DNA of 64,000 bases, taken from an uncultured Gammaproteobacteria bacterium. Lineage in GTDB: Bacteria > Patescibacteriota > Patescibacteriia > Magasanikbacterales > GWA2-37-8. The notes below the pieces were generated by a model that was not told where the DNA came from, searched no databases, and saw only the letters and a program-made list of their open reading frames with translations. This document shows positions 1 to 64,000 of the stretch, in pieces. Positions within the stretch are counted from its first letter, which is position 1. Every line of letters starts with the position of its first letter. The position numbers and the translations under genes are program-made. Location of the stretch: the NCBI GenBank assembly GCA_964510885.1, contig CAZEDL010000001.1:684-64683 (forward strand). Reading direction: 5' to 3'.

Positions 1-149
1 AGACTGGGTGTTACACTTCAAGAAGCGCAGGCATTTTTGTTAAAGTTGGAAAGCATTCTGCAGAAAAACCAGACGTAAATTGTCACTCTGTTTGCTGGCT
101 ATTGTTTTGAAATTATTGTAAAAATTTCAGGTTTTATTCGGGGTCTAAA

Positions 150-431
150 GTGGTCGCTCAATTTCGTCATGTTTTCTGCTCTTTTATAGGGAGCTATGCC
201 GCCGGATCAGCCATTGGTCAGACCGCCGGAGATATTGCTCAAATAGCCCTTATTTTCGAAGGTGGCCTTGGCCTGGCAGGGGAAGTATCTAATGCCGAGA
301 AAGCAGTGGTGGTGAGTGTGAATGTTTCTAAAACTGCTGATCGGGCAAGTGAGATTGCGAAGATTGAGAATGTGCTTAGGGCGGAGGGTGAGGTGGTGGC
401 AGAGAAAGTAGCAGATTTGGTAATAAAGTAA
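150..431 (+). CDS. hypothetical small protein (93 aa, GTG start)
   Basis: ORF track only; Ala/Gly/Val-rich; no recognisable motif. Confidence 0.3.
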   Translation: MVAQFRHVFCSFIGSYAAGSAIGQTAGDIAQIALIFEGGLGLAGEVSNAEKAVVVSVNVSKTADRASEIAKIENVLRAEGEVVAEKVADLVIK

Positions 432-498
432 ACCAGTTCGGGTAGTGTAAATTGGTTTGGGGCTGTAGCATGTAAAGTTTGCTTGACGTTTGGTGTAA

Positions 499-1083
499 TT
501 GCGCTATACTAGAGTCTGCCAAAATATGCGTAAGTTTTACTTTATTTTAATTACGTTGCTGCTGCTGGCAGTAGCCGGGCTTGTTGAGCGGCGTGCTGTG
601 CTGCGCATGCCGGTTATTCCAGCGTCTGAGCCGGGTCAGCCACCGATGATGCGGATTATTCGACCGACCACGACCACAATTCCAGCCACTGAAGAGGGGT
701 GGAAAGAGGTCCTGACTCCGGAGCAGTATCGTATTTTGCGCGAGGCCGGGACCGAACGCCCGTTTAGCAGCCCGCTTGATTTCGAAACCCGGCCGGGCAC
801 GTATGTGAGTGCAGATTGTGGTGAGCCGCTATTTCGATCTGAGCAAAAATATGATTCCGGCACCGGTTGGCCTAGTTTTTGGGCGCCGATTGATCCTGAG
901 GCACTGGTTTTGAAGCTCGATTATTCCATACCGTTTGCGCCGCGCGTAGAGGTGTTGTCGAAATGTGGCGGTCACCTGGGGCATGTATTTGACGATGGCC
1001 CCGAGCCGACTGGAAAGCGGTATTGTATGAATGGGCTGGCGCTTATTTTTGTTCCAGATTCAGCTACGTCTACGCCAAAATAG
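499..1083 (+). CDS. msrB: peptide-methionine (R)-S-oxide reductase MsrB (SelR domain) with N-terminal TM/extension
   Basis: Motifs TPEQYRILRE..GTE, GWPSF, CGGHLGHVFDDGP, RYCMNG typical of the SelR/MsrB fold. Confidence 0.8.
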   Translation: MRYTRVCQNMRKFYFILITLLLLAVAGLVERRAVLRMPVIPASEPGQPPMMRIIRPTTTTIPATEEGWKEVLTPEQYRILREAGTERPFSSPLDFETRPGTYVSADCGEPLFRSEQKYDSGTGWPSFWAPIDPEALVLKLDYSIPFAPRVEVLSKCGGHLGHVFDDGPEPTGKRYCMNGLALIFVPDSATSTPK

Positions 1084-1157
1084 CCGAGATTGCTTCACTT
1101 TTTGGGACTATGTTATAGTAGGGTCACTTAGTGTGGCCTTATTTTGGCTAATGGTAT

Positions 1158-1186
1158 TGACAAAAGAGTCAAAATATGGTATTATC
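1158..1186 (+). promoter_or_regulatory. sigma70-like promoter (TTGACA-N17-TATTAT) upstream of the large repeat protein
   Basis: ttgacaaaagagtcaaaatatggtattat read directly; about 45 nt upstream of the ATG at 1230. Confidence 0.35.
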
Positions 1187-1229
1187 AACCGTTACTTTTA
1201 TTATTTAGTTTATTAAACGAGCTATTTTT

Positions 1230-3980
1230 ATGCTTTCTTTAGCTAAAAAATATCTTGCTGTGATTGCGTTAGCAGTGGCAGCAAGCATTAGTTTAGCGGC
1301 CCCGAGTTTGGCTGCTATTAGTCCGAATACCGTATATACTGTCACGGCGCGGTATTATTACTCATCGGGTGATGATTTTAGTGTGGGTGATTTTACCTTG
1401 CGCTATCAGCCGAATAATACCACCGAATCGGGGTATGATTTTACCCGGCTAGCAGCAGTTGGACCACGCGATGGTGCGATGTATATTTGTCCGACCGCGG
1501 CTGGTGCTTTGCGTTTATGCGCTAATAATCCTGGCCAGGGCGGCGTGGCACGTTTGAAAAATTTGAGCGCGTTGATTCCGTCTGTAAAAACCAAGAACGC
1601 TTATCAGCGAGCTGGTTTGGCGCTCGAGAAAAATGCCGTCTATGCCATTTATGATCAAAAGCATGATTTGTATGTAAAGATTCGGATTTCAGATATTGCG
1701 AAACGCGTTATTGGCACACCGGCCAGCGTATCAAGCTTAGCGCAGCCAGCGATTACGGCTCCGTTTACCGATACTATTTTCACTAATAATCCTCGCACCG
1801 TTAATTTAATTTGGAATCCAGTGCAAGGTGCAGAGCAGTATGAAGTAATCGTAGACTGCGATGGCTGTACCGCCGCTGCAGGCTGGCGTTTGTTCAAGAC
1901 TTATCCACGTACGATTGATACTCGTCTGCTGTTGTCGTTCACTGAAGACCATTCCTATCGTGTGCGCGTCCGCGCTATTGGCGGTGGTGTGCGCACGGTG
2001 GTTGGCCCATATTCTGACGAAGTATTATTCAGTTTTGATACCTCGGCTCCGGCCGTGATCGGCCAGCCGGTGATTCGTGCTCCGGAAGAGAAAGATGTGG
2101 TTAGTGTCTATCCACGTACGGTCCAGGTGCGTTTTGACCGAGTCAATGAGGCCAAATCGTATGAAGTTCAGATTGACTGTAATTTTTGTACCGGCGCTGA
2201 TGGTTGGGCTCAGTTTGGCACCTATCACATAGACGCTGGTAAAAATCCGGTGATCAGCTGGACGACCCAAATTTTGCCGAGTGATACCGAATATCGCATT
2301 CGAGTCCGTGCTAAAAATGCCCAGGGCCAGGGTGGCCCGTGGTCTAAAGATGTTAATTTCCGCTTTACCACTGTTACGCTGCCTGCGCCAGTGATTGTGG
2401 AGCCGACCCGCGGTCAGCTATTTCCGGCTAATAGCCGACATACATTCCGAGCTACCTGGAAACCGGTAGAGAAGGCTGTTAAATATGCCCTCGAAGTTAG
2501 TTGTGCCGATTGTTCGGAACAGGCGGCTTCAACCCAGCTGTATCTTACCTCCAGTACTTCTACGGCCTACGAAGGTATTACGGTACCTGCTGATGGTCAG
2601 TATCGGATTCGCATCCAATCAGTAGACCAGTATAATAATCGCAGCCCGTGGTCTGATTATACGTATGCTAAGTTTCAGGGTGCCGGCGGCTTTTCGCTTC
2701 CTACCCCAGGCTTATTATCACCAACCCCTAATTTACCGATCAAATCCAGCGAAACATTTTTGAATGTCAGCTGGTCTAAAGTTGCGGCTGCAACTAGCTA
2801 TGTTATTCGCATCAGCTGCGATAGTTGTGACAGTAATCATGTCTGGAACCATGAGTATGATACCCAGTTTAATGTCACTACCTATCCGGTTCCGCTGTTT
2901 GACCTGCCGCTTGGTGACAATACCTTTAGTTTGGCAGTAAAAGCTATTAATTCAGGGCAGGTTTCTGAAAGTAATTGGTCGTCTCCGGTTATCTTCTCTT
3001 ATAGTTTGCTTGGAGCCGAGATTGATGCTCCGGTGGTTAGCTCGCCAGTAAATGGCGTTGAATTAACGAATTATCCGCGCACCGTTCTTATTTCTTGGAA
3101 TCCAGTACAAGATGGCGTGTCGTATGGTGGTGAAATCGAACAGTGTAGTCGTTGTGGCAGCGCCAATGACTGGCGTTTGGCGCAGAGCTTTACGACCCCG
3201 AATTATGTGACCGGCATGAATGTTACTTTGTCTGAAGACAAAAATTACCGTGTTCGCGTTCGTGCCTTTGATGCTAATAAAAATCCAAGTGAATGGTCAA
3301 AAGAATATATCTATTTCCGCTTTAATGCCGCCTTGCCAAAACCGACTATTACGAGTCCGTCTAACCGCTCCACGGTTACCAATCAGGCTGGATATATGAA
3401 TTTATCCTGGACGAATGTGGCTGGGGCCAATCATTATGTGGTTGAATATGAATTCGATTATTGCTGTAACACCAACAGCACTCGTCAGTGGTCTGGCGAC
3501 AGCCGCAAGTTCGTGATTACGGATAATAATGACACCACTTTGCGTGATCTTAAATTGACTGCACTTAGTCATCAGTATCGCTTCCGTGTGCAGGCTGTAA
3601 ATAATCTTGGTAGCCGCGGGGCGTGGTCTGATTATCGCTATGTTAGCTTTGTACCAAATAACCAGGCGTTAACGGCTCCGGTCGTCACGGCTCCAAAAAC
3701 TAATCAGGTGTTAGCCGCTGGTACGCGTACGGTGCTGGTGTCATGGTTGCCGCTTACAGGTGTTGACCATTATGAAGTTATGACCCACTGCGATCAGTGT
3801 GTTACAACCGAAGGTGCAGTATGGAATGAATACCCCGTGTTCCCAACGCTTAATGCCGCAACCAGCCTCCAGATCAAAGTTCCTGAAAGCAAAGGCTATT
3901 GGGTCTGGGTGCGCGGGGTGACGGATAGTGGTGTGGGTGGCCTCTGGTCTTCTGCAATTCACTTTTCTGTTAAACCGTAA
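1230..3980 (+). CDS. secreted 916-aa protein with seven tandem Fn3-like repeats, each carrying a CxxC pair
   Basis: N-terminal signal peptide (MLSLAKKYLAVIALAVAASISLAAPSLAA); repeated motif W-P/K-V-x-GA-x-Y-x-V-x3-C-x2-C ... YR[IV]RVRA ... S-WS about every 105 aa, seven times. Confidence 0.8.
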   Translation: MLSLAKKYLAVIALAVAASISLAAPSLAAISPNTVYTVTARYYYSSGDDFSVGDFTLRYQPNNTTESGYDFTRLAAVGPRDGAMYICPTAAGALRLCANNPGQGGVARLKNLSALIPSVKTKNAYQRAGLALEKNAVYAIYDQKHDLYVKIRISDIAKRVIGTPASVSSLAQPAITAPFTDTIFTNNPRTVNLIWNPVQGAEQYEVIVDCDGCTAAAGWRLFKTYPRTIDTRLLLSFTEDHSYRVRVRAIGGGVRTVVGPYSDEVLFSFDTSAPAVIGQPVIRAPEEKDVVSVYPRTVQVRFDRVNEAKSYEVQIDCNFCTGADGWAQFGTYHIDAGKNPVISWTTQILPSDTEYRIRVRAKNAQGQGGPWSKDVNFRFTTVTLPAPVIVEPTRGQLFPANSRHTFRATWKPVEKAVKYALEVSCADCSEQAASTQLYLTSSTSTAYEGITVPADGQYRIRIQSVDQYNNRSPWSDYTYAKFQGAGGFSLPTPGLLSPTPNLPIKSSETFLNVSWSKVAAATSYVIRISCDSCDSNHVWNHEYDTQFNVTTYPVPLFDLPLGDNTFSLAVKAINSGQVSESNWSSPVIFSYSLLGAEIDAPVVSSPVNGVELTNYPRTVLISWNPVQDGVSYGGEIEQCSRCGSANDWRLAQSFTTPNYVTGMNVTLSEDKNYRVRVRAFDANKNPSEWSKEYIYFRFNAALPKPTITSPSNRSTVTNQAGYMNLSWTNVAGANHYVVEYEFDYCCNTNSTRQWSGDSRKFVITDNNDTTLRDLKLTALSHQYRFRVQAVNNLGSRGAWSDYRYVSFVPNNQALTAPVVTAPKTNQVLAAGTRTVLVSWLPLTGVDHYEVMTHCDQCVTTEGAVWNEYPVFPTLNAATSLQIKVPESKGYWVWVRGVTDSGVGGLWSSAIHFSVKP

Positions 3981-3990
3981 TATCTGGTGT

Positions 3991-4018
3991 AAAAAACCAG
4001 TCTCACGACTGGTTTTTT
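3991..4018. terminator. bidirectional rho-independent terminator between convergent genes
   Basis: aaaaaaccagtc-tcacg-gactggtttttt hairpin flanked by A-run and T-run; overlaps the recJ stop codon. Confidence 0.6.
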
Positions 4019-5796
4019 ATTTCACTTTTTCTTAGATCTTCGATCATCATTTGTAATTCACGATTTCCGTTCCATTCATTGACACTGATAGAGAATACCA
4101 TGTCGATTTTATCACCGACGTGTAGTGTTTCTCGCCAGTTTTGAGGGTAGCGGTTAATGTCGCCGAGGCCAAAGCCGATAGTTTTGCGCACTAGGTGCGA
4201 GTGATGTTTAAGTAGTAATCGCAAATGCTTACCATCTTGGCCGACTGGTTCGATGCCGGCGATGGTTAGGCCGTAGGCGGCATATTTTGGTTCTTCGTTG
4301 GCTTGGCCGAACGGTTCAAATTTTTGCAATAGGTCGTAGAGTTTCCAGTTTATTTCTGACAAGTCATCAATCTCGGCATCGATAATGATATTGGGTACTA
4401 ATTTTACGTCAGCCACTGCTTTGGCTGTAGTGGCAAGCAGTTTGGTTTTAAAGTCTTCGAGCACCTCGGGGTTCTTCAGCGAGAAGCCGCAGGCCTGGGG
4501 GTGGCCGCCGAATTTGGCAAAGAATTCCGGCATCGTTTGGAGTGCGGCGATGAGGTTGAATTCTTTGATGCTGCGGCCGGAGCCAGTGATCTGGCCCTTG
4601 TTTAGGCCCATGACTAAGATTGGCTTATAGAATTCGTCTTTAAGGCGACTGGCGATCAGGCCGAGGATGCCGGTGCTCCAGCCGGCGCCAAGCGCAAACA
4701 GAATTGGGTTATCGAGCTGGCTCGTAGTTTTTAAATAGTCGCGGGCTTGATTGAGCAGCTCTTCGGTTAATTTCTGGCGATCGGCATTATTTTGGTTCAG
4801 TTGAGCAGCTAGGTTTGCAGCTTCAGCTTCACTGTCGGCCATAAGCAAATTAAAGGCTACATTCGCATGATCCATCCGCCCGGCGGCATTGATGCGCGGA
4901 GCAATTTTGAAGCCAATGGTGCGGGCATCATAATTGCCGCGTTTAGGGCGACCGGTTTCATCGGCTAGGCCAGTATGGATGAGTAGTTGCTGTAACCCGA
5001 CATTGCGTGTCTTATTAAGTACGGTCAGGCCGTAGCGTACCAGGGTGCGTGATTCGCCAAGTAGTGGCACCATGTCACCAACCGTTGAAATAGATACCAT
5101 GTCTAATAGCCATTTTTCAAAGGCTTCATGAGTTTGACCATCGGGAAGGAGCGGGTTAGTTTTTTTGTGGTTTTGTAATAAAGCCTCTGCTAATTTAAAG
5201 GCGACACCACCGCCGGCGAGTCCTTTGTCGGGGTAGGGTTCACCGGGAACGAGGGGGTGGATAATGGCATCGGCTGGTGGGAACACTGCCGGCATTGCAT
5301 GATGATCAGTGACGATTACAGACAGGCCGAGTTCTTTCGCTAGAGCAATCTCTGGGGTGTTGCTAATGCCGCAATCGCAAGTGATGATGAGTTTAGTGCC
5401 ATTTTCTTTGAGGAGTTTAACGGTATTATTATTTAGTCCGTAGCCATCAGTTTCGCGGTGCGGCAAGAAAATTCCTACATCTTTGGCGCCAATTTTTTTG
5501 AGAGTGGAAATAATTACGACGGAGGCACAAACGCCGTCGGCATCGTAGTCGCCGTGCACGGTTATTTTTTCGCCGCGCGCAATACAGCTCGTGATAAGTT
5601 CGACCGCCTTGGTCATGTCTTTGAACAAGTACGGGTCATGCAAGTCGCTTGAATAATCCGGATTTAAAAATTCATCAATGGCGATTTCTGTGCGCAGGTT
5701 ACGGTTCCAGAGCAGGCGGGTGATACTGCCCGGCAGTTCGGGATGGGCCGCAATAAATTCTGGCGGGGGTGGTGGAAGAATTATCCATTCTTTCAT
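4003..5796 (-). CDS. recJ: single-stranded-DNA-specific exonuclease RecJ (DHH/DHHA1)
   Basis: DHH motifs VHGDYDADGVCAS, ITCDCG, VTDHH; length 597 aa. Confidence 0.85.
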   Translation of the reverse strand: MKEWIILPPPPPEFIAAHPELPGSITRLLWNRNLRTEIAIDEFLNPDYSSDLHDPYLFKDMTKAVELITSCIARGEKITVHGDYDADGVCASVVIISTLKKIGAKDVGIFLPHRETDGYGLNNNTVKLLKENGTKLIITCDCGISNTPEIALAKELGLSVIVTDHHAMPAVFPPADAIIHPLVPGEPYPDKGLAGGGVAFKLAEALLQNHKKTNPLLPDGQTHEAFEKWLLDMVSISTVGDMVPLLGESRTLVRYGLTVLNKTRNVGLQQLLIHTGLADETGRPKRGNYDARTIGFKIAPRINAAGRMDHANVAFNLLMADSEAEAANLAAQLNQNNADRQKLTEELLNQARDYLKTTSQLDNPILFALGAGWSTGILGLIASRLKDEFYKPILVMGLNKGQITGSGRSIKEFNLIAALQTMPEFFAKFGGHPQACGFSLKNPEVLEDFKTKLLATTAKAVADVKLVPNIIIDAEIDDLSEINWKLYDLLQKFEPFGQANEEPKYAAYGLTIAGIEPVGQDGKHLRLLLKHHSHLVRKTIGFGLGDINRYPQNWRETLHVGDKIDMVFSISVNEWNGNRELQMMIEDLRKSEIKNQS

Positions 5797-5898
5797 AACT
5801 TCTTAAAACCATTAAAACATGAAAATATGAAAGCAGTAATTTTGAAGCAGATATAGTATTTACTGTTTTAATACTTTTAGGCTCTAGGGTTTTATTGT

Positions 5899-6303
5899 TT
5901 ACTTCAAGTTGTCCTTGCTAAATAAATTTTTCAAATTCAATGACTCAAAATCCCAGTATGAATCGGCCAAAAAAAGCGTGAATATTAGGTAGAGTACATT
6001 GAGCGACCAGTAATCTGAAGCTGATAGTGGTGTGTTGTAGCCGGCAAAGATGCCGATGCCAAGGAGTGTCCAATAGAAAAGGCTGCGACCAGTAAGGCGG
6101 CGACGTTCGGATAGGTTTATTTTACTGCGAATGTTCCAGAGGTGATACAGATAAATTCCGAGCAGTGGCCCAGCTACCAGCCATTCATAGCGATAGACTT
6201 CGATGCCAGACTCTGCCAGTAGATAAAAACTGCCGCTCGTGAGGACGAAGACCACGATAAAATAGAAGATGATATCGATTTGGTAATGGCGGAGTACCTT
6301 CAT
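5899..6303 (-). CDS. hypothetical 4-TM membrane protein
   Basis: Hydrophobic segments, Trp/Tyr-rich; no recognisable family. Confidence 0.5.
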   Translation of the reverse strand: MKVLRHYQIDIIFYFIVVFVLTSGSFYLLAESGIEVYRYEWLVAGPLLGIYLYHLWNIRSKINLSERRRLTGRSLFYWTLLGIGIFAGYNTPLSASDYWSLNVLYLIFTLFLADSYWDFESLNLKNLFSKDNLK

Positions 6304-6556
6304 AGATGTACAAAAGTAGGCCTGTAAGGTTGTTTACCTGAGACTGTTAAAATTGAAAAGCTGGGGCGATCGACAAGAATAGCATGGCAATAATGCCAGC
6401 TATGATAATGCCTTTCCAGAGAATAGATTTGGTTGTTTTGGACACAGATTACAGGGGTTAATAGTAAGGATTACACGGATGTTGTTTAATTACACTAAGT
6501 TATTATGTATCGGTGCGCTAATTAGTGCAGTCTAACCACTATCTGTGTAATCCGTG

Positions 6557-8383
6557 TTAACGTTTTAGTACCGCCAAATAGGTCTCGCTCGGGATTTCTA
6601 CTTTGCCGTGGGATTTCATGCGGGCTTTACCTTTCTTTTGTTTTTGTAATAATTTCATTTTGCGCGTATAGTCGCCACCGCTCATTTTGGCCAAGACATC
6701 TTTGCGCAGTGCGGACAGGCGTTCGGCTGCGATGACCTTGCCGCCGAGCGAGGCCTGAATTTTAAGTTCGAATTGCTGGCGGGGGAGCGAGTCTTTGAGT
6801 GATTCAACAATTTTTTTGCCGGTGGCATAGGCCTGATCGCGCCACACCAGGGTGGATAGTGCCTCCACCGGTTCTTCGGCCACCAGCACATCAAGTTTTA
6901 CGACTTCGGTTGGTTCGTAGCGGTCGAATTCGTAGTTCATTGAGGCGTAGCCTGACGTAACTGTTTTAAGTTTATCATAAAAATCAGTAATCAGCGAAGC
7001 CAAGGGGATGCGGTAGTGCAAGAGGGCGCGCTGGTCAGAGCCGGCGCTCAGGTATTCGGTGGTGATATAGGTGCCTTTGCGTTCAGAGACGAGGCCCATT
7101 ACCGCGCCCACTTGATCTTTTGGGGTAATGACATCGAGCGTCATTACGGGCTCTTCGATGGTGGCAAGTTTCGCCGGGTCAGGCATTTCTTGAGGGCTTT
7201 TGATGTAATATTGCTCGCCGCTCGTGGTCGTAACATGATAGGCAACGCTTGGCACGGTGATAATAATTTCAAGGCTATGTTCACGCTTCAAACGTTCTTG
7301 AAAAATATCGAGGTGCAGCATGCCGAGAAACCCGCAGCGAAACCCAAAGCCGAGCGCTTGCGAGTGTTCTGGTTCATAGATAAGCGCCGAGTCACTGAGT
7401 TTTAGTTTATCAATCGCATCGCGCAGATCTTCATAGCCATCCCCTTCATTCGGGAAGATGCCGGCAAAGACCATGGGTTTGACTTCTTTATATCCGGGCA
7501 GCGGAGTCCCAGCGAGGCCACTCATTTTGTCATTGCCAAGGCGGGTAATAGTGTCGCCGACCCGACAATCACGAACTTCTTTGAGACCAGTGACAATATA
7601 CCCAATTTCACCATTTTTAAGTTCGTTGGTTGGGTTCATTTTTGGTTTGTAGTAACCGATTTCCAACACTTCTGCTGGTGTGTTGGTCGACATCAACCAT
7701 AATTTGTCGCCTTTTTTGAAGCTGCCATCAACGACACGCACCGCGGCGACGACGCCTTTGAATTCATTAAAAGCTGAGTCAAAAATAATGGCGCGTGGAA
7801 TGGCGGTTGATTCATCTTTAGGAGCAGGTACGCGATCAACAATCGCTTCGAGAATATCGGGCACACCGAGGCCGGTTTTGCCTGAGGCCAAAATAATATC
7901 TTCGTCTTTACACCCGAGCAGGTGGATCAGTTCTTGTTTGGTTTTTTCGACATTCGCGATCGGCATGTCGACTTTATTGATGACGGGGATAATGGTTAGA
8001 TTCTGTTCGAGAGCCAGGTACAGATTGCCAATCGTCTGGGCTTGCACGCCTTGGGTGGCATCTACGAGTAAGATAGCGCCTTCTACGGCAGCCAGCGAAC
8101 GGGACACTTCGTAGTTAAAATCCACGTGTCCTGGGGTGTCAATCAAATTTAAAATAAAGCGCTCCGTGGGCGCTGTGACTTTTGAAGTGAAGTCCATTCG
8201 GACCGGAGTTAATTTGATGGTGATGCCACGTTCGCGCTCTAACTCCATGGAATCGAGGAGTTGGTTTTTCATGTCGCGTTTTGACACGGTGCCGGTGCAT
8301 TCTAAAAAGCGGTCGGCCAGGGTGGATTTGCCGTGGTCGATATGGGCGATAATACAGAAATTGCGGATGTGGGCGGTAGACAT
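6557..8383 (-). CDS. lepA: elongation factor 4 (LepA)
   Basis: N-terminus IRNFCIIAHIDHGKSTLADR G-domain and conserved LepA C-terminal region; 608 aa. Confidence 0.95.
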   Translation of the reverse strand: MSTAHIRNFCIIAHIDHGKSTLADRFLECTGTVSKRDMKNQLLDSMELERERGITIKLTPVRMDFTSKVTAPTERFILNLIDTPGHVDFNYEVSRSLAAVEGAILLVDATQGVQAQTIGNLYLALEQNLTIIPVINKVDMPIANVEKTKQELIHLLGCKDEDIILASGKTGLGVPDILEAIVDRVPAPKDESTAIPRAIIFDSAFNEFKGVVAAVRVVDGSFKKGDKLWLMSTNTPAEVLEIGYYKPKMNPTNELKNGEIGYIVTGLKEVRDCRVGDTITRLGNDKMSGLAGTPLPGYKEVKPMVFAGIFPNEGDGYEDLRDAIDKLKLSDSALIYEPEHSQALGFGFRCGFLGMLHLDIFQERLKREHSLEIIITVPSVAYHVTTTSGEQYYIKSPQEMPDPAKLATIEEPVMTLDVITPKDQVGAVMGLVSERKGTYITTEYLSAGSDQRALLHYRIPLASLITDFYDKLKTVTSGYASMNYEFDRYEPTEVVKLDVLVAEEPVEALSTLVWRDQAYATGKKIVESLKDSLPRQQFELKIQASLGGKVIAAERLSALRKDVLAKMSGGDYTRKMKLLQKQKKGKARMKSHGKVEIPSETYLAVLKR

Positions 8384-8386
8384 AGC

Positions 8387-10006
8387 TTAGGGTTGGTTCG
8401 TTTCAGTGATATTCGCGGGCAGGTTACGTAGTTTAAGCCAGCGGGTTTTGAAGGTTTTAGCCAGATCAAGCATTTCTTGTACATTCAAGACATAACAAAT
8501 GCCTAGATAGACTAAGATGCCTAGGGTACCAGAAATGAGCCCCTGGAGCAAGATGCCGCTGAAATAATCAAGGTTGAGGCTAGTGCCAAGTGGGTATTTG
8601 ACGAGCTGGATGGTGAAACCCATAGCAAGGCCAGCAAGAGCCACCCGGAAGATCATTTGTACTAGGGCTTCTTCAGGCAAAGGTTTTATTTTTTTGCGCA
8701 GGTAGAAGTAGAGGCCGAATAAGTTGATAACTGCGCCGATTGAAGTAGCGAGCGCGAGGCCCGGCACGCCAAGTGAGTTGTGAAGTGCGAGGGCGATTAT
8801 AATGGTGACCACTTCACTGGCAATGGCAATGGCTAGCGGCGTCGTGGTGTCTGAGAAGGCGTAGAAACCGCGGGCCAGGAGGGGGATGAGGGCTTGGGCA
8901 AATAAGCTCAGTGCAAAGAAAGCCAGGGTGTCGGCGGTAGCAATGGTAGCTGCCCAGTCAAATTGACCACTGCCGAGAATGACACGCACAATTTGGGCAC
9001 GTAAAAGCAGCATGGCCAGTGAGCAGGGAACGATCAGGAAAATTATATAGCGCAGCGTACTCATGAAGCGTTCGCGGAATAGGGATAGATCATGGTTTGC
9101 TACGGCTCCAGAGAGAATGGGGAAGACGGCTAACGCAAATGGGATGCCGATCAAACCAAGCGGAACCGTCTGCAAGTTATTGGCATAATTAAATACGGCT
9201 ACGCTGCCGGTCGGCAAGAGTGAAGCAAGCATGGTGATGGCTACGATATTGAATTGTGTGATAGCGAGGCCAATCGTGCGGGGAATCATGAGTGCGCCAA
9301 CCCGCCGGGTATCGCGATCACGCCAGTTGGCAATCGGCTGCCAGCGAAAGCCAGCTTGGTACGCGCCGTAGATTTGGAGTCCAGCATGTAGCAAGGCGCC
9401 GAACACTACGCCATAGGCGAGGCCATTGACCCCAAGGAGCGGGACAAATACGGTGGCACCGAGAATAATTCCGAGATTGTAAAAAATAGGGGCCAGTGAA
9501 TAGAGGACAAAGCGGCGTAGTGATTGCAAGATGCCGCCCATGACCATAGAAATGCTAAGGAGGAGCGGAGAGAGAAAAATAATGCGGGTAAATGAGATGA
9601 CGAGCTCTAGGCGTTGACCGGTAAAGCCGGGGGCGATTAGCCGCGCCACGAGCGGAGCTCCGATCATGCCGCCAATCGCTAAGATGAGCATGGCCGCAGC
9701 GATTAAATTCAGGACATTATTGGCTAATTTCCAGGCAGCTTTGTCACCATTGTCTTTGGTCCATAATTTGGTGAACGTGGGAATGAACCCGGCGGTGAGC
9801 GCCCCTACCACCAGTAGATTATAAATCAGGTCGGGGATTTTAAAGGCGGCAAAATAAGCATCGATCACGGGCCCGGTGCTGTAGTAATGGGCAAATATAT
9901 GATCGCGCAGAATGCCGGCAGCACGGCTAAGCAGGCCGGCCACGCTAATAATAAGGGCAGCGCCGGTGATAGTTTGGCTTGGGGAATGGAAGACTTTTTT
10001 AAACAC
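8387..10006 (-). CDS. murJ: lipid II flippase MurJ (MviN)
   Basis: 539 aa polytopic; N-terminal AALIISVAGLLSRAAGILRD..FKIPDL characteristic of the MurJ/MOP family; 3-nt gap to lepA. Confidence 0.85.
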   Translation of the reverse strand: MFKKVFHSPSQTITGAALIISVAGLLSRAAGILRDHIFAHYYSTGPVIDAYFAAFKIPDLIYNLLVVGALTAGFIPTFTKLWTKDNGDKAAWKLANNVLNLIAAAMLILAIGGMIGAPLVARLIAPGFTGQRLELVISFTRIIFLSPLLLSISMVMGGILQSLRRFVLYSLAPIFYNLGIILGATVFVPLLGVNGLAYGVVFGALLHAGLQIYGAYQAGFRWQPIANWRDRDTRRVGALMIPRTIGLAITQFNIVAITMLASLLPTGSVAVFNYANNLQTVPLGLIGIPFALAVFPILSGAVANHDLSLFRERFMSTLRYIIFLIVPCSLAMLLLRAQIVRVILGSGQFDWAATIATADTLAFFALSLFAQALIPLLARGFYAFSDTTTPLAIAIASEVVTIIIALALHNSLGVPGLALATSIGAVINLFGLYFYLRKKIKPLPEEALVQMIFRVALAGLAMGFTIQLVKYPLGTSLNLDYFSGILLQGLISGTLGILVYLGICYVLNVQEMLDLAKTFKTRWLKLRNLPANITETNQP

Positions 10007-10009
10007 AGG

Positions 10010-10717
10010 TTAACGGGTGGCAGTGGCTGGAGCCGGCGCCAGATTGACGGTTAGAATGGCGTAATCAGTGCCGGGCCGGTTGGCTTCGTCGCCTTCGGCC
10101 AAGATAGAGCCGGTAATCCCGGCTTTGTTCTCGAATGATACTTGTTTGATGGTCTGGCCGGTGGTTTCCTGAACAATGGTGTAGCCAGCTTTGCGCAGTT
10201 CGGTTTTGTAGTAGTTCGCTACAAATGAAGGTTCGGCATCCATGTTGTGCCATTCGATCTGGATGGTGTCGCGATGATCCGAAACAGGGGTGGCCAGGAT
10301 GTGCCAGGTTTTGGTGAGCGTGCCGACGCGGCTATCCGGCTCTGAGCTCTGGGTGCCAGTGTTATTTTTGGAGAGGAACAATTGCGATAAAATTAATTTA
10401 GGGAAAAAGGCGGCGATTTCTACGGCTCGGTTTTTATATCCGCCGGAAACAAAGGTGATGCGTTCGATGGCATCGCGATCATAGACCGGAATTTCTTTGG
10501 GGAAGCTAGGCGGCACGTTTGATAGTACAGTCGGGCCTTTGCCTACGGCCAAGCGAAAGGCGATAATACTGCCCACGATAAAAATAATAATAGCTAAACA
10601 GCCGGTGAATAGAATCCGGCGCAAGCCGAAGTGGCTTTTGGTAAGTTCGCCGATCGGAGGTTCAACGATCTCTATCTCGTCAAGCAAATCGGGGTTTATA
10701 GCCATAGATAATGACAA
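10010..10717 (-). CDS. hypothetical membrane-anchored protein (single TM, extracytoplasmic domain)
   Basis: One TM helix (ILFTGCLAIIIFIVGSIIAF), then a hydrophilic domain; tightly coupled upstream of murJ. Confidence 0.5.
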   Translation of the reverse strand: MSLSMAINPDLLDEIEIVEPPIGELTKSHFGLRRILFTGCLAIIIFIVGSIIAFRLAVGKGPTVLSNVPPSFPKEIPVYDRDAIERITFVSGGYKNRAVEIAAFFPKLILSQLFLSKNNTGTQSSEPDSRVGTLTKTWHILATPVSDHRDTIQIEWHNMDAEPSFVANYYKTELRKAGYTIVQETTGQTIKQVSFENKAGITGSILAEGDEANRPGTDYAILTVNLAPAPATATR

Positions 10718-10870
10718 TAGTAATCAATCCAGCCAGAAACAGGGAAACTGGTCAGATTTTAACAGGTTTTTATCCTTTTGAATAGTCCTCAATTAGCCAC
10801 TTTTATTGTTTGTTTCTGGGTAATATGATTTAATGTATTAATTATCTGATTTCGTTTTTAATATAAGTGT

Positions 10871-12238
10871 ATGCGTATTTCTTTTTTGGGTGCTGCTGGC
10901 CAGGTGACTGGTTCATCGAGCTTGATTGAAGCTGGTGCATACCGAATTTTGATCGATTGTGGGATGTTTCAGGGTGGCGAAGATAACGAGATTCATAATT
11001 GGGATCCACTGCCGTTTGATCCGACCACGTTGACCCATGTGTTTGTGACCCATGCGCACCTTGATCATGTGGGGCGATTACCGCTTCTTATCCAGGGTGG
11101 GTACCAAGGCTTTATCTATGCCACGCCGCCGACCGCGGCACTTGCCAGTCTCATCCTGAACGATGCGCGCGGTGTGATGGAACATAACCAGCACATGACC
11201 GGCCGAACGCCGCTGTATACCGAAGCTGATATTGCGAATCTCGTTAGTCGGTTCAAACATATTGATTATGATGAGCCGATGGAACTCAAGACAGGAACGA
11301 CTAGCGGCGCACAGGTGACACTGCATGATGCCGGACATATTTTTGGTTCGGCTTTTATCGAGCTTCAGATAGAAGGAAAAAAAATTGTATTTTCGGGTGA
11401 TGTCGGAAATATCCAGGTGCCGATTCTACGCGACACAGCAGCACTGCCGTCAGATATTGATGTCCTGGTGTGCGAATCAACGTATGGCAACCGTAAGCAC
11501 GAATCAGTTACCGAGCGCCGGGCTCTGATCGAGCGCATGGTGCGCGAAGCGATGGAGCGCGGAGGCGTATTATTGATTCCGTCATTTTCACTCGAACGTA
11601 CGCAGGAATTAATTTATGAATTGAATGATCTGGTGGCGCGCAAACATCAATTGCCACGTATCCCGATTTTTCTGGATAGTCCGCTGGCGATTGATGCGCT
11701 ACGGGTGTATCGCCAGTTCCCTAAATATTATGATGCCGAAGCCAAGCACCTGATTTCGATCGGTGATGATTTATTCCAGTTCCCCGGGCTTACCTTTACC
11801 TATTCGCGGGATGAATCAAAACATATTAATAATACGCCTGGATCAAAAATTATTATTGCTGGTGCGGGCATGATGAATGGTGGGCGGATTGTGCATCATG
11901 CACGGCGCTATTTGTCGGATGAACGCAATACGCTTTTGATTATTGGGTATCAAGCTGAAGGCACGCTCGGCCGTCGCATTCTTGATGGTGAGTCGCCAGT
12001 TGTGATCATGGGTGAGCGAGTGGCGGTGAAATGCCAGGTGAAAGCCACGGGTGCATTATCTGCTCATGGCGATCAGGATAAATTGGTTAAATGGATTTGC
12101 GATACCAAAATTCATCCGAAACTTGTATACCTTAATCATGGCGAGCCGAAAAATGGAGCGGTGCTGGCGGAGAGATTGGAGAAGGAAGTAGGTAGCAAGG
12201 CGGTGCCGGTGGAAGAAGGAATGGTTATTGAGGTATAA
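10871..12238 (+). CDS. MBL-fold beta-CASP family ribonuclease (RNA-metabolising metallo-beta-lactamase)
   Basis: HxHxDH motif (HAHLDHVGRLP), later D and H motifs (DAGHIFGS, ESTYGN, SAHGD); 455 aa like the short beta-CASP RNases. Confidence 0.75.
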   Translation: MRISFLGAAGQVTGSSSLIEAGAYRILIDCGMFQGGEDNEIHNWDPLPFDPTTLTHVFVTHAHLDHVGRLPLLIQGGYQGFIYATPPTAALASLILNDARGVMEHNQHMTGRTPLYTEADIANLVSRFKHIDYDEPMELKTGTTSGAQVTLHDAGHIFGSAFIELQIEGKKIVFSGDVGNIQVPILRDTAALPSDIDVLVCESTYGNRKHESVTERRALIERMVREAMERGGVLLIPSFSLERTQELIYELNDLVARKHQLPRIPIFLDSPLAIDALRVYRQFPKYYDAEAKHLISIGDDLFQFPGLTFTYSRDESKHINNTPGSKIIIAGAGMMNGGRIVHHARRYLSDERNTLLIIGYQAEGTLGRRILDGESPVVIMGERVAVKCQVKATGALSAHGDQDKLVKWICDTKIHPKLVYLNHGEPKNGAVLAERLEKEVGSKAVPVEEGMVIEV

Positions 12239-12269
12239 AAACTTCTTTTTAAGAAAAATTTTTTTACTT

Positions 12270-12304
12270 ATCCACACATTTAGCATGTGTGGATTTTTTT
12301 ATTT
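12270..12304 (+). terminator. rho-independent terminator after the beta-CASP gene
   Basis: atccacacat-ttagc-atgtgtggat followed by a T7 run. Confidence 0.6.
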
Positions 12305-12347
12305 AATTTTAGCCAAAAAATTGTTTTATAATTTTTGGGGAAAAGTG

Positions 12348-12376
12348 TTGACGGGTGCAGCTATGTGGTATAAAAT
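12348..12376 (+). promoter_or_regulatory. candidate promoter of the dcw (mraZ) operon, TTGACG-N17-TAAAAT
   Basis: ttgacgggtgcagctatgtggtataaaat; a second TTGACA lies immediately 5' of the mraZ ATG. Confidence 0.35.
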
Positions 12377-12502
12377 GGGGTCAAGTGGTATAAAGTGGTA
12401 AACGAAGAATTGGACAAGAATGCTTGTTTTGTTCACCTTCATTTATCTTTTTAACCTCCGTCGTACATTGACATGTCCGGTGCGTACGGAATCTAAAATG
12501 TT

Positions 12503-12934
12503 ATGTTCATCGGCGAATACAGTCATACCCTTGATGATAAAGGACGCGTGGCGATCCCAATTAAGTTCCGCCCCAGCCTTAAAAAAGGCGCGGTGGTGAC
12601 GCGCGGGCTTGATCATTGCTTGTTTGTATATACCGCTGCCGAGTGGGGCAAGCTGGCCGAGAAATTGGTCAATTTGCCCATCAGTCAGGCTAATAGTCGG
12701 GCCTTTGCCCGCCTCATGCTAGCCGGAGCGATGGACATTGGTGTTGATAAGCAGGGTCGTGTGATCTTGCCAGATTACCTACGTGAATTTGCCCAGCTTA
12801 AAAAAGATGTGATTGTGGCAGGCCTCTATAATCGTCTGGAAATTTGGGATGCTGCTACCTGGAAGAGGTATAAAGAGCAGACCGAAGCCGAAAGCAATGC
12901 CATTGCGGAACGCATGGGTGAACTTGGTGTGTAA
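12503..12934 (+). CDS. mraZ: transcriptional regulator MraZ
   Basis: MFIGEYSHTLDDKGRVAIP and a second DKQGRVILP repeat (duplicated MraZ domain). Confidence 0.9.
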   Translation: MFIGEYSHTLDDKGRVAIPIKFRPSLKKGAVVTRGLDHCLFVYTAAEWGKLAEKLVNLPISQANSRAFARLMLAGAMDIGVDKQGRVILPDYLREFAQLKKDVIVAGLYNRLEIWDAATWKRYKEQTEAESNAIAERMGELGV

Positions 12935-12945
12935 TCGACGTCACT

Positions 12946-13869
12946 ATGCCTCGACATGAATCGGTATTCCCGGAAGAAGTGATTACTGGATTAGCCCTCA
13001 AAGCCGGGGCCCATATTATTGACGGCACGCTTGGGGATGGTGGTCACAGCGAACGGGTTCTTAAAAAGATTGGCATCAAAGGGCGGTTGCTCGGAATTGA
13101 TGCAGATCCGGAATCGCTCCTACGTGCCAAACAATATCTCTATCCGTGGGCAGAGCAAACCACCTTTGTCCGCGATAACTTCGTTAATCTGAGTGAAATT
13201 GTGCGAGCACATAATTTTACTCCGGTGAATGGAATTGTGCTTGACCTTGGGTGGTCAAGCCCGCAGTTTGCCGAACGTGGGCGTGGATTCAGCTTTGACC
13301 CGGCAATGGGTCAAGATGAGCCGCTCGATATGCGGTATGACCCGAATGCGACCACCGGAACTGCGGCAGAGCTCTTGAATACGTTATCTGCCGATGAGTT
13401 AACCAGTATTTTTCACCGCTATGGTGAAGAAAAATTTGACCGGGCCATTGCCGAATCAATTGTAGAAGCGCGGAAACATAAGCAGTTTGAACGAACGAGT
13501 GAGTTGGTGAATGTGGTGCTTGATGTCTATCGCACAAAGTTGCACAGCACCAAAGAAGTGCCCTGGGTAGGCGGTATTCATCCGGCCACCAAGGTGTTCC
13601 AGGCGCTCCGCATTGCGGTCAATCAAGAGCTTAGCGTTCTCGAACAGGTGTTGCCCCAAGCTGTAGATATACTTGCACCCGGTGGGCGGCTCGCGATCAT
13701 TACGTTTCATTCGCTTGAGGACCGAATAGTAAAACATTTTTTTCAACAAGGGTCGGTGGCCGATCGAATAACGGTCATCACTAAAAAACCACTAATTCCA
13801 AGTGAGGCAGAACTAGCTGCTAACCCCCGGGCGCGCAGTGCCAAACTCCGAATAGTAGCCAAGAAGTAA
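12946..13869 (+). CDS. rsmH: 16S rRNA m4C1402 methyltransferase RsmH (MraW)
   Basis: IIDGTLGDGGHSERVL SAM motif, LDLGWSSPQF, ITFHSLEDR; follows mraZ. Confidence 0.9.
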   Translation: MPRHESVFPEEVITGLALKAGAHIIDGTLGDGGHSERVLKKIGIKGRLLGIDADPESLLRAKQYLYPWAEQTTFVRDNFVNLSEIVRAHNFTPVNGIVLDLGWSSPQFAERGRGFSFDPAMGQDEPLDMRYDPNATTGTAAELLNTLSADELTSIFHRYGEEKFDRAIAESIVEARKHKQFERTSELVNVVLDVYRTKLHSTKEVPWVGGIHPATKVFQALRIAVNQELSVLEQVLPQAVDILAPGGRLAIITFHSLEDRIVKHFFQQGSVADRITVITKKPLIPSEAELAANPRARSAKLRIVAKK

Positions 13870-13888
13870 TTTATTTTAACCCTGGTAT

Positions 13889-14248
13889 ATGCGTCTTAAG
13901 CGCCAGCTCGAATATCAAACCCGTCATTTCCTTCATTTTTTACAAACCATTGAATTACCGGTAGCACTATTGTCTCCCCGGTTGAAACGCGGTTTGTTTA
14001 TGGCAGTGATTGTGTTTGGAATTGGGTATGTATTTCAGATGAGCTCGCTTTCGACCAGCGGCTATGTGATTCAGGATCTTGAAAAGCAGATTGCTGGTTT
14101 GAATTCTGAGCAGCAGAAACTTGATGTGGCGGTGGCTACTGGTCAATCGATGGCTAGTATCCAAGAACGACTCCCTCATTTGCGCCTGACCCCGATTGCT
14201 AAGATTGAACATGTGCAGCTGACTACGCAAACGGCACTGGCACGCTAA
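13889..14248 (+). CDS. putative FtsL-like division protein (single TM plus coiled coil)
   Basis: Position after rsmH, one TM helix, heptad-like QDLEKQIAGLNSEQQKLD; no direct homology evidence. Confidence 0.4.
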   Translation: MRLKRQLEYQTRHFLHFLQTIELPVALLSPRLKRGLFMAVIVFGIGYVFQMSSLSTSGYVIQDLEKQIAGLNSEQQKLDVAVATGQSMASIQERLPHLRLTPIAKIEHVQLTTQTALAR

Positions 14249-14282
14249 GGTTGGCAAGAGGTGATTTTAATATGTTATACTA

Positions 14283-14313
14283 AATACCAGTTTTCAGACT
14301 GGTATTTTTGTTT
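14283..14313 (+). terminator. rho-independent terminator between ftsL-like and PNPT genes
   Basis: aataccagt-tttcag-actggtatt followed by tttgttt. Confidence 0.5.
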
Positions 14314-14318
14314 AGTCT

Positions 14319-15371
14319 ATGATTTTTTTTCTGGCTGCATTTGGAGTGTCTCTGCTTGCTACTTATGGCGTGAAATATCTGGCTCGATCGCTCGAGATTG
14401 TGGATTGGCCTGATGGCGAGCGTAAGCTGCATACTAAGCCGGTGGCGCTGCTTGGCGGGTTGGCAATTTTTATTTCATTCTGGTTGGTTGCCGGATATGT
14501 CAGTTTTTTTACTACTGCCTTTGAGCCGCATATCCATGGGGGGCAACTTTTGGGGATTTTTTTAGCTAGTTCTATCCTGATGATTCTTGGCAGTATTGAT
14601 GATGTGAAATCCCTAGGGCCGTGGGTTCGTTTACTTGTCACTGCGGCGGCGGTTTTACTGGTATTATTTTTTGGGGTTGGTCTTGATAAAATTACCAATC
14701 CCTTCGGCGGTAGTTTTGATCTTAATTTTTGGACGGTTTCGCTATCAAGTCTTGGCACGATAGCGGTGGTGGGGGATGCGCTGGTTTTTTTCTGGTTGTT
14801 TGGGATGATGTATACCACCAAGGTTTTGGACGGCTTAGATGGTCTGGCAGCGGGCATTGTGACGATTGGGCTTTTCATGGTGTATTTTTTGACTCAAACT
14901 AAAAAGTTTTGGCAGCCGGATGTGGGGCTTATGGCCCTGATTGCAGCCGGGGCAGTGCTCGGATTTTTGTGTTTTAATTTTCATCCGGCCAAGATATTTT
15001 TGGGTGAAGGGGGAAGCCTCTTGATCGGGTTTTTGCTTGGTGTTTTGGCGGTTATTTCGGGCGGAAAAATTGCCACAGCGCTCCTCGTGATGGCGGTGCC
15101 GATTCTGGATTTGGTCCGGGTGATTTATGTGCGCTGGCGCGATGGACGGTCGGTATTTCAGGGGGATCGCGAGCACCTGCATTTCCGCTTGCGCGATGCC
15201 GGATTTTCGGAGCGGGGAGCAGTGTTATTTTTATATGCCGTAGCCTTGGTGTTTGGCTTTACCACCTTATTTTTGCAAAGTAAATTTAAATTAATTACCC
15301 TGCTTGGCCTCGCGATTGCGATGGGATTATTTGGGATCTGGCTTGGGAAAGCGCCGCGGCGTCAGCAATAA
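14319..15371 (+). CDS. polyprenyl-phosphate N-acetylhexosamine-1-phosphate transferase (GT4, MraY/WecA superfamily; looks more WecA/TagO-like than MraY)
   Basis: 10-11 TM; DDVKSLGPWVRL, KVLDGLDGLAAG (NxxDGxDGL motif), GEGGSLLIGF; loop DREHLHFRL resembles the WecA HLHH motif more than the MraY HHH motif. Confidence 0.7.
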   Translation: MIFFLAAFGVSLLATYGVKYLARSLEIVDWPDGERKLHTKPVALLGGLAIFISFWLVAGYVSFFTTAFEPHIHGGQLLGIFLASSILMILGSIDDVKSLGPWVRLLVTAAAVLLVLFFGVGLDKITNPFGGSFDLNFWTVSLSSLGTIAVVGDALVFFWLFGMMYTTKVLDGLDGLAAGIVTIGLFMVYFLTQTKKFWQPDVGLMALIAAGAVLGFLCFNFHPAKIFLGEGGSLLIGFLLGVLAVISGGKIATALLVMAVPILDLVRVIYVRWRDGRSVFQGDREHLHFRLRDAGFSERGAVLFLYAVALVFGFTTLFLQSKFKLITLLGLAIAMGLFGIWLGKAPRRQQ

Positions 15372-15379
15372 TTTCTACT

Positions 15380-15859
15380 ATGCTTCTCGCTTCTAAACAT
15401 AAAGGACCGGTAAAAATTTGGCATCTAGTGCTATTTGCACTTATTATTTTGGCTGCGATCGGGACACGGCTATATGCGCGTTATTGGCCAACTGGCATTG
15501 TGCGGATTGGCGGGCAGGAGTTAAAAGTGTGGGTAGCGGATAACGATCGCCACCGGTTCCGGGGGCTGAGTGACCGCCGTGATCTTGGAGGTAAGGGTGG
15601 AATGTTATTTGTGTTTCCCGTGCGTAGTCAGCATACTATGGTGATGCGGGAGATGAATTTTCCTCTTGATATTGTGTGGCTGGATGGAAACACGATCGTA
15701 GATATTGCACCAAATTTGCCGCCTGAACCAGGGCGCCCTGAAAGCGAGCTGACACCCTATCCCGGACGTGCACCATCTACAAAAGTCCTCGAATTACCGG
15801 CCGGCTTTACCGCTACGTATGTGGTGGCGGTGGGTGATACGGTGACAATTGCTTATTAA
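15380..15859 (+). CDS. DUF192 domain protein
   Basis: N-terminal TM, MLFVFP..., DIVWLD, LELPAGF motifs recalled from DUF192/COG1430. Confidence 0.6.
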   Translation: MLLASKHKGPVKIWHLVLFALIILAAIGTRLYARYWPTGIVRIGGQELKVWVADNDRHRFRGLSDRRDLGGKGGMLFVFPVRSQHTMVMREMNFPLDIVWLDGNTIVDIAPNLPPEPGRPESELTPYPGRAPSTKVLELPAGFTATYVVAVGDTVTIAY

Positions 15860-15893
15860 TTTGGCTAAAATAAGCAAAAATAATGCGCTTAAC

Positions 15894-15977
15894 TGTCATT
15901 CCCGCGCAAGCGGGAATCTAAGGTGGTTTAACAAAGTCTATAGTGTTTACTGGATTCCAGCTTGCGCGGGAATGACA
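15894..15977. repeat. palindromic intergenic repeat element (TGTCATTCCCGCGCAAGCGGGAATC ... GGATTCCAGCTTGCGCGGGAATGACA)
   Basis: About 24-bp terminal inverted repeats with an internal ATTCCCGC-GCAA-GCGGGAAT hairpin; related copies at 37677-37827 and 55085-55192. Confidence 0.6.
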
Positions 15978-16072
15978 AAACGAGTTTTTGGCGAATAATA
16001 CACATTATTTAATTGACAACGATTACGTTTTAGGCTATACTCTACTGCGTTAGTATATTTTAAGCAGTTTTT

Positions 16073-16378
16073 ATGCAGGCAGTTATTGCTACCGGTGGTA
16101 AACAATATTGGGTTAAGACTGGAGACGTCCTTAAGGTTGAAAAGCTGGTTGGCGACGAAGGTCAGACAATTACTTTCAATGAAGTCTTGTTTCAGGCAGC
16201 AGATGATGGCAGTGACTTGAAGGTTGGTATGCCGACCCTCATGGGTGCTACGGTCAGCGCGGTGATTGTGAAGCAGGGCAAGCATCGCACGGTGCGCGTA
16301 GAGAAATTTAAACGCAAAGTGCGGTATCACAAAGTGCATGGACAGCGTCAGCGGTATACGGAAGTGAAAATTTCATAA
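16073..16378 (+). CDS. rplU: 50S ribosomal protein L21
   Basis: MQAVIATGGKQYWVKTGDVLKVEKL ... RRYTEVKI; canonical bL21. Confidence 0.9.
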   Translation: MQAVIATGGKQYWVKTGDVLKVEKLVGDEGQTITFNEVLFQAADDGSDLKVGMPTLMGATVSAVIVKQGKHRTVRVEKFKRKVRYHKVHGQRQRYTEVKIS

Positions 16379-16385
16379 TAGATAT

Positions 16386-16417
16386 AAAAAAATCCCGATA
16401 TATACTCGGGATTTTTT
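16386..16417. terminator. bidirectional rho-independent terminator after rplU
   Basis: aaaaaatcccga-tatatac-tcgggatttttt. Confidence 0.6.
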
Positions 16418-16991
16418 AATACATTTTTTTAATATTTTTTTGTTTTTCTTGCTTAATTTTTTCGGCTTGCCAACGTTTGGGACTGAAACAACTTTTGCTC
16501 TCCCAGCTAATCCCAAAGTTTGCTAAGAAGGTTCGCAGTGGGCCCGGTGGTTTAATTTTACAAATAGTTTCGGTTTCTGAGTAGAATAGGTCCGTTGGGA
16601 GGCCGTGGTCTTTCCAGGTTTGTTGAAGGTCTGTGAATTCACTGCGTGTTAGGTTTAAGGCCCAACAACAATTGTCATCGTAATGACTAAACGTGCTATC
16701 GGGATTACTTGGGTCGTTGCCAATGATAACTTTAAATAGATCGGGGGTGGCTGAGTTTGTATTGGTTTGTATCCACGTAAAAATTTCTGAAATAACTGCT
16801 TCTCTCTCAGCGGGGGTCCCAGTGAGGTCGCCAGATCTAGCTTCCTTCTTTGCACCTTTAAGTGGGTAGAGAATTTCGGCTTCGTAATAACTAGCCGTGC
16901 GACTGATATGCCCGGCAGTTATTTGGATAGCCTTAGGAAACTCGACACTCTTTTCATCAAAAAAATAATAGAGCTCGGGAAGATAGATCAT
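16416..16991 (-). CDS. hypothetical protein (191 aa from internal ATG), co-transcribed downstream of recR
   Basis: The ORF-track start overlaps recR. The ATG at 16991 (MIYLPELYYFF) lies 4 nt after the recR stop. Cys/Trp-containing, no recognised family. Confidence 0.5.
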   Translation of the reverse strand: MIYLPELYYFFDEKSVEFPKAIQITAGHISRTASYYEAEILYPLKGAKKEARSGDLTGTPAEREAVISEIFTWIQTNTNSATPDLFKVIIGNDPSNPDSTFSHYDDNCCWALNLTRSEFTDLQQTWKDHGLPTDLFYSETETICKIKPPGPLRTFLANFGISWESKSCFSPKRWQAEKIKQEKQKNIKKMY

Positions 16992-16995
16992 AGAT

Positions 16996-17595
16996 TTATT
17001 TTTCCGTTCGGCCTTTGAGGGCATTGCCGAGGGTGATTTCGTCGGCATATTGAAGGTCGCTGCCCATGGGGAGGCCGCGGGCAAGGCGGGTGATTTTTAG
17101 GTCGGGTTTTAGTTTTTTGATCTGTTGTTCCAGATATAGCCGAGTGGTTTCTCCGGGAAGGTCGGGATTCAAAGCGATGATTATTTCTTGCGGCGTTTCA
17201 GCGGTAACTCTTTTCAGAAGTTCTAGAATCTTGGTTTTATCGAGTTCGTCTTGATCGAGCGAATCGATCGTGCCGCGCAGCACATGATAGCGGCCTTTAT
17301 ATTGTTTAGTTTTTTCGAGAGCCACGAGTTCGGGTGGATTGGCTACCACGCAGATCATGGCGGCGTCTCGGCTTGCATCAGCGCAAATGGGGCAGGGATT
17401 ACTGTCGGAAAAATCCCAGCAGGTTTCGCAGCTTTTTACGTTGTCTATTACTTCTTTAAGGGCGATGAGGAGCTCCGTGGCTTCTTTTTTGCCTGATTTA
17501 AGCCAGTGAAATAAAAATTTTTCCGCCGTGTGTTGTCCAACGGTGGGGAGTTTTTTGAGTTGTTTGAGAAGGCTTTGGATGGAAGGACTATACAT
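16996..17595 (-). CDS. recR: recombination protein RecR
   Basis: HhH region (LPTVGQHTAEKF), C4 zinc finger CETC...CPIC, Toprim region RGLPMGSDLQYADEITLGNAL; start taken at MYSPSIQ, abutting the stop of the upstream gene. Confidence 0.9.
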   Translation of the reverse strand: MYSPSIQSLLKQLKKLPTVGQHTAEKFLFHWLKSGKKEATELLIALKEVIDNVKSCETCWDFSDSNPCPICADASRDAAMICVVANPPELVALEKTKQYKGRYHVLRGTIDSLDQDELDKTKILELLKRVTAETPQEIIIALNPDLPGETTRLYLEQQIKKLKPDLKITRLARGLPMGSDLQYADEITLGNALKGRTEK

Positions 17596-17596
17596 G

Positions 17597-18865
17597 TTAA
17601 ACGCGAGAAAGATCGGTATGAGCAAATTTTTTAATTTGATCCATAGCTTTTTTAGCGACTGCTCTATCTTCGTTAATTATCCAGTGGGCAGCAGGAAACA
17701 AGGTTGATTTCATGCCCTCTGTATCAGGATCAAACTCTAATTCTAATCTTTTAAGCACTTCCGATTCTTCAATGTGGCCAGCTTCAAATTCATCCATGGC
17801 ATGATCGTATTCGTTTAAAAATTCTCTAAAATTCTGCTGAATCGTAGAAATTTTTGCTCGAAATTCTTGTTCTGATGTCTTTATCAGTTTTAGGAGGGCT
17901 GCAGAAATTTGCGAGTCTGGCTCAGTTTCGGCAGCTTTTATTGCTTGGTCAGAAAAAAATTGAATTTTTTTATCAATGGTTGCTTTAAGATTTTCGAATG
18001 GATCGCTGAACAGTTCTTGCTCAGTATTAAGATATGTAAAATTAGCTCGGGCTACTTCGCTTAGGTCGTAGGTGAGCTGCATGACTTCGTTAGCGATGAT
18101 CAGGGCGGAAGTAATTGTTTCGGGAGATCGAGCAGTTATTTTTTCATATATATATCCCTGATTATGTTCAGGTTCGTTTTGACCAGGCTTTCTTTTGCTA
18201 ATAGTTGCTTCTTTTAATCCTAATAATTCCAACAAAGCTTTATTGGTTGCTGGCCAATCTCGTTGGTGGAGTAGGGGTTGTTCTTCAAAAACCAAAAAAC
18301 CTCCTTCAGCTACTTGGAGATAATTCTCTTTGTCTAAACGATGGTTTATACCTGGGAAGATTTTTTCTTGGCCGGATTCGTCGCTCAAGCGAAGATCTTG
18401 TCCAGCTCCGGTTGGTGCGTACACATACCAGAGATCCACTTTTTTTCCTCCCCTTTTTTTTTCATCTACCAAACGTGCGTCCATGGTCAGCTCTGTTACG
18501 GTCCGTAGTTCACCCGCAAATTCAAAATTAAATATACGAGTCTGCGGTTCGGGTGTGGTAGTAGTATAAGGAATGCCTAATTGTTGAAGTTCGTTTGCAA
18601 AGCTACGCTCCACTGTGATGGTGTGGTCACAGTAGATAAATCTTTTTAAGTTAAAGGCTAAAAAAACTCGGAATGCATCTCCTCCGCACGCTGGATAATA
18701 CCCCGATTTAGGGGGGTGTTCAGCGGTAGCATCACGGGTTGATTCAATATTAGCCTTAAGTATAGATGGAGAAATGTTTCTGTTTTTGGCGATTAGTTCA
18801 ACCGCTTGTTGTAGTTGGTGGTGGCGCGATTCATTATCTAAAAATAACCTTGACTCTTGGTTCAT
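17597..18865 (-). CDS. hypothetical 422-aa protein inserted between ybaB and recR
   Basis: Long ORF, translationally coupled to recR (stop at 17597, recR start at 17595); no recognisable motifs. Confidence 0.6.
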   Translation of the reverse strand: MNQESRLFLDNESRHHQLQQAVELIAKNRNISPSILKANIESTRDATAEHPPKSGYYPACGGDAFRVFLAFNLKRFIYCDHTITVERSFANELQQLGIPYTTTTPEPQTRIFNFEFAGELRTVTELTMDARLVDEKKRGGKKVDLWYVYAPTGAGQDLRLSDESGQEKIFPGINHRLDKENYLQVAEGGFLVFEEQPLLHQRDWPATNKALLELLGLKEATISKRKPGQNEPEHNQGYIYEKITARSPETITSALIIANEVMQLTYDLSEVARANFTYLNTEQELFSDPFENLKATIDKKIQFFSDQAIKAAETEPDSQISAALLKLIKTSEQEFRAKISTIQQNFREFLNEYDHAMDEFEAGHIEESEVLKRLELEFDPDTEGMKSTLFPAAHWIINEDRAVAKKAMDQIKKFAHTDLSRV

Positions 18866-18868
18866 ATT

Positions 18869-19174
18869 TTAACTCATTCCCGGCAAGTTAAATCCGCCCA
18901 TGGATTGCATTTTGGTGGCGATAGTACGCTGCATTTTTTTGAGGGCATCCGAATAGGCATCTTTGAGACCGCTGATAAGTTTGTCTTTTTTATCTGGCGA
19001 CATCAGTTCGTCATCAATGGCGAGGCCGCTGACCTGGAGGTTACCATCCATGGTGAGAACGATTTTATCGCCGGCAGCTTTGACAGTGACGGTTTCGCCG
19101 GCCAAGAGATCCTGGAGTTTTTTGCCTTGATCACGGAGATCTTTGAATTCTTTGAGTTTGCTGAATACGGACAT
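18869..19174 (-). CDS. ybaB: nucleoid-associated protein YbaB/EbfC
   Basis: 101 aa, C-terminal MQSMGGFNLPGM, helical KKLQDL...; family topology. Confidence 0.8.
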   Translation of the reverse strand: MSVFSKLKEFKDLRDQGKKLQDLLAGETVTVKAAGDKIVLTMDGNLQVSGLAIDDELMSPDKKDKLISGLKDAYSDALKKMQRTIATKMQSMGGFNLPGMS

Positions 19175-19208
19175 ACAGTTACAATTAATAACTAGATTAG
19201 TAAATTAT

Positions 19209-20669
19209 TTAAAATTCTGGTTGCGGCGCCTTAGCAAAGGCTGATTTTGGTTTTAATTGGACTGGTCCAGAGGCTGCGGCCGGAGTATTTGGGGCAACAT
19301 AATTTGTTTCTAGGTTACGGAACGAGGCTTGGGCATCGTTGAAGGCGAGCTTTACTACGCCGGTTGGGCCGTTGCGGTGTTTGGCGATATGGATTTCCGC
19401 CAGATTACGCTCGTCGGGCGGAATATCTTCGAGACGGTAGTTGCGATCAGCGGCTTTGCGATAAATGAACAGTACCACGTCGGCATCTTGTTCGATAGAC
19501 CCAGATTCACGTAGGTGGGAGAGCTTGGGGATAGCGGGCTTACTTTGTTCTACCACACGCGACAGCTGTGACAGGGCGATCACCGGGATATTTAGTTCGC
19601 GCGCGATACCCTTTAGACCACGGGTGATTTCGGCAATTTCTTGGGTACGATTGTCGCTTTCGCCGTGCGATTCCATGAGCTGCAAGTAGTCGATCACAAT
19701 GAGGCCAAGGCCATGTTCGGCTTGCAGGCGGCGGGCTTTGGTGCGAATCTGCATGATGTTAACGTTCGGAGAATCATCAAGGAAAATCGGGGCTTCAGAG
19801 AGGGTGCCAATGGCGTGGCCAATGCGCGGGAAATCATCATCTTCGGGGCGATCGGACAGGCGGCCAGTGCGCATTTTCCACAGGTCAATATTGGCTTCGG
19901 AGCAGAGGAGGCGATCAACCATTTGTTCTTTGCTCATTTCAAGCGAAAATAATCCGACAGGAACTTTTTGGCGGGTGGCAACATGGCGGATAATATCGAG
20001 TACGAAGGATGATTTACCGACACTAGGGCGTGCGGCGATGATGAGTAAGTCGGATCTCTGTAAGCCGGCCAGCATGTTATCCATTTCCCGGAAGCCAGTA
20101 GGGATGCCGCGCATCTGGCCTTTGTTACGGTGCAGTTCGTCAATGCGATCAAAGGCGTCGGCTAATACGCCACGGATAGGCGTAAACCCTTGTTTAAAAT
20201 AGATCTGTGATACCCCAAATAGATGTCGCTGGGCTTCATCGAGCAGTGCTTCGATATCTTCCATTTCTTCTTGGTAGGACAGGCGGCTAATTTCGTGAGA
20301 GGCTGAAAGTAGTCGGCGACGAGTAGCTTTGCGGTGCACGATATGAGCGTAGTGGACGATGTTGCTGGCGGTAGGAACCGAGTTGGTAAGGGTGGCTAAA
20401 TAACTGCGACCACCGATCCCGTCAAGCAGATTTTTTTCTTCGAGCCGGTTACTGAGCGTGAGCAAGTCGAGCGGCTCGCTTTTTTCATACAGTTCACAAA
20501 TCGCTTCGTAGATGGTGGCGTGGGCATCTTTATAAAAATCATCGGGATTCACAATATCCGCGATTTTTAACATCGCTTCCGGGTCAATCAAAATAGAACC
20601 GAGGAGTGACATTTCGGCTTCCAGGCTTTGGGGTGGAATTTTGTCGATAGTATCAAGTGATGGCGGCAT
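19209..20669 (-). CDS. dnaB: replicative DNA helicase DnaB
   Basis: N-terminal PPQSLEAEMSLLGSILIDPEA, Walker A ARPSVGKSSF, LFSLEMS, helicase motifs; 486 aa, no intein. Confidence 0.9.
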   Translation of the reverse strand: MPPSLDTIDKIPPQSLEAEMSLLGSILIDPEAMLKIADIVNPDDFYKDAHATIYEAICELYEKSEPLDLLTLSNRLEEKNLLDGIGGRSYLATLTNSVPTASNIVHYAHIVHRKATRRRLLSASHEISRLSYQEEMEDIEALLDEAQRHLFGVSQIYFKQGFTPIRGVLADAFDRIDELHRNKGQMRGIPTGFREMDNMLAGLQRSDLLIIAARPSVGKSSFVLDIIRHVATRQKVPVGLFSLEMSKEQMVDRLLCSEANIDLWKMRTGRLSDRPEDDDFPRIGHAIGTLSEAPIFLDDSPNVNIMQIRTKARRLQAEHGLGLIVIDYLQLMESHGESDNRTQEIAEITRGLKGIARELNIPVIALSQLSRVVEQSKPAIPKLSHLRESGSIEQDADVVLFIYRKAADRNYRLEDIPPDERNLAEIHIAKHRNGPTGVVKLAFNDAQASFRNLETNYVAPNTPAAASGPVQLKPKSAFAKAPQPEF

Positions 20670-20844
20670 ATTAGCCTTAATTTGGAGTTCGAGTATAGTA
20701 GCCTAGGATTATCGATTCTACAAGTTCAGGTGTGGAGAAGTTGTGTGCAACTAAAAAATGGTGCTTTTTCTTGTTATTTTAAGGCGCAAGGAGTATTCTT
20801 ATATGTAGCATGGTGCACTATTACTATAAGCAGGTTGGCCATTT

Positions 20845-23055
20845 ATGAAGCGTTTACAATGGCTTGAGTTAGGGCTGTATGGATTGATAGCGGGCGGAAT
20901 TTTTTTTGATTTACAATTGCTAAAAATGATGTGGCTTGGGGTGATGCTTGGCATCATTTTTTTAATTTGCGCCGCCAAATCACTCCAGCCAGTACTCGTG
21001 CAGCGGTTTGGCATTAGCCCTGGGCTGCCATCGTTTATTATTGGTGGTTTTTTAGCTCTGTCATTGATTGGATCATTAGCCGGTGTACTAATTGTTTTTG
21101 GACGTTTAACTAGCTTTGGTATCGCAGTGGTTTTTTTAATGGCCGGTTGTCTTTTTACCCTCTTATCAGCGGGATTAACGTTTGTCCTGTCTGAAGAAAA
21201 ATATACTGAGGCCAAGGTAGTAGTTAAAATTAAATTAACTACGGCCACCATTATTTTAATTACCAGCTATATCTTGTTGGTCGTTGCCAGTTTCGCCACT
21301 CTTGTTATGTCTAATCGCACCTTTGCGGTTGTCACCCCGTGGCATAGTATTGAATATTGGTATATTGGATTATTTTTTGCCGCGACGCTGCTTCTCGGGA
21401 TTCTTTTATATTATAAAGTTGTCGGCACGCTCGCACTTGGTTTGTTAATGCTTCATGGCCTATTGTGGCATAGTTTTTTACCACTTACGCATCCGTTGAT
21501 TTATGGGGCAGATGGATGGCGTCATATTGGCAATGACGCGGTGATTGTGGCTGAGCAGCCGGTCAAAAAAGCGGTGTTAAGCGGCGGCGAATTATCGCTG
21601 GTGCAAAAAATAGACCCTGGGACTTTTTCGTATAGCCAACTATGGGCAATTATTGCAATTATTAATCGGTTATCTGGAATATCGCTTATAGCGTTGTATG
21701 CCTGGTTCATGCCAATTGTATCGGCACTGCTATTCCCATTATTATTTAACGAGCTGGGCAGGCGATTAGGACTAGCCGAACGTACCCGACTATTAGCACA
21801 ATGGCTAGCTTTTCTGCCCTTTGCCCTGTCTAGCGCCGGAGCGTTTACGCTGCCGGTGAATTATGGGCTATTAGTATTTTTATTTGGAATGGTACTCTTG
21901 GCGGAGCGGTCCCGACGTCCGACCCGTTGGCAAGTGCCGGTGCTAATAGGTTGGGGAGTGCTTGCGGTGTTTGGGTATACTCTATATCTGGTTTTGTTTT
22001 GGTTGGCCTGGGCAGTGTTAGAAGTAATTCGACGAATCGTCGACAAGCAGCGTTTTAAACAGACACAGATTCTGGGAATGGTTGCTGTCTTTGGGTTATG
22101 CATTCCAATGTTCGAACTGCTTGCGCGTTATAGTACTTTTCAATCTTTAAAACAAAGTCTGGCTGGATTAAAGCAGCTGCTCGGTAATTTTTTGGCGCTT
22201 TATTTGGCGAACGGCCCGCGGCCGCATGATATTGCAACTGGCAATATTCTGTTTAACCAGGTGCCGAGCTATGCCTTTGTGGCAACCATATTCACCGTGT
22301 CGCGCTGGTGGCTGGTGGCTGTGGCGCTGGCGTGGTTTATTCTAATGGTTATTGGCTGGCGGTATTTAGTAAAAAAATCTGAGTTAGCGGGAGTATGGTT
22401 TGCTGGATTATCGGCCACCTTGGTAGTTAGCTATGGTATTGGGAGATATTTACTCGCCGGGGAGCAGGTGTTAAGCCGGCGGCTTGAAGCGGTTATTGCT
22501 ATCTGTTTTGTTGTCCTTGCGGCGTTTGGTTGGCAGGAGGTGCGCCAGGTGTGGAAGTGGCGGCAGGTTGCTACGGTGGTGCCCTGGTTGTTTTTGGTGG
22601 TGATGAGCGCGGCAATTACAGCGTCTTATACGCTTGGTCCGGATACACAGAGCATTAGCGTTCAGGAATACCGGGCTATGGAGTATGTATGGCAACAGGA
22701 GAAGGGGAAGCCCGATCATTGTATTATTGCAGATACCTATCCGCTTTTGGCGCTAGAAGCATTGTCCGCTCGGGAGATTATTGGGGGTGGATTTCCGATT
22801 GATCAGTATTTTGGTCAGCCGGAATTGATTAGGGCTTATACGCAGTTAACTGACCACCCTGATTTAGGGTGGCCGAAGAAGGTGTGGCAGGCGACGGGGG
22901 CGGAGTCTTGTTTTGTAGTAGTATCACAGCCGACTGATGATTTGATACAGTGGTTTAATACTCAGGGGATTGGTTTTGTTATGTTTGTTTATGACAAACT
23001 AAACAACATGACAGCTGTGTGGGAAATTGATAAGAATAATGCCAAGGATTTTTAA
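20845..23055 (+). CDS. large polytopic membrane protein (about 14-16 TM plus C-terminal soluble domain), possible GT-C-type glycosyltransferase
   Basis: Hydropathy and a C-terminal hydrophilic domain; family not recognised. Confidence 0.55.
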   Translation: MKRLQWLELGLYGLIAGGIFFDLQLLKMMWLGVMLGIIFLICAAKSLQPVLVQRFGISPGLPSFIIGGFLALSLIGSLAGVLIVFGRLTSFGIAVVFLMAGCLFTLLSAGLTFVLSEEKYTEAKVVVKIKLTTATIILITSYILLVVASFATLVMSNRTFAVVTPWHSIEYWYIGLFFAATLLLGILLYYKVVGTLALGLLMLHGLLWHSFLPLTHPLIYGADGWRHIGNDAVIVAEQPVKKAVLSGGELSLVQKIDPGTFSYSQLWAIIAIINRLSGISLIALYAWFMPIVSALLFPLLFNELGRRLGLAERTRLLAQWLAFLPFALSSAGAFTLPVNYGLLVFLFGMVLLAERSRRPTRWQVPVLIGWGVLAVFGYTLYLVLFWLAWAVLEVIRRIVDKQRFKQTQILGMVAVFGLCIPMFELLARYSTFQSLKQSLAGLKQLLGNFLALYLANGPRPHDIATGNILFNQVPSYAFVATIFTVSRWWLVAVALAWFILMVIGWRYLVKKSELAGVWFAGLSATLVVSYGIGRYLLAGEQVLSRRLEAVIAICFVVLAAFGWQEVRQVWKWRQVATVVPWLFLVVMSAAITASYTLGPDTQSISVQEYRAMEYVWQQEKGKPDHCIIADTYPLLALEALSAREIIGGGFPIDQYFGQPELIRAYTQLTDHPDLGWPKKVWQATGAESCFVVVSQPTDDLIQWFNTQGIGFVMFVYDKLNNMTAVWEIDKNNAKDF

Positions 23056-23069
23056 CGATTTATCTATAT

Positions 23070-23471
23070 ATGGATTGTATTTTTTGTAAAATTATAAAAA
23101 AAGAGATGCCGAATTTTACGGTGTATGAAGACGATAACGTTTTAGCGTTTCTAGATATTTTTCCCTGTAGTAAGGGGCATACCGTGGTGATCCCGAAGCG
23201 GCATTATGCTACGATATGGGAGATGGATGCCGAAGCGTGGCAGAGGGTGATGGCGGGGCTACGCGCAGCGGCTGAAAAAGTTCAAACTCGTCTTAAGCCA
23301 GCTGGCATGAATATTGGCATAAATAATGGGCCGGTAGCCGGGCAGGCGGTGCCGCATGTGCATTGGCATATTATCCCGCGCTATGAGGGGGATGGGGGAG
23401 GGTCGATGCATTCGATTGTAAAACAGGCGGGCGACATGACGCCAAAAGAAGTGGCGGGGCTTTTTAACTAA
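23070..23471 (+). CDS. HIT family (histidine triad) hydrolase
   Basis: CIFCKI N-terminus, HVHWHIIPR histidine triad. Confidence 0.85.
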   Translation: MDCIFCKIIKKEMPNFTVYEDDNVLAFLDIFPCSKGHTVVIPKRHYATIWEMDAEAWQRVMAGLRAAAEKVQTRLKPAGMNIGINNGPVAGQAVPHVHWHIIPRYEGDGGGSMHSIVKQAGDMTPKEVAGLFN

Positions 23472-23476
23472 TTTTT

Positions 23477-24019
23477 ATGAAACGTCGATTTTTTCTGTAT
23501 GGAGTGTTGTTTCTGCTGATGATAGCAGGCAGAATTTTTGTGGCCTCTGAAACGAATGTTTTGTCAGCATCTTCGCCCGCTCAAACAGCAGTAGTGGGGC
23601 AACCCAAGAAGGCGGTGGCACAGCCGGGTTTATTCGTAGTTAAACGAGCCATTGATGGAGATACGATAAAGCTCACGACGGGAGAAACGGTGCGCTATAT
23701 CGGAGTAGATACGCCAGAGAGTGTGCATCCGACCAAGAAAGTCCAGTGTTTTGGCAAGGAAGCTGCGGCTTATAATAAGGAGCTGGTGGTCGGGCGTAAA
23801 GTGCGATTACAGAAAGATGTATCAAATACTGATCGTTATGGCCGATTGCTCCGGTATGTGTATTTGAGTGATGGCACGTTTGTTAATTTGAAATTAGTGC
23901 AAGAAGGGTATGCGCAGGCGGCCACGTTTCCGCCCGATGTGAAATATAGTAAAAAATTTGTAGAGGCTGCTGGGGTGGCGCGAGAGGGGAAGCTTGGATT
24001 GTGGGGGAAGTGTCGGTAA
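23477..24019 (+). CDS. secreted thermonuclease (staphylococcal nuclease/SNase fold)
   Basis: Signal/TM segment, then IDGDTIKL..VRYIGVDTPE..., RYGRLLRYVY, KLVQEGYA motifs of the SNase family. Confidence 0.8.
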   Translation: MKRRFFLYGVLFLLMIAGRIFVASETNVLSASSPAQTAVVGQPKKAVAQPGLFVVKRAIDGDTIKLTTGETVRYIGVDTPESVHPTKKVQCFGKEAAAYNKELVVGRKVRLQKDVSNTDRYGRLLRYVYLSDGTFVNLKLVQEGYAQAATFPPDVKYSKKFVEAAGVAREGKLGLWGKCR

Positions 24020-24020
24020 C

Positions 24021-24118
24021 AATTATCAATTTATAATTTTCAATTTTTAATCAATTTTCAATGTTTCAATTTATCAATATTTTTTTGAAAATTGAGAATT
24101 GAGAATTGTAAATTTCAA
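24021..24118. promoter_or_regulatory. array of at least 7 TCAAT(T/A)T heptamers in both orientations (putative operator/iteron-like region)
   Basis: caattatcaatttataattttcaatttttaatcaattttcaatgtttcaatttatcaat...gaaaattgagaattgagaattg; direct and inverted copies at roughly 10-12 bp spacing. Confidence 0.4.
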
Positions 24119-24121
24119 TCT

Positions 24122-24829
24122 ATGTCTACTCTTGTTTTTGATATCGAAACTGTGGGAGAAGATTATAATCTGCTTGATGAGACTACTCAGCATATGTTGA
24201 CGCGTTGGCTTGATAAGACGTCAAAAAATGACGAGGAGTATGAAACGGGTTTAGAAGATATTAAAAATGGCCTGGGATTTTCGCCGCTGACCGGGCAGAT
24301 TGTGGCGATTGGGGTGTATGATCTCGAGCGGGCACGAGGAGCGGTGTATTATCAGGATCCGGGTAAAACGACCGCTGAGTTTGAAGAAGAGGGCATTTCG
24401 TTCAAGCTCCGCTCAGAAAAAGAGATGCTCGAGCAGTTTTGGCAGGCGGCCCTAAAATATGATGATTTTGTATCGTTCAATGGCCGTGGGTTTGATGCGC
24501 CGTATCTGATGATTCGATCCGCTATTCATAAAATTCGTCCGACTAAAAATTTGTTATCGAATCGGTATTTGGGGTTGCAACGGGGCTGTCGGCATATTGA
24601 TTTGTGCGATCAGCTGAGTTTTTATGGGGCGATGTTCAAGCGCAGTAGCCTGCATTTGGCGTGCCGGGCATTTAATATTGTGAGTCCGAAATCGGGTGGC
24701 GTGACGGGTGATGATGTGGCTGGTCTTTTTAAGGAGGGGCGGGGATTGGATATTGCTAAATATAATGTGGGAGATTTGATTGCGACCGGAGAGTTGTATA
24801 AATATTGGCGAGATTATTTGAATGTGTGA
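24122..24829 (+). CDS. RNase H-like 3'-5' exonuclease domain protein (PolB-exonuclease-like, YprB/RNase_H_2-type)
   Basis: LVFDIETVG (Exo I DxE), FNGRGFDAPYL (Exo II), YNVGDLIATGELY (Exo III Y-x3-D); start moved to MSTLVFDIET at 24122. Confidence 0.65.
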   Translation: MSTLVFDIETVGEDYNLLDETTQHMLTRWLDKTSKNDEEYETGLEDIKNGLGFSPLTGQIVAIGVYDLERARGAVYYQDPGKTTAEFEEEGISFKLRSEKEMLEQFWQAALKYDDFVSFNGRGFDAPYLMIRSAIHKIRPTKNLLSNRYLGLQRGCRHIDLCDQLSFYGAMFKRSSLHLACRAFNIVSPKSGGVTGDDVAGLFKEGRGLDIAKYNVGDLIATGELYKYWRDYLNV

Positions 24830-24870
24830 GATGAGGAATAAAGAATTACGAATTAAGAATATCGAATGAA

Positions 24871-24908
24871 ATAAAATAATCCCGACTAAATCGGGATTAT
24901 TTTATTTC
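24871..24908. terminator. bidirectional rho-independent terminator
   Basis: ataaaataatcccga-ctaaa-tcgggattattttatttcat. Confidence 0.65.
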
Positions 24909-25047
24909 ATCATTATTTCTTATATTCCAAGAAAGAATAATGGGTTGGGTGGGACGAGGTGGGTGGGGTACGGTCGTCCCGGCCGTGTTGGCTCACTTCC
25001 TTTCCTTGTTGCGCCTGCCTATGGCACGGCCAACAGGATTGCGCTGC

Positions 25048-25557
25048 TTAGTCGCAGCGCCACAAGAACGCTCCGGAGAGCATGCTCTCGCGGAACTGGA
25101 TGCAGCCGCCCGGGAAGCTGGCGATGCAGCGAGGCCCGCTGGTTTGGGGGAAGCAGTTGTGCTCTCGGTGGTACTGGTCGGTGAACCGTAGCACCGTTTT
25201 GGGCTCTGCTGCACCCGGCATACAGCAGTTCAGGTCGTGCTGTATGAGCTTGCCAGTCCAGCGCAATGGCGACTTTGGGTCGTTGGGGCAGTTGTAGCTG
25301 GCCAGCAATGTGTCGATATTCAGCGTGCTGTTACCATCCTCTGAGCTGACGAAGTCGAAGCAGGCATAGTACCGGAGGTTGCAGTCGGCATCCTCGGGAG
25401 GCGGGGGATTGGTTGGGGGCATCCGAGGGACACAGCTTGTAGCCATGTCCTCAGCCGCCGGTGGCTGCGATGCGTCACCTGGGTCGGGGTTTCCCGGGGG
25501 CGGCGTCGGCGCACATGAAAGTGCTAGCCCTACAATGAACGGTATGCTTCTTCGCAT
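25048..25557 (-). CDS. Cys-rich secreted lipoprotein encoded on a high-GC islet
   Basis: Strong SD (aggagg) 7 nt upstream; lipobox MRRSIPFIVGLALS-C; 10 Cys and Pro-rich linker in mature part; about 62% GC versus about 45% flanks. Confidence 0.6.
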   Translation of the reverse strand: MRRSIPFIVGLALSCAPTPPPGNPDPGDASQPPAAEDMATSCVPRMPPTNPPPPEDADCNLRYYACFDFVSSEDGNSTLNIDTLLASYNCPNDPKSPLRWTGKLIQHDLNCCMPGAAEPKTVLRFTDQYHREHNCFPQTSGPRCIASFPGGCIQFRESMLSGAFLWRCD

Positions 25558-25650
25558 GATTTGGTTCCTCCTAGAACCACGAAATTTTTATCATGGTTAA
25601 CTTAAAAATGCAAGATTGAATACTTTACTATATTAGGCTATACTATTGGT

Positions 25651-27897
25651 ATGAGTGAACAATCTTCTGATAAGCCAATCATGCTCGGAGGCGTGAAAGT
25701 TGATCCTGGTGTCAACTTTTTTGGGTTGACCAATTACCGTAATCAGAATCGCCGCTTTGGGATCAAGACTGATGACCGGCGCCGACATATGTATATTGTG
25801 GGCAAGACGGGGATGGGCAAGACCACCATTCTTGAGAACATGGTGCTGAATGACATTTATGGCGGGCATGGGGTGGGGCTGGTTGACCCGCATGGCGACT
25901 TTGCGGAAAAAATTATTGATTTTATTCCACCGCACCGCATTAATGATGTGGTGTATTTTAATCCGTCGGATATCGATTATCCGATCGGATTTAATATTTT
26001 GGAAACAATTAATCCCGAGCAGAAGCATTTGGTGGCGTCGGGCCTGATGGGGGTGTTCAAGAAGATTTGGCCGGATGTGTGGAGTGCCCGTATGGAATAT
26101 ATTTTGAATAATACTATTCTTGCGCTCTTAGATTTTCCGGGTACCACACTCCTTGGCATTAATCGCATGTTGGCTGATGAAGAGTATCGCAAGCGCGTGG
26201 TGGCCAACACTAAGGACCCGGTGATCAAGGCCTATTGGCAAACTGAATTTGCCAATTATACGGAAAAATTCCGTAGTGAAGCGGTGTCGCCTATTCAAAA
26301 TAAAATTGGGCAATTTTTATCGGCTTCGGTGATTCGTAATATTGTGGCGCAGGTCAAATCGCGGATTAATATCCGCGAAATCATGGATACGCAGAAAATT
26401 TTGATCATGAACTTGTCTAAGGGGCGCATTGGTGAAGATAATTCACGTCTGCTGGGCGGTATGCTTATTACCCGTATCCAGCTCGCGGCTATGGAACGGG
26501 TGGATATTCCAGAAAAAGACCGCAAAGATTTCTTTTTATACGTGGATGAGTTTCAAAATTTTGCTACCGAAAGTTTTGCTAATATTTTGTCGGAAGCGCG
26601 TAAATACCGGCTTGATTTGATCATGGCGCATCAGTATATGGAGCAGCTTGATGAGATGGTGCTGGCAGCGGTGATCGGTAATGTGGGCACGATGGTGACG
26701 TTCCGGGTAGGGTCGAGTGATGCCGAGATTTTGGCCAAAGAATTTTCACCCACGTTTGTAGAAGAAGATTTAGTGAATTTGCCAAAATATCATACGTATT
26801 TAAAATTGATGATCGACGGGGTGGCATCGCGGCCTTTCAGCGCTCTCACCTTGCCCCCGATTGGTAGTTCAACCGCCAGTACCGAAAAGGTGGTGCGGGT
26901 ATCGCGCGAACGCTATGCCGTGCCTAAAGATAAAATCGAAGATAAAATCGCGCGCTGGAGTGGTATGGTGGTGATGAGTGATGAAGAGGCGAGTATGATG
27001 GAGGTGGATGAAGATGAAGTGTCATTCAAAGAGCCGGCTAAAAAAGCACCCGAGCAAATGGCAGCCTCTCAGCCTAAGCCAGGGCTGGTATCTTTACAGC
27101 CCTCACCGCGCCCGCCTCAGGCCCCAGTTCAGCAGCCGCGGCAACCTGCAGCTTCTGCGCCCTCAAGTGCTCCGGCCTCCGGCTCTCCAGCAGGAGAACC
27201 TCGCCGGGTGCCAAGCACCAGTCAGCCACGATCGCCACAGGGTAATCAGCCTAGACCTGGCAACACTAATCAGAATATGCCCCGTCCAGCCGGCACTAAT
27301 CGTTCTGATCAGCGATCGGCTCAGAGTGCTCCTGCAGGACGACAGGGAGGGCCAGGTGGTCTGCCTGGTGGTCAAAATTCACAATCAGGAAATTCGGAAT
27401 CACGCAATCGCAATAAAAATAAAAAGAATCGCACATCTTCACCGCCTCCGCCGTCGGCTTCGATATTACTCGGCGATCCGGGTCAGAAGGGGATTTCGCT
27501 TACCAGCATGTTGCCAAAACAACCGGTAGCGGATGATGACGTGGTGCAGGAAAAAGAATTGATCGAAGCTCCGGCTCAGCCGGTGTCAGCTCCGCGTGTT
27601 GATCGGCAGCCGGAGCCAGGGTTTGCTTCGCCCCCGGCCCTTGATTTATCGGCGACTTCCGTTGTTTCAGTTCCTACGTCGCCCTCAGTAGCTGTGGATC
27701 CTGCGCCTATTCAGGTTTCTAAAGAAGTTGAAACTTCCCGTTCACAGCGGTCAGCGCAAACGTCTGCTCCTGAGACTACGAACAAGACTCAGGTGCCGGT
27801 ATCACTGCAATCATCGACTTCCTTAACTCAGGCCCCTGAGCCAACGGTATTAAAACCTGGAGCAGTAGTGACTTTTGATGATACTACTCTTGAATAG
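25651..27897 (+). CDS. soluble type IV coupling protein-like ATPase (VirD4/TraD/TrwB family) with about 340-aa C-terminal P/Q/S-rich disordered tail
   Basis: Walker A VGKTGMGKTT, downstream DPHGDF (T4CP DPKGE motif), Walker B FFLYVDEFQNF, AHQYMEQL motif; no N-terminal TM; aa about 410-748 low-complexity PQPRSPQGNQPRPG... Confidence 0.7.
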   Translation: MSEQSSDKPIMLGGVKVDPGVNFFGLTNYRNQNRRFGIKTDDRRRHMYIVGKTGMGKTTILENMVLNDIYGGHGVGLVDPHGDFAEKIIDFIPPHRINDVVYFNPSDIDYPIGFNILETINPEQKHLVASGLMGVFKKIWPDVWSARMEYILNNTILALLDFPGTTLLGINRMLADEEYRKRVVANTKDPVIKAYWQTEFANYTEKFRSEAVSPIQNKIGQFLSASVIRNIVAQVKSRINIREIMDTQKILIMNLSKGRIGEDNSRLLGGMLITRIQLAAMERVDIPEKDRKDFFLYVDEFQNFATESFANILSEARKYRLDLIMAHQYMEQLDEMVLAAVIGNVGTMVTFRVGSSDAEILAKEFSPTFVEEDLVNLPKYHTYLKLMIDGVASRPFSALTLPPIGSSTASTEKVVRVSRERYAVPKDKIEDKIARWSGMVVMSDEEASMMEVDEDEVSFKEPAKKAPEQMAASQPKPGLVSLQPSPRPPQAPVQQPRQPAASAPSSAPASGSPAGEPRRVPSTSQPRSPQGNQPRPGNTNQNMPRPAGTNRSDQRSAQSAPAGRQGGPGGLPGGQNSQSGNSESRNRNKNKKNRTSSPPPPSASILLGDPGQKGISLTSMLPKQPVADDDVVQEKELIEAPAQPVSAPRVDRQPEPGFASPPALDLSATSVVSVPTSPSVAVDPAPIQVSKEVETSRSQRSAQTSAPETTNKTQVPVSLQSSTSLTQAPEPTVLKPGAVVTFDDTTLE

Positions 27898-27959
27898 ATT
27901 ATTTTAAAACACTCCAGGGTAATATTCACCTCAAAACTCATCGTTTAATTCACCCGAAG

Positions 27960-28015
27960 CGACCTCAGGGCCGGTGATTTAGCGGATGAATACAAAACCA
28001 CCGGCCCTGAGGTCG
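27960..28015. terminator. 17-bp perfect inverted repeat hairpin between convergent genes (GC-rich, no U-tract)
   Basis: cgacctcagggccggtg-N21-caccggccctgaggtcg. Confidence 0.45.
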
Positions 28016-28041
28016 GTGGTTGGTTACTTTAGTTCCAGAAT

Positions 28042-28431
28042 TTATTGTTTGATTTCGGTATAAATATGTCCGCCAAGTTTTGCTATCACCATCACGCTGA
28101 GCACGATGAGCAACCAAATATCGATTGGTTTATGCTGCCACGACTGAGTGATAATAGCCGCCAGAATTGTACCAATCCCAGCCAAAAAAGCGATTCGTCC
28201 GGCCATAAAACTGTGTAGTGCTTCGCGTTCATCGGTAGCCTTTTCATGCCATACAAAACTGGCTAAGACTGCAAATACTACTAGTGTAATCAGACCAAGT
28301 GACATCACTGCCATCGGTGGCATGAAACCGAATGGCTCTAAGAATAAAGTCAGCAAAGCGATCAGAAGTACGGAGACTATAATTTCTTTGGCAAAAGATT
28401 TATTTTTCATACCGCAGAATAAAAATATCAT
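28042..28431 (-). CDS. small 3-4 TM membrane protein co-transcribed with XRE regulator
   Basis: Hydrophobic 129-aa ORF overlapping the 3' end of the XRE gene. Confidence 0.45.
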   Translation of the reverse strand: MIFLFCGMKNKSFAKEIIVSVLLIALLTLFLEPFGFMPPMAVMSLGLITLVVFAVLASFVWHEKATDEREALHSFMAGRIAFLAGIGTILAAIITQSWQHKPIDIWLLIVLSVMVIAKLGGHIYTEIKQ

Positions 28432-28615
28432 CTACATTTTTTTTGAAAAACGTAGCCAATTTAAGAGCCAAGGTAACTGATGGTGTATAATTACCCTTCT
28501 CAATAGCGATGATAGTTTGTCTGGTTACGCCAACTGCTTTTCCCAAATCTTCTTGAGTCATCTCAGCGACAGCGCGTAGTTCATTAACACGATTAGTCAG
28601 GTTTTCTTTCATATG
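28400..28615 (-). CDS. XRE-family helix-turn-helix transcriptional regulator (71 aa)
   Basis: MTQEDLGKAVGVTRQTIIAIEKGNYTPSVTLALKLA is a canonical Cro/C1 HTH; start set at MKENLT. Confidence 0.8.
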   Translation of the reverse strand, partial: HMKENLTNRVNELRAVAEMTQEDLGKAVGVTRQTIIAIEKGNYTPSVTLALKLATFFKKNVDDIFILRYEK

Positions 28616-28856
28616 GACACGACTGTAGCATAGTGATATATAAATGTCAAGAAAAGTATACATGTTGCTGTATTAGGAGCATTGAAGAGCATGTGACGGA
28701 TTTTTTTGGCTATATTTGCTTACTAGACTTGACAAAATTAGGTTATTATGCTAAGATAAGCTGTTTTTAATTCTGCCGCTCTGGCGGCTAGACTCGAACT
28801 TCTCTTGTCAGTGTCATGTATGTGGCCCTAGAAGAATCGGGTCACTAAGTATCTAT

Positions 28857-30128
28857 ATGACACAACCAACATCCGCCTCGCTTGGCACGTTTGCTGAGCT
28901 CGGCGTGGCTCCTAAATTATTGCAGATTTTAACGGCTGCAGGCTTCAACACCCCAACGCCAATTCAGCATAAATCCATCCCGATCGCCATTACCGGCAAA
29001 GACGTGGTGGGTATTGCGCAAACTGGTACCGGCAAGACTTTGGCCTTTGGTATTCCCATGATTCAGCGCTTGGCCGCCGTAAAAGGCCAAGGCTTAATTT
29101 TATTGCCGACGCGCGAACTGGCTCTTCAGGTAGATGAAACCTTTCAAAAGATCGGTCGTCAGATTGGCCTGCGCACCGCCGTACTTATTGGTGGTGCTCC
29201 TATGGGTCGGCAAATTCAAACCCTACGCCAGGGTGCCCATGTTATTATCGCCACCCCTGGCCGGTTAGTAGATTTTTTAGAGCAAAAAATGCTACGGCTT
29301 GATCAGATAAGCACCGTGGTGCTCGATGAAGCTGATCGTATGTTTGATATTGGTTTTGCCCCACAAATCAAACGAATCTTAAAGCTCGTTCCGACCGAAC
29401 GCCAAACCATGTTGTTTTCTGCCACCATGCCGCCGCCGATCGCAGCCATGGCCAGTGAATTTATGAAATTGCCGCTTCGTATCGAAGTAGCTCCGGCTGG
29501 CACCTCTTCAGAAAAAGTTGAGCAAGAAATTTTCATGGTTGCAAAAGAGCTTAAATTGCAACTCCTAGATAAAGTACTGACCGAGTATCAAGGGAGTGTG
29601 CTGGTTTTTTCTCGTACCAAATTCGCCGCCAAACGTATCGCGGCAGCTATTCGCCACTTCGGCCACACCGCCAGTGAAATTCATTCCAATCGTTCGCTCG
29701 CGCAGCGCAAAGAGGCGTTGTCTGGCTTCAAATCCGGTAAGTATCGGGTCTTAGTAGCTACGGATATTGCTGCTCGCGGCATCGATGTCACTGGCATCGA
29801 ACTCGTTATCAATTATGACCTGCCAGATAATTCCGAAGATTACGTACACCGCATCGGCCGTACTGGCCGCGCTGGCCGACCGGGCAAGGCGATGTCGTTT
29901 GCCACGCCCGATCAGCGTAATGATATCCGCGCTATCGAACGCTTAATCAGAAAGGCCATCCCGGTGAGCGCACTTCCAGCCCTGCCACCAGCGCGCAAAA
30001 CTCCAGCTCCGGTGCGACCCGCTGCGAGCCCTGAAGCGCACGGTGGCCGTCAACACTCTGCATCAGCTGCCCCCCGAGGCCAGTTTCACCCGCGCCAGCG
30101 CTCTCGCGGCGGACGGCGCCGGTTCTAA
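28857..30128 (+). CDS. DEAD-box ATP-dependent RNA helicase
   Basis: Q motif (FAELGVAP..TPTPIQ), AQTGTGKT, PTRELA, DEAD, SAT, HRIGRTGRAG; Arg/Gly-rich C-terminal tail. Confidence 0.9.
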   Translation: MTQPTSASLGTFAELGVAPKLLQILTAAGFNTPTPIQHKSIPIAITGKDVVGIAQTGTGKTLAFGIPMIQRLAAVKGQGLILLPTRELALQVDETFQKIGRQIGLRTAVLIGGAPMGRQIQTLRQGAHVIIATPGRLVDFLEQKMLRLDQISTVVLDEADRMFDIGFAPQIKRILKLVPTERQTMLFSATMPPPIAAMASEFMKLPLRIEVAPAGTSSEKVEQEIFMVAKELKLQLLDKVLTEYQGSVLVFSRTKFAAKRIAAAIRHFGHTASEIHSNRSLAQRKEALSGFKSGKYRVLVATDIAARGIDVTGIELVINYDLPDNSEDYVHRIGRTGRAGRPGKAMSFATPDQRNDIRAIERLIRKAIPVSALPALPPARKTPAPVRPAASPEAHGGRQHSASAAPRGQFHPRQRSRGGRRRF

Positions 30129-30178
30129 AAATTACTAATCTTTGTTAAAATAGATTCGTCCTAAGCGGATCTATTTTT

Positions 30179-31288
30179 ATGCTTATTCCAATTTTTAATG
30201 CCGGTGTTCAAAACTATCTATTTTTGGCTGTAGCGGCAATAGCCATTGCGGCAACCGTGCGCCGTAAAACCGAGCCAGATAAATTCTCAGTGGCAGTTAC
30301 TACCGAACTCAAGGGCGTCGCTATTTTATTGGTGGTTCTCTCTCATATTGGTTATTTTTTAGTAACTGACCATACGTTTTTGGCACCACTCTCCAATTAT
30401 GCCGGTGTCGGTGTCGATCTATTCTTGATCTTGTCGGGTTACGGGATTATGACTTCTGCCCTTCGCCACCCGCTCACGATTCAAGAGTTTTATAAAAAAC
30501 GACTCGGTAAAATCTGGCTCCCGGTGGCAGTGACCGTCCTGTTGTTTGTAGCCACTGAATACCTATTTCTCAATCGCATCTATCCGCTGCTGTTAACCGT
30601 TAAAAATCTACTGGGTTTTTTCCCATCGGCCGATCTCTATAACGATCTAAATTCGCCGCTCTGGTTCATTACACCGCTCCTGGTTCAATATATTCTTTTT
30701 CCCGTACTCTATTGGCGCCGCGTCCCCTGGCTTGCCCCCATTGTCCTCGCCGCCGGCAGTTTTATCGTGATGAACCAAGATCTCACGGCCCTAGTAGGGA
30801 TCACGCCCGGAGTCTACCATTTGTACAAATTACATTTTTTAGGGTTTTCAGCGGGGTTACTGCTAGCCTGCATAGCTCACTATGCCGCCCCGTTTCTCAG
30901 TTACCTACGATCACTCGGTTCGAATCACCCTCGCATCATCCGTCTGTGTCTGCTGCTACTTATTGGCCTGCCATTATTTTTTCTACTTACCTCCGGAGCG
31001 GTAGGCCGAGAGCCTCTGGTTGAACAGGCAGTGAGCTTGGTCACTGCGCTTTTGATCATTTTATTGTTTGTAATAAAAAAGACCGAAGCCAAGGTGCTCA
31101 CCCTGTTCGGTCAATATTCATTTGAAATTTATCTTTTGCACTGGCCGTTATTATACCGCTATCAAAGTCTGTATGAATTCCTACCGGCGGCAGCGGCTAC
31201 ACTTTTATATCTCAGTATTTTTATAACACTCGGATGGTTGTACCAAAAAGCTCTTACTGTTTCTCGGTCACGGAAGGTGTCGAGTTAG
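30179..31288 (+). CDS. acyltransferase family 3 membrane protein
   Basis: LKGVAILLVVLSHIGYF and 10-TM topology typical of PF01757. Confidence 0.7.
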   Translation: MLIPIFNAGVQNYLFLAVAAIAIAATVRRKTEPDKFSVAVTTELKGVAILLVVLSHIGYFLVTDHTFLAPLSNYAGVGVDLFLILSGYGIMTSALRHPLTIQEFYKKRLGKIWLPVAVTVLLFVATEYLFLNRIYPLLLTVKNLLGFFPSADLYNDLNSPLWFITPLLVQYILFPVLYWRRVPWLAPIVLAAGSFIVMNQDLTALVGITPGVYHLYKLHFLGFSAGLLLACIAHYAAPFLSYLRSLGSNHPRIIRLCLLLLIGLPLFFLLTSGAVGREPLVEQAVSLVTALLIILLFVIKKTEAKVLTLFGQYSFEIYLLHWPLLYRYQSLYEFLPAAAATLLYLSIFITLGWLYQKALTVSRSRKVSS

Positions 31289-31919
31289 CCCCTTCTAGGG
31301 CTGGGTTATTTTTACCACTGCTCCATTGCTGAAAAATATGCCAGGCCGGAGGCGCTACCGACACAAAGACAATGCCGAGAATAATATAGGATAAATAATG
31401 CTCCAAATTAGGAATCACACTTCCTAAAAAATAAGCCAGGAGCGGCAGACAGATTCCCCACACAAACCCGCCGATCACGTTATAGGTTAAAAATTGGCGA
31501 TAAGGCATTTTGCCAACTCCGGCCATAATCGGAGCAAAGGTGCGTACTACCGGCATAAAACGTGCCAAGACCAAGGTCTTGCCGCCATGTTTGTCGTAGA
31601 ATGCCTGTGTCCGGTCAACATTCCGGTGATCAAATACCAGCGAGTTTGGCCGAGAGAAAATTTTTGGCCCGAGCTTCCGGCCAATCCAGTAGCCGGCACT
31701 GTCACCACCCACCGCTGCGATGAAAATAATTAGGCATAGCAGCCGAATATCCAAATAATTTTGTGAGGCCAGAAAGCCGGCGGTAAATAGCAAACTGTCG
31801 CCTGGCAGCACCGCTCCAATTAATAATCCAGATTCGGCAAAGACAATGGCAAAAATACCAAAATAACTAGCTGATTTGATAAAGGTGATCAGGTCAATAT
31901 GAAAAAGGTGTTCCAGCAT
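31254..31919 (-). CDS. DedA/SNARE-associated family membrane protein
   Basis: FAESGLLIGAVLPGDSLLFTAGFLAS, PVVRTFAP.MAGV motifs. Confidence 0.8.
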   Translation of the reverse strand: MLEHLFHIDLITFIKSASYFGIFAIVFAESGLLIGAVLPGDSLLFTAGFLASQNYLDIRLLCLIIFIAAVGGDSAGYWIGRKLGPKIFSRPNSLVFDHRNVDRTQAFYDKHGGKTLVLARFMPVVRTFAPIMAGVGKMPYRQFLTYNVIGGFVWGICLPLLAYFLGSVIPNLEHYLSYIILGIVFVSVAPPAWHIFQQWSSGKNNPALEGANSTPSVTEKQ

Positions 31920-31936
31920 AACTGTAATATAAAAAA

Positions 31937-32563
31937 TTAACTATTGTTGCCGATACTGCGCGGAATAAAATAATATATCGGCAGGAAAAAAAAGATAACG
32001 AGCGAAATATAGGGATGAATAAAGGCGGTGGCTACCGACAGGCCATAGCCAATTACCGCCACTACCGAGCGCCTGAACTCTTGGCGCCGTATGGTGAGTG
32101 ACGCGGTGCCATAGGTCAAGTTTCCGGTAAAAAAGACATGATAAATCATCAGCGAAAAAGCTGCGGCCCCGAGCATCAGTACGAGTCCGTATAAAGCCAC
32201 CACCAGCGGCTGAGTGGGGTACTCGCCAATAAATTCAGTCACAAACGGAATCATGGCCAGCCAGAATAGCAGATGATTATTGTACCAAAGCAGTGCCCGG
32301 TCAGAATGCTTGATGCCGTGCATGAAATGGTGGTGGTTGACCCAAAAGATACACACTGTCACAAAACTGACCAAAAACCCGAGTAGTTTGGGAGCTAGTT
32401 GCACCAAAGCGCTAATTACTGCTTCATTTGACCAATTCGGCAGCACCGGCAGCTTGATCTCAAAGATCATCAGGGTCACAATGATTGCGATAACGCCATC
32501 GCTAAACGCTTCGATTCGGGTGGTAGCTGGGTTATCGTCAGATTTTATAGGGAGTAATTTCAT
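31937..32563 (-). CDS. DUF1211/TMEM175-family membrane protein (putative K+ channel)
   Basis: RIEAFSDGVIAIIVTLMI signature near the N-terminus, 6 TM. Confidence 0.7.
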   Translation of the reverse strand: MKLLPIKSDDNPATTRIEAFSDGVIAIIVTLMIFEIKLPVLPNWSNEAVISALVQLAPKLLGFLVSFVTVCIFWVNHHHFMHGIKHSDRALLWYNNHLLFWLAMIPFVTEFIGEYPTQPLVVALYGLVLMLGAAAFSLMIYHVFFTGNLTYGTASLTIRRQEFRRSVVAVIGYGLSVATAFIHPYISLVIFFFLPIYYFIPRSIGNNS

Positions 32564-32658
32564 ACTAAAAAGTAATGTATATACTACCTTAAAAGCAGTC
32601 TAGTTTCAATTAGTTTTCTCTTGCCGAGTTCTAAAAAAATCAGTATTCTACCGGCGTT

Positions 32659-33159
32659 ATGCAAGTACCCTATCGAAAACCTGGAAAATTCAGTAGCCTG
32701 AAGCCTGATCCGTTGTTAACTGAAGCTAAATTAACCGAGCTTACCCACCAACTGGCTCGCCTCAAAGAGGTGTCCCGCCCAGCTGCCGCGAGCGAAGTAA
32801 AACGCCTGGCTGAACTCGGTGATTTTTCCGAAAACGCCGAGTATCAATTGGCCAAAGGCCGTTTGCGGGGAATTAACAGCCGCATTATCAGCCTCGAAAG
32901 TCAGATCAATCATGCGCACATTATTCCTACTGCCACTTCAAATGATGTCGTGCAAATCGGTCACACCGTCACGGTCCGTCGTGACGGTAAAGATCTTAGA
33001 TATCGTATCCTTGGTTCATCCGAAACCAAGCCAGGCGCTGGTGTTATTTCCCACACCTCGCCAGTCGGAGCCGCCTTACTTGGTCGCGGAGTGGGGGAGG
33101 TGGTCGAGGTGTGTTTGGCCGATAAAACAGTGAACTACGAAATCATTGCTATTGGGTAA
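32659..33159 (+). CDS. greA: transcription elongation factor GreA
   Basis: N-terminal coiled-coil region plus C-terminal FKBP-like VQIGHTVTVR..RYRILGSSE...ISHTSPVGAALLGRGVGEVVEV. Confidence 0.75.
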   Translation: MQVPYRKPGKFSSLKPDPLLTEAKLTELTHQLARLKEVSRPAAASEVKRLAELGDFSENAEYQLAKGRLRGINSRIISLESQINHAHIIPTATSNDVVQIGHTVTVRRDGKDLRYRILGSSETKPGAGVISHTSPVGAALLGRGVGEVVEVCLADKTVNYEIIAIG

Positions 33160-33187
33160 GGAGTGCTTACCACTGCAAATTTTGTAG

Positions 33188-34192
33188 TTACGATGCTTTT
33201 ATATCTGCCAGTGCCTGTTGGAAGATTTCAATGTTTGCCTTTAATTTATGATTAGACACGGTTCCAGCAAAATGAGCCGCTTGCTCGCCAAGTGAAGTAA
33301 TAAGCTCGTCAAATAATCTGTCTTCAACTGATGAAAGAGTATCACTGGTATCTTTTGGCAGTGCTGCCAAGAGTTCTAATAGATCTTTTTTCTTCAAAGC
33401 AGCTACAAAAATAGGAATATTCTCCACTTGTCCCAGTCGAAGCCGTTCTTCTCCACCCTGCTGCTCAATCTCAAAACCGTAGGTTAGCGTGGCTCCGCCT
33501 CGGTCCATTATTTGTTTTTGTTTACGCGATTTCTTTTCTCGGGTTTCATCTGTTTTAGAAGTTCCACCTACCCCGCGCGTAGCTTCTTCGTGGACGGTGT
33601 ATTCGTCGATCGAACATAAGCGGGCCTTTGTGACGGTATCAAAAATATATCCGTCTGAGCTGTGTACAAGATCATCGATCTCTGACGACCTAACTACAAT
33701 ATAACGGTCCCCTAATTTTTTTTGGAGCAAAGCAGTTACCGCCATTTCACATACATTCGACAGACTATCTTTGCGTCGTTCCACACAAAAATTAAGCAAT
33801 TCAGCGTCATTTTCTGGTTCCCGATCACTATGAGCATCTCTAAAAGCTTGGGCTTGGAAGCGCTGTATCTCAGGGTTTCCAAGCAAATTTTGCTGCTGAA
33901 TTTCTTGAACTTTTTTAATATCATCAGCTACCGGAAGTCCAGCCGGCTCAAACGCGGTCATATCAAGCCTGCCGTCATCTCCAACTATTCGCGGGCCGCC
34001 AAGCTCCATAAAACGTTGGTTTGCTTCCTCGGCCATGCGTGCCATTGTAGCTTCGAGCCTCTGCCTGCCCTCTCGAATAATAGAAAATTCTGATCGAAGT
34101 TTTTCGGTTTTTTTAAATTGACCGAGATCAATACGGCGACCGGTTGGTCCGAGCCCTTCTGCAGAATGTTTACTTGGTGGTTTTTCTGTCAT
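33188..34192 (-). CDS. hypothetical charged 334-aa protein downstream of queC
   Basis: ORF only; highly charged, no recognised motif; 14-nt gap to queC stop. Confidence 0.5.
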   Translation of the reverse strand: MTEKPPSKHSAEGLGPTGRRIDLGQFKKTEKLRSEFSIIREGRQRLEATMARMAEEANQRFMELGGPRIVGDDGRLDMTAFEPAGLPVADDIKKVQEIQQQNLLGNPEIQRFQAQAFRDAHSDREPENDAELLNFCVERRKDSLSNVCEMAVTALLQKKLGDRYIVVRSSEIDDLVHSSDGYIFDTVTKARLCSIDEYTVHEEATRGVGGTSKTDETREKKSRKQKQIMDRGGATLTYGFEIEQQGGEERLRLGQVENIPIFVAALKKKDLLELLAALPKDTSDTLSSVEDRLFDELITSLGEQAAHFAGTVSNHKLKANIEIFQQALADIKAS

Positions 34193-34205
34193 AGAAACTA
34201 TAAAA

Positions 34206-34916
34206 TTATATATAACGAGTCGGGTCAGCTACCCCGCTATCATTAAATCCTTTTTGGCGCAGTAAACACGAATCGCAGTGCCCGCAGGCTCGCCCCGTTG
34301 TATCCGGGTCATAACAACTCAGTGTCAGGGAGTAGTCAACTCCAAGGGCAGTTCCTCGCTTTATAATTTCTGCTTTGGTAAGGGTAATAAGCGGTGTATG
34401 AATTTTTAGCGGCCGCTCTCCCTGTACCCCGGCCCGGGTAGCCAAATTTGCCATGGTTTCGTACGCTGCAATATACTCGGGTCGACAATCTGGGTAGCCG
34501 CTATAATCAAGCGCATTTACCCCAATAAAAATATCGCTCGCTCCAATTACTTCGGCATATGCCAAAGCCAGCGACAGAAAAATTGTGTTGCGAGCTGGTA
34601 CATAGGTAATCGGAATTTCACTTTCGCTTCGAGTAGATAACTCATCTTTAGGTACGCTAATATCACTTGTCAAAGCCGAGCCGCCAAATACTCTCAGGTC
34701 AATCGGCACTATCACGTGCCGCGTTACCGCTAGGGCCCCCGCTACTCGGGCAGCAGCATGTAATTCAACCTTATGGCGTTGACCATAATCAAAGCTAAGG
34801 GCGTACAGTTCGAAGCCTTCGTCTCTAGCAATCGCTGCAACAGTCGTTGAATCAAGGCCGCCACTCAGTAACACCACGGCCTTCGGATGAGTAGTCGCTA
34901 GGGTAGGGGAGGTCAT
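34206..34916 (-). CDS. queC: 7-cyano-7-deazaguanine synthase QueC
   Basis: [14 protein letters not shown]-loop, C-terminal zinc cluster [10 protein letters not shown]; start set at MTSPTLATT. Confidence 0.85.
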
Positions 34917-35164
34917 TTTTTCTCTACCACAATCGTACACTTGGCCACCAGCGCAGCCAGCGCCCCCACTGCTGCCAAAACCGGTGCTATTAAGGCTCCA
35001 ATCGCCCCGATAGTTACCGGAAACTCTAACAATACATCGTTTTTTTCATTCTTTATAATAATTTTTCGGGCGTTACCTTCTTTGATCAGTTCTTTAATTT
35101 TGCCAACTATCTGATCTCCCGATATGGTAAACTCTTCTTTTTTTGGGTCTTGACCATCTTCCAT
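34913..35164 (-). CDS. DUF4342 domain small protein
   Basis: [52 protein letters not shown] matches the recalled DUF4342 pattern. Confidence 0.5.
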
Positions 35165-35174
35165 ATAGTTTAGA

Positions 35175-35777
35175 TTAATCAGCTAATAATTTTTGATAGG
35201 CCGGCCGAGCCATGACCTGCTCCATCCAGGCTCTAATATGCGGGTATGCCCCGAGATCATAATTAACAAACGCCGCACTCTTTACTACCGATATCCCCGT
35301 CAAATCAGCCAAGGTGAAGCGTTCAAGCACCATATATTCTTTATTTGATAGATGATCTTCAAGAACCTTCAAATAACGCGGTAATAATTCCTCGTGTGAA
35401 CGTTTGGTCGCTTCCGAATCAGGAAGTTTACGATACACTTGCATCACCAGCGGGTGGAATGCTTCATACAAATGAATCAAAAACCAGAAATTCCACTGAT
35501 TAACCTGTGCGTGCTCTTGCGCGGTGGTGCCAACCAGCCATACTCCCTCATATTTTTCCAGTAAGTAATAATTGATGGCCATCGATTCCCAGAGCACAAA
35601 CCCATCGTCCACCAGTGTCGGAATTTTTCCATTCGGATTAAGTTTTAAATACTCTGGCGTCTTGTTCTCTCCTTTAGCCATGTCGAGAATTTTGACTTCA
35701 TACGGCACCCCGAGTTCTTCCATTAGCCAAATACAACGAAACGCGCTCGATCGTTTAGATCCGTAAATAGTGATCAT
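35175..35777 (-). CDS. glutathione S-transferase
   Basis: N-terminal thioredoxin-like ITIYGSKRSSAFRCIWLMEELGVPYE...GKIPTLVDDGFVLWESMAI, C-terminal helical domain. Confidence 0.75.
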   Translation of the reverse strand: MITIYGSKRSSAFRCIWLMEELGVPYEVKILDMAKGENKTPEYLKLNPNGKIPTLVDDGFVLWESMAINYYLLEKYEGVWLVGTTAQEHAQVNQWNFWFLIHLYEAFHPLVMQVYRKLPDSEATKRSHEELLPRYLKVLEDHLSNKEYMVLERFTLADLTGISVVKSAAFVNYDLGAYPHIRAWMEQVMARPAYQKLLAD

Positions 35778-35797
35778 ACAAATTTTCTGAAAACTAG

Positions 35798-36574
35798 TTA
35801 ATTAATTTCGTAACGCAAGGTAACATTCACTACTACATCTTCCGAGCCGGCTGCAATAGTCGGTGCCGGGGCCACTGCCTTGGCTTCGTTCATCATAGCG
35901 CCTCCATAACTATCGCGGGCATAATAAGGGATCGGGCTGCTCCCGCCTTCTTCAATCGATAATAAGCGGCCGAGAGTAAAGCCGCCGGCTGTGGCAATTG
36001 CCTGAGCTTTGGCCTTAGCATCTTCAATCGCTTCGCCCCTGGCTTCATTCTGGATTTTTTTCGGATCATCAATCGTAAAGCGCAGATCAGATACGCTATT
36101 AACTCCGAGCTGAGCAACCCCCGACATGATCGTGCCAATTTTATTAAAGTCTCTCATTTTTAAGCCCACCTGTTGGCTTACGGTGTAGCCCACAATCCGT
36201 GGTGGCGGGCAGACGCCATTATTTTGGCAACCGCTATATTCGGTGCGGGGCTGCACGCTGTATTGTTGGGTCTTTATATCTTTTTCTTCGACCCCATTTT
36301 TTTTCAAGAAATCTATAGCGGCGTTCATTTTTTGGGTATTATTTTTTTGTAGATCCGTGATGTTCGTGCCGCCCTCAGTGATTACGCCAAAGCTAAATTC
36401 GCCTACATCAGGCACAGACACCACTTTGCCTTCACCGCTAGCCGAGAAACTGCGAAACGAGGTGGGTTCGATTGAGGTGCTGTAGGCTCTGACATATTGA
36501 TGTAAAATTCCTACCGTCATTAATACGGCAATAATTCCCACGATTCCCCAAGCATTTTTTATTTTTTCATTCAT
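35798..36574 (-). CDS. SIMPL/DUF541 domain secreted protein
   Basis: Signal anchor, SASGEGKVVSVPDVGEFSFGV ... VNVTLRYEI typical of SIMPL. Confidence 0.65.
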   Translation of the reverse strand: MNEKIKNAWGIVGIIAVLMTVGILHQYVRAYSTSIEPTSFRSFSASGEGKVVSVPDVGEFSFGVITEGGTNITDLQKNNTQKMNAAIDFLKKNGVEEKDIKTQQYSVQPRTEYSGCQNNGVCPPPRIVGYTVSQQVGLKMRDFNKIGTIMSGVAQLGVNSVSDLRFTIDDPKKIQNEARGEAIEDAKAKAQAIATAGGFTLGRLLSIEEGGSSPIPYYARDSYGGAMMNEAKAVAPAPTIAAGSEDVVVNVTLRYEIN

Positions 36575-36580
36575 ATAGTA

Positions 36581-36835
36581 CTAATTAGTTAATCGATTAG
36601 TTAAATTGCCCGACTGGGCTAAGGTATATAATTCATCGTAACCACCAATAAATTCATCGCCAATCAAAATCATTGGTACTGTGTGCCAGTTATATTTGTC
36701 GATTAATTCATCTCGCAGGTCCGGATTGCTGGCCAGATCTACTTCGGTATACTCAATCTTCATCTCGCTGAGGAGCTGTTTGGCTCGCCGGCAATATGCG
36801 CAACCAGGGGTAGAATAAATAGTGACAGGAAGCAT
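36581..36835 (-). CDS. glutaredoxin-like protein
   Basis: IYSTPGCAYCRRAK CxxC and TVPMILIGDEFIGGYDEL. Confidence 0.75.
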   Translation of the reverse strand: MLPVTIYSTPGCAYCRRAKQLLSEMKIEYTEVDLASNPDLRDELIDKYNWHTVPMILIGDEFIGGYDELYTLAQSGNLTNRLTN

Positions 36836-36881
36836 AGAAAATAATCTTATATCTTACTGCTAAATATACTACTCCCTCTGT

Positions 36882-37589
36882 CTATTTTGACAACCCGGCG
36901 CTAGTATTTTTTAATTTCTGCCAAAAATAGCGCCCGACCGTAATACCGACCACACTGCCAAAGAGCGCGCCCGCTACAAATTCCGATAGCCAGTGAATAC
37001 TCATGGAAATACCAAGTCCGATGTAAAAAGCGTAGATGAGTACCAGGATACGCAGAGCCTTTTTTTCAGGGAACAATACATACAAAGTTGTGGCCAGTGC
37101 AAAAGCCACCGTGGTATGCGATGACGGCCAACCCCAAAACACGCCTCCGCGCATAAAACCGAATTGAAAACCATGGCTAATATCTGTCAGGGCTCCGTCC
37201 GAAGTAATAATCGGGGGGATGCGCCCGGTAAAGGCCTTATACGTAAAAGAGAATAATAATCCGAGCGCTGCCGCCTGCCCGGCTGCTGCCGCAACTATAA
37301 GAGTACGCTGATTTTTTCTGATCACCGCCACGATCCATAGAATGATAGGTAGTAAAATAGGTAGAAAAAACCCTAGGATCACTGCCGGGAATAGTAATTT
37401 TTGTAATAGCGTACTATTAAAAAAGATAAAGTATTGCCAATCTAACCCTGAGTATACCAAGAGAGCAGTTGCGCCAATGGCTATCAGTTGTATCAATAAA
37501 AAATAGCCTTTGAAAAAAGTAGCAATAGTCTGTGGTAATCCTGAAAAAAATGGGGGATACCAGGGTAGTTTAGAAAAGTGTCCAGTCAT
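36882..37589 (-). CDS. PAP2-family phosphatase (membrane)
   Basis: KAFTGRIPP (KxxxxxxRP), GWPSSHTTVAFA (PSGH), SIHWLSEFVAG (SRxxxxxHxxxD-like). Confidence 0.75.
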   Translation of the reverse strand: MTGHFSKLPWYPPFFSGLPQTIATFFKGYFLLIQLIAIGATALLVYSGLDWQYFIFFNSTLLQKLLFPAVILGFFLPILLPIILWIVAVIRKNQRTLIVAAAAGQAAALGLLFSFTYKAFTGRIPPIITSDGALTDISHGFQFGFMRGGVFWGWPSSHTTVAFALATTLYVLFPEKKALRILVLIYAFYIGLGISMSIHWLSEFVAGALFGSVVGITVGRYFWQKLKNTSAGLSK

Positions 37590-37676
37590 AGGGTAAAAGT
37601 AACTCTAGTAGCCTCCATTTTATCACAGATATTTAAAAGCACTAACCACATGTATTCATTCGGGAATTACCCACTT

Positions 37677-37827
37677 TGTCATCCTGAGTAAAACGAAGGA
37701 TCTCTGTCTTAATTATTTACATAATCACCGGACAGAGATTCTTCGCTACCGCTCAGAATGACAAATTGATTTTAGAATGGTCTGTGACTAGATTCCCGCC
37801 GGAGTTTACCCCCATCTTAGGCGGGGC
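37677..37827. repeat. composite palindromic repeat element (TGTCATCCTGAG...CTCAGAATGACA plus GATTCCCGCC...GGCGGGAATGACAG)
   Basis: 30-nt imperfect arms gtcatcctgagtaaaacgaaggatctctgtc / gacagagattcttcgctaccgctcagaatgac; second hairpin attcccgcc...ggcgggaat; same family as 15894-15977 and 55085-55192. Confidence 0.55.
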
Positions 37828-37884
37828 GGGAATGACAGAAAGAAACGTTTCAGACTTTCATTCACCAAATTCACTAACCCCCAG

Positions 37885-37914
37885 TTGACATAGTGAACAC
37901 TTGTTCACTATACT
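37885..37914 (+). promoter_or_regulatory. lexA promoter (TTGACA-N18-TATACT) with Cheo-type SOS box GAACACTTGTTC in the spacer
   Basis: ttgacaTAGTGAACACTTGTTCACtatact read directly; GAAC-N4-GTTC inside an 8+8 inverted repeat AGTGAACA/TGTTCACT at 37895-37906. Confidence 0.6.
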
Positions 37915-37957
37915 ATATACACTACTATGTAATGTAAACTTTAGCTCTAGTAATAAT

Positions 37958-38536
37958 ATGCCCACCCCGGCCCACCTAAACGCCATCATGCAATTTTATC
38001 GCCGCCATAAACGCTTACCATCATATCGTGAAATGTTGCCGCTGACTGGTTTTAAATCCACCAATGCCGTCTTCAGGCTGGTCGAAAAATATATTGCGGC
38101 TGGTTGGCTACACCGGGATAGTGCTGGCAAACTCTCTCCGGGTCGCCGGTTTCTTGGGGTGCCGCTGCTTGGTTCGGTTGCTGCCGGTTGGCCGTCGCCC
38201 GCCGAAGAAGAGTTGGTGGATACCATGACTCTTGATGAATGGTTGATTGGCAATCGCCAGGCCACCTTTATGCTCAAAGTCTCAGGTGATTCCATGATCG
38301 ATGCTGGCATTAAGCCTGGAGACACCATTTTGGTGGAGCGCGGCCGCACTCCCAAAAATGGCGATATTGTGGTGGCGGAAGTTGATAATCAGTGGACGCT
38401 CAAATATTTTCAAAAACACCGTGAACAAGTGGTACTCGTGCCCGCTAACAAAAAATATCACCCCATTATTCCTAAACAAGAATTGAATATTGCCGCCGTA
38501 GTTACCGCCGTGATCCGCAAATATCACATGGTATGA
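37958..38536 (+). CDS. lexA: SOS repressor LexA (S24 peptidase)
   Basis: N-terminal wHTH, cleavage-site region VAAGWPSPAEE, catalytic VSGDSMIDAGI (Ser) and K in IVVAEVDNQWTLKYF; start set at MPTPAHL. Confidence 0.9.
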   Translation: MPTPAHLNAIMQFYRRHKRLPSYREMLPLTGFKSTNAVFRLVEKYIAAGWLHRDSAGKLSPGRRFLGVPLLGSVAAGWPSPAEEELVDTMTLDEWLIGNRQATFMLKVSGDSMIDAGIKPGDTILVERGRTPKNGDIVVAEVDNQWTLKYFQKHREQVVLVPANKKYHPIIPKQELNIAAVVTAVIRKYHMV

Positions 38537-39846
38537 CGGAGCTAGGCTCAATTCCGACAGCTGTTTCTTCTCGCGCCATCATTCATATCGATGGCGACTC
38601 TTTTTTTGCCAGCTGCGAACAGGCTCGTAATCCGCAATTACGTGGTAAGCCAGTCATTACCGGGAAAGAGCGGGGGATAGCGGCCTCTATGAGTTACGAA
38701 GCCAAAGCGCGGGGTGTAACGCGAGCCATGCCGTTATTCGAAATTAAACGCCTCTGCCCCGATGCTGTATTTTTGCCTTCAGATTATGAGATGTATAGCC
38801 TGATGTCGCATCATTTTTATGACATCGTGCGGCGCTACACCGGTTGCATTGAAGAATATGGCATCGATGAATGCTTTGGCGAACTCACCGGGCTTGAAGC
38901 CTCATTTCATAAAAAGTATCAGCAATTAATCGAAGAATTACGAGCTGAACTCAAACGTGAACTCGGCTGCACTTTTTCAGTTGGTCTTGGGCCCAATAAA
39001 ACTTTGGCCAAACTGGGGTCTAATTGGAAAAAACCATACGGTCTCACCACTATAACCCCCGACACCATTGCGGATTTTTTAAAAACTCTGCCGGTGGAAA
39101 AAATTTGGGGTATTGGTCGGCGCACTACCGCTTTTTTAAATACGCAAGGAATTACGACTGCCGGTGAGTTTGCTGCCCAAACAGAATCATGGATAAAACA
39201 AAATCGAACCCGCCCATTTCATGATATTTGGCGTGAACTCCATGGGGAAATGGTTATCCCACTTTATTATGAAGAAAAACGCCAATACCATTCTATCCAG
39301 AAATTCAAAACCTTCAGCCCACCCTCGCGCGACCCAGATTTTATTTTTGCCCAGTTATCAAAAAATATTGAAAACGCGTGCATTAAACTGCGCCGGTATA
39401 ACCAAGCGACACCAAGCGTTTATATCATTTTGCGTACCCAAGATTTTCGCCACCATACCGTGGAAGTACCACTCCTGAGGCCTACCAACTTACCACCCGA
39501 AATTATCCCTCTGGTGCGGCCAGCTTTTCTTAAATTATTCAAAAAACAACTCTATCGCGCCACCGGCATCGTATTTTTCAATCTTACTCCCATGGTGGTA
39601 CAAGCAGATTTATTCGGTGCCACCGAGCGGGTGGAGAAATTGCAGCGCCTCTATGCCAGCGCCGATGCCGTGGCTAAGAAATATGGCAAGCACACACTGT
39701 TCCTTGGGACCAGTTGGCGAGCTCAGCGGTTTAAAGCACATCTCACTGCGCGAGGCGATGAACCCGTTCGAACTTCTACATTACTTAAAGGAGAAACCAA
39801 GCGTAAACGCCTGGGAATCCCAATGTTATTCGGAGGAACGGTGTAA
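38533..39846 (+). CDS. dinB: Y-family DNA polymerase (DinB/Pol IV-like)
   Basis: IHIDGDSFFASCEQ (catalytic D), IDECFGELTG (DE), little-finger region; 4-nt overlap with lexA. Confidence 0.8.
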   Translation: MTELGSIPTAVSSRAIIHIDGDSFFASCEQARNPQLRGKPVITGKERGIAASMSYEAKARGVTRAMPLFEIKRLCPDAVFLPSDYEMYSLMSHHFYDIVRRYTGCIEEYGIDECFGELTGLEASFHKKYQQLIEELRAELKRELGCTFSVGLGPNKTLAKLGSNWKKPYGLTTITPDTIADFLKTLPVEKIWGIGRRTTAFLNTQGITTAGEFAAQTESWIKQNRTRPFHDIWRELHGEMVIPLYYEEKRQYHSIQKFKTFSPPSRDPDFIFAQLSKNIENACIKLRRYNQATPSVYIILRTQDFRHHTVEVPLLRPTNLPPEIIPLVRPAFLKLFKKQLYRATGIVFFNLTPMVVQADLFGATERVEKLQRLYASADAVAKKYGKHTLFLGTSWRAQRFKAHLTARGDEPVRTSTLLKGETKRKRLGIPMLFGGTV

Positions 39847-39928
39847 TAGATCTATCAAACATTGACGAAATAGATTTAATAAGTTCTACTATCCACTAAC
39901 CCCAAAGTTTGGAGGGAGAAAAGAAAGC

Positions 39929-40381
39929 ATGTTAGAAAGAAGGAAGCACCCGCGCTTAGAAATGCATTTGGTTGGTAATAAGCCAGCCGCCGTGTTCATG
40001 GTGATTGTGAAGGAGGGGGAAGAGGACAAGGCGATCTTCCTGCTTATTTGCCACGACATCCATAGTTTGAATGAAGCCCTAAACCAGTGCACTGATCTGG
40101 CTAAGGCTGAGATTCAGGCGCTAGCAGACTTCGCTGCGCGCTCTGGCTTGCCGGCAAGTTCCGAAGAAGACATGGTGTGGTTTGATAACCCCCATCTTGC
40201 CCATATCGTGGCACTCGGCTTCCAGGCTCAAAGCAGTAAAATGATTTTGATGCTCGACCAGGAGGATACAAAAATCCTTCCAATAGAACCCGAAGCTTCG
40301 GAGACAGATCCAGAGGATGATGACCCGCTGGCCACCTACAGGATGTTTCATTCCAGGGCTACGGGAAAGGCCACGTCTTGA
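39929..40381 (+). CDS. hypothetical acidic protein (150 aa)
   Basis: GGAGGGA SD 8 nt upstream of ATG; moderately GC-rich; acidic C-terminus; no recognised family. Confidence 0.4.
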   Translation: MLERRKHPRLEMHLVGNKPAAVFMVIVKEGEEDKAIFLLICHDIHSLNEALNQCTDLAKAEIQALADFAARSGLPASSEEDMVWFDNPHLAHIVALGFQAQSSKMILMLDQEDTKILPIEPEASETDPEDDDPLATYRMFHSRATGKATS

Positions 40382-40490
40382 TCTTGCTCTGGCTTGCCGC
40401 CACCGTCTCTATATTGTGGGCTACAGGAGGTTCTCCACCTGGCGCCCGTCCCATGGTTACAAGTTCTTTTAGCCATCGGACGCCTCAGGT

Positions 40491-40531
40491 GGACATTAAA
40501 AAACCCGGATACACCCGGGTTTTTAATGTCC
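40491..40531. terminator. bidirectional rho-independent terminator
   Basis: ggacattaaaaaacccgg-atacac-ccgggtttttaatgtcc, an 18-bp perfect stem. Confidence 0.7.
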
Positions 40532-40550
40532 ATTGCTTGTAATAAAGTAA

Positions 40551-41021
40551 CTAACGGTGTTTTTCAATGAACGCTTGTTTGGCCGCCTGCATACGGGTGC
40601 CCAGCTCAAGCAGTGCCTGAGGATCAAGAATTTTACGACATTCCGGAAACATATACTCTTCTTCCTCTTTCAGATGATGCTCGGTATTTTCTTTCATCAC
40701 TTTAAATTTAGCGGTCCATTGTTCATTCTGGTAGTCTTCATGTGCCAGCTTGTTAAGCAGATCGCTCATTACCGCATGCTCTTCAATTCCTTCGAGAGTA
40801 ATTTTATGAATACCTTTCAGAGCTTGGATCGCTGGATAAAAAACAGTTTCTTCAATATGGGAATGTGCGTCAAGGGCTAATTTGAGCCGTGCAAATTCAT
40901 ACTGCCGGGTCACTGCAGCTTTTTCGGTAGTCGCAGCTATTTTTTCGAGCAGGGCTTTGAATTGTTGATGGTCTGTTTCCAAAAATTCGATAGCATCAAT
41001 TGCTTTACCAGTGTGGGTCAT
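40551..41021 (-). CDS. hemerythrin-like HHE cation-binding domain protein
   Basis: HxxxE/HxxxH spacing (LETDHQQF, HSHIEETVFYP, EEHAVMSD, HHLKEEEEYMFPE). Confidence 0.75.
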   Translation of the reverse strand: MTHTGKAIDAIEFLETDHQQFKALLEKIAATTEKAAVTRQYEFARLKLALDAHSHIEETVFYPAIQALKGIHKITLEGIEEHAVMSDLLNKLAHEDYQNEQWTAKFKVMKENTEHHLKEEEEYMFPECRKILDPQALLELGTRMQAAKQAFIEKHR

Positions 41022-41187
41022 ACATTCAATATTAAAAATAAAATCACTCAGCCTACTTCTACCTTAGGCCGTAGATCATGAGCTGTCAATTGGTTTAGTA
41101 ACGTGAGCCGCTCAATTACTGGATAGGGGCTCTGTACAGAGCGTGTATATGTGCTAGAGTAAAAATAAACATCATAATTCCTGCGCT

Positions 41188-41715
41188 ATGCAAAAATTAC
41201 CAACTCTTAAAACAGAGTCTCAAGAAAAGAATGAGCGGCTAGAATTTGTACTAGCTATAATTTTTGTAGGTATAGTGCTCGTACCAGGGTACCTATTAGA
41301 CCTCGATTTTGACCTTATACTTAGGAGCCTTACCTGGTTCGATTTTGTTATTATTGTGCTAGCTGTGTTTCGCCTTACTCGATTATTTGTCTATGACGGT
41401 ATCATGGCGTATCTGCGCAGCTGTGTGTTGATTAAAGAGATGGGTGCTACTGACATGTCCGATCAGGCAACAGTAGTATATACCTACCCTAAGGTAGGAC
41501 TGCGCAAAATCCTAGCCGATTTACTGGCCTGCCCGTGGTGTGTCGGCATGTGGCTCTCGGCACTTGTCATCATCCTGTTCTATGCTGTTCCAGTGAGTAA
41601 GTTTTTCATACTAATTTTAGCCGTAGCTGGCCTCAGTACTTTTTGTCAAATAATTAGCAACGCGATCGGCTGGAAAGCTGAAAAAGAAAAATTAATTGTA
41701 CAAGCTAAACAGTAA
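41188..41715 (+). CDS. DUF1360 domain membrane protein
   Basis: LLACPWCVGMWLSALV signature with flanking TM helices. Confidence 0.7.
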   Translation: MQKLPTLKTESQEKNERLEFVLAIIFVGIVLVPGYLLDLDFDLILRSLTWFDFVIIVLAVFRLTRLFVYDGIMAYLRSCVLIKEMGATDMSDQATVVYTYPKVGLRKILADLLACPWCVGMWLSALVIILFYAVPVSKFFILILAVAGLSTFCQIISNAIGWKAEKEKLIVQAKQ

Positions 41716-41741
41716 TCATTCCTGTTTCCGACACTATCAAA

Positions 41742-42327
41742 GTGCCATTCACCACCCAGGCTCCGGCTGTAGAGTGGTCCGAGCTCTGGCAAAATGCCTG
41801 TGAAGCAACCTCAATCTATAGGATCAATAGTTTTTATGCTCAAGATGAGATTAAACGGGATGAAGCTGTTCGGCACATCAAAGAGATTGTAGGGATAAAA
41901 AATAAAGCGTTTAAAGTCAGCGCCGATGAATCATTACAAAAAATTTCTGACCTCAGCAACGCCCTTGAGCTGCCCTGGACTACCGTTATAAAAGAAAATC
42001 CTACCACTGCTGAGTTAAAAGTTGAATTAAGTGCCCATCGACCGATCATTGTCCCGGTCTATACGCCAGCCCTTCAAAGCTCTAATTATACGAGCGGCGG
42101 CCCTGACTATCATGTTAGGGTAATGACGGGGGTATGATGATAAGGCCGGTGTCTTCATAGTCAATGATCCAGGAACAGTGAACAATCAAAAAGTCTTGTT
42201 TAAATACGATCTATTTATGGCCGCCGTTCATGATCTGAACTCTAAAGATTATAAAGCTGGAAGGCCAACTGTCTTACTGTCTTATATACCCTGCAATCAA
42301 GCGATAGTAGCTGGTTATCAGATCTGA
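41742..42327 (+). pseudogene. C39-like (BtrH/peptidase_C39_2-like) cysteine peptidase gene interrupted by a +1 frameshift in a G5 run
   Basis: Frame 0 gives ...WQNACEATSIY (Q..C..S Cys motif) ... DYHVRVMTGV-stop. Frame +1 continues YDDKAGVFIVNDPGT...KYDLFMAAVHDL to the stop at 42325-42327. Deleting one G at 42128-42132 gives HVRVMTGYDDKAGVFIVNDPG. Confidence 0.6.
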
Positions 42328-42416
42328 TTAAAAAATAAGCGTAGGCCAAATACTTATATAGTAGGTAAGATATAATTTTGTCTGCTTCTGTGATATAGTA
42401 AATAATCTGTATACCT

Positions 42417-43301
42417 ATGAAAAAAATTTTTACTCTCAGTTTTTGCCTAATATTACTAAGCGGAGCTGGTTGTGGTAGAAGTGCTGACCTCGACATTGCT
42501 CACCAAAGCCATCCGGCTAGTAATGCAATTTTTAACCTTACACCTACAGGTTCAGTTTCAGTATTAAAACCAGGCACACCTGCTCGTTTTTCTTTTTCGA
42601 TTACCAATAATAGCGGCCAAGTAATTAAAGATTTTTCGCTCACACACGAAAAACTTCTCCACCTGATTGTAGTTAGCCGCGACTTGGCATCATTTCAGCA
42701 TCTGCATCCCGACTATGACAAAACTACCGGAGCATTCACTATCCCGGATCTGATGTTTGGGTCAGCTGGGCGCTGGCTCCTATTTGCTGATTTTTCTCCA
42801 GCCGGCAGCGGATTAGATGCTCACGGTAATCCAATTACTAAGCTGGCTAAACTAGATATTACCGTAGGAGAAGAAAGTGAGTATAAAGAGGCGCCGTTAG
42901 GCGGGGAGGAACGCACTAAAAAGTTCGGCACATACGAAGTTTCGCTCCGTACCGAACCTGCCGCAATAGTGGTTGGTTCTGAAACAGAGTTAGAATTTAC
43001 CCTAAAACAAAATGGCCGCCCCCTAACAAATCTCGAGCCATATCTCGGAGCGCGCGGCCACTCGGTAATCTTAAGAGCTGATACGCTTGAGTATATACAC
43101 ACTCACCCTCACGAAGGGCCAGGTGCGCCGGGAGACGGCAAGGTGATCTTTACTACCAGGTTTGATCGCGCCGGCCGTTATAAGCTGTTTACCCAGTTTA
43201 AACATCAAGGAAAAATTATCACGACTGATTTTGTGGTCTCGGTCAGTCCTGCAACAGCCGGAGCTAAGCCGGCTACCGACCATGCATCAATGCACCACTA
43301 A
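42417..43301 (+). CDS. lipoprotein with His-rich putative metal-binding beta-sandwich domain
   Basis: Lipobox LLSGAG-C; HTHPHEGPG and C-terminal DHASMHH; cupredoxin/YtkA-like pattern suspected but not established. Confidence 0.6.
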   Translation: MKKIFTLSFCLILLSGAGCGRSADLDIAHQSHPASNAIFNLTPTGSVSVLKPGTPARFSFSITNNSGQVIKDFSLTHEKLLHLIVVSRDLASFQHLHPDYDKTTGAFTIPDLMFGSAGRWLLFADFSPAGSGLDAHGNPITKLAKLDITVGEESEYKEAPLGGEERTKKFGTYEVSLRTEPAAIVVGSETELEFTLKQNGRPLTNLEPYLGARGHSVILRADTLEYIHTHPHEGPGAPGDGKVIFTTRFDRAGRYKLFTQFKHQGKIITTDFVVSVSPATAGAKPATDHASMHH

Positions 43302-43309
43302 AGATTGGT

Positions 43310-44254
43310 TTAGAGCGCCCGGTCTAACGCCAAACGAGTTAACAGTGCAGCGCACGCTTCGATATAAGGCCGAGCTAATGGTTCGGCAATTGGGTCGCTA
43401 AAGCCGGGGCGGGAATTTAATTCGATTAGTTTGTAACCGTCCGTCGTATTCATAAAATCCATGGAGTATACCGATGGGGAATACTTTTTTAGCTGTTCGC
43501 TGATACTGACAACTAGGGGAGTCACCGCCGTTGGCAGCCGATCAATCGGAAACATATATTCAGTTCCTCCTTGGGCCACATTGGCAAGCAGCGATCCGCT
43601 GCGCGGAGCACGAACCGTTAATTGCACCAAACGATCTGCCGCTGAAATGATACGCAGATCATGCCGCCCTTCGATCAAGCCAGGAATTCCAAGCGAACTA
43701 TCAAAAAATTCCTGCACCAGGGTACCCTCCCAACTAGGATAAATTTCTCGCGGTAATTCTGCAGTTGGCCGGATAAATATGCCATCTCCACCACATAAAA
43801 AATTTTGTTTCACCACTACTCGATCTGATGCCTGTATTTTCCAAGCCGCTACAGTAGCTAAAAATTCTTCATAAGACGATACCAGCTTGGTTCGAGGCGA
43901 CATATCAGCAAATGCCTGTGCGGTGGCCCATTTATCCACGCATAATTCATCAAGGTCTGGGTTATTTACAATCATGCAATCAGTAATGCGAGGAATAGTA
44001 TTTTGATCATCTCGATTAAAAATAACTTTCACAGTAACTGGAGTGACAGGAGCTGAGAGCATGCCGTTTTTTAATTCATATCCGATCGAAAAAGTTCCGG
44101 CACCACGATAGCTATCGGCTCGCACAATAAATGCAGAGACTCCCGCTTTATTTAGCTGCTCTGCCAAGTGGCAGTAGGCATTCCAATACATCAGTTTATC
44201 AAGCGGGTAGCCTTTTGGCTCCGGAGCCGAAAAATAAATCCCAATCGCTGGCAT
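43310..44254 (-). CDS. ATP-grasp fold ligase (RimK/YheCD-like)
   Basis: C-terminal ATP-grasp signature YSMDFMNTTDGYKLIELNSRPGFS, central KQNFLCGGDGIFI; divergent from the 7TM gene. Confidence 0.7.
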   Translation of the reverse strand: MPAIGIYFSAPEPKGYPLDKLMYWNAYCHLAEQLNKAGVSAFIVRADSYRGAGTFSIGYELKNGMLSAPVTPVTVKVIFNRDDQNTIPRITDCMIVNNPDLDELCVDKWATAQAFADMSPRTKLVSSYEEFLATVAAWKIQASDRVVVKQNFLCGGDGIFIRPTAELPREIYPSWEGTLVQEFFDSSLGIPGLIEGRHDLRIISAADRLVQLTVRAPRSGSLLANVAQGGTEYMFPIDRLPTAVTPLVVSISEQLKKYSPSVYSMDFMNTTDGYKLIELNSRPGFSDPIAEPLARPYIEACAALLTRLALDRAL

Positions 44255-44333
44255 AAATAGTAAATTAAAAGTAGTTGTATCTTAACTCCAACAGGAGTAC
44301 CCTATGAGTAGGTTTTATTTTTAAAAAATCGCT

Positions 44334-45884
44334 ATGAAAAATATTTCATACCGCAGATTTTTTCAGATAATCGGCAGTGCAATCATACTTCTACATACTA
44401 CGATACTCCCAAATCCAGTCGGAGCGCAAACGATCATCTCCGCTCCTGGCGAACAATTAGATAAAAATCTACAGATCATCAGTGATGAGGAAGTGGCCCT
44501 GGGAAACAAAACTATCTTTCGGGCCTCAGCGTCGGTTGCCACCACTTCGTCTCTTAATTATACCTGGCAATTTAGCGATGGGCAGAATCAGATCGAGCAT
44601 GGGGTTGAAGCTGCCCATTCCTTTGATACCACGGGTATTCATACCGTTACCGTTCGGATAACTGCCCCCAATATTAGTGAGCAAATTAGTAAGGATATTT
44701 TTGTTTACAATAAAAAAATCTTCCTGATTACTGGTTCCAATCAAACCGGAAATGCAGGCGCCACTTTAGACCAGCTTAAAACAGCCGCCACTGACGAGCA
44801 AAACTCGCTTGAAATTCTAGAAGTAGACACCGACAGCAGCATCTTCGTGACCGAAGATCGCCTGCTTACCCTGTTCGAGCGCAGCGGCCAATCCCTGGCC
44901 GCAGCCGATATGATTATTTTTGATGTGCCCGCTGCTCGTGGCAGCCAAGCCTTTGCCCGGTACATCCACTCGGTATCGGAAGAATTACAAGAAAAATTTA
45001 CTCATCCCTTATACATAAATATCACCCCGCGCGATTTTAATGATCTGCGGTTTTTATTACAGCAGGTTAGCCGGGTTATCCGTCCTGATATGCTGCTGCT
45101 GATGCATCCGCCAGCACTCGAATACTTGGTAACTGCCACCAACTACGGACAATTAACTACGGCACTGAGAGCAACCGACGTGCCGTATCTGCAAATTACA
45201 GCGTCGGATAGCGGGCCGCTCTGGCACGGGTTATGGAAATTATTGTCCGTATTTGTATCACAAGGGATCTCTGTCAGTGTTATTTACCTTATCCTGATCA
45301 TCCCCTTAATTGTTCTCGTTACCGTGTTTGCTCGCCAAGTGCTCGGCATGCCCACGTTTGGAGTGTATGGGCCAGTAATGACCGCCGCCTCGTTTTTAAT
45401 GCTAGGCCTTAAACTCGGCCTCTTGGTATTCTGTTTTGTCATAGTGGTCACCTATTGCGTCAAATTTATTATCAATCGGGCTAAATTGCTGTACATCTCC
45501 AAAGTGGGTCTTAATCTGAGTTTGCTCAGTGCGTCATTTTTATTTTTGATCTGGGTAATTGGTGTAACCCGCAGCTCCATTTCCTTGTCATTGGCTATCT
45601 TTCCCATGCTCCTTATGGCCACCGTGGCCGAGAAATTCATTGCCGCCCAATCTGAAGAAGGGTTTCGTCAAGCCATCTTGGCTGTGATTTCGACCACCAC
45701 CATCATTGTGGTAAGTTTTTTAGCGGTCACCCATATCGCAGTCGTAACCTTTGTTCAGTCCTGGCCTGAAATCATTTTGCTGGCCATTCTGTTCACCTTT
45801 ATTCTCGGTAAATTTACTGGCCTACGCCTTGATGAATATATTCGCTTCCGCACCCTCTTGCGAGATAACGGAACTGAAGAATAA
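44334..45884 (+). CDS. membrane protein: signal peptide, PKD domain, unknown periplasmic domain, C-terminal 7TM bundle (7TM_transglut-like)
   Basis: PKD motif NYTWQFSDGQ...HSF..TGIHTVTVRI; seven predicted TM helices from about aa 290-500. Confidence 0.7.
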   Translation: MKNISYRRFFQIIGSAIILLHTTILPNPVGAQTIISAPGEQLDKNLQIISDEEVALGNKTIFRASASVATTSSLNYTWQFSDGQNQIEHGVEAAHSFDTTGIHTVTVRITAPNISEQISKDIFVYNKKIFLITGSNQTGNAGATLDQLKTAATDEQNSLEILEVDTDSSIFVTEDRLLTLFERSGQSLAAADMIIFDVPAARGSQAFARYIHSVSEELQEKFTHPLYINITPRDFNDLRFLLQQVSRVIRPDMLLLMHPPALEYLVTATNYGQLTTALRATDVPYLQITASDSGPLWHGLWKLLSVFVSQGISVSVIYLILIIPLIVLVTVFARQVLGMPTFGVYGPVMTAASFLMLGLKLGLLVFCFVIVVTYCVKFIINRAKLLYISKVGLNLSLLSASFLFLIWVIGVTRSSISLSLAIFPMLLMATVAEKFIAAQSEEGFRQAILAVISTTTIIVVSFLAVTHIAVVTFVQSWPEIILLAILFTFILGKFTGLRLDEYIRFRTLLRDNGTEE

Positions 45885-45926
45885 GACATGTCACGGAGCG
45901 TAACATGTCCTGAAATTGCGTCGCTC

Positions 45927-45958
45927 GACCCTAGTAACTGTAAACAGTTACTAGGGTC
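45927..45958 (+). promoter_or_regulatory. 14-bp perfect stem hairpin between 7TM gene and ATP-grasp/QEGLA gene (attenuator-like, no U-tract)
   Basis: gaccctagtaactg-taaa-cagttactagggtc. Confidence 0.5.
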
Positions 45959-45976
45959 TCACTAGCATTATAACTT

Positions 45977-48319
45977 ATGGGATGGCTTGATTCGTCTCGA
46001 AAAATTTTAGGCATGAACGCGCGTAATTTACTCTATATTGATGAGTATAATAGCCGCGCGCATAAACGCTTTGCCGATGACAAACTGTTTACTAAACAGT
46101 ATTTATCATCGCGCGGTATTGGCGTTGCCAAGCTCTATGGAGTAATTAAAACCCCGGGTGAACTGCGGGTTTTTAATCCCGATTCGCTACCCAAGACCTT
46201 TGTAATCAAGCCCAACCGCGGCTTTGGTGGCGAAGGAATTATTGTCATTGACGATCGTCAAGGGGGTATTTTTATTGATGCCGCCGGCGAGCGCCATACC
46301 TGGCAAGAATTATCGCTGCACATGGTGTCTATTCTCGAAGGAAAATACTCAATTTCAGGTATCCGTGATCAGGCCTTGCTTGAAGAACGTCTGCTGCCCG
46401 CTGAATTTCTGAGCCCCTATATCACCAAAGGTTTGCCAGATATTCGCATTATTGTGTTTAAGTTAGTACCGGTTATTGCCATGTTACGCCTGCCGACCCG
46501 AGATTCGCACGGCAAAGCTAATTTACATATGGGCGCCCTCGGGGTAGGCCTTGATATCGCCACGGGGAGAGCCAGCTTCGCCGTATCAAAAGGACAATTT
46601 GTCACTGCCTTGCCGAGCGGCCTGCCGGTAAAAGATATAAAAATGAAACAATGGGATGAGGTGCTGATGACGGCTATACAAGCCGCGCATCTCAGCAAGA
46701 TCGGATTTGTAGCGGTAGATATTGTTGCCACGTCAACCGGCGTAAAAATCCTTGAGCTTAATGCGCGCCCCGGCTTGTCAGTTCAGATAGCTAATCAAAT
46801 CCCGTTGAGGCAGCGCCTGGAACAGATCAGTGATAGTAAAGTCAATACCCCCGAACAAGGCTTATCTATTTGTCGTGCTTTATTTGGCAGTGGTCGTACT
46901 ACCACTGGGAAGCCCGCTGCCGCCAAAACTATTATCTCGCCCTATGAAGATGTGCTCTTATTGTCAGAACCCGAACAGATGATCCGGGCCCGGATCGACC
47001 CAGCCGCTGAAAAAAATACTATCTCTACGCGCTATTTAGGAGCCAAAACCAACGAACATATCACAGTAAAATTAAAAGGCAAGCGGTTGGTGTTACCAGT
47101 AGCAGTCACAGAATTTTCAACTGACACAGCCTATGACCTGATCGTTGCCGGCAAATTTCTAACTGATTTTTTAATTGATCCGAGCTTGAAACTAGAAGAG
47201 AGACAGATAGTGAGCGATCTACATCACGTCACTTCAGAGCGTAACGAGCGAATCCTTCGCAGTATTGATAAGCGGTTGGGTGTTATTGACCGATCCTTAC
47301 ATGTACTCAGAGCACTCCGTCCACTGAATGCGAAACAGGCCAAAGAGATGTTTTTCGCCAATCCAGACAGCTCACCTATTTTTGCCTATGCTCCAGCTCC
47401 CGCTAATCTTCCCAAATTAGAAAAAGAACTGTTTACGTTGCCGTCGGTGCCCGATCATCCGCTTCGTCTCTTGTACACCAACAAAATTGCCGCCCTAAAA
47501 ACAGCCATTGAGTTAATAAAATATCATGATAGTGAGCGACTGACAGAGTTGTCGAGCACGTTATTTGGCCCGATCAGTGCCGAGATCTACCAGGCGGCCT
47601 GCCGGTCGTATGAAGAAACCATCATTCACGAAGATCACAGTGAATTATTAACCACCTCAAATATCGTCAAATACCTGGAGGAGTTTTTTGCCAATCGCAA
47701 TCTGACTCAGTGGAAAGTGATGGTGAGCGAGCACTGCACCGCCGATATAGCCGTCTCTAAAAAACGCAGTGTGATTCTCAAAGCCGGCGTGTCCTTTACT
47801 GCCAATCGGCTACGCAGTGTGATCATGCATGAAATCATGACCCACGCCTATCGGTTTGAAAACGGTGAACGGCAGAAGTATGGGTTGTTTGCACTCGGCA
47901 CAGCCGGGTATCTGGCCACCGAAGAAGGCTTGGCCATTTATAATCAGAAAAAATTAGGCGTCCCACTCGGGGAACGTGACGTAGTGCCACCCTTACATTG
48001 TATTGCAGCGTATCTCGGACTAGAGCATTCTTTTGCCGAAGTATTCGCGCTTCTCAAAACCATCTATGGCGTCAGCGACGAATTAGCCTGGAAGGTATGT
48101 CTGCGCTCGAAACGTGGCCTCACCAATACAGCTGCGCCAGTCGTATGCATGCGCGATACGGCCTATTACCGTGGCTATCGCGCCGTAAAAAAGTATATCG
48201 ATGCAACCGGTGAAAGTGGTTTAAAGCAGCTCTACATAGGTAAGATCAGTTTGGAAGATATACCATCATTAGAAAATTTGTCGCTCGAAGCGCCTACGCT
48301 CTTGCCAAATTTTTCATAA
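45977..48319 (+). CDS. fusion protein: N-terminal alpha-L-glutamate-ligase-like (sugar-transfer-associated) ATP-grasp plus C-terminal DUF1704/QEGLA-motif domain with HExxH
   Basis: N-terminal KILGMNARNLLYI..., ATP-grasp core VKILELNARPGLSV; C-terminal HEIMTHAYRFENG (HExxH) then TEEGLAIYNQ (QEGLA-like); 780 aa. Confidence 0.75.
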   Translation: MGWLDSSRKILGMNARNLLYIDEYNSRAHKRFADDKLFTKQYLSSRGIGVAKLYGVIKTPGELRVFNPDSLPKTFVIKPNRGFGGEGIIVIDDRQGGIFIDAAGERHTWQELSLHMVSILEGKYSISGIRDQALLEERLLPAEFLSPYITKGLPDIRIIVFKLVPVIAMLRLPTRDSHGKANLHMGALGVGLDIATGRASFAVSKGQFVTALPSGLPVKDIKMKQWDEVLMTAIQAAHLSKIGFVAVDIVATSTGVKILELNARPGLSVQIANQIPLRQRLEQISDSKVNTPEQGLSICRALFGSGRTTTGKPAAAKTIISPYEDVLLLSEPEQMIRARIDPAAEKNTISTRYLGAKTNEHITVKLKGKRLVLPVAVTEFSTDTAYDLIVAGKFLTDFLIDPSLKLEERQIVSDLHHVTSERNERILRSIDKRLGVIDRSLHVLRALRPLNAKQAKEMFFANPDSSPIFAYAPAPANLPKLEKELFTLPSVPDHPLRLLYTNKIAALKTAIELIKYHDSERLTELSSTLFGPISAEIYQAACRSYEETIIHEDHSELLTTSNIVKYLEEFFANRNLTQWKVMVSEHCTADIAVSKKRSVILKAGVSFTANRLRSVIMHEIMTHAYRFENGERQKYGLFALGTAGYLATEEGLAIYNQKKLGVPLGERDVVPPLHCIAAYLGLEHSFAEVFALLKTIYGVSDELAWKVCLRSKRGLTNTAAPVVCMRDTAYYRGYRAVKKYIDATGESGLKQLYIGKISLEDIPSLENLSLEAPTLLPNFS

Positions 48320-48328
48320 GTACAACCT

Positions 48329-48351
48329 AAAACACCCCGTAGGGGTGTTTT
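48329..48351. terminator. bidirectional rho-independent terminator
   Basis: aaaacacccc-gta-ggggtgtttt. Confidence 0.7.
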
Positions 48352-48373
48352 ATAACTAAGACGGACAGTTTGT

Positions 48374-49945
48374 TTATCTAAGCATCGGTTTCTCTACCGG
48401 TAGAGCCGTTGGTTCGCTATCAATCGGCATGGGCAGAGGCATCGGTTGAGGTTTCTCCGGCGAGTTAATTAGGTCTTTAATCAGTGGTACCATTACAAAT
48501 TTATTATAATACGGGTAGATTGTAGTTGGAGCGTTAATCACTGGAAAGATATACACAGGTACATACAGCTCAAAAGACTCTTGTCCGTCTGCCGAGCTTT
48601 TCCAGGTGCGGGCATACGAAATACTTGGAGTGCCAAGTTTAATTTCAACTGGTTTTTTAGCTTCGGGTTGATACCAGTTAGTACCACTCGCCTCGGCCAC
48701 CTTCACAATCCGACCAAAGTCAGTCTCAGCTTCATAGCCAGAGCTTTCATAGCGTTCTGCCTGCAAGTTCCAAACACTTGTTACTTTTTTTTCACGTTGG
48801 TCGATGCTAACCTGTAGACCGATCGGGCCACCATTTAATTCATGCACCTTTGATCCGCCAAGTTGAAGGGGATAAATAACCGTGGCAATTTCCGAAACAT
48901 ATCCGTCGCCGCCACCATCTGCCATTGGCCGCATTAAGTAGATAGGGCTAAAGGAATCCTGTATCTCCGGGGAGCCGTACTGAGAGGTAGAGATCCCGTG
49001 CACCTTCAAGAATTCATTAGATAACGCAATCAGTGCTTCTGGAGTCATGGCTTGATCCCGGGTGAAAGGTGGGGGAGTGGGGCAGATGCCACTAGCACAC
49101 TTGCTCCACACCGACCAATTCTGGTTGATCGAAATAGCGCTATCGCCCAAATTAACCGTAACAGTATACCCATGATCGCGCTCGTCAACTAACTCAAAAC
49201 TGCGCAGTTTGCTCCCGGCAAAACTATTTAGGTTGATCAAGTCAAGATTCAAGTCTTTGACCGTGCTGAAGTCAGCCAAGTTAGTGCTTCTGATTTTTTT
49301 GAATACATCACGGGTGGTTTCGCTTAATTCAAGGGTCTCACCTTTATAGACGTAGGTATAGGGCTGGAACATGTCAGGCGCCACAATTCGGCTGGCGTCG
49401 CCGCCCATGCCTGGAGCCACCATTTTACTGCTCATTGCAGCAATCGGCGCGGTCGGCGCCGCGTTACGGGCTGCCTGATCAGTGGCCATGGATGCCATTT
49501 CCGAAGCTGGGGCCGGAACGGGGGTTGCCGCATCAAGAGAAACCAGCGTCGCCAAGGGCCCAAAGGCATTTTGTCCCTTCTTTTCGATAGTCGAAGAATT
49601 GGCTATTTTTTTAGCTAAAAATGGAGAATTATGGCCCGAAAATTGGCTGAATGATAAAGCTACAACCAATACGCCAAGCGCTCCACCAAGAGTATATAAT
49701 GGCTTAGGATTCATAAACAAAATACTTAAGAATGATAATATTGAAGTTGGTCGCGTTGAAGTGCGAGCGGTTCTTTTTCGCAGCTCTGTTGCGAGCTGTG
49801 TGCGAAATGCCTCACGCATTGGTACCTCGGGTTTGAGGGAGGTAAATTGCTCTATGAGCTGCTCTAGCTCGGTGTCGCTCAGGGTAAGCGGCGGGTCGAG
49901 TTTTTCTAACTCGTCTCGGAGCTGTTGTAAGGTTATATGGTCCAT
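48374..49945 (-). CDS. putative membrane-anchored anti-sigma factor with large extracytoplasmic domain
   Basis: Overlaps the ECF sigma gene by 13 nt; cytoplasmic N-terminal helix, one TM (LYTLGGALGVLVVALSF), 430-aa external domain. Confidence 0.55.
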   Translation of the reverse strand: MDHITLQQLRDELEKLDPPLTLSDTELEQLIEQFTSLKPEVPMREAFRTQLATELRKRTARTSTRPTSILSFLSILFMNPKPLYTLGGALGVLVVALSFSQFSGHNSPFLAKKIANSSTIEKKGQNAFGPLATLVSLDAATPVPAPASEMASMATDQAARNAAPTAPIAAMSSKMVAPGMGGDASRIVAPDMFQPYTYVYKGETLELSETTRDVFKKIRSTNLADFSTVKDLNLDLINLNSFAGSKLRSFELVDERDHGYTVTVNLGDSAISINQNWSVWSKCASGICPTPPPFTRDQAMTPEALIALSNEFLKVHGISTSQYGSPEIQDSFSPIYLMRPMADGGGDGYVSEIATVIYPLQLGGSKVHELNGGPIGLQVSIDQREKKVTSVWNLQAERYESSGYEAETDFGRIVKVAEASGTNWYQPEAKKPVEIKLGTPSISYARTWKSSADGQESFELYVPVYIFPVINAPTTIYPYYNKFVMVPLIKDLINSPEKPQPMPLPMPIDSEPTALPVEKPMLR

Positions 49946-50520
49946 ATACTAGATACTACGATAGCCATAATAAAAAGTAACAATCCGCCCGAAGGATAGA
50001 CCTGTTTTAAGGCAGAAACCCCGCGCGCCAAGCGCATTTTTGCCGTTCCCTCACTGATACTAAGCACCGTTGAAATTTCGGCAAAACTGAGCTGCTGCCA
50101 AAAACGCAGGATAAGAACTTCCCGCTGATCGGGGGTGAGAGCGGATAATAAATTTTCCACTTTTGCCAGTTCTAGGCGCACATGCGTTTCTTCAGTCTGG
50201 TCTAGGGTGCTTTTAAGTTCTGTGTGATCTTCAATATCACCGACTAGTTTGGCTGTTCGATAGTGATCAATCACGGTATTGCGCGCAATTCGGTATATCC
50301 AACTAGAAAACGTTCCCTTATCTGGATCGCAGCGGCTGATCGTATCAAGCGCTTTGAAAAAAGTCTGGCTCGTTAAATCTTCAGCGGTTTCACGATGATG
50401 TGTTTTATAGTAGATAAAATTATAAATGGGCTTTAAAAACGCTTCGTATAAAGCACTAAATGCTTCCTGATTGCCAGTCTGGCAGGCTCGCACCAGTCTG
50501 CCTTGCTCTTGAGGGTCCAT
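49933..50520 (-). CDS. ECF-type RNA polymerase sigma factor (sigma-70 regions 2 and 4)
   Basis: Region 2 FLKPIYNFIYYKT..AEDLTSQTF, region 4 LTPDQREVLILRFWQQLSFAEIS..LSISEGTAKMRLARG. Confidence 0.85.
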   Translation of the reverse strand: MDPQEQGRLVRACQTGNQEAFSALYEAFLKPIYNFIYYKTHHRETAEDLTSQTFFKALDTISRCDPDKGTFSSWIYRIARNTVIDHYRTAKLVGDIEDHTELKSTLDQTEETHVRLELAKVENLLSALTPDQREVLILRFWQQLSFAEISTVLSISEGTAKMRLARGVSALKQVYPSGGLLLFIMAIVVSSIWTI

Positions 50521-50605
50521 ACAATAAATAATTTCTGGTAATTTTTTCTCTTTACAATAATTTTAATATATTTTGATTGCTGTTCACGCTGAGATTGAGC
50601 TTAAT

Positions 50606-51187
50606 TTATAAACTAGCCACGACTTCAGCGATTCTGTCTTCAACATTTTTGCGAACAGCTGCACCGAACCACGCCACTACTGCTCCGCCATCTGGAGTCC
50701 GTTCCGTATGCACTGGAGGAAATAATCCTGTGGGGTGTTTAATTTTTTGCTGCCATTGTTCTAGCCAGGCATCACTTAATTTGACGCCTATAGGGAAGTA
50801 CATGGCGATGTAGCTGTAACATGCAGGAGTGCTCGGGCAAGATCCGTCGGATTGGCAACGTATGCCAAACATAATGGTAGCGGGCAGATCTGGGCGTAAG
50901 TAGCCACTATAGACACGATATGGGTTTACGTTAGCAAATCCAAATGGATTGGCAATTGGTGTGGTGGTATTCTGTACCCAGCCTTTTTCGCGAGTATACT
51001 TTTCGAAATCAATTTTGTTGCGCCTCTCATTGATTACTAAGGCGATGGGAAAGCCTACTAAAAAAATGAAGATGCCTCCAAACAAGATTGGTTTAATCGT
51101 GTCGCCATAAGCTGTAGTTACCAGTAATAATACCATGCCACCGAGCAGTAAGAACGGCAAAAAAATTGCGATAAAGACACGTTTCAT
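50606..51187 (-). CDS. hypothetical 2-3 TM membrane protein with Cys-containing external domain
   Basis: ORF and hydropathy only. Confidence 0.45.
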   Translation of the reverse strand: MKRVFIAIFLPFLLLGGMVLLLVTTAYGDTIKPILFGGIFIFLVGFPIALVINERRNKIDFEKYTREKGWVQNTTTPIANPFGFANVNPYRVYSGYLRPDLPATIMFGIRCQSDGSCPSTPACYSYIAMYFPIGVKLSDAWLEQWQQKIKHPTGLFPPVHTERTPDGGAVVAWFGAAVRKNVEDRIAEVVASL

Positions 51188-51198
51188 AGAAGGTGCCT

Positions 51199-52083
51199 TT
51201 ATGCTCCCTCGTACGCCTGCTGTAAAGTAGCAATGTCAAATTTTTTCATCTTCATGAACGCTTCGGTCACACGTTTCACTTGCTCCTTGGTACCCTTGCT
51301 CATCATTTCATTCATCGCGGTCGGGACGATTTGCCAGGATACACCAAAGGCGTCCTTCAGCCAGCCGCACTGTTCAGCCGCCGGTACCGCCGATAATTTT
51401 TCAAAGCAATGATCAATTTCTGCCTGAGTATCACACGTAACCATGAGGGAAATCGCTTCGTTAAAGCTGAATTCATGTTTATGGGCACTGTCCATGGCCG
51501 CAAACTGCTGCCCTAGCAAACTAAAACCAGCGTGCCGAATGGTACCTTCTTTATCAGGTGCTTCCCCGGCCCCATACCGCATCACATGACCAATTTCAGA
51601 ATTAGCAAAAATTGAGGTATAGAGAGTAATAGCTTCTTCAGCGCGGCCGCATACCTGCCCCACAAACATAAGCGTGGGCGTAATTTTTTGAGTAATCGGT
51701 CTGCCTCCCGTATGCATGATCTGCCAGGATAATCCATACTTGTCTTTCGTCCAGCCATACCGCTGGCTGAACGGGTAGCTGCCAAGCTCCATAAGCGCTT
51801 CACCACCAACCGATAGCTTGCCCCATAATTTATCCACTTCTTCAGGCGTCTCACACGCAATCAAAAACGAAATCGCTGGTGTAAATTTAAATAATGGGCC
51901 GGCTGAAATAAGGGTGAAATCCTGCCCGGGCAAGGCAATTGATACAATATCGACTGATCCTGAAGGGGTGCCGTCAATAGACGTTGAACTGGTAATACGT
52001 GCGTCCTTAAACAAGGATACATAAAAGTCCGCTGCTGCTTTGGCTTCTTTATCAAACCATAAATGAGTGCTGATTTTTGGCAT
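51199..52083 (-). CDS. VOC-superfamily protein with tandem PhnB-like (3-demethylubiquinone-9 3-methyltransferase-like) domains
   Basis: Two repeats each with HLWFDKEAKAAADFYVSLF-like start and YGLSWQI/FGVSWQI end. Confidence 0.7.
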   Translation of the reverse strand: MPKISTHLWFDKEAKAAADFYVSLFKDARITSSTSIDGTPSGSVDIVSIALPGQDFTLISAGPLFKFTPAISFLIACETPEEVDKLWGKLSVGGEALMELGSYPFSQRYGWTKDKYGLSWQIMHTGGRPITQKITPTLMFVGQVCGRAEEAITLYTSIFANSEIGHVMRYGAGEAPDKEGTIRHAGFSLLGQQFAAMDSAHKHEFSFNEAISLMVTCDTQAEIDHCFEKLSAVPAAEQCGWLKDAFGVSWQIVPTAMNEMMSKGTKEQVKRVTEAFMKMKKFDIATLQQAYEGA

Positions 52084-52091
52084 AAAAAATA

Positions 52092-52505
52092 TTAAAAAGT
52101 ACGCTCTACGTAGGCTTTGAAATTATTCAAAATTGCCTGCCAACCGTCGCGCTGCATTTCAGGGCTATTCTGACTCTCTGGATCAAAGGTCTCAGTAATT
52201 TTCACTCCTTCGGGCATTTGTTCAAATGTTATCCGCGCTGTTCGACCATCATCCATGGTGTAAGCGATCAAAGTATGCGCGGTTACTGCAGTATACATTC
52301 CCGTAAAATCAAAACTAACACTCTTGTCTTTGGCAGCCATGGTAGTTTTAAAGCGCCCACCGACGCGCACATCGTTTTCTGCTGCTGGAGCTTCCCAATC
52401 ATTTGTTGCAAAGGCCCATTTAGTAATATGCTCTGGATCTGTCCAGGCTTCCCACACCTGTGGCAGGGGAGCGGCTACAATAGCTGACACGGTAATTGGC
52501 TGCAT
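52092..52505 (-). CDS. SRPBCC (AHSA1/activator of Hsp90 ATPase homolog-like) domain protein
   Basis: VWEAWTDPEHITKW..., 137 aa, typical AHSA1-family pattern. Confidence 0.65.
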   Translation of the reverse strand: MQPITVSAIVAAPLPQVWEAWTDPEHITKWAFATNDWEAPAAENDVRVGGRFKTTMAAKDKSVSFDFTGMYTAVTAHTLIAYTMDDGRTARITFEQMPEGVKITETFDPESQNSPEMQRDGWQAILNNFKAYVERTF

Positions 52506-52597
52506 AGTACTAATAATTAATGATTACAAGATAGGATTAATATGGTAAACTAAGTCTTAATTGTATAGCAATCTCTATTTTATTGTAAAGTTTTTAT

Positions 52598-54541
52598 ATG
52601 AATTGTCTATCTCGTTTTCTTCTCGTTGTGGCCGCTCTTGCCAGCCTAGGTCTTGGCACAGTCGCAGAGGCTGCCACTACCCCGGTCTTGGCGGTTAGTG
52701 TGGTAAGCGGCGATGTAGTTCAAGCCGCCATTACCGGTGATGCTTCAAGCTCCGTCCGGCTCTCATTCCTTCCTCCGGGAGCAAGTCAATTAATCACTAC
52801 CACCCTTGGCACCACCGATAGCAGTGGCCGACTGAGTGCTACTATCAGTAGTGGAGGTTATGGTATACCGGTAGGTTCGCCGGCCTATGTCACCGTAAAC
52901 GGGCTTCAATCCACCACCATCATTTGGCCGTCATACACGAGTTCGCTCAGCCTATCGCCGAATTCAATCCAGATCGGAGTCGGCCAAGGCAGCACCATTA
53001 CCGCTTCTCACGCCGCTACCCTGGTCGCAAATAGTAACCCAAGCAGTTTTGGAACATCGGTCAGTGGGAGTCAAGTCACGGTGAGTGGACTTGCTAATGG
53101 CTTTGGTACGGCTTCGTTCTGCGCGGCGAGCGTCGGGTGTGCTGCCCTCACCATAACGGTTGGTGGGCAAACTGGCCAATCCGCTGTCTCTCTTAGCCAG
53201 AATTCTGTTTCGCTAAGTAGCGGTCAAAGTAAAGACATTATCGTCTTCGGCCCAAGCGGGGGTTTTGTCATTACGTCTAATTCTAATCCCGGAGTAGTCG
53301 AAGCCAGCATCAGCGGACAAAGTAGTAGTCTCATTTTATACGCTAAAAATAACGCTGGTAATGCGACTGTCACCATCTGTTCCGCCACGAATACTACTAA
53401 TTGTGCCACCCTGGTTGTTACCACTTCCGGTGCTACCAATTCGGTTTTATCTTTTAGTCAAAATACGGTGGGCCTCGTTCCAGGCCAAGCTCAAACAGTC
53501 ACGGTCGCAGGTGGAGGCGGTTCGTATTATCTGTCCTCTAATTCTAATTCCGGAGTAGTGCAGGCCACTGTAAATAATAATTCCGTCACGCTGATCGGCG
53601 GCTCTAATACCGGCACGGCTATTATTTTAATATGCTCTGCCACCACGAGTAATGCCTGCGGCAATTTTACCGTCATTACGAGTGCTGCGAGCTCTGCCAC
53701 CACCACACCGTTCCTCACGTTCAGTCAAAATGTACTGTCAGTACCGTTCGGTCAGACAGTGACGGTCACCGCCTCGGGCGGTAGTGGCTCTGGGTATGTG
53801 GTCGCATCAAATAGTAATTCGAGCCTTATAACTGCCAGTGCCAATACTGCCTCGAGTACTATCTATTTTTCTGTAAATGCAGCCAGTGGCTCGGGCATTG
53901 TCACGGTATGTGCTACAAATCCTGCCACCACCTGCGGCAGTGTGTATGTTACTGCAGTTGCTGCCCCGGTCCAGCTGACATTCAGTCAGAATAATGTCTC
54001 TCTGCGTCCTGGTCAAAGCACCAATATCATTATTTATGGTAACCAAGGTGGTTCTGGATACACCATTTCATCAAATAGTAACCCCAATGCCGTGGCCGCC
54101 TCGCTCGGTAGTGGTCAATCGTTACTCGTTTTAACAGCCAAGGCTACCACTGGCTCGGCAGCCATTACCATTTGTTCGGTAGGGGATAGTAGTAACTGTG
54201 CTTCTCTCCATGCTTATTCAGTGCCTGCTGTAAATCAATCTCCCGCAGTAAGTTCGCCAGCTCCAGCTGCTGCCGCAACCTCTCTCCCTGCTCCAGCTAC
54301 AACACCAGTTTCAAGTGCAGTGAAATATAAGTTCACCAGTTTGCTAACCTTAGGCTCAACCGGCACTGAAGTGAGGGAATTACAAAAAATACTAATTCAA
54401 CAAAATCTCTTAAAATCAACGGTCACCGGTCGCTTTGGCGCCCTCACCCAAGCCGCGGTGAAGGCGTTCCAGAAAAAACATGGCATCACGGTGGCCGGGT
54501 ATGTCGGGCCAGCTACCCGCGCCAAGCTAAATAGTTTCTAG
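52598..54541 (+). CDS. secreted S/T-rich protein with about six 85-aa Ig-like repeats (conserved Cys pair) and C-terminal peptidoglycan-binding domain
   Basis: Signal peptide; repeats SxSQNxVxLxxGQ...SNSN...CSATxxxNC; C-terminal LGSTGTEVRELQKIL...FGALTQAAVKAFQKKHGITVAGYVGPATRAKL (PG_binding_1). Confidence 0.75.
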   Translation: MNCLSRFLLVVAALASLGLGTVAEAATTPVLAVSVVSGDVVQAAITGDASSSVRLSFLPPGASQLITTTLGTTDSSGRLSATISSGGYGIPVGSPAYVTVNGLQSTTIIWPSYTSSLSLSPNSIQIGVGQGSTITASHAATLVANSNPSSFGTSVSGSQVTVSGLANGFGTASFCAASVGCAALTITVGGQTGQSAVSLSQNSVSLSSGQSKDIIVFGPSGGFVITSNSNPGVVEASISGQSSSLILYAKNNAGNATVTICSATNTTNCATLVVTTSGATNSVLSFSQNTVGLVPGQAQTVTVAGGGGSYYLSSNSNSGVVQATVNNNSVTLIGGSNTGTAIILICSATTSNACGNFTVITSAASSATTTPFLTFSQNVLSVPFGQTVTVTASGGSGSGYVVASNSNSSLITASANTASSTIYFSVNAASGSGIVTVCATNPATTCGSVYVTAVAAPVQLTFSQNNVSLRPGQSTNIIIYGNQGGSGYTISSNSNPNAVAASLGSGQSLLVLTAKATTGSAAITICSVGDSSNCASLHAYSVPAVNQSPAVSSPAPAAAATSLPAPATTPVSSAVKYKFTSLLTLGSTGTEVRELQKILIQQNLLKSTVTGRFGALTQAAVKAFQKKHGITVAGYVGPATRAKLNSF

Positions 54542-54551
54542 TATAAAATAA

Positions 54552-54583
54552 AAATAACCTCCTCAGTGGAGGTTATTTTTTTT
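54552..54583. terminator. rho-independent terminator
   Basis: aaataacctcc-tcagt-ggaggttatttttttt. Confidence 0.7.
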
Positions 54584-54606
54584 ATGATGAAATGTTAGGA
54601 CTGCTT

Positions 54607-54978
54607 TTAACCACTCACTTCAACCTTAAACCCGGCATAGGCAAATCGCTTCATATCAAACGGCATATCCATGGGTTCTTTGCCATATTTTTTTTCAAAA
54701 TACGCCATCACTTTTTTATTGACCGAATCGCGATGCTGGCGCGATTTAAAGACGATGAATGAAAACCAAACAGTTTCACTCGGCTTCGGTTTGGCCATTT
54801 TGGCAAACGTGAATGTTACAAATTTTGGCTTTGGATCATCAATCATGCATTCTTTATAATCCAAGGCGCCGCATTTTTTCCATACTACTGCCGCTTCAGT
54901 CGCCATTTTTTTATATTTAGCAGTATTCTTTTTGGGGATGCAGAGTACAAAACCGTCTACATAGGTGCCTTTTGTCAT
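54607..54978 (-). CDS. DUF1428 domain protein
   Basis: YVDGFVLCIPKKN...WKKCGALDYKECMIDDPKP...WFSFIVFKSRQHRD pattern; start set at MTKGTYVDG. Confidence 0.65.
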   Translation of the reverse strand: MTKGTYVDGFVLCIPKKNTAKYKKMATEAAVVWKKCGALDYKECMIDDPKPKFVTFTFAKMAKPKPSETVWFSFIVFKSRQHRDSVNKKVMAYFEKKYGKEPMDMPFDMKRFAYAGFKVEVSG

Positions 54979-55084
54979 AGAGTAGTAGTTAATAAATAAT
55001 TCAGAAATTATTAATATACGGTAACACCAAAAACAATCATTGGCAATAACTAGAGCATTTAAGGTGTGAATTACAAAATTCATC

Positions 55085-55192
55085 TGTCATCCTGAACGAA
55101 CGTGAAGGATCTCTGTCCAACTGGTCAACATATCGACCGATAGGGATTCCCCCAAAAGGGCCTCTTCGGGGTTCGTTTCACTCAGAATGACA
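55085..55192. repeat. palindromic repeat element (TGTCATCCTGAACGAACGTGAAGGATCTCTGTCC ... CACTCAGAATGACA)
   Basis: Shares termini and the internal GAAGGATCTCTGTC block with 37677-37762; the outer arms form an imperfect hairpin. Confidence 0.55.
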
Positions 55193-55214
55193 ATTTTTTA
55201 CCAAGCTCGAGTAT

Positions 55215-55637
55215 TTAAGAATATTTCTGCTTCATGTATTGATACGATGCCTTGATCAAAGCCGCCAGAACCGTTAGATCAACATCCGACAACTTGTTGA
55301 TGTAGACGCAACTCCCGCTGCTAGTTTTATGCTTTCCAAGCTTATCAAAAAATTCTTTATAGTCCTTAGTTCCAGCCATAATATACAAGGTCAGATTTTG
55401 TTTGCGAGGCGAAAACGCAACTAATGGCCAATCACCCTCTTGCGTGCTCCTATCTGATTTATAATGATATTTTCCAAAACCCACGATGCTCGTTCCCCAG
55501 AGTACTGCTTTTTCGCCGGTAATTTTTTCGAAGAGTTTAAGTAGCGCCAGACTGTCTACGCGTTTTTGCTCTGGCTCTATAGTCTGCAAAAATTTTATAA
55601 CATTCGCTTTTGTAGCTTTGGTTTTTAATTCAGCCAT
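55215..55637 (-). CDS. DUF1801 (YdhG-like) domain protein
   Basis: LWGTSIVGFGKYHYKSDRSTQEGDWPLVAFSPRKQNLTLYIM is a hallmark of DUF1801. Confidence 0.7.
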   Translation of the reverse strand: MAELKTKATKANVIKFLQTIEPEQKRVDSLALLKLFEKITGEKAVLWGTSIVGFGKYHYKSDRSTQEGDWPLVAFSPRKQNLTLYIMAGTKDYKEFFDKLGKHKTSSGSCVYINKLSDVDLTVLAALIKASYQYMKQKYS

Positions 55638-55667
55638 ATTTTTTATACAGTTAGATTTAAAGTCATA

Positions 55668-55979
55668 TTACCCGAGCAGTATAGCAATTTTCACTATACT
55701 GCCCTCAGATATGCATTCTTTTTTTCGAACTGCAGATTTTAATGGCAATAAATAGACGCCCAACTTTCGATCAGGGAAAATCGACGTGTTCCAAGATGTC
55801 TCCCCAAGCGTTACAATAACCGGGAGCGAACCCCACCCCTTCGAAGCTGAACCAAAGTGTTTCTTGATTTCTTCTGATTCTTTTTTTGGTACGCCAATAA
55901 AATGCCAAGCTGCTTGTCCTTGCCATTTGAAGACTTTGGCACGAATGCTGTAACTATTTTTTGCTGTGGGCATCGGCAC
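55668..55979 (-). CDS. DUF1905 domain protein
   Basis: WHFIGVPKKESEEI...GSLPVIVTLGETSWNTSIFPDRKLGVYLLPLKSAVRKK pattern. Confidence 0.6.
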   Translation of the reverse strand: MPMPTAKNSYSIRAKVFKWQGQAAWHFIGVPKKESEEIKKHFGSASKGWGSLPVIVTLGETSWNTSIFPDRKLGVYLLPLKSAVRKKECISEGSIVKIAILLG

Positions 55980-55982
55980 TAT

Positions 55983-56351
55983 TTATGTGGGTGAAAATAC
56001 TAGGGTAACAAGCGTTGCCTGGATTGCAGAGAACGCCATTTGGATCGTCGTAAAACCAGGTAAAGAAGTCGTTTTTTGTTTCCCGGCTTCAGCAAATACC
56101 ATAAAACTAACCAGAAGCAAAAAGAGTCCCAGCCCGAACATGGTCGGGCTTTGAATTAGGGGATAGACATAAGCAAACACAAGACCCTGAATGAGCATTG
56201 CCGATAGCCCAAACGCAAATATCGGTTTTTCGATGTTGGAATATATGGCGAGTTTTTTATAATACTCCTTGAATAGAACAACATGCCAAAGTACCCCTAG
56301 CGCAAATGATATGACTAAGTACTCAAAGAGGTGGATATAGAAAGCTGTCAT
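55983..56351 (-). CDS. small 4-TM membrane protein, DUF1761-like
   Basis: FALGVLWHVVLFKEYY resembles the DUF1761 GFLWYxVLFGKxW motif. Confidence 0.45.
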   Translation of the reverse strand: MTAFYIHLFEYLVISFALGVLWHVVLFKEYYKKLAIYSNIEKPIFAFGLSAMLIQGLVFAYVYPLIQSPTMFGLGLFLLLVSFMVFAEAGKQKTTSLPGFTTIQMAFSAIQATLVTLVFSPT

Positions 56352-56365
56352 AGATGTTCTGGGTT

Positions 56366-56551
56366 TTAGGCTTGCTCAAAACGTGACTTGTTGTCGGCCA
56401 TCCATTTCATCTGTTCTTCTTTTCCGTTCTTAGGATTATTCATTACGTCGGCGTGTGCTTGCATATAGTGGGGCATCAGTGCCTTCATCCACTCTTCGAA
56501 AGTTTCACCTTGGGCCGTAGCGTCACACAAATCACATGAAAGTGTTTTCAT
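56366..56551 (-). CDS. DUF1059 small metal-binding protein
   Basis: MKTLSCDLCDATAQGETFEEWMKALMPHYMQAH matches the recalled DUF1059 pattern. Confidence 0.55.
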   Translation of the reverse strand: MKTLSCDLCDATAQGETFEEWMKALMPHYMQAHADVMNNPKNGKEEQMKWMADNKSRFEQA

Positions 56552-56642
56552 AGTAAAGTAGCTAAAAAGAACACATAAAATATAACATATTCAAAAAAAA
56601 ACGCCAGCCTTTATTTGTGCTAACTTAAGCCGCTGTCTAATA

Positions 56643-56674
56643 AAATAAAATGGCTTAGGCCAGCCATTTTATTT
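56643..56674. promoter_or_regulatory. 32-bp perfect palindrome (AAATAAAATGGCT-TAGGCC-AGCCATTTTATTT), putative operator or factor-independent terminator
   Basis: 13-bp perfect arms; located about 95 nt upstream of the DUF1059 start in a 405-bp intergenic region. Confidence 0.4.
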
Positions 56675-56956
56675 CAACAGATGTTATTCAATCAAACCTT
56701 TATAGCCAATACTGATCATCTGCCTTAAACCGAAATATTTTTGGTAATTTTCTTTGGTGTGGTTATACATATTGCCTCCGTCTGGGGGCCTTCAGTTGGG
56801 TCATGATGAATAAATTTTCCAATTCGGCATGTGGGCTATTCTCTTAACTTTGATAATTGAGCCCATCTTGACACCTGTCATTGCCAAAAAATTGAAAGTG
56901 GTTGAAGAAATAATGGATCATGACCAAATAGAATTTGGCAAAAAACACTCATAGTT

Positions 56957-57319
56957 TTGGCCGCTCGTAGCGGTTCATTTATCAAACGCCTGCCCAAAGT
57001 TGTTGAATGGGCCAAAAAACGGGGGATTGAGCGGGTAATGGTTCTTCTCTGTCTGGAACACGCCTATAGCCAAGAAGCGGCAGCCGTGCATCAGCACGAA
57101 GCTGAGTGTATTTTTAATGAGATTAATTTAAAGCTAAAAAATGCTTCGGAAGGAGAAATTGATTTTAGTTTTATAAGCAGGAAAGGATTTTTGCAGAAGA
57201 ATATAAAAGATATAGCCGAGGATACGAGTGTTGTAACTGTATTTGTAGGTCAAAAAATTCTAGACTTTCGTCTCGAGGAAATAAAAAAAAAGTCGGTGCC
57301 ACTCGGGTTTGTTAAATAA
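56957..57319 (+). CDS. hypothetical protein (TTG start; possibly shorter from ATG near 57036)
   Basis: ORF only. Confidence 0.3.
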   Translation: MAARSGSFIKRLPKVVEWAKKRGIERVMVLLCLEHAYSQEAAAVHQHEAECIFNEINLKLKNASEGEIDFSFISRKGFLQKNIKDIAEDTSVVTVFVGQKILDFRLEEIKKKSVPLGFVK

Positions 57320-57339
57320 TTGTGGTTTTTTGACTAGTA

Positions 57340-58008
57340 TTAGGTTGGCTGCGCTCCTTGATTGGCATCAGAATTTTTTTTCTGGACCAGCAGCCAGCCC
57401 AGCATATTTTTCTTATTCGTTCCGTCCGGACGTTTGGCTGCCATAGTAGCTGGTTCGCTTCCTTGCCGGAGAACGGTCCAGCCCTCGTAAAACGATTCCA
57501 TCTCGCCTGGTGAGAAAAAGGCCATCTTTTTTTCTGTATCTGCATCATAGGCATCCCCCTCGTCAATGAACCATGAAATAACATTTAAACCCTCAGGAAC
57601 GGTGTGTTTTTGCATTTCTTGAATCATAACTTTAGCCTCATCTTTTTGTATATGCTGCAAAACGAAAGAAGAGATTAGAACATCATAATCACGCGTCCAC
57701 GGTCTCTTTAGTATGTCTGCAAGACCAGTTTCCATACTTATGCTATTTTTATCCGTCCACTGTTCCAGCTTGGCAATTCCCACGCCTGATACATCGACTG
57801 CTCGAACGTCGAATCCCTTGTCCGCCAAAAAACGAGCATGCCTCCCATCTCCAGCTCCAAGATCTAGAACACTGCCAGATTGTTTATATGCTAAAATCGA
57901 TTTGACCACCTGCTCTGGTTCACCATAATTAAATATGGGTCTTTCGCTTTGAACATAAAGCTTGTCATAGTAACTTCCAATCCCAACATTTTTATTTTCC
58001 GATGACAT
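57340..58008 (-). CDS. class I SAM-dependent methyltransferase (small-molecule type, TehB-like)
   Basis: Motif I VLDLGAGDGRHARFLADKGFDVRAVDVS, motif II DVLISSFVLQHI; start set at internal ATG (MSSENKNVG). Confidence 0.7.
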   Translation of the reverse strand: MSSENKNVGIGSYYDKLYVQSERPIFNYGEPEQVVKSILAYKQSGSVLDLGAGDGRHARFLADKGFDVRAVDVSGVGIAKLEQWTDKNSISMETGLADILKRPWTRDYDVLISSFVLQHIQKDEAKVMIQEMQKHTVPEGLNVISWFIDEGDAYDADTEKKMAFFSPGEMESFYEGWTVLRQGSEPATMAAKRPDGTNKKNMLGWLLVQKKNSDANQGAQPT

Positions 58009-58197
58009 AGATATACTGGTTAATTCCGAAATTTTACCATTGCGCTTGAATTTCATCCAGTTATTACCAGCGTAGCTTAAATTTTTGGGCAAGCGGTGCC
58101 AGTAATACCCTTATAATTTGTAAAATTAAGTTGACAAAATAGGATTTTTCTGCTAAGTACAGTGTGCCGCTATAGTAGCGGAGATCTGTGAGGAATC

Positions 58198-60138
58198 ATG
58201 CAAAACGCTCTGTTTCTGGTTGTGTTTAGTGCGTTGATGCTGATGGGCCAGTCAGTTTCGGCGAATTATAAAGGGTACGGCGCGGACAGTGTCGAGTCCG
58301 ACGTGCTAGCCAAGTTTGCCCCCCAGCCGCTGCCGGGCGCACTGAGTCGCGACATCCAGTCGCGCATGGATGTCCTCACGCCAACAATGGGAGCTGTCTC
58401 TCCCGACGGCAGGCATCTGTGCACTTCATGGAACATCACCGGCACATGGCAGGTATGGTGCTTGGATCGGCCGAACTCCTTTCCACGCCAGCTGACGGGC
58501 GGTGACGACTACACCGGCTTCAGCGGGTTCACCCCCGATGGAAAAACCATCCTCATCTCCCGGGATCGGAAAGGTGAAGAAAACCAAGGCCTGTACTACG
58601 TACCCCTCATGGGTGGAAAACTAGAGGTCATCCAGCACAAGGCTGGTGTGCAGACCTACTTAGAGCGCATCGGAAATGATGGGCTGATATACTTCAAGGC
58701 CAACGACCGCAGGCCTGGCAGCCGCACCATATACACCTTCGACTTCAAGACGAAGGAGATTAAGGTGTGGTTCGATCGGGACGGGCTCTGGAGTATCCAA
58801 GGGGAGCGACAGGGTAAATTCCTGATCGCCAAGTCCACAGGGTTCCTCTGGAGGGAGTACTACGAGTTCGACCCGAGCAACGAAACCTTGATTCCGCTTC
58901 TCGGCCAAGGCGAGAACGAGGAATACAAGATGGCCTACGCCGCCCAGCCTGGTAAGTTCATCGTACTCACCAACAAGTTCGGCAATTTCAAGCGACTCTA
59001 CCGTTGGAGTCAGTCCGACGGTTTCTGGCCACTCACCTCCAATAGCAGCTTCGACGTCTCGGACTTCACCGTCGACCGGGAGCTTAGAAGGATCCTATAC
59101 ACGACCAACGAAAAAGGTTTTACTAGGGTCGCCGGGCTGAATGCAAAGACCTATAAGCTGCTTGAAATGCCAAAGTTTCCCCACGATAATCCTGATCACG
59201 TCTACAACGGCAGCAACAGCTGGGGCGGTCGGTACACCACCTTCGGAGTCGGAGTCCCGACCGGACCGGACCTAAAGTACGTCTACGACTGGAAGGGGAA
59301 GAAGCTGACACAGTGGTTCAAGCCAAGCGCTCCAGAGATAGATATAAAAGGCTTCGTCCCCGCCAAACTAGAGTACTACTCCGCCGCTGACGGCACGCAA
59401 ATCCCTATGCTGGTGCGGAGACCCAAGGCGTGTAATGGCACCAAGCTCTGTCCCGTGATAGTGGAGTTTCATGGAGGGCCAGAAGATCAGGCAACGCCTG
59501 GCTTCAAACCTTACACACAAATGTTCGTGGATCACGGCTTCATCTATGTGGAGCCGAATGTTCGCGGTAGCGAAGGGTACGGAAAGGAATGGATTCGCAG
59601 TGATGATGGAGTGAAACGCCTCCAGGTGATCACTGACATTCGCGACGCCGCAGTGTGGATCAAAGAACACTGGAGGGTCAACGGCCAGAGTCCGAAGGTC
59701 GGTGTCACAGGGAGCAGCTATGGAGGGTATTCAACGCTCATTGCCATGACCATGTTTGCCGGGGTCTACGACGCGGGCGTGTCTGAGGTTGGCATGAGCA
59801 ACCTGGTCACCTTCCTTGAGAATACTGCACCATACCGCCGCAGTCTCCGTGTTGCCGAGTATGGCGATCCGCAAAAGGATCGTGAAGCCCTCCTCAAACT
59901 CTCTCCAATCAGCCACATCGACCACCTCAAGTCGCCCCTGCTCATGATTCAAGGGGCCAGCGATCCTCGCGTGCCCGTAGGCGAGGCGATCCAGATGTAT
60001 GAGGCGGCCGTAAGCAGGGGAGTAGTCACAAAACTGATCATCTTCCCCGATGAGGGGCACGGGCTCAGCAAGAGGGGTAACCAGGTCCTCGGCCAAGGAC
60101 ACACACTCCTCTGGTTCAAAAAGTACCTAGCTGATTAA
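58198..60138 (+). CDS. secreted S9-family serine peptidase (beta-propeller plus prolyl oligopeptidase-type alpha/beta hydrolase)
   Basis: Signal peptide; catalytic GSSYGGYST (GxSxGG), DPRVPVGE (Asp), PDEGHGL (His); about 57% GC versus about 35-45% flanks. Confidence 0.85.
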   Translation: MQNALFLVVFSALMLMGQSVSANYKGYGADSVESDVLAKFAPQPLPGALSRDIQSRMDVLTPTMGAVSPDGRHLCTSWNITGTWQVWCLDRPNSFPRQLTGGDDYTGFSGFTPDGKTILISRDRKGEENQGLYYVPLMGGKLEVIQHKAGVQTYLERIGNDGLIYFKANDRRPGSRTIYTFDFKTKEIKVWFDRDGLWSIQGERQGKFLIAKSTGFLWREYYEFDPSNETLIPLLGQGENEEYKMAYAAQPGKFIVLTNKFGNFKRLYRWSQSDGFWPLTSNSSFDVSDFTVDRELRRILYTTNEKGFTRVAGLNAKTYKLLEMPKFPHDNPDHVYNGSNSWGGRYTTFGVGVPTGPDLKYVYDWKGKKLTQWFKPSAPEIDIKGFVPAKLEYYSAADGTQIPMLVRRPKACNGTKLCPVIVEFHGGPEDQATPGFKPYTQMFVDHGFIYVEPNVRGSEGYGKEWIRSDDGVKRLQVITDIRDAAVWIKEHWRVNGQSPKVGVTGSSYGGYSTLIAMTMFAGVYDAGVSEVGMSNLVTFLENTAPYRRSLRVAEYGDPQKDREALLKLSPISHIDHLKSPLLMIQGASDPRVPVGEAIQMYEAAVSRGVVTKLIIFPDEGHGLSKRGNQVLGQGHTLLWFKKYLAD

Positions 60139-60277
60139 CCGCATCGTTGTTCCATGAGGGGGTGAACGAACGAAAACGGGAAAACGACGTGGGTGCCGTC
60201 GGAGCGTTCGCTCAATCCAATGCACCTATCCCTATTAAATTTTCTTTAACAAGCGAAGGCTGTTTGATAAGGAAAAA

Positions 60278-60305
60278 TAACTCTCAAAAAGAGTTGTTTT
60301 TATTT
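60278..60305 (+). terminator. weak rho-independent terminator after the S9 peptidase gene
   Basis: aactctcaaaaagagtt-gttttt. Confidence 0.45.
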
Positions 60306-60394
60306 TAAAATTATAACTAAAATAGCGCCTAAAATTAGGCACTATTTGAATAAAATTTTAGGTGCTCTGATTGATACGTGACGCTAGAACCTAT

Positions 60395-61060
60395 TTATAA
60401 TTTTCTATAACCCAGAATTACATACTTGGGTATAGCGGAATCCGCAGACAATAAAACCGGAGCAGAGTATTCCTCAAACACTCTTGTGTGCCCATACTGA
60501 GAAAATATCCTGTCGTATTCCTCGGTGTTTCTTCTGTAAATAGGAAATACGAAATCAGTTCCAGCAATTTTTAGAGTATCAGTAACATTTCGATTGTTTA
60601 GGTGGGCCGGGTTGTGGTTTGCAAAAATTAGAAAGCCTCCACTGCTTAAACTTTTTGCTAGTTGCGCAATTTCGTCAGTATCAATAAATTGCAAAACCAT
60701 TCCGGAAACTATCAAATCAAATTTCCCATTTTTATCGGATGCTTCTCTTGCTGTTTCACCATTTCCTACTAACAGCTTAATAGTATTAGGCAAGTTTTCT
60801 TGGCCGATACTGATCATGTCTGTAGAAATATCAATGCCGGTAACATCAAAACCAAGTTTCTGGAGATCTAAACAAAACATCCCGGTGCCACAGCCAAAAT
60901 CTAATGCCTTTAAGCCGCTAGCATGATGGATATTTTGTTTTATAAAATTGATAAAAATAGGCCATACGCCTTCTTTTCTCTCATCAGAACTTGAGCTCTT
61001 CTGTGAAGTAAAGTAATTAAATCTACCGCTTAGCTTGTTCCATTGATCAGCAAGATTCAT
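60395..61060 (-). CDS. class I SAM-dependent methyltransferase
   Basis: KALDFGCGTGMFCLDLQKLGFDVTGIDIS (motif I), DLIVSGMVLQFI (motif II). Confidence 0.7.
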   Translation of the reverse strand: MNLADQWNKLSGRFNYFTSQKSSSSDERKEGVWPIFINFIKQNIHHASGLKALDFGCGTGMFCLDLQKLGFDVTGIDISTDMISIGQENLPNTIKLLVGNGETAREASDKNGKFDLIVSGMVLQFIDTDEIAQLAKSLSSGGFLIFANHNPAHLNNRNVTDTLKIAGTDFVFPIYRRNTEEYDRIFSQYGHTRVFEEYSAPVLLSADSAIPKYVILGYRKL

Positions 61061-61266
61061 AGATATTTTAACAAGAAAATTTTCTAATTTATATCATATA
61101 TTTTAAATTAACCCAAAATATAAAAAATAATGGCTAAATTTAGCCATTATTTTTAAGAGGTTCGAACTTCGTCTATTAGCTCGCCTGGCGGGACAGCTTT
61201 CGAACTTTTGATTGGAGGGGTGCTATTCTTGCCCCAGAGACCCTTATTAATCATGCTCAACAACTA

Positions 61267-61965
61267 TTAGACCTCCAAACTTGCTAGACGCGGCCGTCTC
61301 TGAAAAATCCTTAAAGGAGTATATATGTACATTTCTTCATTATTATTCTCTATGTTGGCAAAGCCAAAACGAATAGTAAATGATATTTTTTTATCCGAAG
61401 GTTTTCTTCTCTGTAAGTTAGAAAAGTCGTAAGGGCCAAGAGTGGGGCCGTTATGATCGCTCGCTAGACGCATGCCGTCTCCTACAAATGGGGCAGAATG
61501 TACAGTCTTTATATCAAGTGGTAAATGATGTAAAAAGAAATCAGCAAATAAACGAGTTTTATCATTGAACAGTTTGTCCTTAAAAGGAAAAATCATAGCT
61601 GTTCCATACCACCTTCGCGTTTGTCCTGGTGTACCAACGGGTGTAGTATGTTTAGCTGGTAATCCGAGGACTGTAAAATAATGAAACGGTTGATTGCTAT
61701 TTTTTTCTAAAAAATCCCAAACTGGATTTGCATCAAAAAATAGATGTTCTTTTTTACCGGACAGGTGCAATCGAAAGTCTGGAGGTATAGAAAGATGGTT
61801 AAATTCTTCAATAATCTCCGGAGGCTTATTTGAGGATATTAAATGAGTTTTTGCCGAAAGAGCTATCATCGGGAAAGTGTTGGTTACCTCAATATCCAAC
61901 ATTTTTGGGCTGGGAAAATTTTGATCTTTAAAAAATGCTATCATTCCATTGGGAAGCTTTGCCAT
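61267..61965 (-). CDS. hypothetical 232-aa protein
   Basis: ORF only; His/Phe/Pro-rich; family not recognised (YqcI/YcgG-like considered, unsupported). Confidence 0.5.
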   Translation of the reverse strand: MAKLPNGMIAFFKDQNFPSPKMLDIEVTNTFPMIALSAKTHLISSNKPPEIIEEFNHLSIPPDFRLHLSGKKEHLFFDANPVWDFLEKNSNQPFHYFTVLGLPAKHTTPVGTPGQTRRWYGTAMIFPFKDKLFNDKTRLFADFFLHHLPLDIKTVHSAPFVGDGMRLASDHNGPTLGPYDFSNLQRRKPSDKKISFTIRFGFANIENNNEEMYIYTPLRIFQRRPRLASLEV

Positions 61966-62010
61966 AACTATTTCTTTCTATAAAAGGTGAGAAAAAACAA
62001 GAAGTAAATA

Positions 62011-64000
62011 TTATTCTAAGCTTCTTTTCATTAGCTCAATTTGCTCGTCAGTCCTCCTTCTCTCGTGGGTAATACGCTCATCTAAATAGTCTTCGTACTC
62101 TCTAACAAAGTATCTAACTTCCTTACTCGGGTCTTTTTTAAATTTTTGAATAGACTGCTTTTTCTCCTGAAATGCTCTTACAAAACCATCTTCTCCAGAA
62201 ACTACCCCTGTCTGTGACAATGAACCAAAAATACGATCTCTGACCTCATTGTATTCCTTAGTTCCAAAGTATTTTTGAATCAAAGCTTTAACAACACCCC
62301 ATAAAAATTCTCCGCCCTCATATTTGTTTATTATAGACAAAACTATATTGCGACTCTCTTTTGTTCCCTTCTTGATAAGTGATATTAGTGATTTTTCTAG
62401 TACAGGGCTAAAATTAGAAAAAATTTTTTCAAAAAGATCGCTTGCTTCCCACCAGAGCAAATGTTTATATTTTTTGCCTCCGTCTCTATACCATTTAAGA
62501 AGTAAAGGTATTATAATTTCCTCTTGTTGCTTTAGAACACCGCCCAATTCATGGAAATTAAACGGCACACTATCATAAGGATCGTATATATCCCTTTTCC
62601 TTTTTGATTTGATTTCAACTCTTTTGTGGAAAAAATTAATTACTTTTTCTGGGCTTTTTTCAGCAATTGGTTTTAGAATTGCCTCCGCATGATAGTCGAT
62701 ACTAGGAAATAATAGTAAACCAGACAAAATTATATCAAAATCATTTTCTGCAAGATCAGGAATAATAGAATCGCCTTTAAACCATAGATTATTAATCCAC
62801 CAGAAGTTTTTATGTCTTGTTAGCTCCTTAATCGTTTCTAAAAAAGCAGATTTAAGATGTTTGTATTTAGGATAATTATGTAAAATTGAGCGTAGAATAT
62901 TATTAAGAGCAGGTATGTCCTTTAGTTTTTTTGCTTTATCTAATATTTTTCGAAATAGAACGTCATCAATATCATCAATAGGTACAAAGATAAAGGCGCA
63001 GATGTTAAGATATTTTCCCTCTTCTACCCACTGACCAATTATTTCCTTTGCTTTTTCTTGAAAATTACTTTTCCAAATACCTGTAATTAGGTTTATTAAA
63101 AAATCCGCTAGTTCTTTCTCATTTTCTTCCACTAACCGTATAGCCAAACTTGGTTTTTCTTGGGCTAGTTTTACTAGGAATGATTCAAAATAACCATAGC
63201 CACCCGACTCTGTGAGCGTTCGATTTTTAACGACGGATAGAATTTTCTCTTGCCATTCTTTAAAATTAGTTTCTGATATATTTGCGATAAATTCTTCAAT
63301 CTTTTTTAAGCGAGTTTCTCGGTCTTTGTTAAAATCGTGATCGGGATCAAGACGGCCATCATATCCAACAAAAATTCTAAACATGCCATAGTCAGTATTA
63401 GATCGAATAGCTTCTTCAAGTTCATTTATTTTGTTTGGTGGTATCTTGGTAAATCTTCTGTTGAGCCAGACTTTTTGCTCTTCAATATCTTGAATAATTT
63501 CATTTTCTGCATTCGGTAATATAGACAAATAAAAATCTACGATTGAATTTACGTCATTTAATATCATTTGCTCCATGTCCTCGCCGTATTCATTATTAAA
63601 AGGGGGGTGAGTTGCTTGCTGTAAAACTTGGAGAACCTTAATTTTTTGATCAAGTTCAACAGAAATAAGGTAGATTTTTTTTAATAACAAAATACTGCGG
63701 TTTCGCAAATTTTTGAGTTCCTCTGAAACACGAAGTGAGCCAGAATGTAAAGTAAATGTTTTGTAGTCGGGCCTGGAGCGCCCTTCAAAAGAAGGTGTGA
63801 GTAATTCTTTTGTAGTAACAAATACTACGGGCGAATTTTTAACCAATTGTTCATTGCTCCAGCTTTCAAGCTCTGCCAGTATTAATTGTTGTATTTTAAA
63901 TTCTAGTTGTCGGAGTGCAAATAGGTTATACTGCGATAAATGCTCAAAACTTTTTAAAACTTCAGATCTAACAGCTTCATTGTTGTACCATAAATATTTA
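62011..64000 (-). CDS. large Lys/Trp-rich alpha-helical-repeat-like hypothetical protein, 5'-partial (reading frame open to the window edge)
   Basis: 611-aa ORF from a TTG at 63846; the same frame has no stop through 64000, so the N-terminus probably lies outside the window; about 33% GC. Confidence 0.6.
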   Translation of the reverse strand, partial: KYLWYNNEAVRSEVLKSFEHLSQYNLFALRQLEFKIQQLILAELESWSNEQLVKNSPVVFVTTKELLTPSFEGRSRPDYKTFTLHSGSLRVSEELKNLRNRSILLLKKIYLISVELDQKIKVLQVLQQATHPPFNNEYGEDMEQMILNDVNSIVDFYLSILPNAENEIIQDIEEQKVWLNRRFTKIPPNKINELEEAIRSNTDYGMFRIFVGYDGRLDPDHDFNKDRETRLKKIEEFIANISETNFKEWQEKILSVVKNRTLTESGGYGYFESFLVKLAQEKPSLAIRLVEENEKELADFLINLITGIWKSNFQEKAKEIIGQWVEEGKYLNICAFIFVPIDDIDDVLFRKILDKAKKLKDIPALNNILRSILHNYPKYKHLKSAFLETIKELTRHKNFWWINNLWFKGDSIIPDLAENDFDIILSGLLLFPSIDYHAEAILKPIAEKSPEKVINFFHKRVEIKSKRKRDIYDPYDSVPFNFHELGGVLKQQEEIIIPLLLKWYRDGGKKYKHLLWWEASDLFEKIFSNFSPVLEKSLISLIKKGTKESRNIVLSIINKYEGGEFLWGVVKALIQKYFGTKEYNEVRDRIFGSLSQTGVVSGEDGFVRAFQEKKQSIQKFKKDPSKEVRYFVREYEDYLDERITHERRRTDEQIELMKRSLE

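Follow-up and report, generated by a model that had tools for sequence, protein, structure and literature searches.

The dRS3 repeat occurs in hundreds of copies per Neisseria genome, flanking RS segments (NIMEs) and serving as a phage integration target. The Neisseria Transformation Sequence (NTS, CGTCATTCCCGCGMAVGCGGGAATCYRG) is a longer, oriented sequence that contains dRS3 (ATTCCC-N8-GGGAAT), and is bound solely as single-stranded DNA, on one strand only, by SsnA, a 94-aa Neisseria GIY-YIG protein that cuts a few nucleotides upstream, 5' of a GTC (PMC11893778, Nat Commun 2025). This GTC, made up of the three bases immediately 5' of the palindrome, governs SsnA cutting, while the C just 3' of the palindrome governs binding. 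The same work defined a degenerate Ssn-related motif (SRM), HGTCWY..RNCYNB, searched for with one mismatch permitted, and reported that the ssn gene (single-domain GIY-YIG, cd10448) is often bracketed by the motif; in its survey Ssn was encoded in 81% of the genomes with more than 200 motifs (PMC11893778). The copies in Neisseria have also been ascribed, in a preprint, to a Group 2 RAYT.

We analysed a stretch of 64 kb (the window, GC about 46%) that contains dispersed palindromic elements with TGTCAT-type ends. We put the probability at roughly 70% that these are Ssn-related hairpin motifs in the form of gene-less inverted doublets. The family itself was described in 2025; what is new here is a CPR host and a second hairpin class that lies outside the published pattern.

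Hairpin arms in the window

The first-pass annotation had drawn attention to an 84-bp element with near-perfect inverted ends (copy 1, Table 1), and this description was accurate: the two inverted arms are 25 nt each, complementary at 24 of 25 positions (96%) and spaced by 34 nt, and they form the best long, high-identity pair among all inverted repeats up to 150 bp apart in the 64 kb. The accompanying statement that each arm contains the palindromic core applies fully to the left arm, which has a perfect mini-palindrome, ATTCCCGC-GCAA-GCGGGAAT at 15898-15917, with an 8-bp stem and a 4-nt loop, whereas the right arm has a single stem mismatch (ATTCCAGC...GCGGGAAT). Folded as single-stranded DNA and compared with shuffles, the entire element gives -30.9 kcal/mol (z -10); the left arm alone is predicted to form a hairpin of -9 kcal/mol (z -4.4), and the hairpin of the right arm is weakened, at -4 kcal/mol. 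The spacer is not conserved with respect to the spacers of doublets in other genomes, which measure 19-64 nt and differ between genomes. Copy 1 is preceded by the stop codon of the DUF192 gene and followed by the rplU promoter, which is conserved (TTGACA-17-TATACT, 16013-16041), and an identical element is found on 1-2-kb Logan contigs from SRR16481186/7. The ends of the element resemble a -35 box; at its right end, ATGACA followed 16 nt downstream by AATAAT (15972-15999) makes a sigma-70-like promoter with a score of 10/12, upstream of the native rplU promoter.

When the three bases 3' of each arm are included, the left (15894-15921) and right (15950-15977) arms each match the NTS consensus at 26 of 28 positions, with mismatches at position 1 (T for C) and at one other position. 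T at position 1 is a common variant, present in 53 of 174 hairpins among the matches listed. The extended right arm fits the degenerate SRM pattern exactly, and the left arm departs from it only at the last degenerate base. The strict dRS3 pattern has one exact match in the window, at 15898-15917, for a chance expectation of 0.1 per window; it has none in the right arm of copy 1 or in the solo hairpin described below. The GTC 5' of the stem and the C 3' of it are kept in all seven arms of the window, of both classes. A likeness to dRS3 had been noted at first pass, with the caution that it might be coincidental. The comparison was right, since both arms match NTS at 26/28 and the right arm fits the SRM pattern; the caution can be dropped, because the identical motif recurs across bacterial phyla and goes together with one particular nuclease family, GIY-YIG. 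Copy 1 is thus a gene-less pair of Neisseria-type dRS3/NTS hairpin repeats and probably a new instance of the system described in 2025.

The breadth of this distribution was seen in several collections, for which our counts are samples among the matches listed (at least 120 stretches per scan) and no census. The exact 18-mer TGTCATTCCCGCGCAAGC was found in at least 120 stretches of GTDB representative genomes, from more than 20 phyla among the matches listed. Its listed hosts include Patescibacteria, Alpha-, Beta- and Gammaproteobacteria, Planctomycetota, Chloroflexi, Acidobacteriota, Omnitrophota, Nitrospirae, Ignavibacteria, Verrucomicrobia, Actinomycetes, Gemmatimonadota and Zixibacteria, among others. 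The 24-mer hairpin was found in at least 120 IMG/VR stretches ranging from 32 to 72% GC. Close pairs of NTS-type hairpins were convergent doublets with GTCAT outward in 34 of 47 cases among the matches listed.

The octamer TGTCATYC has 10 occurrences in the window where 3.46 would be expected; none of 100 shuffles reached this count, and eight of the 10 are element termini. For a census of arms, profile HMMs trained on arms from other genomes were run on the 64-kb window; they recovered exactly seven arms and no further match (Table 1). An element previously delimited at 37677-37827 does consist of related hairpins, but it is really two things, an 87-bp doublet (copy 2a) and, 27 nt after it, a solo NTS-type hairpin. 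Likewise copies 2a and 3, taken at first pass as kin of copy 1, are related hairpins yet belong to a different class and are not copies of it. All copies are intergenic in the window, as had been stated: copy 2a and the solo hairpin share the region from which a PAP2 gene and a lexA-like/umuC pair diverge, and copy 3 lies between DUF1428 and DUF1801 genes, with its 55085 end abutting the annotated start of the DUF1428 ORF. Copy 2a folds as an entire element at -21.7 kcal/mol (z -6.7) and can be aligned with doublets from metagenomes and relatives. The solo hairpin has a perfect 9-bp stem (ATTCCCGCC...GGCGGGAAT, ending ...GAATGACA) and folds at -11.3 kcal/mol (z -2.5). In copy 3 the left arm (55085-55118, plus strand) is intact, the right arm, which ends at 55192 on the minus strand, is broken by extra bases, and the fold is like that of shuffles (z -1.8). 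Several window copies look decayed, namely copy 1 with its right-arm mismatch, the degenerate copy 3 and the solo hairpin. Copy 2a is intact in both arms, and so is copy 1 in its left arm.

Table 1. Positions of the hairpin elements and their arms in the window, with the empty rsmH site
Feature	Position	Strand	Sequence or size	Evidence
Copy 1, doublet of inverted NTS-type hairpin arms, GTCAT outward	15894..15977	.	84 bp; TGTCATTCCCGCGCAAGCGGGAATC + 34 nt + GATTCCAGCTTGCGCGGGAATGACA	Sequence and fold
Copy 1 left arm	15894..15918	+	T-GTC-ATTCCCGC-GCAA-GCGGGAAT-C	dRS3 match; nhmmer E 7.8e-11
Copy 1 spacer	15919..15952	.	34 nt	Compared with doublets of other genomes
Copy 1 right arm	15953..15977	-	TGTCATTCCCGCGCAAGCTGGAATC (minus-strand reading)	nhmmer E 1.3e-8
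Copy 1, recovered NTS-type arms	15893-15920; 15947-15978	+; -		Profile HMM
Copy 2a, second-class doublet	37677..37763	.	87 bp	nhmmer E 6e-10 and 1.2e-8
Copy 2a left arm	37677-37708	+	TGTCATCCTGAG-TAAAA-CGAAGGATCTCTGTC	
Copy 2a right arm	37731-37763	-	TGTCATTCTGAG-CGGTAG-CGAAGAATCTCTGTC	
Copy 2a, recovered second-class arms	37676-37708; 37730-37764	+; -		Profile HMM
Solo NTS-type hairpin, expanded loop	37791..37837	-	TGTCATTCCCGCC-(loop)-GGCGGGAATC	Split nhmmer hits
Solo hairpin, recovered (split)	37785-37838	-		Profile HMM
Copy 3, degenerate second-class doublet	55085..55192	.	108 bp	nhmmer E 2.6e-7 and 1.6e-4
Copy 3, recovered second-class arms	55084-55118; 55172-55193	+; -		Profile HMM
Empty rsmH site, filled in L420	13315..13350	+		Synteny

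Other structures of the window were noted in passing. A candidate at 45255-45297, similar to a second-class arm, was rejected as a chance match lacking TGTCAT/ATGACA ends. A separate family of palindromes with an A-run, a GC stem and a T-run (16386-16425, 24866-24910, 40490-40532, 3988-4027 and 46145-46184) appears to consist of bidirectional terminator-like hairpins and is clearly unlike the TGTCAT elements. At 37885-37915 a promoter-like TTGACA...TATACT stretch holds the palindrome GAACacttGTTC, which resembles a Gram-positive-type SOS (Cheo) box and lies upstream of the lexA-like (37901-38536, Peptidase_S24) and umuC-like (38533-39846) pair. No RNA gene was found in the window by Rfam (at gathering thresholds) or ARAGORN. 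GC falls to 35.5% in 60001-64000, from about 46% elsewhere, and two ORFs there (61267-61965 and 62011-63846) have no Pfam match, so this portion may be foreign DNA. At about 28000 the GC skew passes from positive to negative, with a peak of the cumulative skew near 28 kb that may be a replication landmark.

A second hairpin class

The second-class hairpin, GTCAT(C/T)CTGAG...CGAAG(G/A)ATCTCTGTC, shares with the NTS class both the GTC...C frame and the doublet layout. The arms of copies 2a and 3 read GTC-AT(C/T)CTGA(G/A)-loop-(C/T)GAAG(G/A)AT-CTCTGTC, and the published SRM pattern has no match in them (37677-37763 and 55085-55192). This class too is widespread, with at least 120 IMG/VR stretches; in the form with the specific CTCTGTC extension it was found in at least 120 metagenome stretches, with 60 doublets in the 120 loci listed. 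A literature search on the second-class strings returned nothing informative.

Single arms of this class have weak predicted folding energies, and their structure was assessed through covariation, scored at the pattern positions that had been left free in the searches. At stem position 3 we counted 30 T-A pairs, 24 C-G pairs and three mismatches, and at stem position 8, 25 G-C pairs, 14 A-T pairs and one other combination; the covarying positions lie around an invariant tandem G.A/A.G mismatch. The structure of the second-class arm is thus under selection. Because stem positions 3 and 8 covary, it is the individual arm hairpin that is conserved, and not merely the long hairpin formed arm to arm. 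The class may well work like an SRM, to judge from its frame, its stem covariation and the homologous GIY-YIG genes that it brackets, yet it falls outside the published definition. NTS-type and second-class elements co-occur in Magasanikbacteria-type genomes that have the bracketed nuclease, as the two classes do in the window.

Bracketed nuclease genes and comparison with relatives

Unbiased clustering of the ORFs neighbouring NTS loci gave generic families and one cluster of small proteins, which proved to be GIY-YIG (PF01541). An HMM was built from this cluster and then run on the hairpin-selected loci. Genes for GIY-YIG proteins of about 95 aa lay between inverted arms of one class or the other in 14 of 15 cases among the matches listed: arm(+)/arm(-) pairs of the NTS class bracketed eight of nine single-domain PF01541 genes (at loci L186, L141, L180, L147, L143, L044, L104 and L005, with L174 the exception), and second-class arms bracketed six of six (L382, L438, L462 and L405, found with the same HMM, and L486 and L489). 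The unit at L382 is compact, totalling 365 bp: TGTCATTCTGAGCAGAGCGAAGAATCTCTGTCC, 8 nt, the ATG and its gene, then GACAGAGATCCTTCACTGCGTTCAGGATGACA. PF01541 was confirmed for the bracketed nucleases, NCBIfam gave no hit, and the closest solved structure was only the UPF0213 protein 1ZG2. The exceptional gene at L174 (2580-2918, in the Patescibacteria MAG FK_Sedi_B_Bin.260) encodes an 81-aa GIY-YIG protein of a different subtype. It is flanked on one side by a full tRNA-like sequence and on the other by a duplicate of that sequence's 5' portion, an arrangement that suggests insertion into a tRNA gene.

Among the matches listed, the named homologues closest to the L382 nuclease come from Candidatus Magasanikbacteria and Patescibacteria, as do the nearest named relatives of the RecR encoded in the window. 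At L486 (GCA_016182085.1), L489 (GCA_964395135.1) and L382, the bracketed gene belongs to a locus bounded by genes for an RF-1-domain protein and a PIF1 helicase. Two different small GIY-YIG genes are in tandem there (9247-9936, 9961-10420 and 6388-7089, respectively), the first of each tandem being bracketed by second-class arms; at L486 the second paralogue (80 aa, 9620-9862) is directly followed by an NTS-type doublet. That the nuclease gene occupies one conserved locus in three Magasanikbacteria-type genomes suggests a resident gene rather than a hopping one. By analogy, this would resemble the relation between a resident enzyme and many repeats known for RAYT and REPINs. The 64-kb window has no GIY-YIG gene by regex or HMM on six-frame translations. 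Around viral loci of the second class, the neighbour clusters comprised an HTH protein and shared phage structural genes; a nuclease was not among them.

The two closest sampled relatives, L124 and L125 (RecR 78% and 85% identical to that of the window), lack copy 1 in their orthologous DUF192-rplU spacer. This spacer is 213 bp in the window vs. 124 bp in L124 and 88 bp in L125, and the rplU promoter aligns in all three. Neither L124 (20.6 kb) nor L125 has any hairpin arm. At 15800-18750, close to the mraZ cluster, L124 carries two genes for IS1595-family DDE transposases. The dnaB-ybaB-recR-rplU cluster of the window has two extra ORFs (within 16416-18865) relative to L124 and L125, both without a Pfam match: one at 17597-18865 (minus strand, 422 aa) between ybaB (18869-19174) and recR, and one at 16416-17084 between recR and rplU.

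A CPR contig from groundwater (L420/L427) is also syntenic with the window, with MraZ, DnaB and RecR 77%, 74% and 62% identical. It carries three intergenic second-class doublets and one inside rsmH. The latter (L420 1130-1215, Hainich groundwater contig ERZ1292629.139) is a 78-bp second-class doublet that lies in frame and adds 26 aa after ...PLDMRYD (LSCHSEKRSDEESLSQSPNGQRSFVPLRMT region), at a site that is empty in the window. Nesting was seen as well: second-class doublets at L367 and L379 each enclose an NTS-type doublet. Target-site duplications were sought at the three window doublets and at the rsmH insertion, and none is shared by their flanks; nor did a defined target emerge. The first-pass proposal of a REP/MITE-like mobile hairpin family is borne out: the doublet recurs in many genomes, copy 1 is missing from two relatives, and related doublets have been inserted within a gene and within each other. 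Such comparisons indicate that the elements come and go.

Explanations and comparison with known systems

The window holds two hairpin classes, NTS/dRS3 (copy 1 and the solo hairpin) and CTGAG...CGAAG (copies 2a and 3), and we propose for both that each arm would fold, in single-stranded DNA, into a short hairpin, its stem opening with the AT of GTCAT and flanked 3' by C. By the Neisseria parallel, where the nuclease SsnA (~95 aa) binds the hairpin of one strand alone and makes its nick a few nucleotides 5' of GTC, a putative cognate nuclease, probably encoded elsewhere in the genome of the source organism, would act on the window arms. Since arms of either class bracket a nuclease gene elsewhere, the 84-108-bp doublets can be read as the bracketed unit minus its gene, so that doublet would relate to nuclease unit as MITE to IS, or REPIN to RAYT. 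The nuclease, or recombination provoked by it, may spread the doublets. Inverted arms amount to one 5'-edge site per strand, so the nicks would fall just outside the element and on opposite strands. We know of no transposition scheme that such an arrangement would fit, and one functional site per strand would not obviously give excision; nor is a transposition chemistry known for Ssn.

The most serious alternative is that the copies are orphan relics, decaying and functionless remains of an earlier invasion or of exchange with foreign DNA by recombination, in a genome whose nuclease was lost or never present. The window has just seven arms and no nuclease gene in 64 kb, L124 and L125 are free of arms, and the state of the copies (the mismatch in copy 1, folding of copy 3 no better than shuffles, one solo hairpin) is what decay would leave. 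We nevertheless find this reading unlikely, with copy 2a intact in both arms and copy 1 in its left one, the bracketed nuclease common in Magasanikbacteria-type genomes, and the published association between abundant motifs and Ssn. Improbable, in our view, is a REPIN-RAYT origin, in which a domesticated Y1 transposase of the IS200/IS605 type would copy the doublets, the scheme put forward for the Neisseria ATTCCCGCGCAGGCGGGAATC repeats. The geometry fits the REPIN definition (a pair of inverted REP-like hairpins spaced by under 130 bp) and the preprint ties the Neisseria copies to Group 2 RAYT, but the window has no Y1_Tnp-like ORF by a six-frame probe (an E. coli sequence of limited sensitivity, by which divergent RAYTs could be missed). 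A PF01797 gene was present at one of about 360 listed loci (L167), where it was about 4 kb from the hairpin and not flanked by arms; by contrast, 14 GIY-YIG genes were directly bracketed.

Could the hairpins instead have arisen in place as regulatory structures, whether terminators, mRNA stabilisers or promoter-region structures? Their intergenic positions (copy 1 follows a stop codon and precedes the rplU promoter), strong whole-element folds and the promoter-like right end of copy 1 would suit such a role. A scan of 15600-16300, however, found no terminator-like site at copy 1, that is, no GC-rich stem-loop with a T-run, and the genome's real terminator-like hairpins differ in having an A-run, GC stem and T-run. 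Because, in addition, the sequence is pan-bacterial, a terminator origin is excluded. Identical sequences in more than 20 phyla among the matches listed, the element within a coding region, and its lack from orthologous spacers where the rplU promoter is conserved leave a local regulatory origin largely refuted and, by our estimate, very improbable. We would give still less weight to the idea that these serve an IS110-family or phage recombinase as attachment or target sites, in the way that filamentous prophages of Neisseria use dRS3. A report cited in PMC11893778 does describe dRS3 as a phage recombinase target; against this, the 30 window ORFs scanned with Pfam have no transposase or integrase domain, no prophage was seen among them, and no recombinase recurs among the neighbours of 120 GTDB loci among the matches listed.

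If the elements are gene-less doublets of Ssn-related motifs, as we favour, a further and more speculative step may be entertained: that bracketed GIY-YIG units and gene-less doublets together make up a distinct nuclease-driven, single-stranded-DNA-hairpin counterpart of 'IS plus MITE', with neither a DDE nor an HUH transposase. We offer this only tentatively and would rather bet against it. Were it true, such a system would be active across more than 20 phyla, including the tiny-genome CPR bacteria, would have at least two hairpin 'dialects' matched to side-by-side paralogous nucleases (as at L486), and could place elements within essential genes, rsmH for one, without breaking the reading frame.

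Far from being peculiar to Neisseria, the dRS3/NTS hairpin is a near-invariant sequence common to very distant bacteria, in this case a Patescibacteria genome. To the 2025 description we can add that CPR bacteria carry the system and that a second class, with structural covariation, also brackets homologous nucleases. Presence or absence in relatives, nested copies and the in-frame rsmH insertion provide concrete cases for asking how the repeats spread, and specific pairs of hairpin and nuclease could enlarge the toolbox of site-specific single-stranded DNA nucleases.

Among described repeats, MITEs (e.g., the Neisseria Correia element) are likewise short and non-coding, with terminal inverted repeats, presence/absence differences between relatives and a longer gene-bearing counterpart with the same ends. 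The window elements differ from them in that a search for target-site duplications found none, every terminal repeat forms a hairpin of its own, and no DDE transposase is involved. Rickettsia palindromic elements also include palindromic repeats in frame in protein genes, as in the rsmH of the relative's contig, but their families are unrelated in sequence as far as tested. The REPIN-RAYT system of E. coli and Pseudomonas (REP/BIME; Bertels and Rainey) offers two inverted hairpin repeats that form a larger hairpin, within a spacing of about 130 bp that the window doublets share, and many gene-less copies vs. one resident, vertically inherited, repeat-flanked enzyme gene, the counterpart of which may be the RF-1/GIY-YIG/PIF1 locus. 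The enzyme here is a GIY-YIG nuclease and not an HUH/Y1 transposase, and no arm-flanked RAYT was found in the window or the roughly 360 listed loci.

Compared with the dRS3/NIME repeats, copy 1 has the perfect dRS3 palindrome, and its doublet with internal spacer mirrors the dRS3-RS-dRS3 units of Neisseria-derived loci (L014, L020 and L093); its 34-nt spacer is, however, unrelated to the Neisseria RS sequences (about 54 nt), and the 64-kb window has no arrays and a tiny copy number. Relative to the NTS/SRM-SsnA system, the host differs (Patescibacteria, or CPR, which the main text of PMC11893778 does not mention), the first base is T instead of C, the 64-kb window has no ssn gene, and there is the added second class (CTGAG...CGAAG, with its tandem G.A and CTCTGTC extension) that fails the SRM pattern. 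In common with that system, copy 1 and the solo hairpin carry the core GTCATTCCCGCG-MAV-GCGGGAATC with the GTC and 3' C that matter for function and could form hairpins as single-stranded DNA, and the same arms elsewhere bracket cd10448-like GIY-YIG genes of about 95 aa, as PMC11893778 describes.

Follow-up and report, generated by a model that had tools for sequence, protein, structure and literature searches.

A conserved coupling protein-like ATPase of Patescibacteria, probably exapted from conjugation machinery, with short conserved motifs in its tail and no membrane-anchor gene at its locus

The 64,000-nucleotide stretch of DNA analysed here (the window) carries a complete, ATG-initiated open reading frame for a 748-residue ATPase resembling type IV coupling proteins (T4CPs) (Table 1). 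The NCBI-called protein, P0001, is 100 % identical, although at 738 residues it begins 10 codons downstream. The gene is its own transcription unit, being flanked upstream by a divergent gene (25048-25557, minus strand) and downstream by a convergent gene, with a GC-rich hairpin between the two stop-proximal ends that is likely a bidirectional terminator. A good promoter had been proposed at 25611-25640; the hexamer pair TTGAAT-N17-TATACT is indeed present, but it lies a few nucleotides further downstream and is weak, since nine sites of the same 9/12 quality occur in the surrounding region against 5.5 ± 2.4 expected by chance. Its −10 element stops 6 nt before the ATG at 25651, so that an mRNA translated from this start would be leaderless. 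VirB4, VirB6, relaxase, ComEC and pilus genes are all absent from the approximately 50 ORFs scanned across the 64 kb, which agrees with the remark in the initial annotation that no VirB4, VirB6 or relaxase gene lies nearby, and neither the Rfam nor the tRNA scan of the window gave a match. Genes for an SNase and a 3'-5' exonuclease are found 1-2 kb upstream of the ATPase gene, which itself sits at a sign change of the GC skew.

Table 1. Features of the ATPase gene and its surroundings, in window coordinates
Feature	Coordinates	Strand	Basis or remark
T4CP-like ATPase ORF	25651..27897	+	ORF call; P0001 100 % identical; alternative start 25681 (NCBI)
sigma-70-like hexamer pair TTGAAT-N17-TATACT	25616..25644	+	9/12 match; not above chance alone
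GC-rich hairpin between convergent genes	27996..28021	.	sequence; likely bidirectional terminator
736-aa polytopic membrane protein	20845..23055	+	syntenic; no Pfam/NCBIfam match
conserved NTPase core (aa ~20-439)	25708..26967	+	Pfam, PDB sequence matches, conservation, homolog fold
disordered Pro/Ser/Ala/Gln-rich tail (aa 440-748)	26968..27894	+	composition, low conservation, pLDDT
tail island 1, acidic patch VMSDEEASMMEVDEDEVSFK (aa 441-460)	26971..27030	+	conservation 0.39-0.45; alignment
tail island 2, polybasic patch NSESRNRNKNKKNR (aa 581-594)	27391..27432	+	conservation; relatives: KRKRKRKK
tail island 3, ILLGDPGQKGISLTSM motif (aa 601-620)	27451..27510	+	G614, S616, L617 at least 90 % conserved
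tail island 4, C-terminal PTVLKPGAVVTFD (aa 731-743)	27841..27879	+	consensus [LI]xPGxV[VI]K[LIF][DE]

The four motifs first read from the sequence, GKTGMGKT at aa 51, DPHGDF at aa 79, FLYVDEFQNF at aa 295 and AHQYMEQL at aa 326, were all recovered in the core, within Walker A GKTGMGKT (aa 51-58), DPHGD (aa 79-83), Walker B FFLYVDEF (aa 294-301) and ARKYRLDLIMAHQ (aa 316-328), together with an all-alpha insertion at about aa 120-250. Walker A, DPxGD, Walker B and the (A/G)xQ motif align with those of TrwB, and more than 200 core positions are invariant in an alignment of 95 homologs. Among the Pfam profiles suggested at the outset, TrwB_AAD_bind (PF10412) scores 46.8 bits over aa 41-374 (cut-off 20.5), spanning profile positions 12-328 of 387, and TraG-D_C (PF12696) passes with 22.8 against 22, whereas PF02534 gives no match. 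DUF87 (HerA) is a borderline pass (25.3 against 23.2), and FtsK_SpoIIIE (PF01580) stays under its cut-off (14.1 against 24 bits), covering the P-loop only. None of the NCBIfam T4CP models (TraD, TrbC, CD1115 and others) reaches its cut-off, the best being SXT_TraD at 37.9 against 366, with conju_CD1115 at 35.7 against 250. When the PDB was searched with the single sequence and with the family profile, TrwB (1.4e-7) and DotL were the sole real matches, and FtsK, HerA and VirB4 chains were absent at E <= 0.01 in the profile search.

The AF2 model of the window protein itself, built from the 95-sequence alignment, has a mean pLDDT of 55 and renders core strands as helices. Claims about the fold consequently refer to the AF2 model of a fused homolog, P0140 (mean pLDDT 88), which shares 56 % identity with the query in the alignment and 59 % over the core, and in which the insertion is helical. 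A Foldseek search with this model returns TrwB first (E ~4e-12, TM 0.59-0.64), followed by Cagbeta, DotL and HerA (~0.5). As modelled on this homolog, the core has a T4CP fold with intact Walker A, Walker B, sensor region and all-alpha insertion. The T4CP-like assignment of the initial annotation is thus borne out and its FtsK/HerA alternative disfavoured, given that the PDB matches are TrwB and DotL and that TrwB also leads in fold. The protein was likewise correctly described as lacking transmembrane helices, as the highest 19-residue Kyte-Doolittle mean, 1.52 at aa 336, falls inside the beta-core.

Judged by conservation, the core extends to about aa 439 (…KIARWSGM), leaving a Pro-rich tail that does exist, but with a length of ~310 rather than ~340 residues. 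Residues 441-748 comprise 16 % Pro, 14 % Ser, 10 % Ala and 9 % Gln; no Cys occurs in the tail or anywhere in the protein. Column conservation is mostly <= 0.3, pLDDT is below 50 across most of the tail in the model of the window protein, and tail length varies from 55 to 470 aa among orthologs. What had been taken for bulk low-complexity sequence nevertheless contains four conserved islands within an unconserved Pro-rich matrix: a patch of acidic residues, a polybasic one, ILLGDPGQKGISL and, at the C terminus, LxPGxVVK[LF]D. The third is limited to part of the query's clade and one further locus (L059), and the fourth is found in DUF8128-linked and fused orthologs as well, reaching a pLDDT of 81 in the otherwise poor model of the window protein. 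TraD and DotL typically dock through a C-terminal tail. The pattern seen here, motifs set in a Pro-rich matrix, points to a flexible tether with putative docking sites and lends no support to the initial suggestion that the tail is, in bulk, a condensate-forming module. A QKGISL motif was considered as a beta-clamp-binding or ParB-like peptide and dropped, the invariant residues being G, S and L, not Q.

Although described as an orphan, the ATPase gene has positional orthologs lying directly behind, or fused to, a gene for the membrane-anchored module DUF8128, a name confirmed in Pfam. This module consists of one transmembrane helix and an alpha/beta domain of ~400 aa, which is cytoplasmic by the positive-inside rule. 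Its gene is directly upstream of that for the ATPase in 33 of 80 genome loci and, among metagenome loci, is either next to it or fused with it in 48 of the 72 that could be evaluated; the stand-alone protein matches the N-terminal part of the fused P0141 (E = 2e-60), and SecD-SecF-DUF8128-ATPase is a conserved gene order in relatives. The DUF8128 profile has no PDB match even at E <= 10, and likeness to the VirB4 N-domain is not claimed, as the Foldseek alignments are just long and poor (TM 0.23-0.31). A second partner is a CxxC-x17-CxxC zinc finger (PF23477/TIGR04272, zf_Tbcl_2), encoded downstream of the ATPase in 22 close loci and fused behind the core in P0281 and P0288.

The query's clade has lost both DUF8128 and the zinc finger from the ATPase locus. 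The DUF8128-less clade, 48 tips including the query, is monophyletic in a neighbor-joining tree built without bootstrap support, and six-frame ORFs of the window and 47 close loci contain no HMM match to DUF8128. No zinc-ribbon gene was detected in the window by tblastn, and ORF 28148-28480 was rejected as a candidate. Genes for DUF8128 occur unlinked in other genomes, and the query's clade may accordingly have a partner that acts in trans. The positional orthology with DUF8128-linked and fused genes indicates that the solitary, soluble ATPase is derived from a system of two parts tethered to the membrane. Restricted to the DUF8128-less clade is the gene for the 736-aa membrane protein, two to four genes upstream of the ATPase on the same strand; its membership in the ATPase system is uncertain, and it was rejected as the missing DUF8128 partner (BLASTP E > 1).

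The family is very large, with 6,812 representative clusters at E <= 1e-30, and is represented here in Magasanik-, Uhr-, Falkow- and Jacksonbacteria, Paceibacter and Minisyncoccota. It occupies one conserved chromosomal locus upstream of mnmA-alaS-rpsM-rpsK-rpsD-rpoA-rplQ, the order ATPase-(Zn ribbon)-MnmA-AlaRS-S13-S11-S4-RpoA-L17 being common to both subtypes, and the idea of a stray mobile-element gene was rejected on these grounds. The window's own downstream synteny has been lost; its core is orthologous (80 % median identity) and monophyletic with loci that keep the synteny. Neither VirB4 nor relaxase genes are conserved neighbours in the 80 + 80 loci surveyed, and com genes are in no case a conserved neighbour of family loci. 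Within the same genome pairs the core has diverged less than ribosomal proteins: over the same pairs of loci, it is ~74 % identical compared with 64 % for S13, 67 % for S11, 54 % for S4, 55 % for AlaRS and 50 % for MnmA, and in other such comparisons 83 % against 75 % for DnaB, and 71 % against 51 % for SecD/F and 42 % for DUF8128. The gene order beside secDF and ribosomal genes may itself carry no functional meaning.

T4CP homologues in this phylum have been surveyed by Quinonero-Coronel et al. 2025 (PMC12102498). VirD4-type homologs are present there in 2,918 of 3,035 Patescibacteria genomes (96 %) compared with 2,417 (80 %) for VirB4, and 148 of 5,713 VirD4-type homologs lie near virB4; these counts take in all VirD4-type matches, about two per genome, and are thus wider than the DUF8128-type family. 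The ATPase gene is almost certainly among the 5,713. The paper notes that most of these lie far from virB4 and that exaptation 'cannot be ruled out'; the parts of its text covered here do not refer to a DUF8128 partner, a zinc finger, motifs in the tail, a conserved locus or exceptional conservation. The wider spread of VirD4-type genes relative to VirB4, and the few near virB4, have been counted here towards independence from a type IV secretion system (T4SS). It is also reported there that a t4cp homolog of Southlakia is non-essential while T4SS genes are essential; Wang et al. 2023 do not refer to VirD4 or T4CP in their main text, so that this non-essentiality is second-hand, from PMC12102498. 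The Southlakia homolog may or may not be an ortholog of the ATPase family; if it is, 'housekeeping' overstates the importance of the ATPase in co-culture.

Among known systems, TrwB of R388, VirD4/Cagbeta, TraD/TraG and DotL share the P-loop nucleotide-binding domain with the all-alpha insertion. T4CPs, however, have an N-terminal two-helix membrane anchor, which the query ATPase lacks and in place of which its relatives carry DUF8128 along with the zinc finger; they are linked to a relaxase or VirB4, neither of which is found at the locus or in the 64-kb window; and, in contrast to them, the ATPase is chromosomal, apparently single-copy at its locus, vertically inherited and hyper-conserved. 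The same two-module layout, DUF8128 fused to the ATPase, is found in phrog_5156 and gp156 of Bacillus phage G. The phrog_5156 profile matches the core at 3.9e-63 and DUF8128 at 1.5e-15, and the N-terminal part of gp156 matches DUF8128 with an hhalign probability of 97 %; gp156 differs in being phage-encoded, 29 % identical in the core and adjacent to a VirB4-class ATPase. A distant relative in phage SP8 adjoins a Replic_Relax protein, and DUF8128 is not detectable in its N-terminal part (hhalign probability 6 %). The VirB4-class and Replic_Relax neighbours of these phage relatives have been counted as a link to DNA. FtsK/SpoIIIE and HerA belong to the same ASCE ring-translocase superfamily. 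FtsK possesses a long Pro/Gln-rich linker resembling the query's tail, but with the domain order reversed, the motor coming first and the linker last in the query, which furthermore has no gamma domain; compared with HerA, it has no HAS barrel, no NurA was found, and the fold agreement is lower than with TrwB.

On balance, we lean towards regarding the protein as the ATPase subunit of a housekeeping machine of Patescibacteria that is encoded on the chromosome, passed on vertically and derived from a conjugative T4CP. It is probably a hexameric motor of T4CP fold, exapted from conjugation machinery and acting on DNA, as far as can be judged from its sequence. By homology with TrwB, VirD4 and FtsK, the core would form a ring NTPase that moves along nucleic acid or pumps it, with DNA the most likely substrate. 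Attachment to the membrane, in cis or in trans, would be the task of DUF8128, and the Pro-rich tail, being long, could serve as a flexible tether; the polybasic patch (and the zinc finger in relatives) may capture nucleic acid, and the short tail motifs, chiefly LxPGxVVK[LF]D at the C terminus, may be docking points for partner proteins. Classical conjugation is probably not the process in which the motor works, which could instead be the handling of DNA independently of a T4SS or the delivery of substrates to a chromosomal Patescibacteria T4SS. A bolder proposal, which we consider doubtful, is a Patescibacteria-wide, DUF8128-anchored and T4SS-independent motor under extreme purifying selection, for example a nucleic-acid import or export engine at the epibiont-host interface or at ComEC, in which tail motifs wire the motor to conserved partners and which in the query's clade has been uncoupled genetically, perhaps physically, from its membrane anchor.

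A less favoured possibility is that the protein is an ordinary coupling protein that serves the T4SS encoded on Patescibacteria chromosomes (VirB4 clade within MPF-FATA), its gene lying apart from virB4, and delivers protein or DNA substrates. Besides the fold and motifs, this would suit the frequent location of T4CP genes far from virB4 and the presence of VirB4 in most genomes (both from PMC12102498), as well as the VirB4-class neighbour in phage G, the alignment, albeit poor, of full-length VirB4/TrwK over the whole fused model, and a T4SS_pilin protein 6.5 kb from a fused homolog. Against it weigh the disparity between VirD4-type and VirB4 genes and the small number near virB4 in that survey, and the reported dispensability of t4cp beside essential T4SS genes in Southlakia. 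Moreover, a degree of conservation exceeding that of ribosomal proteins is atypical of T4SS components, the anchor of relatives is not of the two-helix type, and every NCBIfam T4CP model falls short of its cut-off. Less plausible, and in our estimate unlikely, is a membrane-associated DNA-uptake motor that replaces ComFA at ComEC, or a mover of protein or RNA at a Sec/SecDF site. The CPR competence core is listed as ComEC, DprA and ComFC without ComFA (PMC10633639), com genes and t4cp are both reported as dispensable in Southlakia co-culture (PMC12102498, PMC10633639), and the zinc finger, polybasic patch and SecD-SecF-DUF8128-ATPase order would fit; yet com genes are never conserved neighbours, conservation is far above what would be expected of a dispensable competence factor, and the SecDF adjacency has been lost in the query's clade with the core unchanged. 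A DNA translocase of the HerA or FtsK type, serving to segregate or repair the chromosome together with the two nucleases encoded nearby or at the terminus of replication, is highly improbable despite the DUF87 pass, the HerA fold match, the GC-skew position and the FtsK-like linker, as FtsK_SpoIIIE fails its cut-off, no such chain is matched in the PDB profile search at E <= 0.01, TrwB fits the fold better, the HAS barrel and NurA are missing, the SNase and exonuclease genes neighbour the ATPase in just 12 and 8 loci, respectively, and FtsK is reported from at least one CPR bacterium, TM7x.

Proteins of this kind are known, but the architecture and conservation level of this ATPase appear undescribed. 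A caution follows for genome surveys, in that VirD4 HMM matches in CPR genomes should not all be counted as T4SS components. The parts list of the motor now includes the ATPase core, the DUF8128 membrane anchor, the zinc finger and the tether with its four short motifs, and in combination with the natural fused, split and uncoupled variants it makes the role of the ATPase directly testable. Patescibacteria (CPR) account for a large share of bacterial diversity, and their lifestyle on hosts is largely unknown; a conjugation-derived motor fixed at one locus across several of their lineages, and conserved above ribosomal proteins, very likely has a central, lineage-specific role.

The ATPase gene proposed by the initial annotation is a real open reading frame, and all four quoted motifs are present in its product (GKTGMGKT at aa 51, DPHGDF at 79, FLYVDEFQNF at 295, and AHQYMEQL at 326). 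The protein lacks TM helices, as had been claimed; the 19-residue Kyte-Doolittle mean peaks at 1.52, within the beta-core. NCBI places the start (P0001, the entry for this protein) 10 codons downstream of the ATG at 25651. The TTGAAT-N17-TATACT pair, which had been taken as a good promoter, does exist, with its -10 element ending 6 nt before that ATG, but it matches at 9/12 positions and is weak evidence, because nine such sites occur in the region against 5.5 +/- 2.4 expected. The gene is a separate unit, with a divergent ORF upstream and a convergent pair behind a hairpin downstream (see table). The divergent Cys-rich ORF, with a GC content of 0.525, is lineage-specific, with no homolog among the fetched loci, and the convergent pair stands where relatives have the Zn-ribbon-MnmA-AlaRS genes.

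Features of the window and of the tail of the ATPase (nt positions unless marked aa)
Feature	Position	Strand	Remarks
Polytopic membrane protein	20845-23055	+	736 aa
Perfect 20-bp-stem hairpin	24866-24910		Immediately 3' of exonuclease gene; terminator score on both strands
Cys-rich lipoprotein-like ORF	25048-25557	-	169 aa; divergent from ATPase gene; lipoprotein-type signal peptide MRRSIPFIVGLALSC
Promoter-like pair	25616-25644		
ATPase gene	25651-27897	+	748 aa
Hairpin	27996-28021		Between ATPase gene and convergent pair
Small membrane ORF and XRE-type HTH regulator	28042-28663	-	Convergent with ATPase gene
Three-gene cassette	43310-48319		RimK-like ATP-grasp; PKD + 7TM_transglut membrane protein; ATPgrasp_ST + MATCAP fusion
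Composition break	58000-64000		GC 0.54 at 58-60 kb (Peptidase_S9 gene) vs 0.33-0.38 at 60-64 kb
Tail island, acidic patch	aa 441-460		
Tail island, polybasic patch	aa 581-594		
Tail island, ILLGDPGQKGISLTSM	aa 601-620		G614, S616, L617 at least 90 % conserved
Tail island, C-terminal PTVLKPGAVVTFD			Consensus [LI]xPGxV[VI]K[LIF][DE]

The window is chromosomal DNA of the Magasanikbacteria group of Patescibacteria (CPR), and the neighbours of the gene are of the housekeeping kind (RecJ, LepA, MurJ, MraZ/W/Y, RecR, DnaB, HIT, SNase, an exonuclease, a DEAD-box helicase, QueC, and DinB/IMS). The absence of T4SS genes nearby holds, as none of the roughly 50 window ORFs scanned encodes VirB4, VirB6, a relaxase, ComEC, or a pilus protein. 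The family is large: the homolog search returned at least 8,000 candidates, and 6,812 clusters at E <= 1e-30 emerged when all 50 %-identity representatives were searched. Across the family, the ATPase gene appears to be inherited vertically at one locus, and its core is under extreme constraint, with more than 200 of 440 positions invariant among 95 homologs. When the core was compared with universal genes on identical locus pairs, its identity was about 74 % in loci with the common downstream genes (S13 64, S11 67, S4 54, AlaRS 55, and MnmA 50 %), 83 % in loci of the query's subtype (DnaB 75, RecR 60, and MraY 51 %), and 71 % in loci of the subtype linked to the membrane module DUF8128 (SecD/F 51 and DUF8128 42 %), and the core was the more conserved partner in 91-100 % of pairs. 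To our knowledge, conjugative coupling proteins show no such behaviour, which makes this the most surprising result. A conventional coupling-protein role, which the resemblance of the core to such proteins favours and this conservation disfavours, is doubtful.

In their survey of 3,035 Patescibacteria genomes, Quinonero-Coronel et al. 2025 report VirD4-type homologs in 2,918 (5,713 in all, only 148 of them near virB4) and VirB4 in 2,417; they describe the Southlakia t4cp as non-essential and say of exaptation that it 'cannot be ruled out' (PMC12102498). In the passages of that survey covered here, and in a T4SS nomenclature review (PMC12857230), there is no mention of DUF8128, the zinc finger, tail motifs, a conserved locus, or the extent of conservation, and no paper turned up under DUF8128 or PF26449.

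The gene had been called an orphan, a description that fails evolutionarily, since sister-lineage orthologs adjoin or are fused to DUF8128. In 33 of 80 genome loci, those with core identity of at most about 75 %, a gene of about 470 aa lies immediately upstream on the same strand, whose product has a single TM helix, then a positively charged stretch, then an alpha/beta domain. The N-terminal ~400 aa of longer, fused family members (P0140, P0141, P0165, and others) are homologous to this product (E = 2e-60 against P0141 by BLASTP). The module is Pfam PF26449, DUF8128, of which at least 2,617 members turned up; every one comes from Patescibacteria and carries a hypothetical annotation. Neither the 47 closest loci nor any part of the window contains DUF8128. 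Both subtypes share the downstream order ATPase-(Zn ribbon)-MnmA-AlaRS-S13-S11-S4-RpoA-L17 (RpoA and L17 identified by eye), which makes them positional orthologs. On the upstream side lies SecD-SecF-DUF8128 in the DUF8128-linked subtype and MraY-DUF192-RecR-DnaB-736-aa membrane protein-HIT-(NUDIX) in the query's. The 736-aa protein, which has no Pfam or NCBIfam match and is unrelated to DUF8128, is syntenic in 34 loci, only within the DUF8128-less clade. In an NJ tree without bootstrap, that clade, with 48 tips counting the window, is monophyletic and nested in a DUF8128-linked grade. A role in DNA uptake or at the Sec site, the latter suggested by the SecD-SecF neighbours, is improbable: the query's subtype has lost the SecDF adjacency, and no com gene is a conserved neighbour.

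DUF8128 genes were also sampled broadly from metagenomes; among the 72 evaluable loci, the ATPase is adjacent or fused in 48, elsewhere in the locus in 4, and absent from the fetched flanks in 20. Seven of these 20 resemble the remnant to be expected, in which unrelated genes follow SecD-SecF-DUF8128, and about nine show an envelope-biosynthesis context with DUF8128 behind a sigma/HARE-HTH gene. Because such loci exist, it is plausible that a DUF8128 partner is encoded elsewhere in the window's genome. A second conserved DUF8128 context (L100, L112, L150, L153-L155, and L162) comprises, in this order, RfbA-like, GT2, sigma/HARE-HTH, DUF8128, GT4, and ~850-aa protein genes, with no ATPase near the stand-alone DUF8128; in locus L082, a sigma70_r4/HARE-HTH gene precedes a fused DUF8128-ATPase homolog. 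In another locus (L081:18010-21525), a T4SS_pilin-domain protein of 2,363 aa is encoded 6.5 kb downstream of a fused gene.

Relatives are also found in phages. PHROG phrog_5156, of unknown function, matches the core (3.9e-63) and DUF8128 (1.5e-15). Gp156 of Bacillus phage G (L083, 87975-97198) is a DUF8128-ATPase fusion with 29 % core identity, the N-part of which matches DUF8128 with an hhalign probability of 97 %, and the adjoining gp155 is a VirB4-class ATPase (P-loop_TraG, AAA_10). SPO1-like phages (SP8, L084) carry a more distant 'VirD4-like' gene followed by a Replic_Relax gene. Lytic Bacillus phages thus bear T4SS-like ATPase modules, and the wider family keeps T4SS-type or DNA-processing company, whereas the CPR chromosomal orthologs do not.

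The core, which by conservation ends at about aa 439 (…KIARWSGM), matches TrwB_AAD_bind (46.8 bits, cut-off 20.5, aa 41-374) and TraG-D_C (22.8 bits, cut-off 22) in Pfam, as the T4CP assignment of the initial annotation predicted, although no NCBIfam T4CP model comes close to its cut-off. In PDB searches, the coupling proteins TrwB and DotL were the only real matches, with the single sequence and with a 40-sequence family profile (1.4e-7 and 6.9e-5, respectively). As the AF2 model of the window protein reaches a pLDDT of only 55, the fold evidence comes from the fused homolog P0140 (56 % identity to the query in combined alignment A3, 59 % over the core; mean pLDDT 88), for which Foldseek ranks TrwB first (E ~4e-12, target-normalised TM 0.59-0.64), followed by Cagbeta (0.49-0.55), DotL (0.52), and HerA (0.49-0.50). 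An FtsK/HerA-type role is highly improbable: DUF87 passes its cut-off (25.3 vs 23.2 bits) and HerA appears among the fold matches, but FtsK_SpoIIIE stays below (14.1 vs 24), and TrwB is best in HMM, PDB, and fold comparisons, so that the core is T4CP-like. The catalytic set is intact in this T4CP fold.

The tail is indeed Pro/Ser/Ala/Gln-rich (P16/S14/A10/Q9 %) and has no Cys, but by conservation it measures about 310 aa rather than the ~340 first proposed; among orthologs, it ranges from 55 to 470 aa. Most columns are unconserved apart from four islands, which is not what a purely compositional module looks like; the pattern is rather the signature of a flexible tether with docking motifs. 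The ILLGDPGQKGISLTSM island is confined to part of the query's clade and one further locus (L059). The C-terminal motif is probably ancestral, because DUF8128-linked and fused forms have it too. In 22 close loci (L031:11985-12317 and 21 others), a 110-aa ORF with two CxxC-x17-CxxC zinc fingers lies directly 3' of the ATPase gene. It belongs to PF23477 zf_Tbcl_2 (TIGR04272), a domain with zinc-binding function in small Methanosarcina proteins (PMC12704099). Many orthologs carry this finger fused directly behind the core (P0281 aa 458-493, P0288 aa 461-495), and the tails of two DUF8128-linked members (L058 and L064) finish in a similar Cys motif; the window has neither the downstream-encoded nor the core-fused version.

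Several other observations concern the surrounding DNA. Whatever the gene strand, GC skew is positive over the first ~27 kb and negative thereafter, and its cumulative maximum lies at the ATPase gene's 3' end; the change of sign near 27000 points to either a replication terminus or the breakpoint of an inversion, and coincides with the loss of downstream synteny that relatives retain. The cassette at 43310-48319 looks like a peptide-ligase/transglutaminase-type modification system, and the composition change at 58000-64000 may mark horizontally acquired DNA. Many CPR MAG records among the 80 genome loci are titled 'uncultured Gammaproteobacteria bacterium' and are apparently mislabelled, as they resemble Patescibacteria in gene content and synteny.

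In this family, the ATPase associates in modular fashion with a zinc finger and a single-pass membrane protein. Its core would act as a ring NTPase on nucleic acid, most likely DNA, and DUF8128, in cis or in trans, would tether the ATPase to the membrane; the polybasic patch and zinc finger may aid substrate capture, and the C-terminal motif may dock a conserved partner. We rate a housekeeping role, T4SS-independent or only loosely T4SS-linked, above the coupling-protein, DNA-uptake/Sec-site, and FtsK/HerA-type roles, which follow in that order, and somewhat favour it. The initial observation is confirmed and its interpretation supported in part only. A T4CP-like ATPase is a known kind of protein, not categorically new, but its architecture and evolution here are new, and its conservation and wide spread across CPR lineages merit follow-up.

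Follow-up and report, generated by a model that had tools for sequence, protein, structure and literature searches.

The locus described here lies in a 64-kb stretch of DNA, which we refer to throughout as the window and which is 91% coding and holds 66 ORFs. Next to an intact gene for a DUF1360 membrane protein, the window carries peptidase-like sequence that is divided between two reading frames (Table 1). The 131-aa ORF at 41742-42137 ends in ...GGPDYHVRVMTGV (...DYHVRVMTGV) and is followed at once by TGA TGA TAA, a GGGGG run lies shortly before its end, and the +1 frame reads on as YDDKAGVFIVNDPG..., (R)GYDDKAGVFIVNDPGTVNNQKVLFKYDLFMAAVHDL... and (R)GYDDKAGVFIVNDPGTVNNQKVLFKYDLFMAAVHDLNSKDYKAGRPTVLLSY... 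to a stop at 42325-42327. All of these elements, which the original prediction had reported with their coordinates, were reproduced by direct reading of the sequence. Deletion of one G from the run gives a continuous frame of 585 nt and 194 codons (194 aa), which has no internal stop and keeps every catalytic residue.

Table 1. Features of the peptidase locus and of the gene upstream of it (positions in the window)
Feature	Start	End	Strand	Remarks
Intact DUF1360 membrane-protein gene	41188	41715	+	Pfam DUF1360, 68 bits, residues 55-155
Linker remnant TVIIPVSDTIK	41709	41741	+	In frame, no start codon; TAA at 41706-41708 just upstream
5' two-thirds of the probable peptidase pseudogene	41742	42131	+	Frame of the 131-aa ORF; invariant Q6, catalytic C20 (WQNACE), H124 (DYHV)
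G5 run, frameshift site	42128	42132	+	One base extra relative to the family frame, ACG GGG [G] TAT = T-G-Y
3' third of the probable pseudogene	42133	42327	+	+1 frame, YDDKAGVFIVNDPG...HDL...; N141/D142 region, invariant HD motif
TGA TGA TAA, stops closing the 131-aa ORF	42135	42143	+	Read directly from the sequence

The position of the lesion was examined by tblastn of six homologues against the window. Each gave two collinear high-scoring pairs, one spanning 41709/41721-42131 and the other 42130-42282 in the next frame, with joint E-values of 1e-17 to 1e-61, so that the split-frame pattern is far beyond chance. The frame switches at the family-invariant Gly of a (T/V/I)-G-Y-D motif, inside the G run, and alignment and translation place the lesion in the same run to which it had originally been assigned. 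Three homologue loci (L002-L004) have a single Gly codon at this site, in the contexts ACG GGC TAC, ACT GGT TAC, and GTC GGC TAT, and the most parsimonious lesion is therefore a change from ACG GGG TAT to ACG GGG G TAT. The triple stop corresponds to the conserved Y-D-D-K codons TAT GAT GAT AAG read one base off register; it is thus neither a designed nor an independent feature.

The residues predicted to form the active site are present on both sides of this lesion. The expected oxyanion-hole Gln (Q6), C20, H124, and N141/D142 are each invariant in an alignment of 21 sequences. The catalytic-Cys motif and the His box that had been recognized from the sequence correspond to C20 in WQNACE and to H124 followed by GYDD...VNDP, respectively. 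H124 and N141/D142 are nevertheless encoded in different reading frames of the DNA, and the frameshift leaves the catalytic Cys and His on one side and the Asn/Asp region on the other and, judged from the structural model described below, would remove three C-terminal beta-strands.

The assignment of the locus to a family of C39-like, papain-fold cysteine peptidases was borne out by profile, homologue, and structure searches. The conceptually repaired 194-aa protein matches Pfam Peptidase_C39_2 (PF13529) with 39.8 bits over profile positions 3-142 of 143, well above the gathering score of 24 bits, whereas the native 131-aa product reaches 19.1 bits and stays under this cut-off. The DNA is therefore derived from the family, and the product that it encodes does not qualify as a member. 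The repaired protein also matches Pfam Peptidase_C70 (32.8 bits), and a search of NCBIfam gave no match. About 95 close homologues were found in 5.8 billion proteins, with 43-63% identity and E-values as low as 1e-66; most come from Patescibacteria-type MAGs, and those that carry a name are called "C39 family peptidase" or "YvpB". All of them are single-frame and most are 215-230 aa long; 92 are full length and 3 are partial, broken at other places, so that none is split at the site of the window copy. Relatives are encoded at 480 loci in a set with one genome per GTDB species, with a top identity of 58%. Neither the genome from which the window comes nor any relative above that value was found in this set, and nearly all of the 80 loci listed show a single collinear tblastn match over query residues 1 to about 180. 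The genomic context of the homologues is not conserved; they are stand-alone lipoproteins of about 220 aa.

The repaired protein was modeled with AlphaFold2 from the homologue alignment, with a pLDDT of 79 and a pTM of 0.79. The top Foldseek matches of this model in the PDB all belong to papain-like clan CA, with probability 1.0 (2bu3, 2btw, 3erv, PeiR, and AvrRpt2). A profile search of PDB sequences returned nothing, and the relation to solved structures is therefore one of fold level only. No characterized close homologue was found by that search or by a search of the YvpB/C39 literature, which gave nothing useful, and look-ups of the exact products were empty for the 131-aa ORF, for the 294-aa lipoprotein encoded downstream, and for a guessed partial product of 42003-42137. 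The source gene belongs to a Peptidase_C39_2 subfamily that is common in Patescibacteria-type genomes; it is predicted to encode a papain-fold cysteine peptidase that is either secreted or anchored in the membrane.

Translation starts in the window share a distinct context. In the 43 long ATG-started ORFs (for example, those starting at 41188, 42417, and 44334), the base at -1 is T in 39, compared with about 28% T overall, and positions -13 to -4 are A/T-rich; GGAG, GAGG, or AGGA occurs within 20 nt upstream in only 4. This context may be a lineage-specific initiation signal or may reflect widespread short or absent leaders. The same ORFs end in TAA (36), TAG (5), or TGA (2). Recoding of TGA under genetic code 4 or 25 was considered and rejected, because a TAA follows at once and because two of the 43 ORFs, when checked under table 11, do end in TGA. 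Searches with Rfam at the gathering score and with ARAGORN found no tRNA, tmRNA, or Rfam family in the whole 64 kb.

The homology of the peptidase sequence does not begin at the GTG of the 131-aa ORF. The eleven residues encoded just upstream, TVIIPVSDTIK, align to the part of the homologues that links the signal peptide or lipobox to a VPF(T/S)xQ motif, and the tblastn matches start at 41709-41721, equivalent to homologue residues 22-27. Homologues have a nearly invariant Pro seven residues before the Val of VPF and an Ile or Val two residues before it (18 of 20 aligned sequences), and the window matches both positions with IPVSDTIK|VPF. Because homology continues upstream in this way, the presumed GTG start at 41742 is the codon for the conserved, invariant Val1 of the VPF(T/S)xQ motif and not an evolved initiation codon. 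It has an A at -1 and so lies outside the start context of the genome (ATG with T at -1 in 39 of 43 ORFs), and the frame contains no ATG before codon 128.

What should precede the linker is absent from the window. Upstream of VPF(T/S)xQ only 11 codons are open before the in-frame TAA at 41706-41708, whereas every full-length homologue in the alignment has 25-45 residues there. A hydrophobic N-terminal segment, either a signal or a lipoprotein anchor, is present in 87 of 90 homologues (median, 31 aa before VPF), and 60 of the 90 have a lipobox-like Cys. The three exceptions without a hydrophobic segment are short gene calls; in one of them (P0078), an in-frame lipoprotein signal peptide, MRNNFLVILLLFTVLSSC, lies upstream of the mis-called start. 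No hydrophobic or signal-like segment was found upstream in the window in any frame, except for the last helix of the DUF1360 protein itself. The window copy differs from functional members of the subfamily in that it has neither an uninterrupted ORF of 215-230 aa nor an N-terminal signal, lipobox, or transmembrane anchor.

The gene upstream marks where the peptidase sequence was cut. The C-terminus of the DUF1360 protein is conserved with its homologues to the last three or four residues before the stop that ends at 41715, which indicates that its 3' end is native, and its last codons overlap the linker remnant by 7 nt. Taken together, the point at which homology sets in, the native end of DUF1360, and the lack of a signal indicate that the peptidase gene has lost its start codon and signal peptide along with the intergenic region before them, and that the remnant starts at the stop of its neighbor. 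We also rejected a fusion of DUF1360 to the peptidase by a -1 shift at ...GCT AAA CAG TAA, since the site lacks a slippery heptamer, leaves a permissive window of only 4 nt, and would not remove the need for another shift at the G run.

Alternatively, the locus might encode a lineage-specific cytoplasmic variant that starts at GTG 41742 and lacks a signal, and that either was recently frameshifted or is intact if the extra G is erroneous. The retention of all catalytic residues and the lack of internal stops in the repaired frame would agree with such a variant, GTG is a legal start, and translation might conceivably be coupled to the DUF1360 stop, which lies 27 nt upstream. However, homology that runs upstream of the GTG as far as a stop codon points to truncation rather than to an evolved start, the A at -1 breaks the ATG/T(-1) rule of the genome, a start Met would replace the invariant Val1, and changes have occurred at P15, E22, and M27, which are nearly invariant and surround the catalytic Cys. 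We consider this variant very unlikely and the truncated pseudogene the better description of the locus.

The surroundings of DUF1360 are consistent with a breakpoint at this junction. Adjacency of DUF1360 and a peptidase gene was found neither in the synteny of two peptidase homologues nor in that of the nearest DUF1360 homologue (56% identity), and the ancestral 5' end therefore cannot be reconstructed. The nearest DUF1360 homologue lies in the order QueC-GST-SIMPL-DUF1360-glutaredoxin (L090, GCA_964585245.1, 2709-5796). The window shows partial synteny with this contig at 34206-37589, where the order is QueC-DUF4342-GST-SIMPL-glutaredoxin-PAP2. Its own DUF1360 gene lies 4.4 kb off, past genes for a LexA/UmuD-like S24 peptidase, a Y-family polymerase, a hypothetical protein, and a hemerythrin. 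Since the order differs from that in L090, the neighborhood of DUF1360 has been rearranged in the lineage of the window, which fits a breakpoint where DUF1360 meets the pseudogene. A scan for promoters and terminators around the locus gave nothing above shuffled expectation. Farther downstream, the window encodes a RimK-like ATP-grasp protein (43310-44254, minus strand), a membrane protein with PKD and 7TM_transglut domains (44334-45884), and a fusion protein of ATPgrasp_ST and a MATCAP-like domain of the tyrosine-carboxypeptidase family (45977-48319). The cluster at 43310-48319 resembles a module of peptide ligase plus peptidase.

The sequence that remains has also changed at positions that the family conserves. 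We counted deviations by a leave-one-out procedure in an alignment with 92 homologues and obtained z-scores by regression on overall divergence. At columns that are at least 90% conserved, the window copy deviates in 11 of 69 (homologue maximum, 10; z = 4.1); at columns at least 95% conserved, in 8 of 49 (homologue maximum, 5; z = 7.5); and at columns at least 98% conserved, in 5 of 33, where homologues deviate at 0-2 positions with a mean of 0.2 (z = 11.2). The changes are G10V, P15L, E22A, M27R, I72S, A108T, G148N, I162V, K175P, F179L, and T180S; some precede and others follow the frameshift, and the catalytic Cys is flanked by three of them. These counts indicate that constraint on the window copy is relaxed, although a divergent lineage, rather than neutrality, is in principle another source of the excess. 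The decay is moderate, because the repaired frame has no internal stop and retains all catalytic residues. No relative was found that is close enough for a dN/dS estimate or for reconstruction of the deletion, the best homologue having 62-63% identity and the next DUF1360 homologue 56%.

A homopolymer indel is a classic type of sequencing or assembly error, and the DNA of the organism might in fact have G4 and a continuous frame of 194 codons. That an assembly error can break a gene of this family is suggested by another contig with a coverage of 1.6x (L091), which holds a truncated copy with many short gene calls nearby. For the window, the indirect evidence speaks against an indel-prone assembly: no other split gene was found among the 66 ORFs, despite 58 G/C runs of at least 5 nt and about 490 A/T runs of 5-9 nt. 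No partial-domain fragments of split genes were found either, as the short and overlapping ORFs that were checked have a complete Pfam domain or no match. Moreover, a G4 version would still be without a start codon and signal peptide and would still carry changes at 5 of the 33 columns that are at least 98% conserved. An error would explain only one of the three lesions, and the corrected gene would therefore remain truncated and decaying. We regard an erroneous G as unlikely, though less so than the other alternatives discussed here, and sequencing error by itself, one of the causes first suggested for the split, does not account for the 5' loss or the changes at conserved sites. An eroding gene with a genuine extra G remains the reading that we prefer.

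A second assembly covers sequence on both sides of the G run. A Logan contig from run SRR16481186, made with another assembler, is 100% identical to the window over 38188-42030, and a second Logan contig of the same run encodes the exact 314-aa ATP-grasp product and spans 42666-45284 by gene coordinates. Neither of the two recovered contigs includes the segment at 42031-42665 (given as 636 bp), in which the G run and the beginning of the next gene lie; low coverage or strain variation may account for the gap. In JGI metagenome contigs, the site had 0 matches with G4, G5, or G6. In the 1.6x contig (ERZ2470813 NODE_300), the truncated copy (P0094) is a 157-aa version of P0078 among many calls of 45-96 aa. 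In a different assembly with the full-length P0078 (L004), the neighbors of the peptidase gene encode 166-457 aa, except for one gene of 86 aa. The truncation in L091 is probably a case of assembly error and shows, by comparison with the window, what an error-prone region looks like. Elsewhere in the window, at 16416-17625 (minus strand), an ORF of 222 aa that starts with TTG and has no Pfam match overlaps a complete RecR gene (16996-17625) by 89 nt; this is most likely an ORF whose start has been over-extended, not a second frameshift.

The G run might also serve as a slipped-strand contingency tract, a possibility raised at the outset, with G4 turning the peptidase on and G5 turning it off. 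Genes for surface and secreted proteins are often phase-variable, and the frameshift lies exactly within a mononucleotide run of such a gene. Contingency tracts, however, are usually 7-8 nt or longer, and this one has only 5 nt and is 1 of 58 G/C runs of at least 5 nt in the window. The homologues have varied Gly codons at the site and no conserved tract, and even the "on" state would have neither a start codon nor an export signal, as the gene is not otherwise intact. A switch built on a 5-nt tract in a gene that lacks a start is implausible, and we give it almost no weight.

Equally improbable is that the split is functional, either as a programmed +1 frameshift at ACG GGG G or as two separate polypeptides. 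A +1 slip would let the tRNA-Gly paired with GGG form a perfect match with the overlapping GGG, and stops follow two codons on. Yet a Val codon, GUA, stands between the GGG codon and the stop, so that the stop is not in the A site beside the slippery codon as it is in prfB, and a prfB-like frameshift is further disfavored because Shine-Dalgarno use is not seen in the genome. The recoding site is not conserved: the gene is split there in none of the roughly 95 homologues and in none of the complete loci L002-L004. As for two polypeptides, the upstream ORF has no credible start, the only start in the downstream part is GTG 42178, which would give 49 aa without the N141/D142 region, and the decay at conserved sites argues against selection.

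Family homology, a frameshift, the loss of the 5' end, and changes at conserved sites thus coincide at one locus. On the strength of these sequence comparisons, we conclude that 41709-42327 is probably a genuine but nonfunctional, eroding pseudogene, of the ordinary kind, of a Peptidase_C39_2 peptidase. A deletion would have removed the 5' end, taking away the intergenic region together with the start codon and about 25-30 codons of signal peptide or lipobox; replication slippage would have added one G at 42128-42132 (G4 to G5); and relaxed selection would have permitted substitutions at positions that other members conserve, with no order implied among the three. The locus should not give rise to a functional product; even if translation did begin at GTG 41742, the outcome would be no more than a 131-aa fragment in the cytoplasm. 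The original prediction of one gene of about 195 aa split by a single base does not hold, since members of the family are 215-230 aa long with a signal or lipobox, and both start and signal are missing here; the excess of substitutions at conserved positions likewise counters the idea that the gene is one base away from function. The suggestion of a recent pseudogenization fared better, because a pseudogene fits the data, but the event is probably not very recent.

We speculate, with very little expectation that it is so, that the remnant is cotranscribed with DUF1360, reinitiated at GTG 41742, and occasionally completed by a +1 slip of tRNA-Gly on GGG-G. If this were true, the locus would yield low levels of a signal-less, cytoplasmic papain-like enzyme, a recoded and relocalized variant of a peptidase that is normally extracytoplasmic. 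For the far more probable pseudogene, the consequences are practical. A single pseudogene is the appropriate annotation for 41709-42327, in place of a "C39 family peptidase" of 131 aa followed by a hypothetical ORF, and the locus should not figure among the functional proteases when metabolic or surface proteins of this genome are inventoried. As a case of gene erosion in a small, compact genome it is clear-cut, combining a deletion up to the stop of the neighboring gene with a homopolymer indel; its significance beyond annotation is slight.

The known systems closest to this locus are the Peptidase_C39_2 peptidases themselves. The likeness lies in the profile match of the repaired protein, in the invariant Gln, Cys, and His with the Asn-Asp region, and in the predicted papain-like fold, and one of the structures matched best by the repaired model is 3erv, a "putative C39-like peptidase" of Bacillus anthracis. 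The window copy differs from this family in being frameshifted, in lacking its 5' end, and in being mutated at conserved sites. Alr0975 (2bu3 and 2btw), a prokaryotic phytochelatin-synthase-like cysteine peptidase, the pseudomurein endoisopeptidase PeiR, and AvrRpt2 (C70) were matched by Foldseek with E-values of 5e-6 to 1e-3 and TM-scores of about 0.55; at 12-16% identity, the likeness to these clan CA structures is one of fold and catalytic architecture, not of family. The bacteriocin-processing C39 domains of ABC transporters (PF03412) belong to the same clan and share a papain-like Cys/His core, but PF03412 gave no match at E <= 1, and the homologues of the window copy stand alone. No ABC transporter is encoded among the neighbors scanned (41188-41715, 42417-43301, 43310-44254, 44334-45884, and 45977-48319), and a bacteriocin-leader C39 domain was rejected on these grounds.

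The most instructive comparison is with a second damaged copy of the same family in another Patescibacteria genome (L007, GCA_964355835.1, contig CAYHER010000003.1, 2900-3372; protein P0095). There, the lipoprotein signal peptide MRVHTVIALTTFLLLTGCG is followed directly by ...HPIIVPVYAPAL..., which is read in a different frame; about 95 codons, including that of the catalytic Cys, are deleted, and the frame changes at the deletion. The identical 123-aa product is found on contigs of at least three assembly records (L007-L009), namely, the two replicates Hain_H41 R1 and R2 and one MAG record, and a further contig (L040) is listed with the same remnant. The two pseudogenes show opposite patterns, as the L007 copy keeps the signal and loses the Cys, whereas the window copy loses the signal and keeps the catalytic core. 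Because the copies in the two genomes are damaged differently and independently, loss of this gene seems to recur, which hints that the lipoprotein peptidase is dispensable in some lineages.
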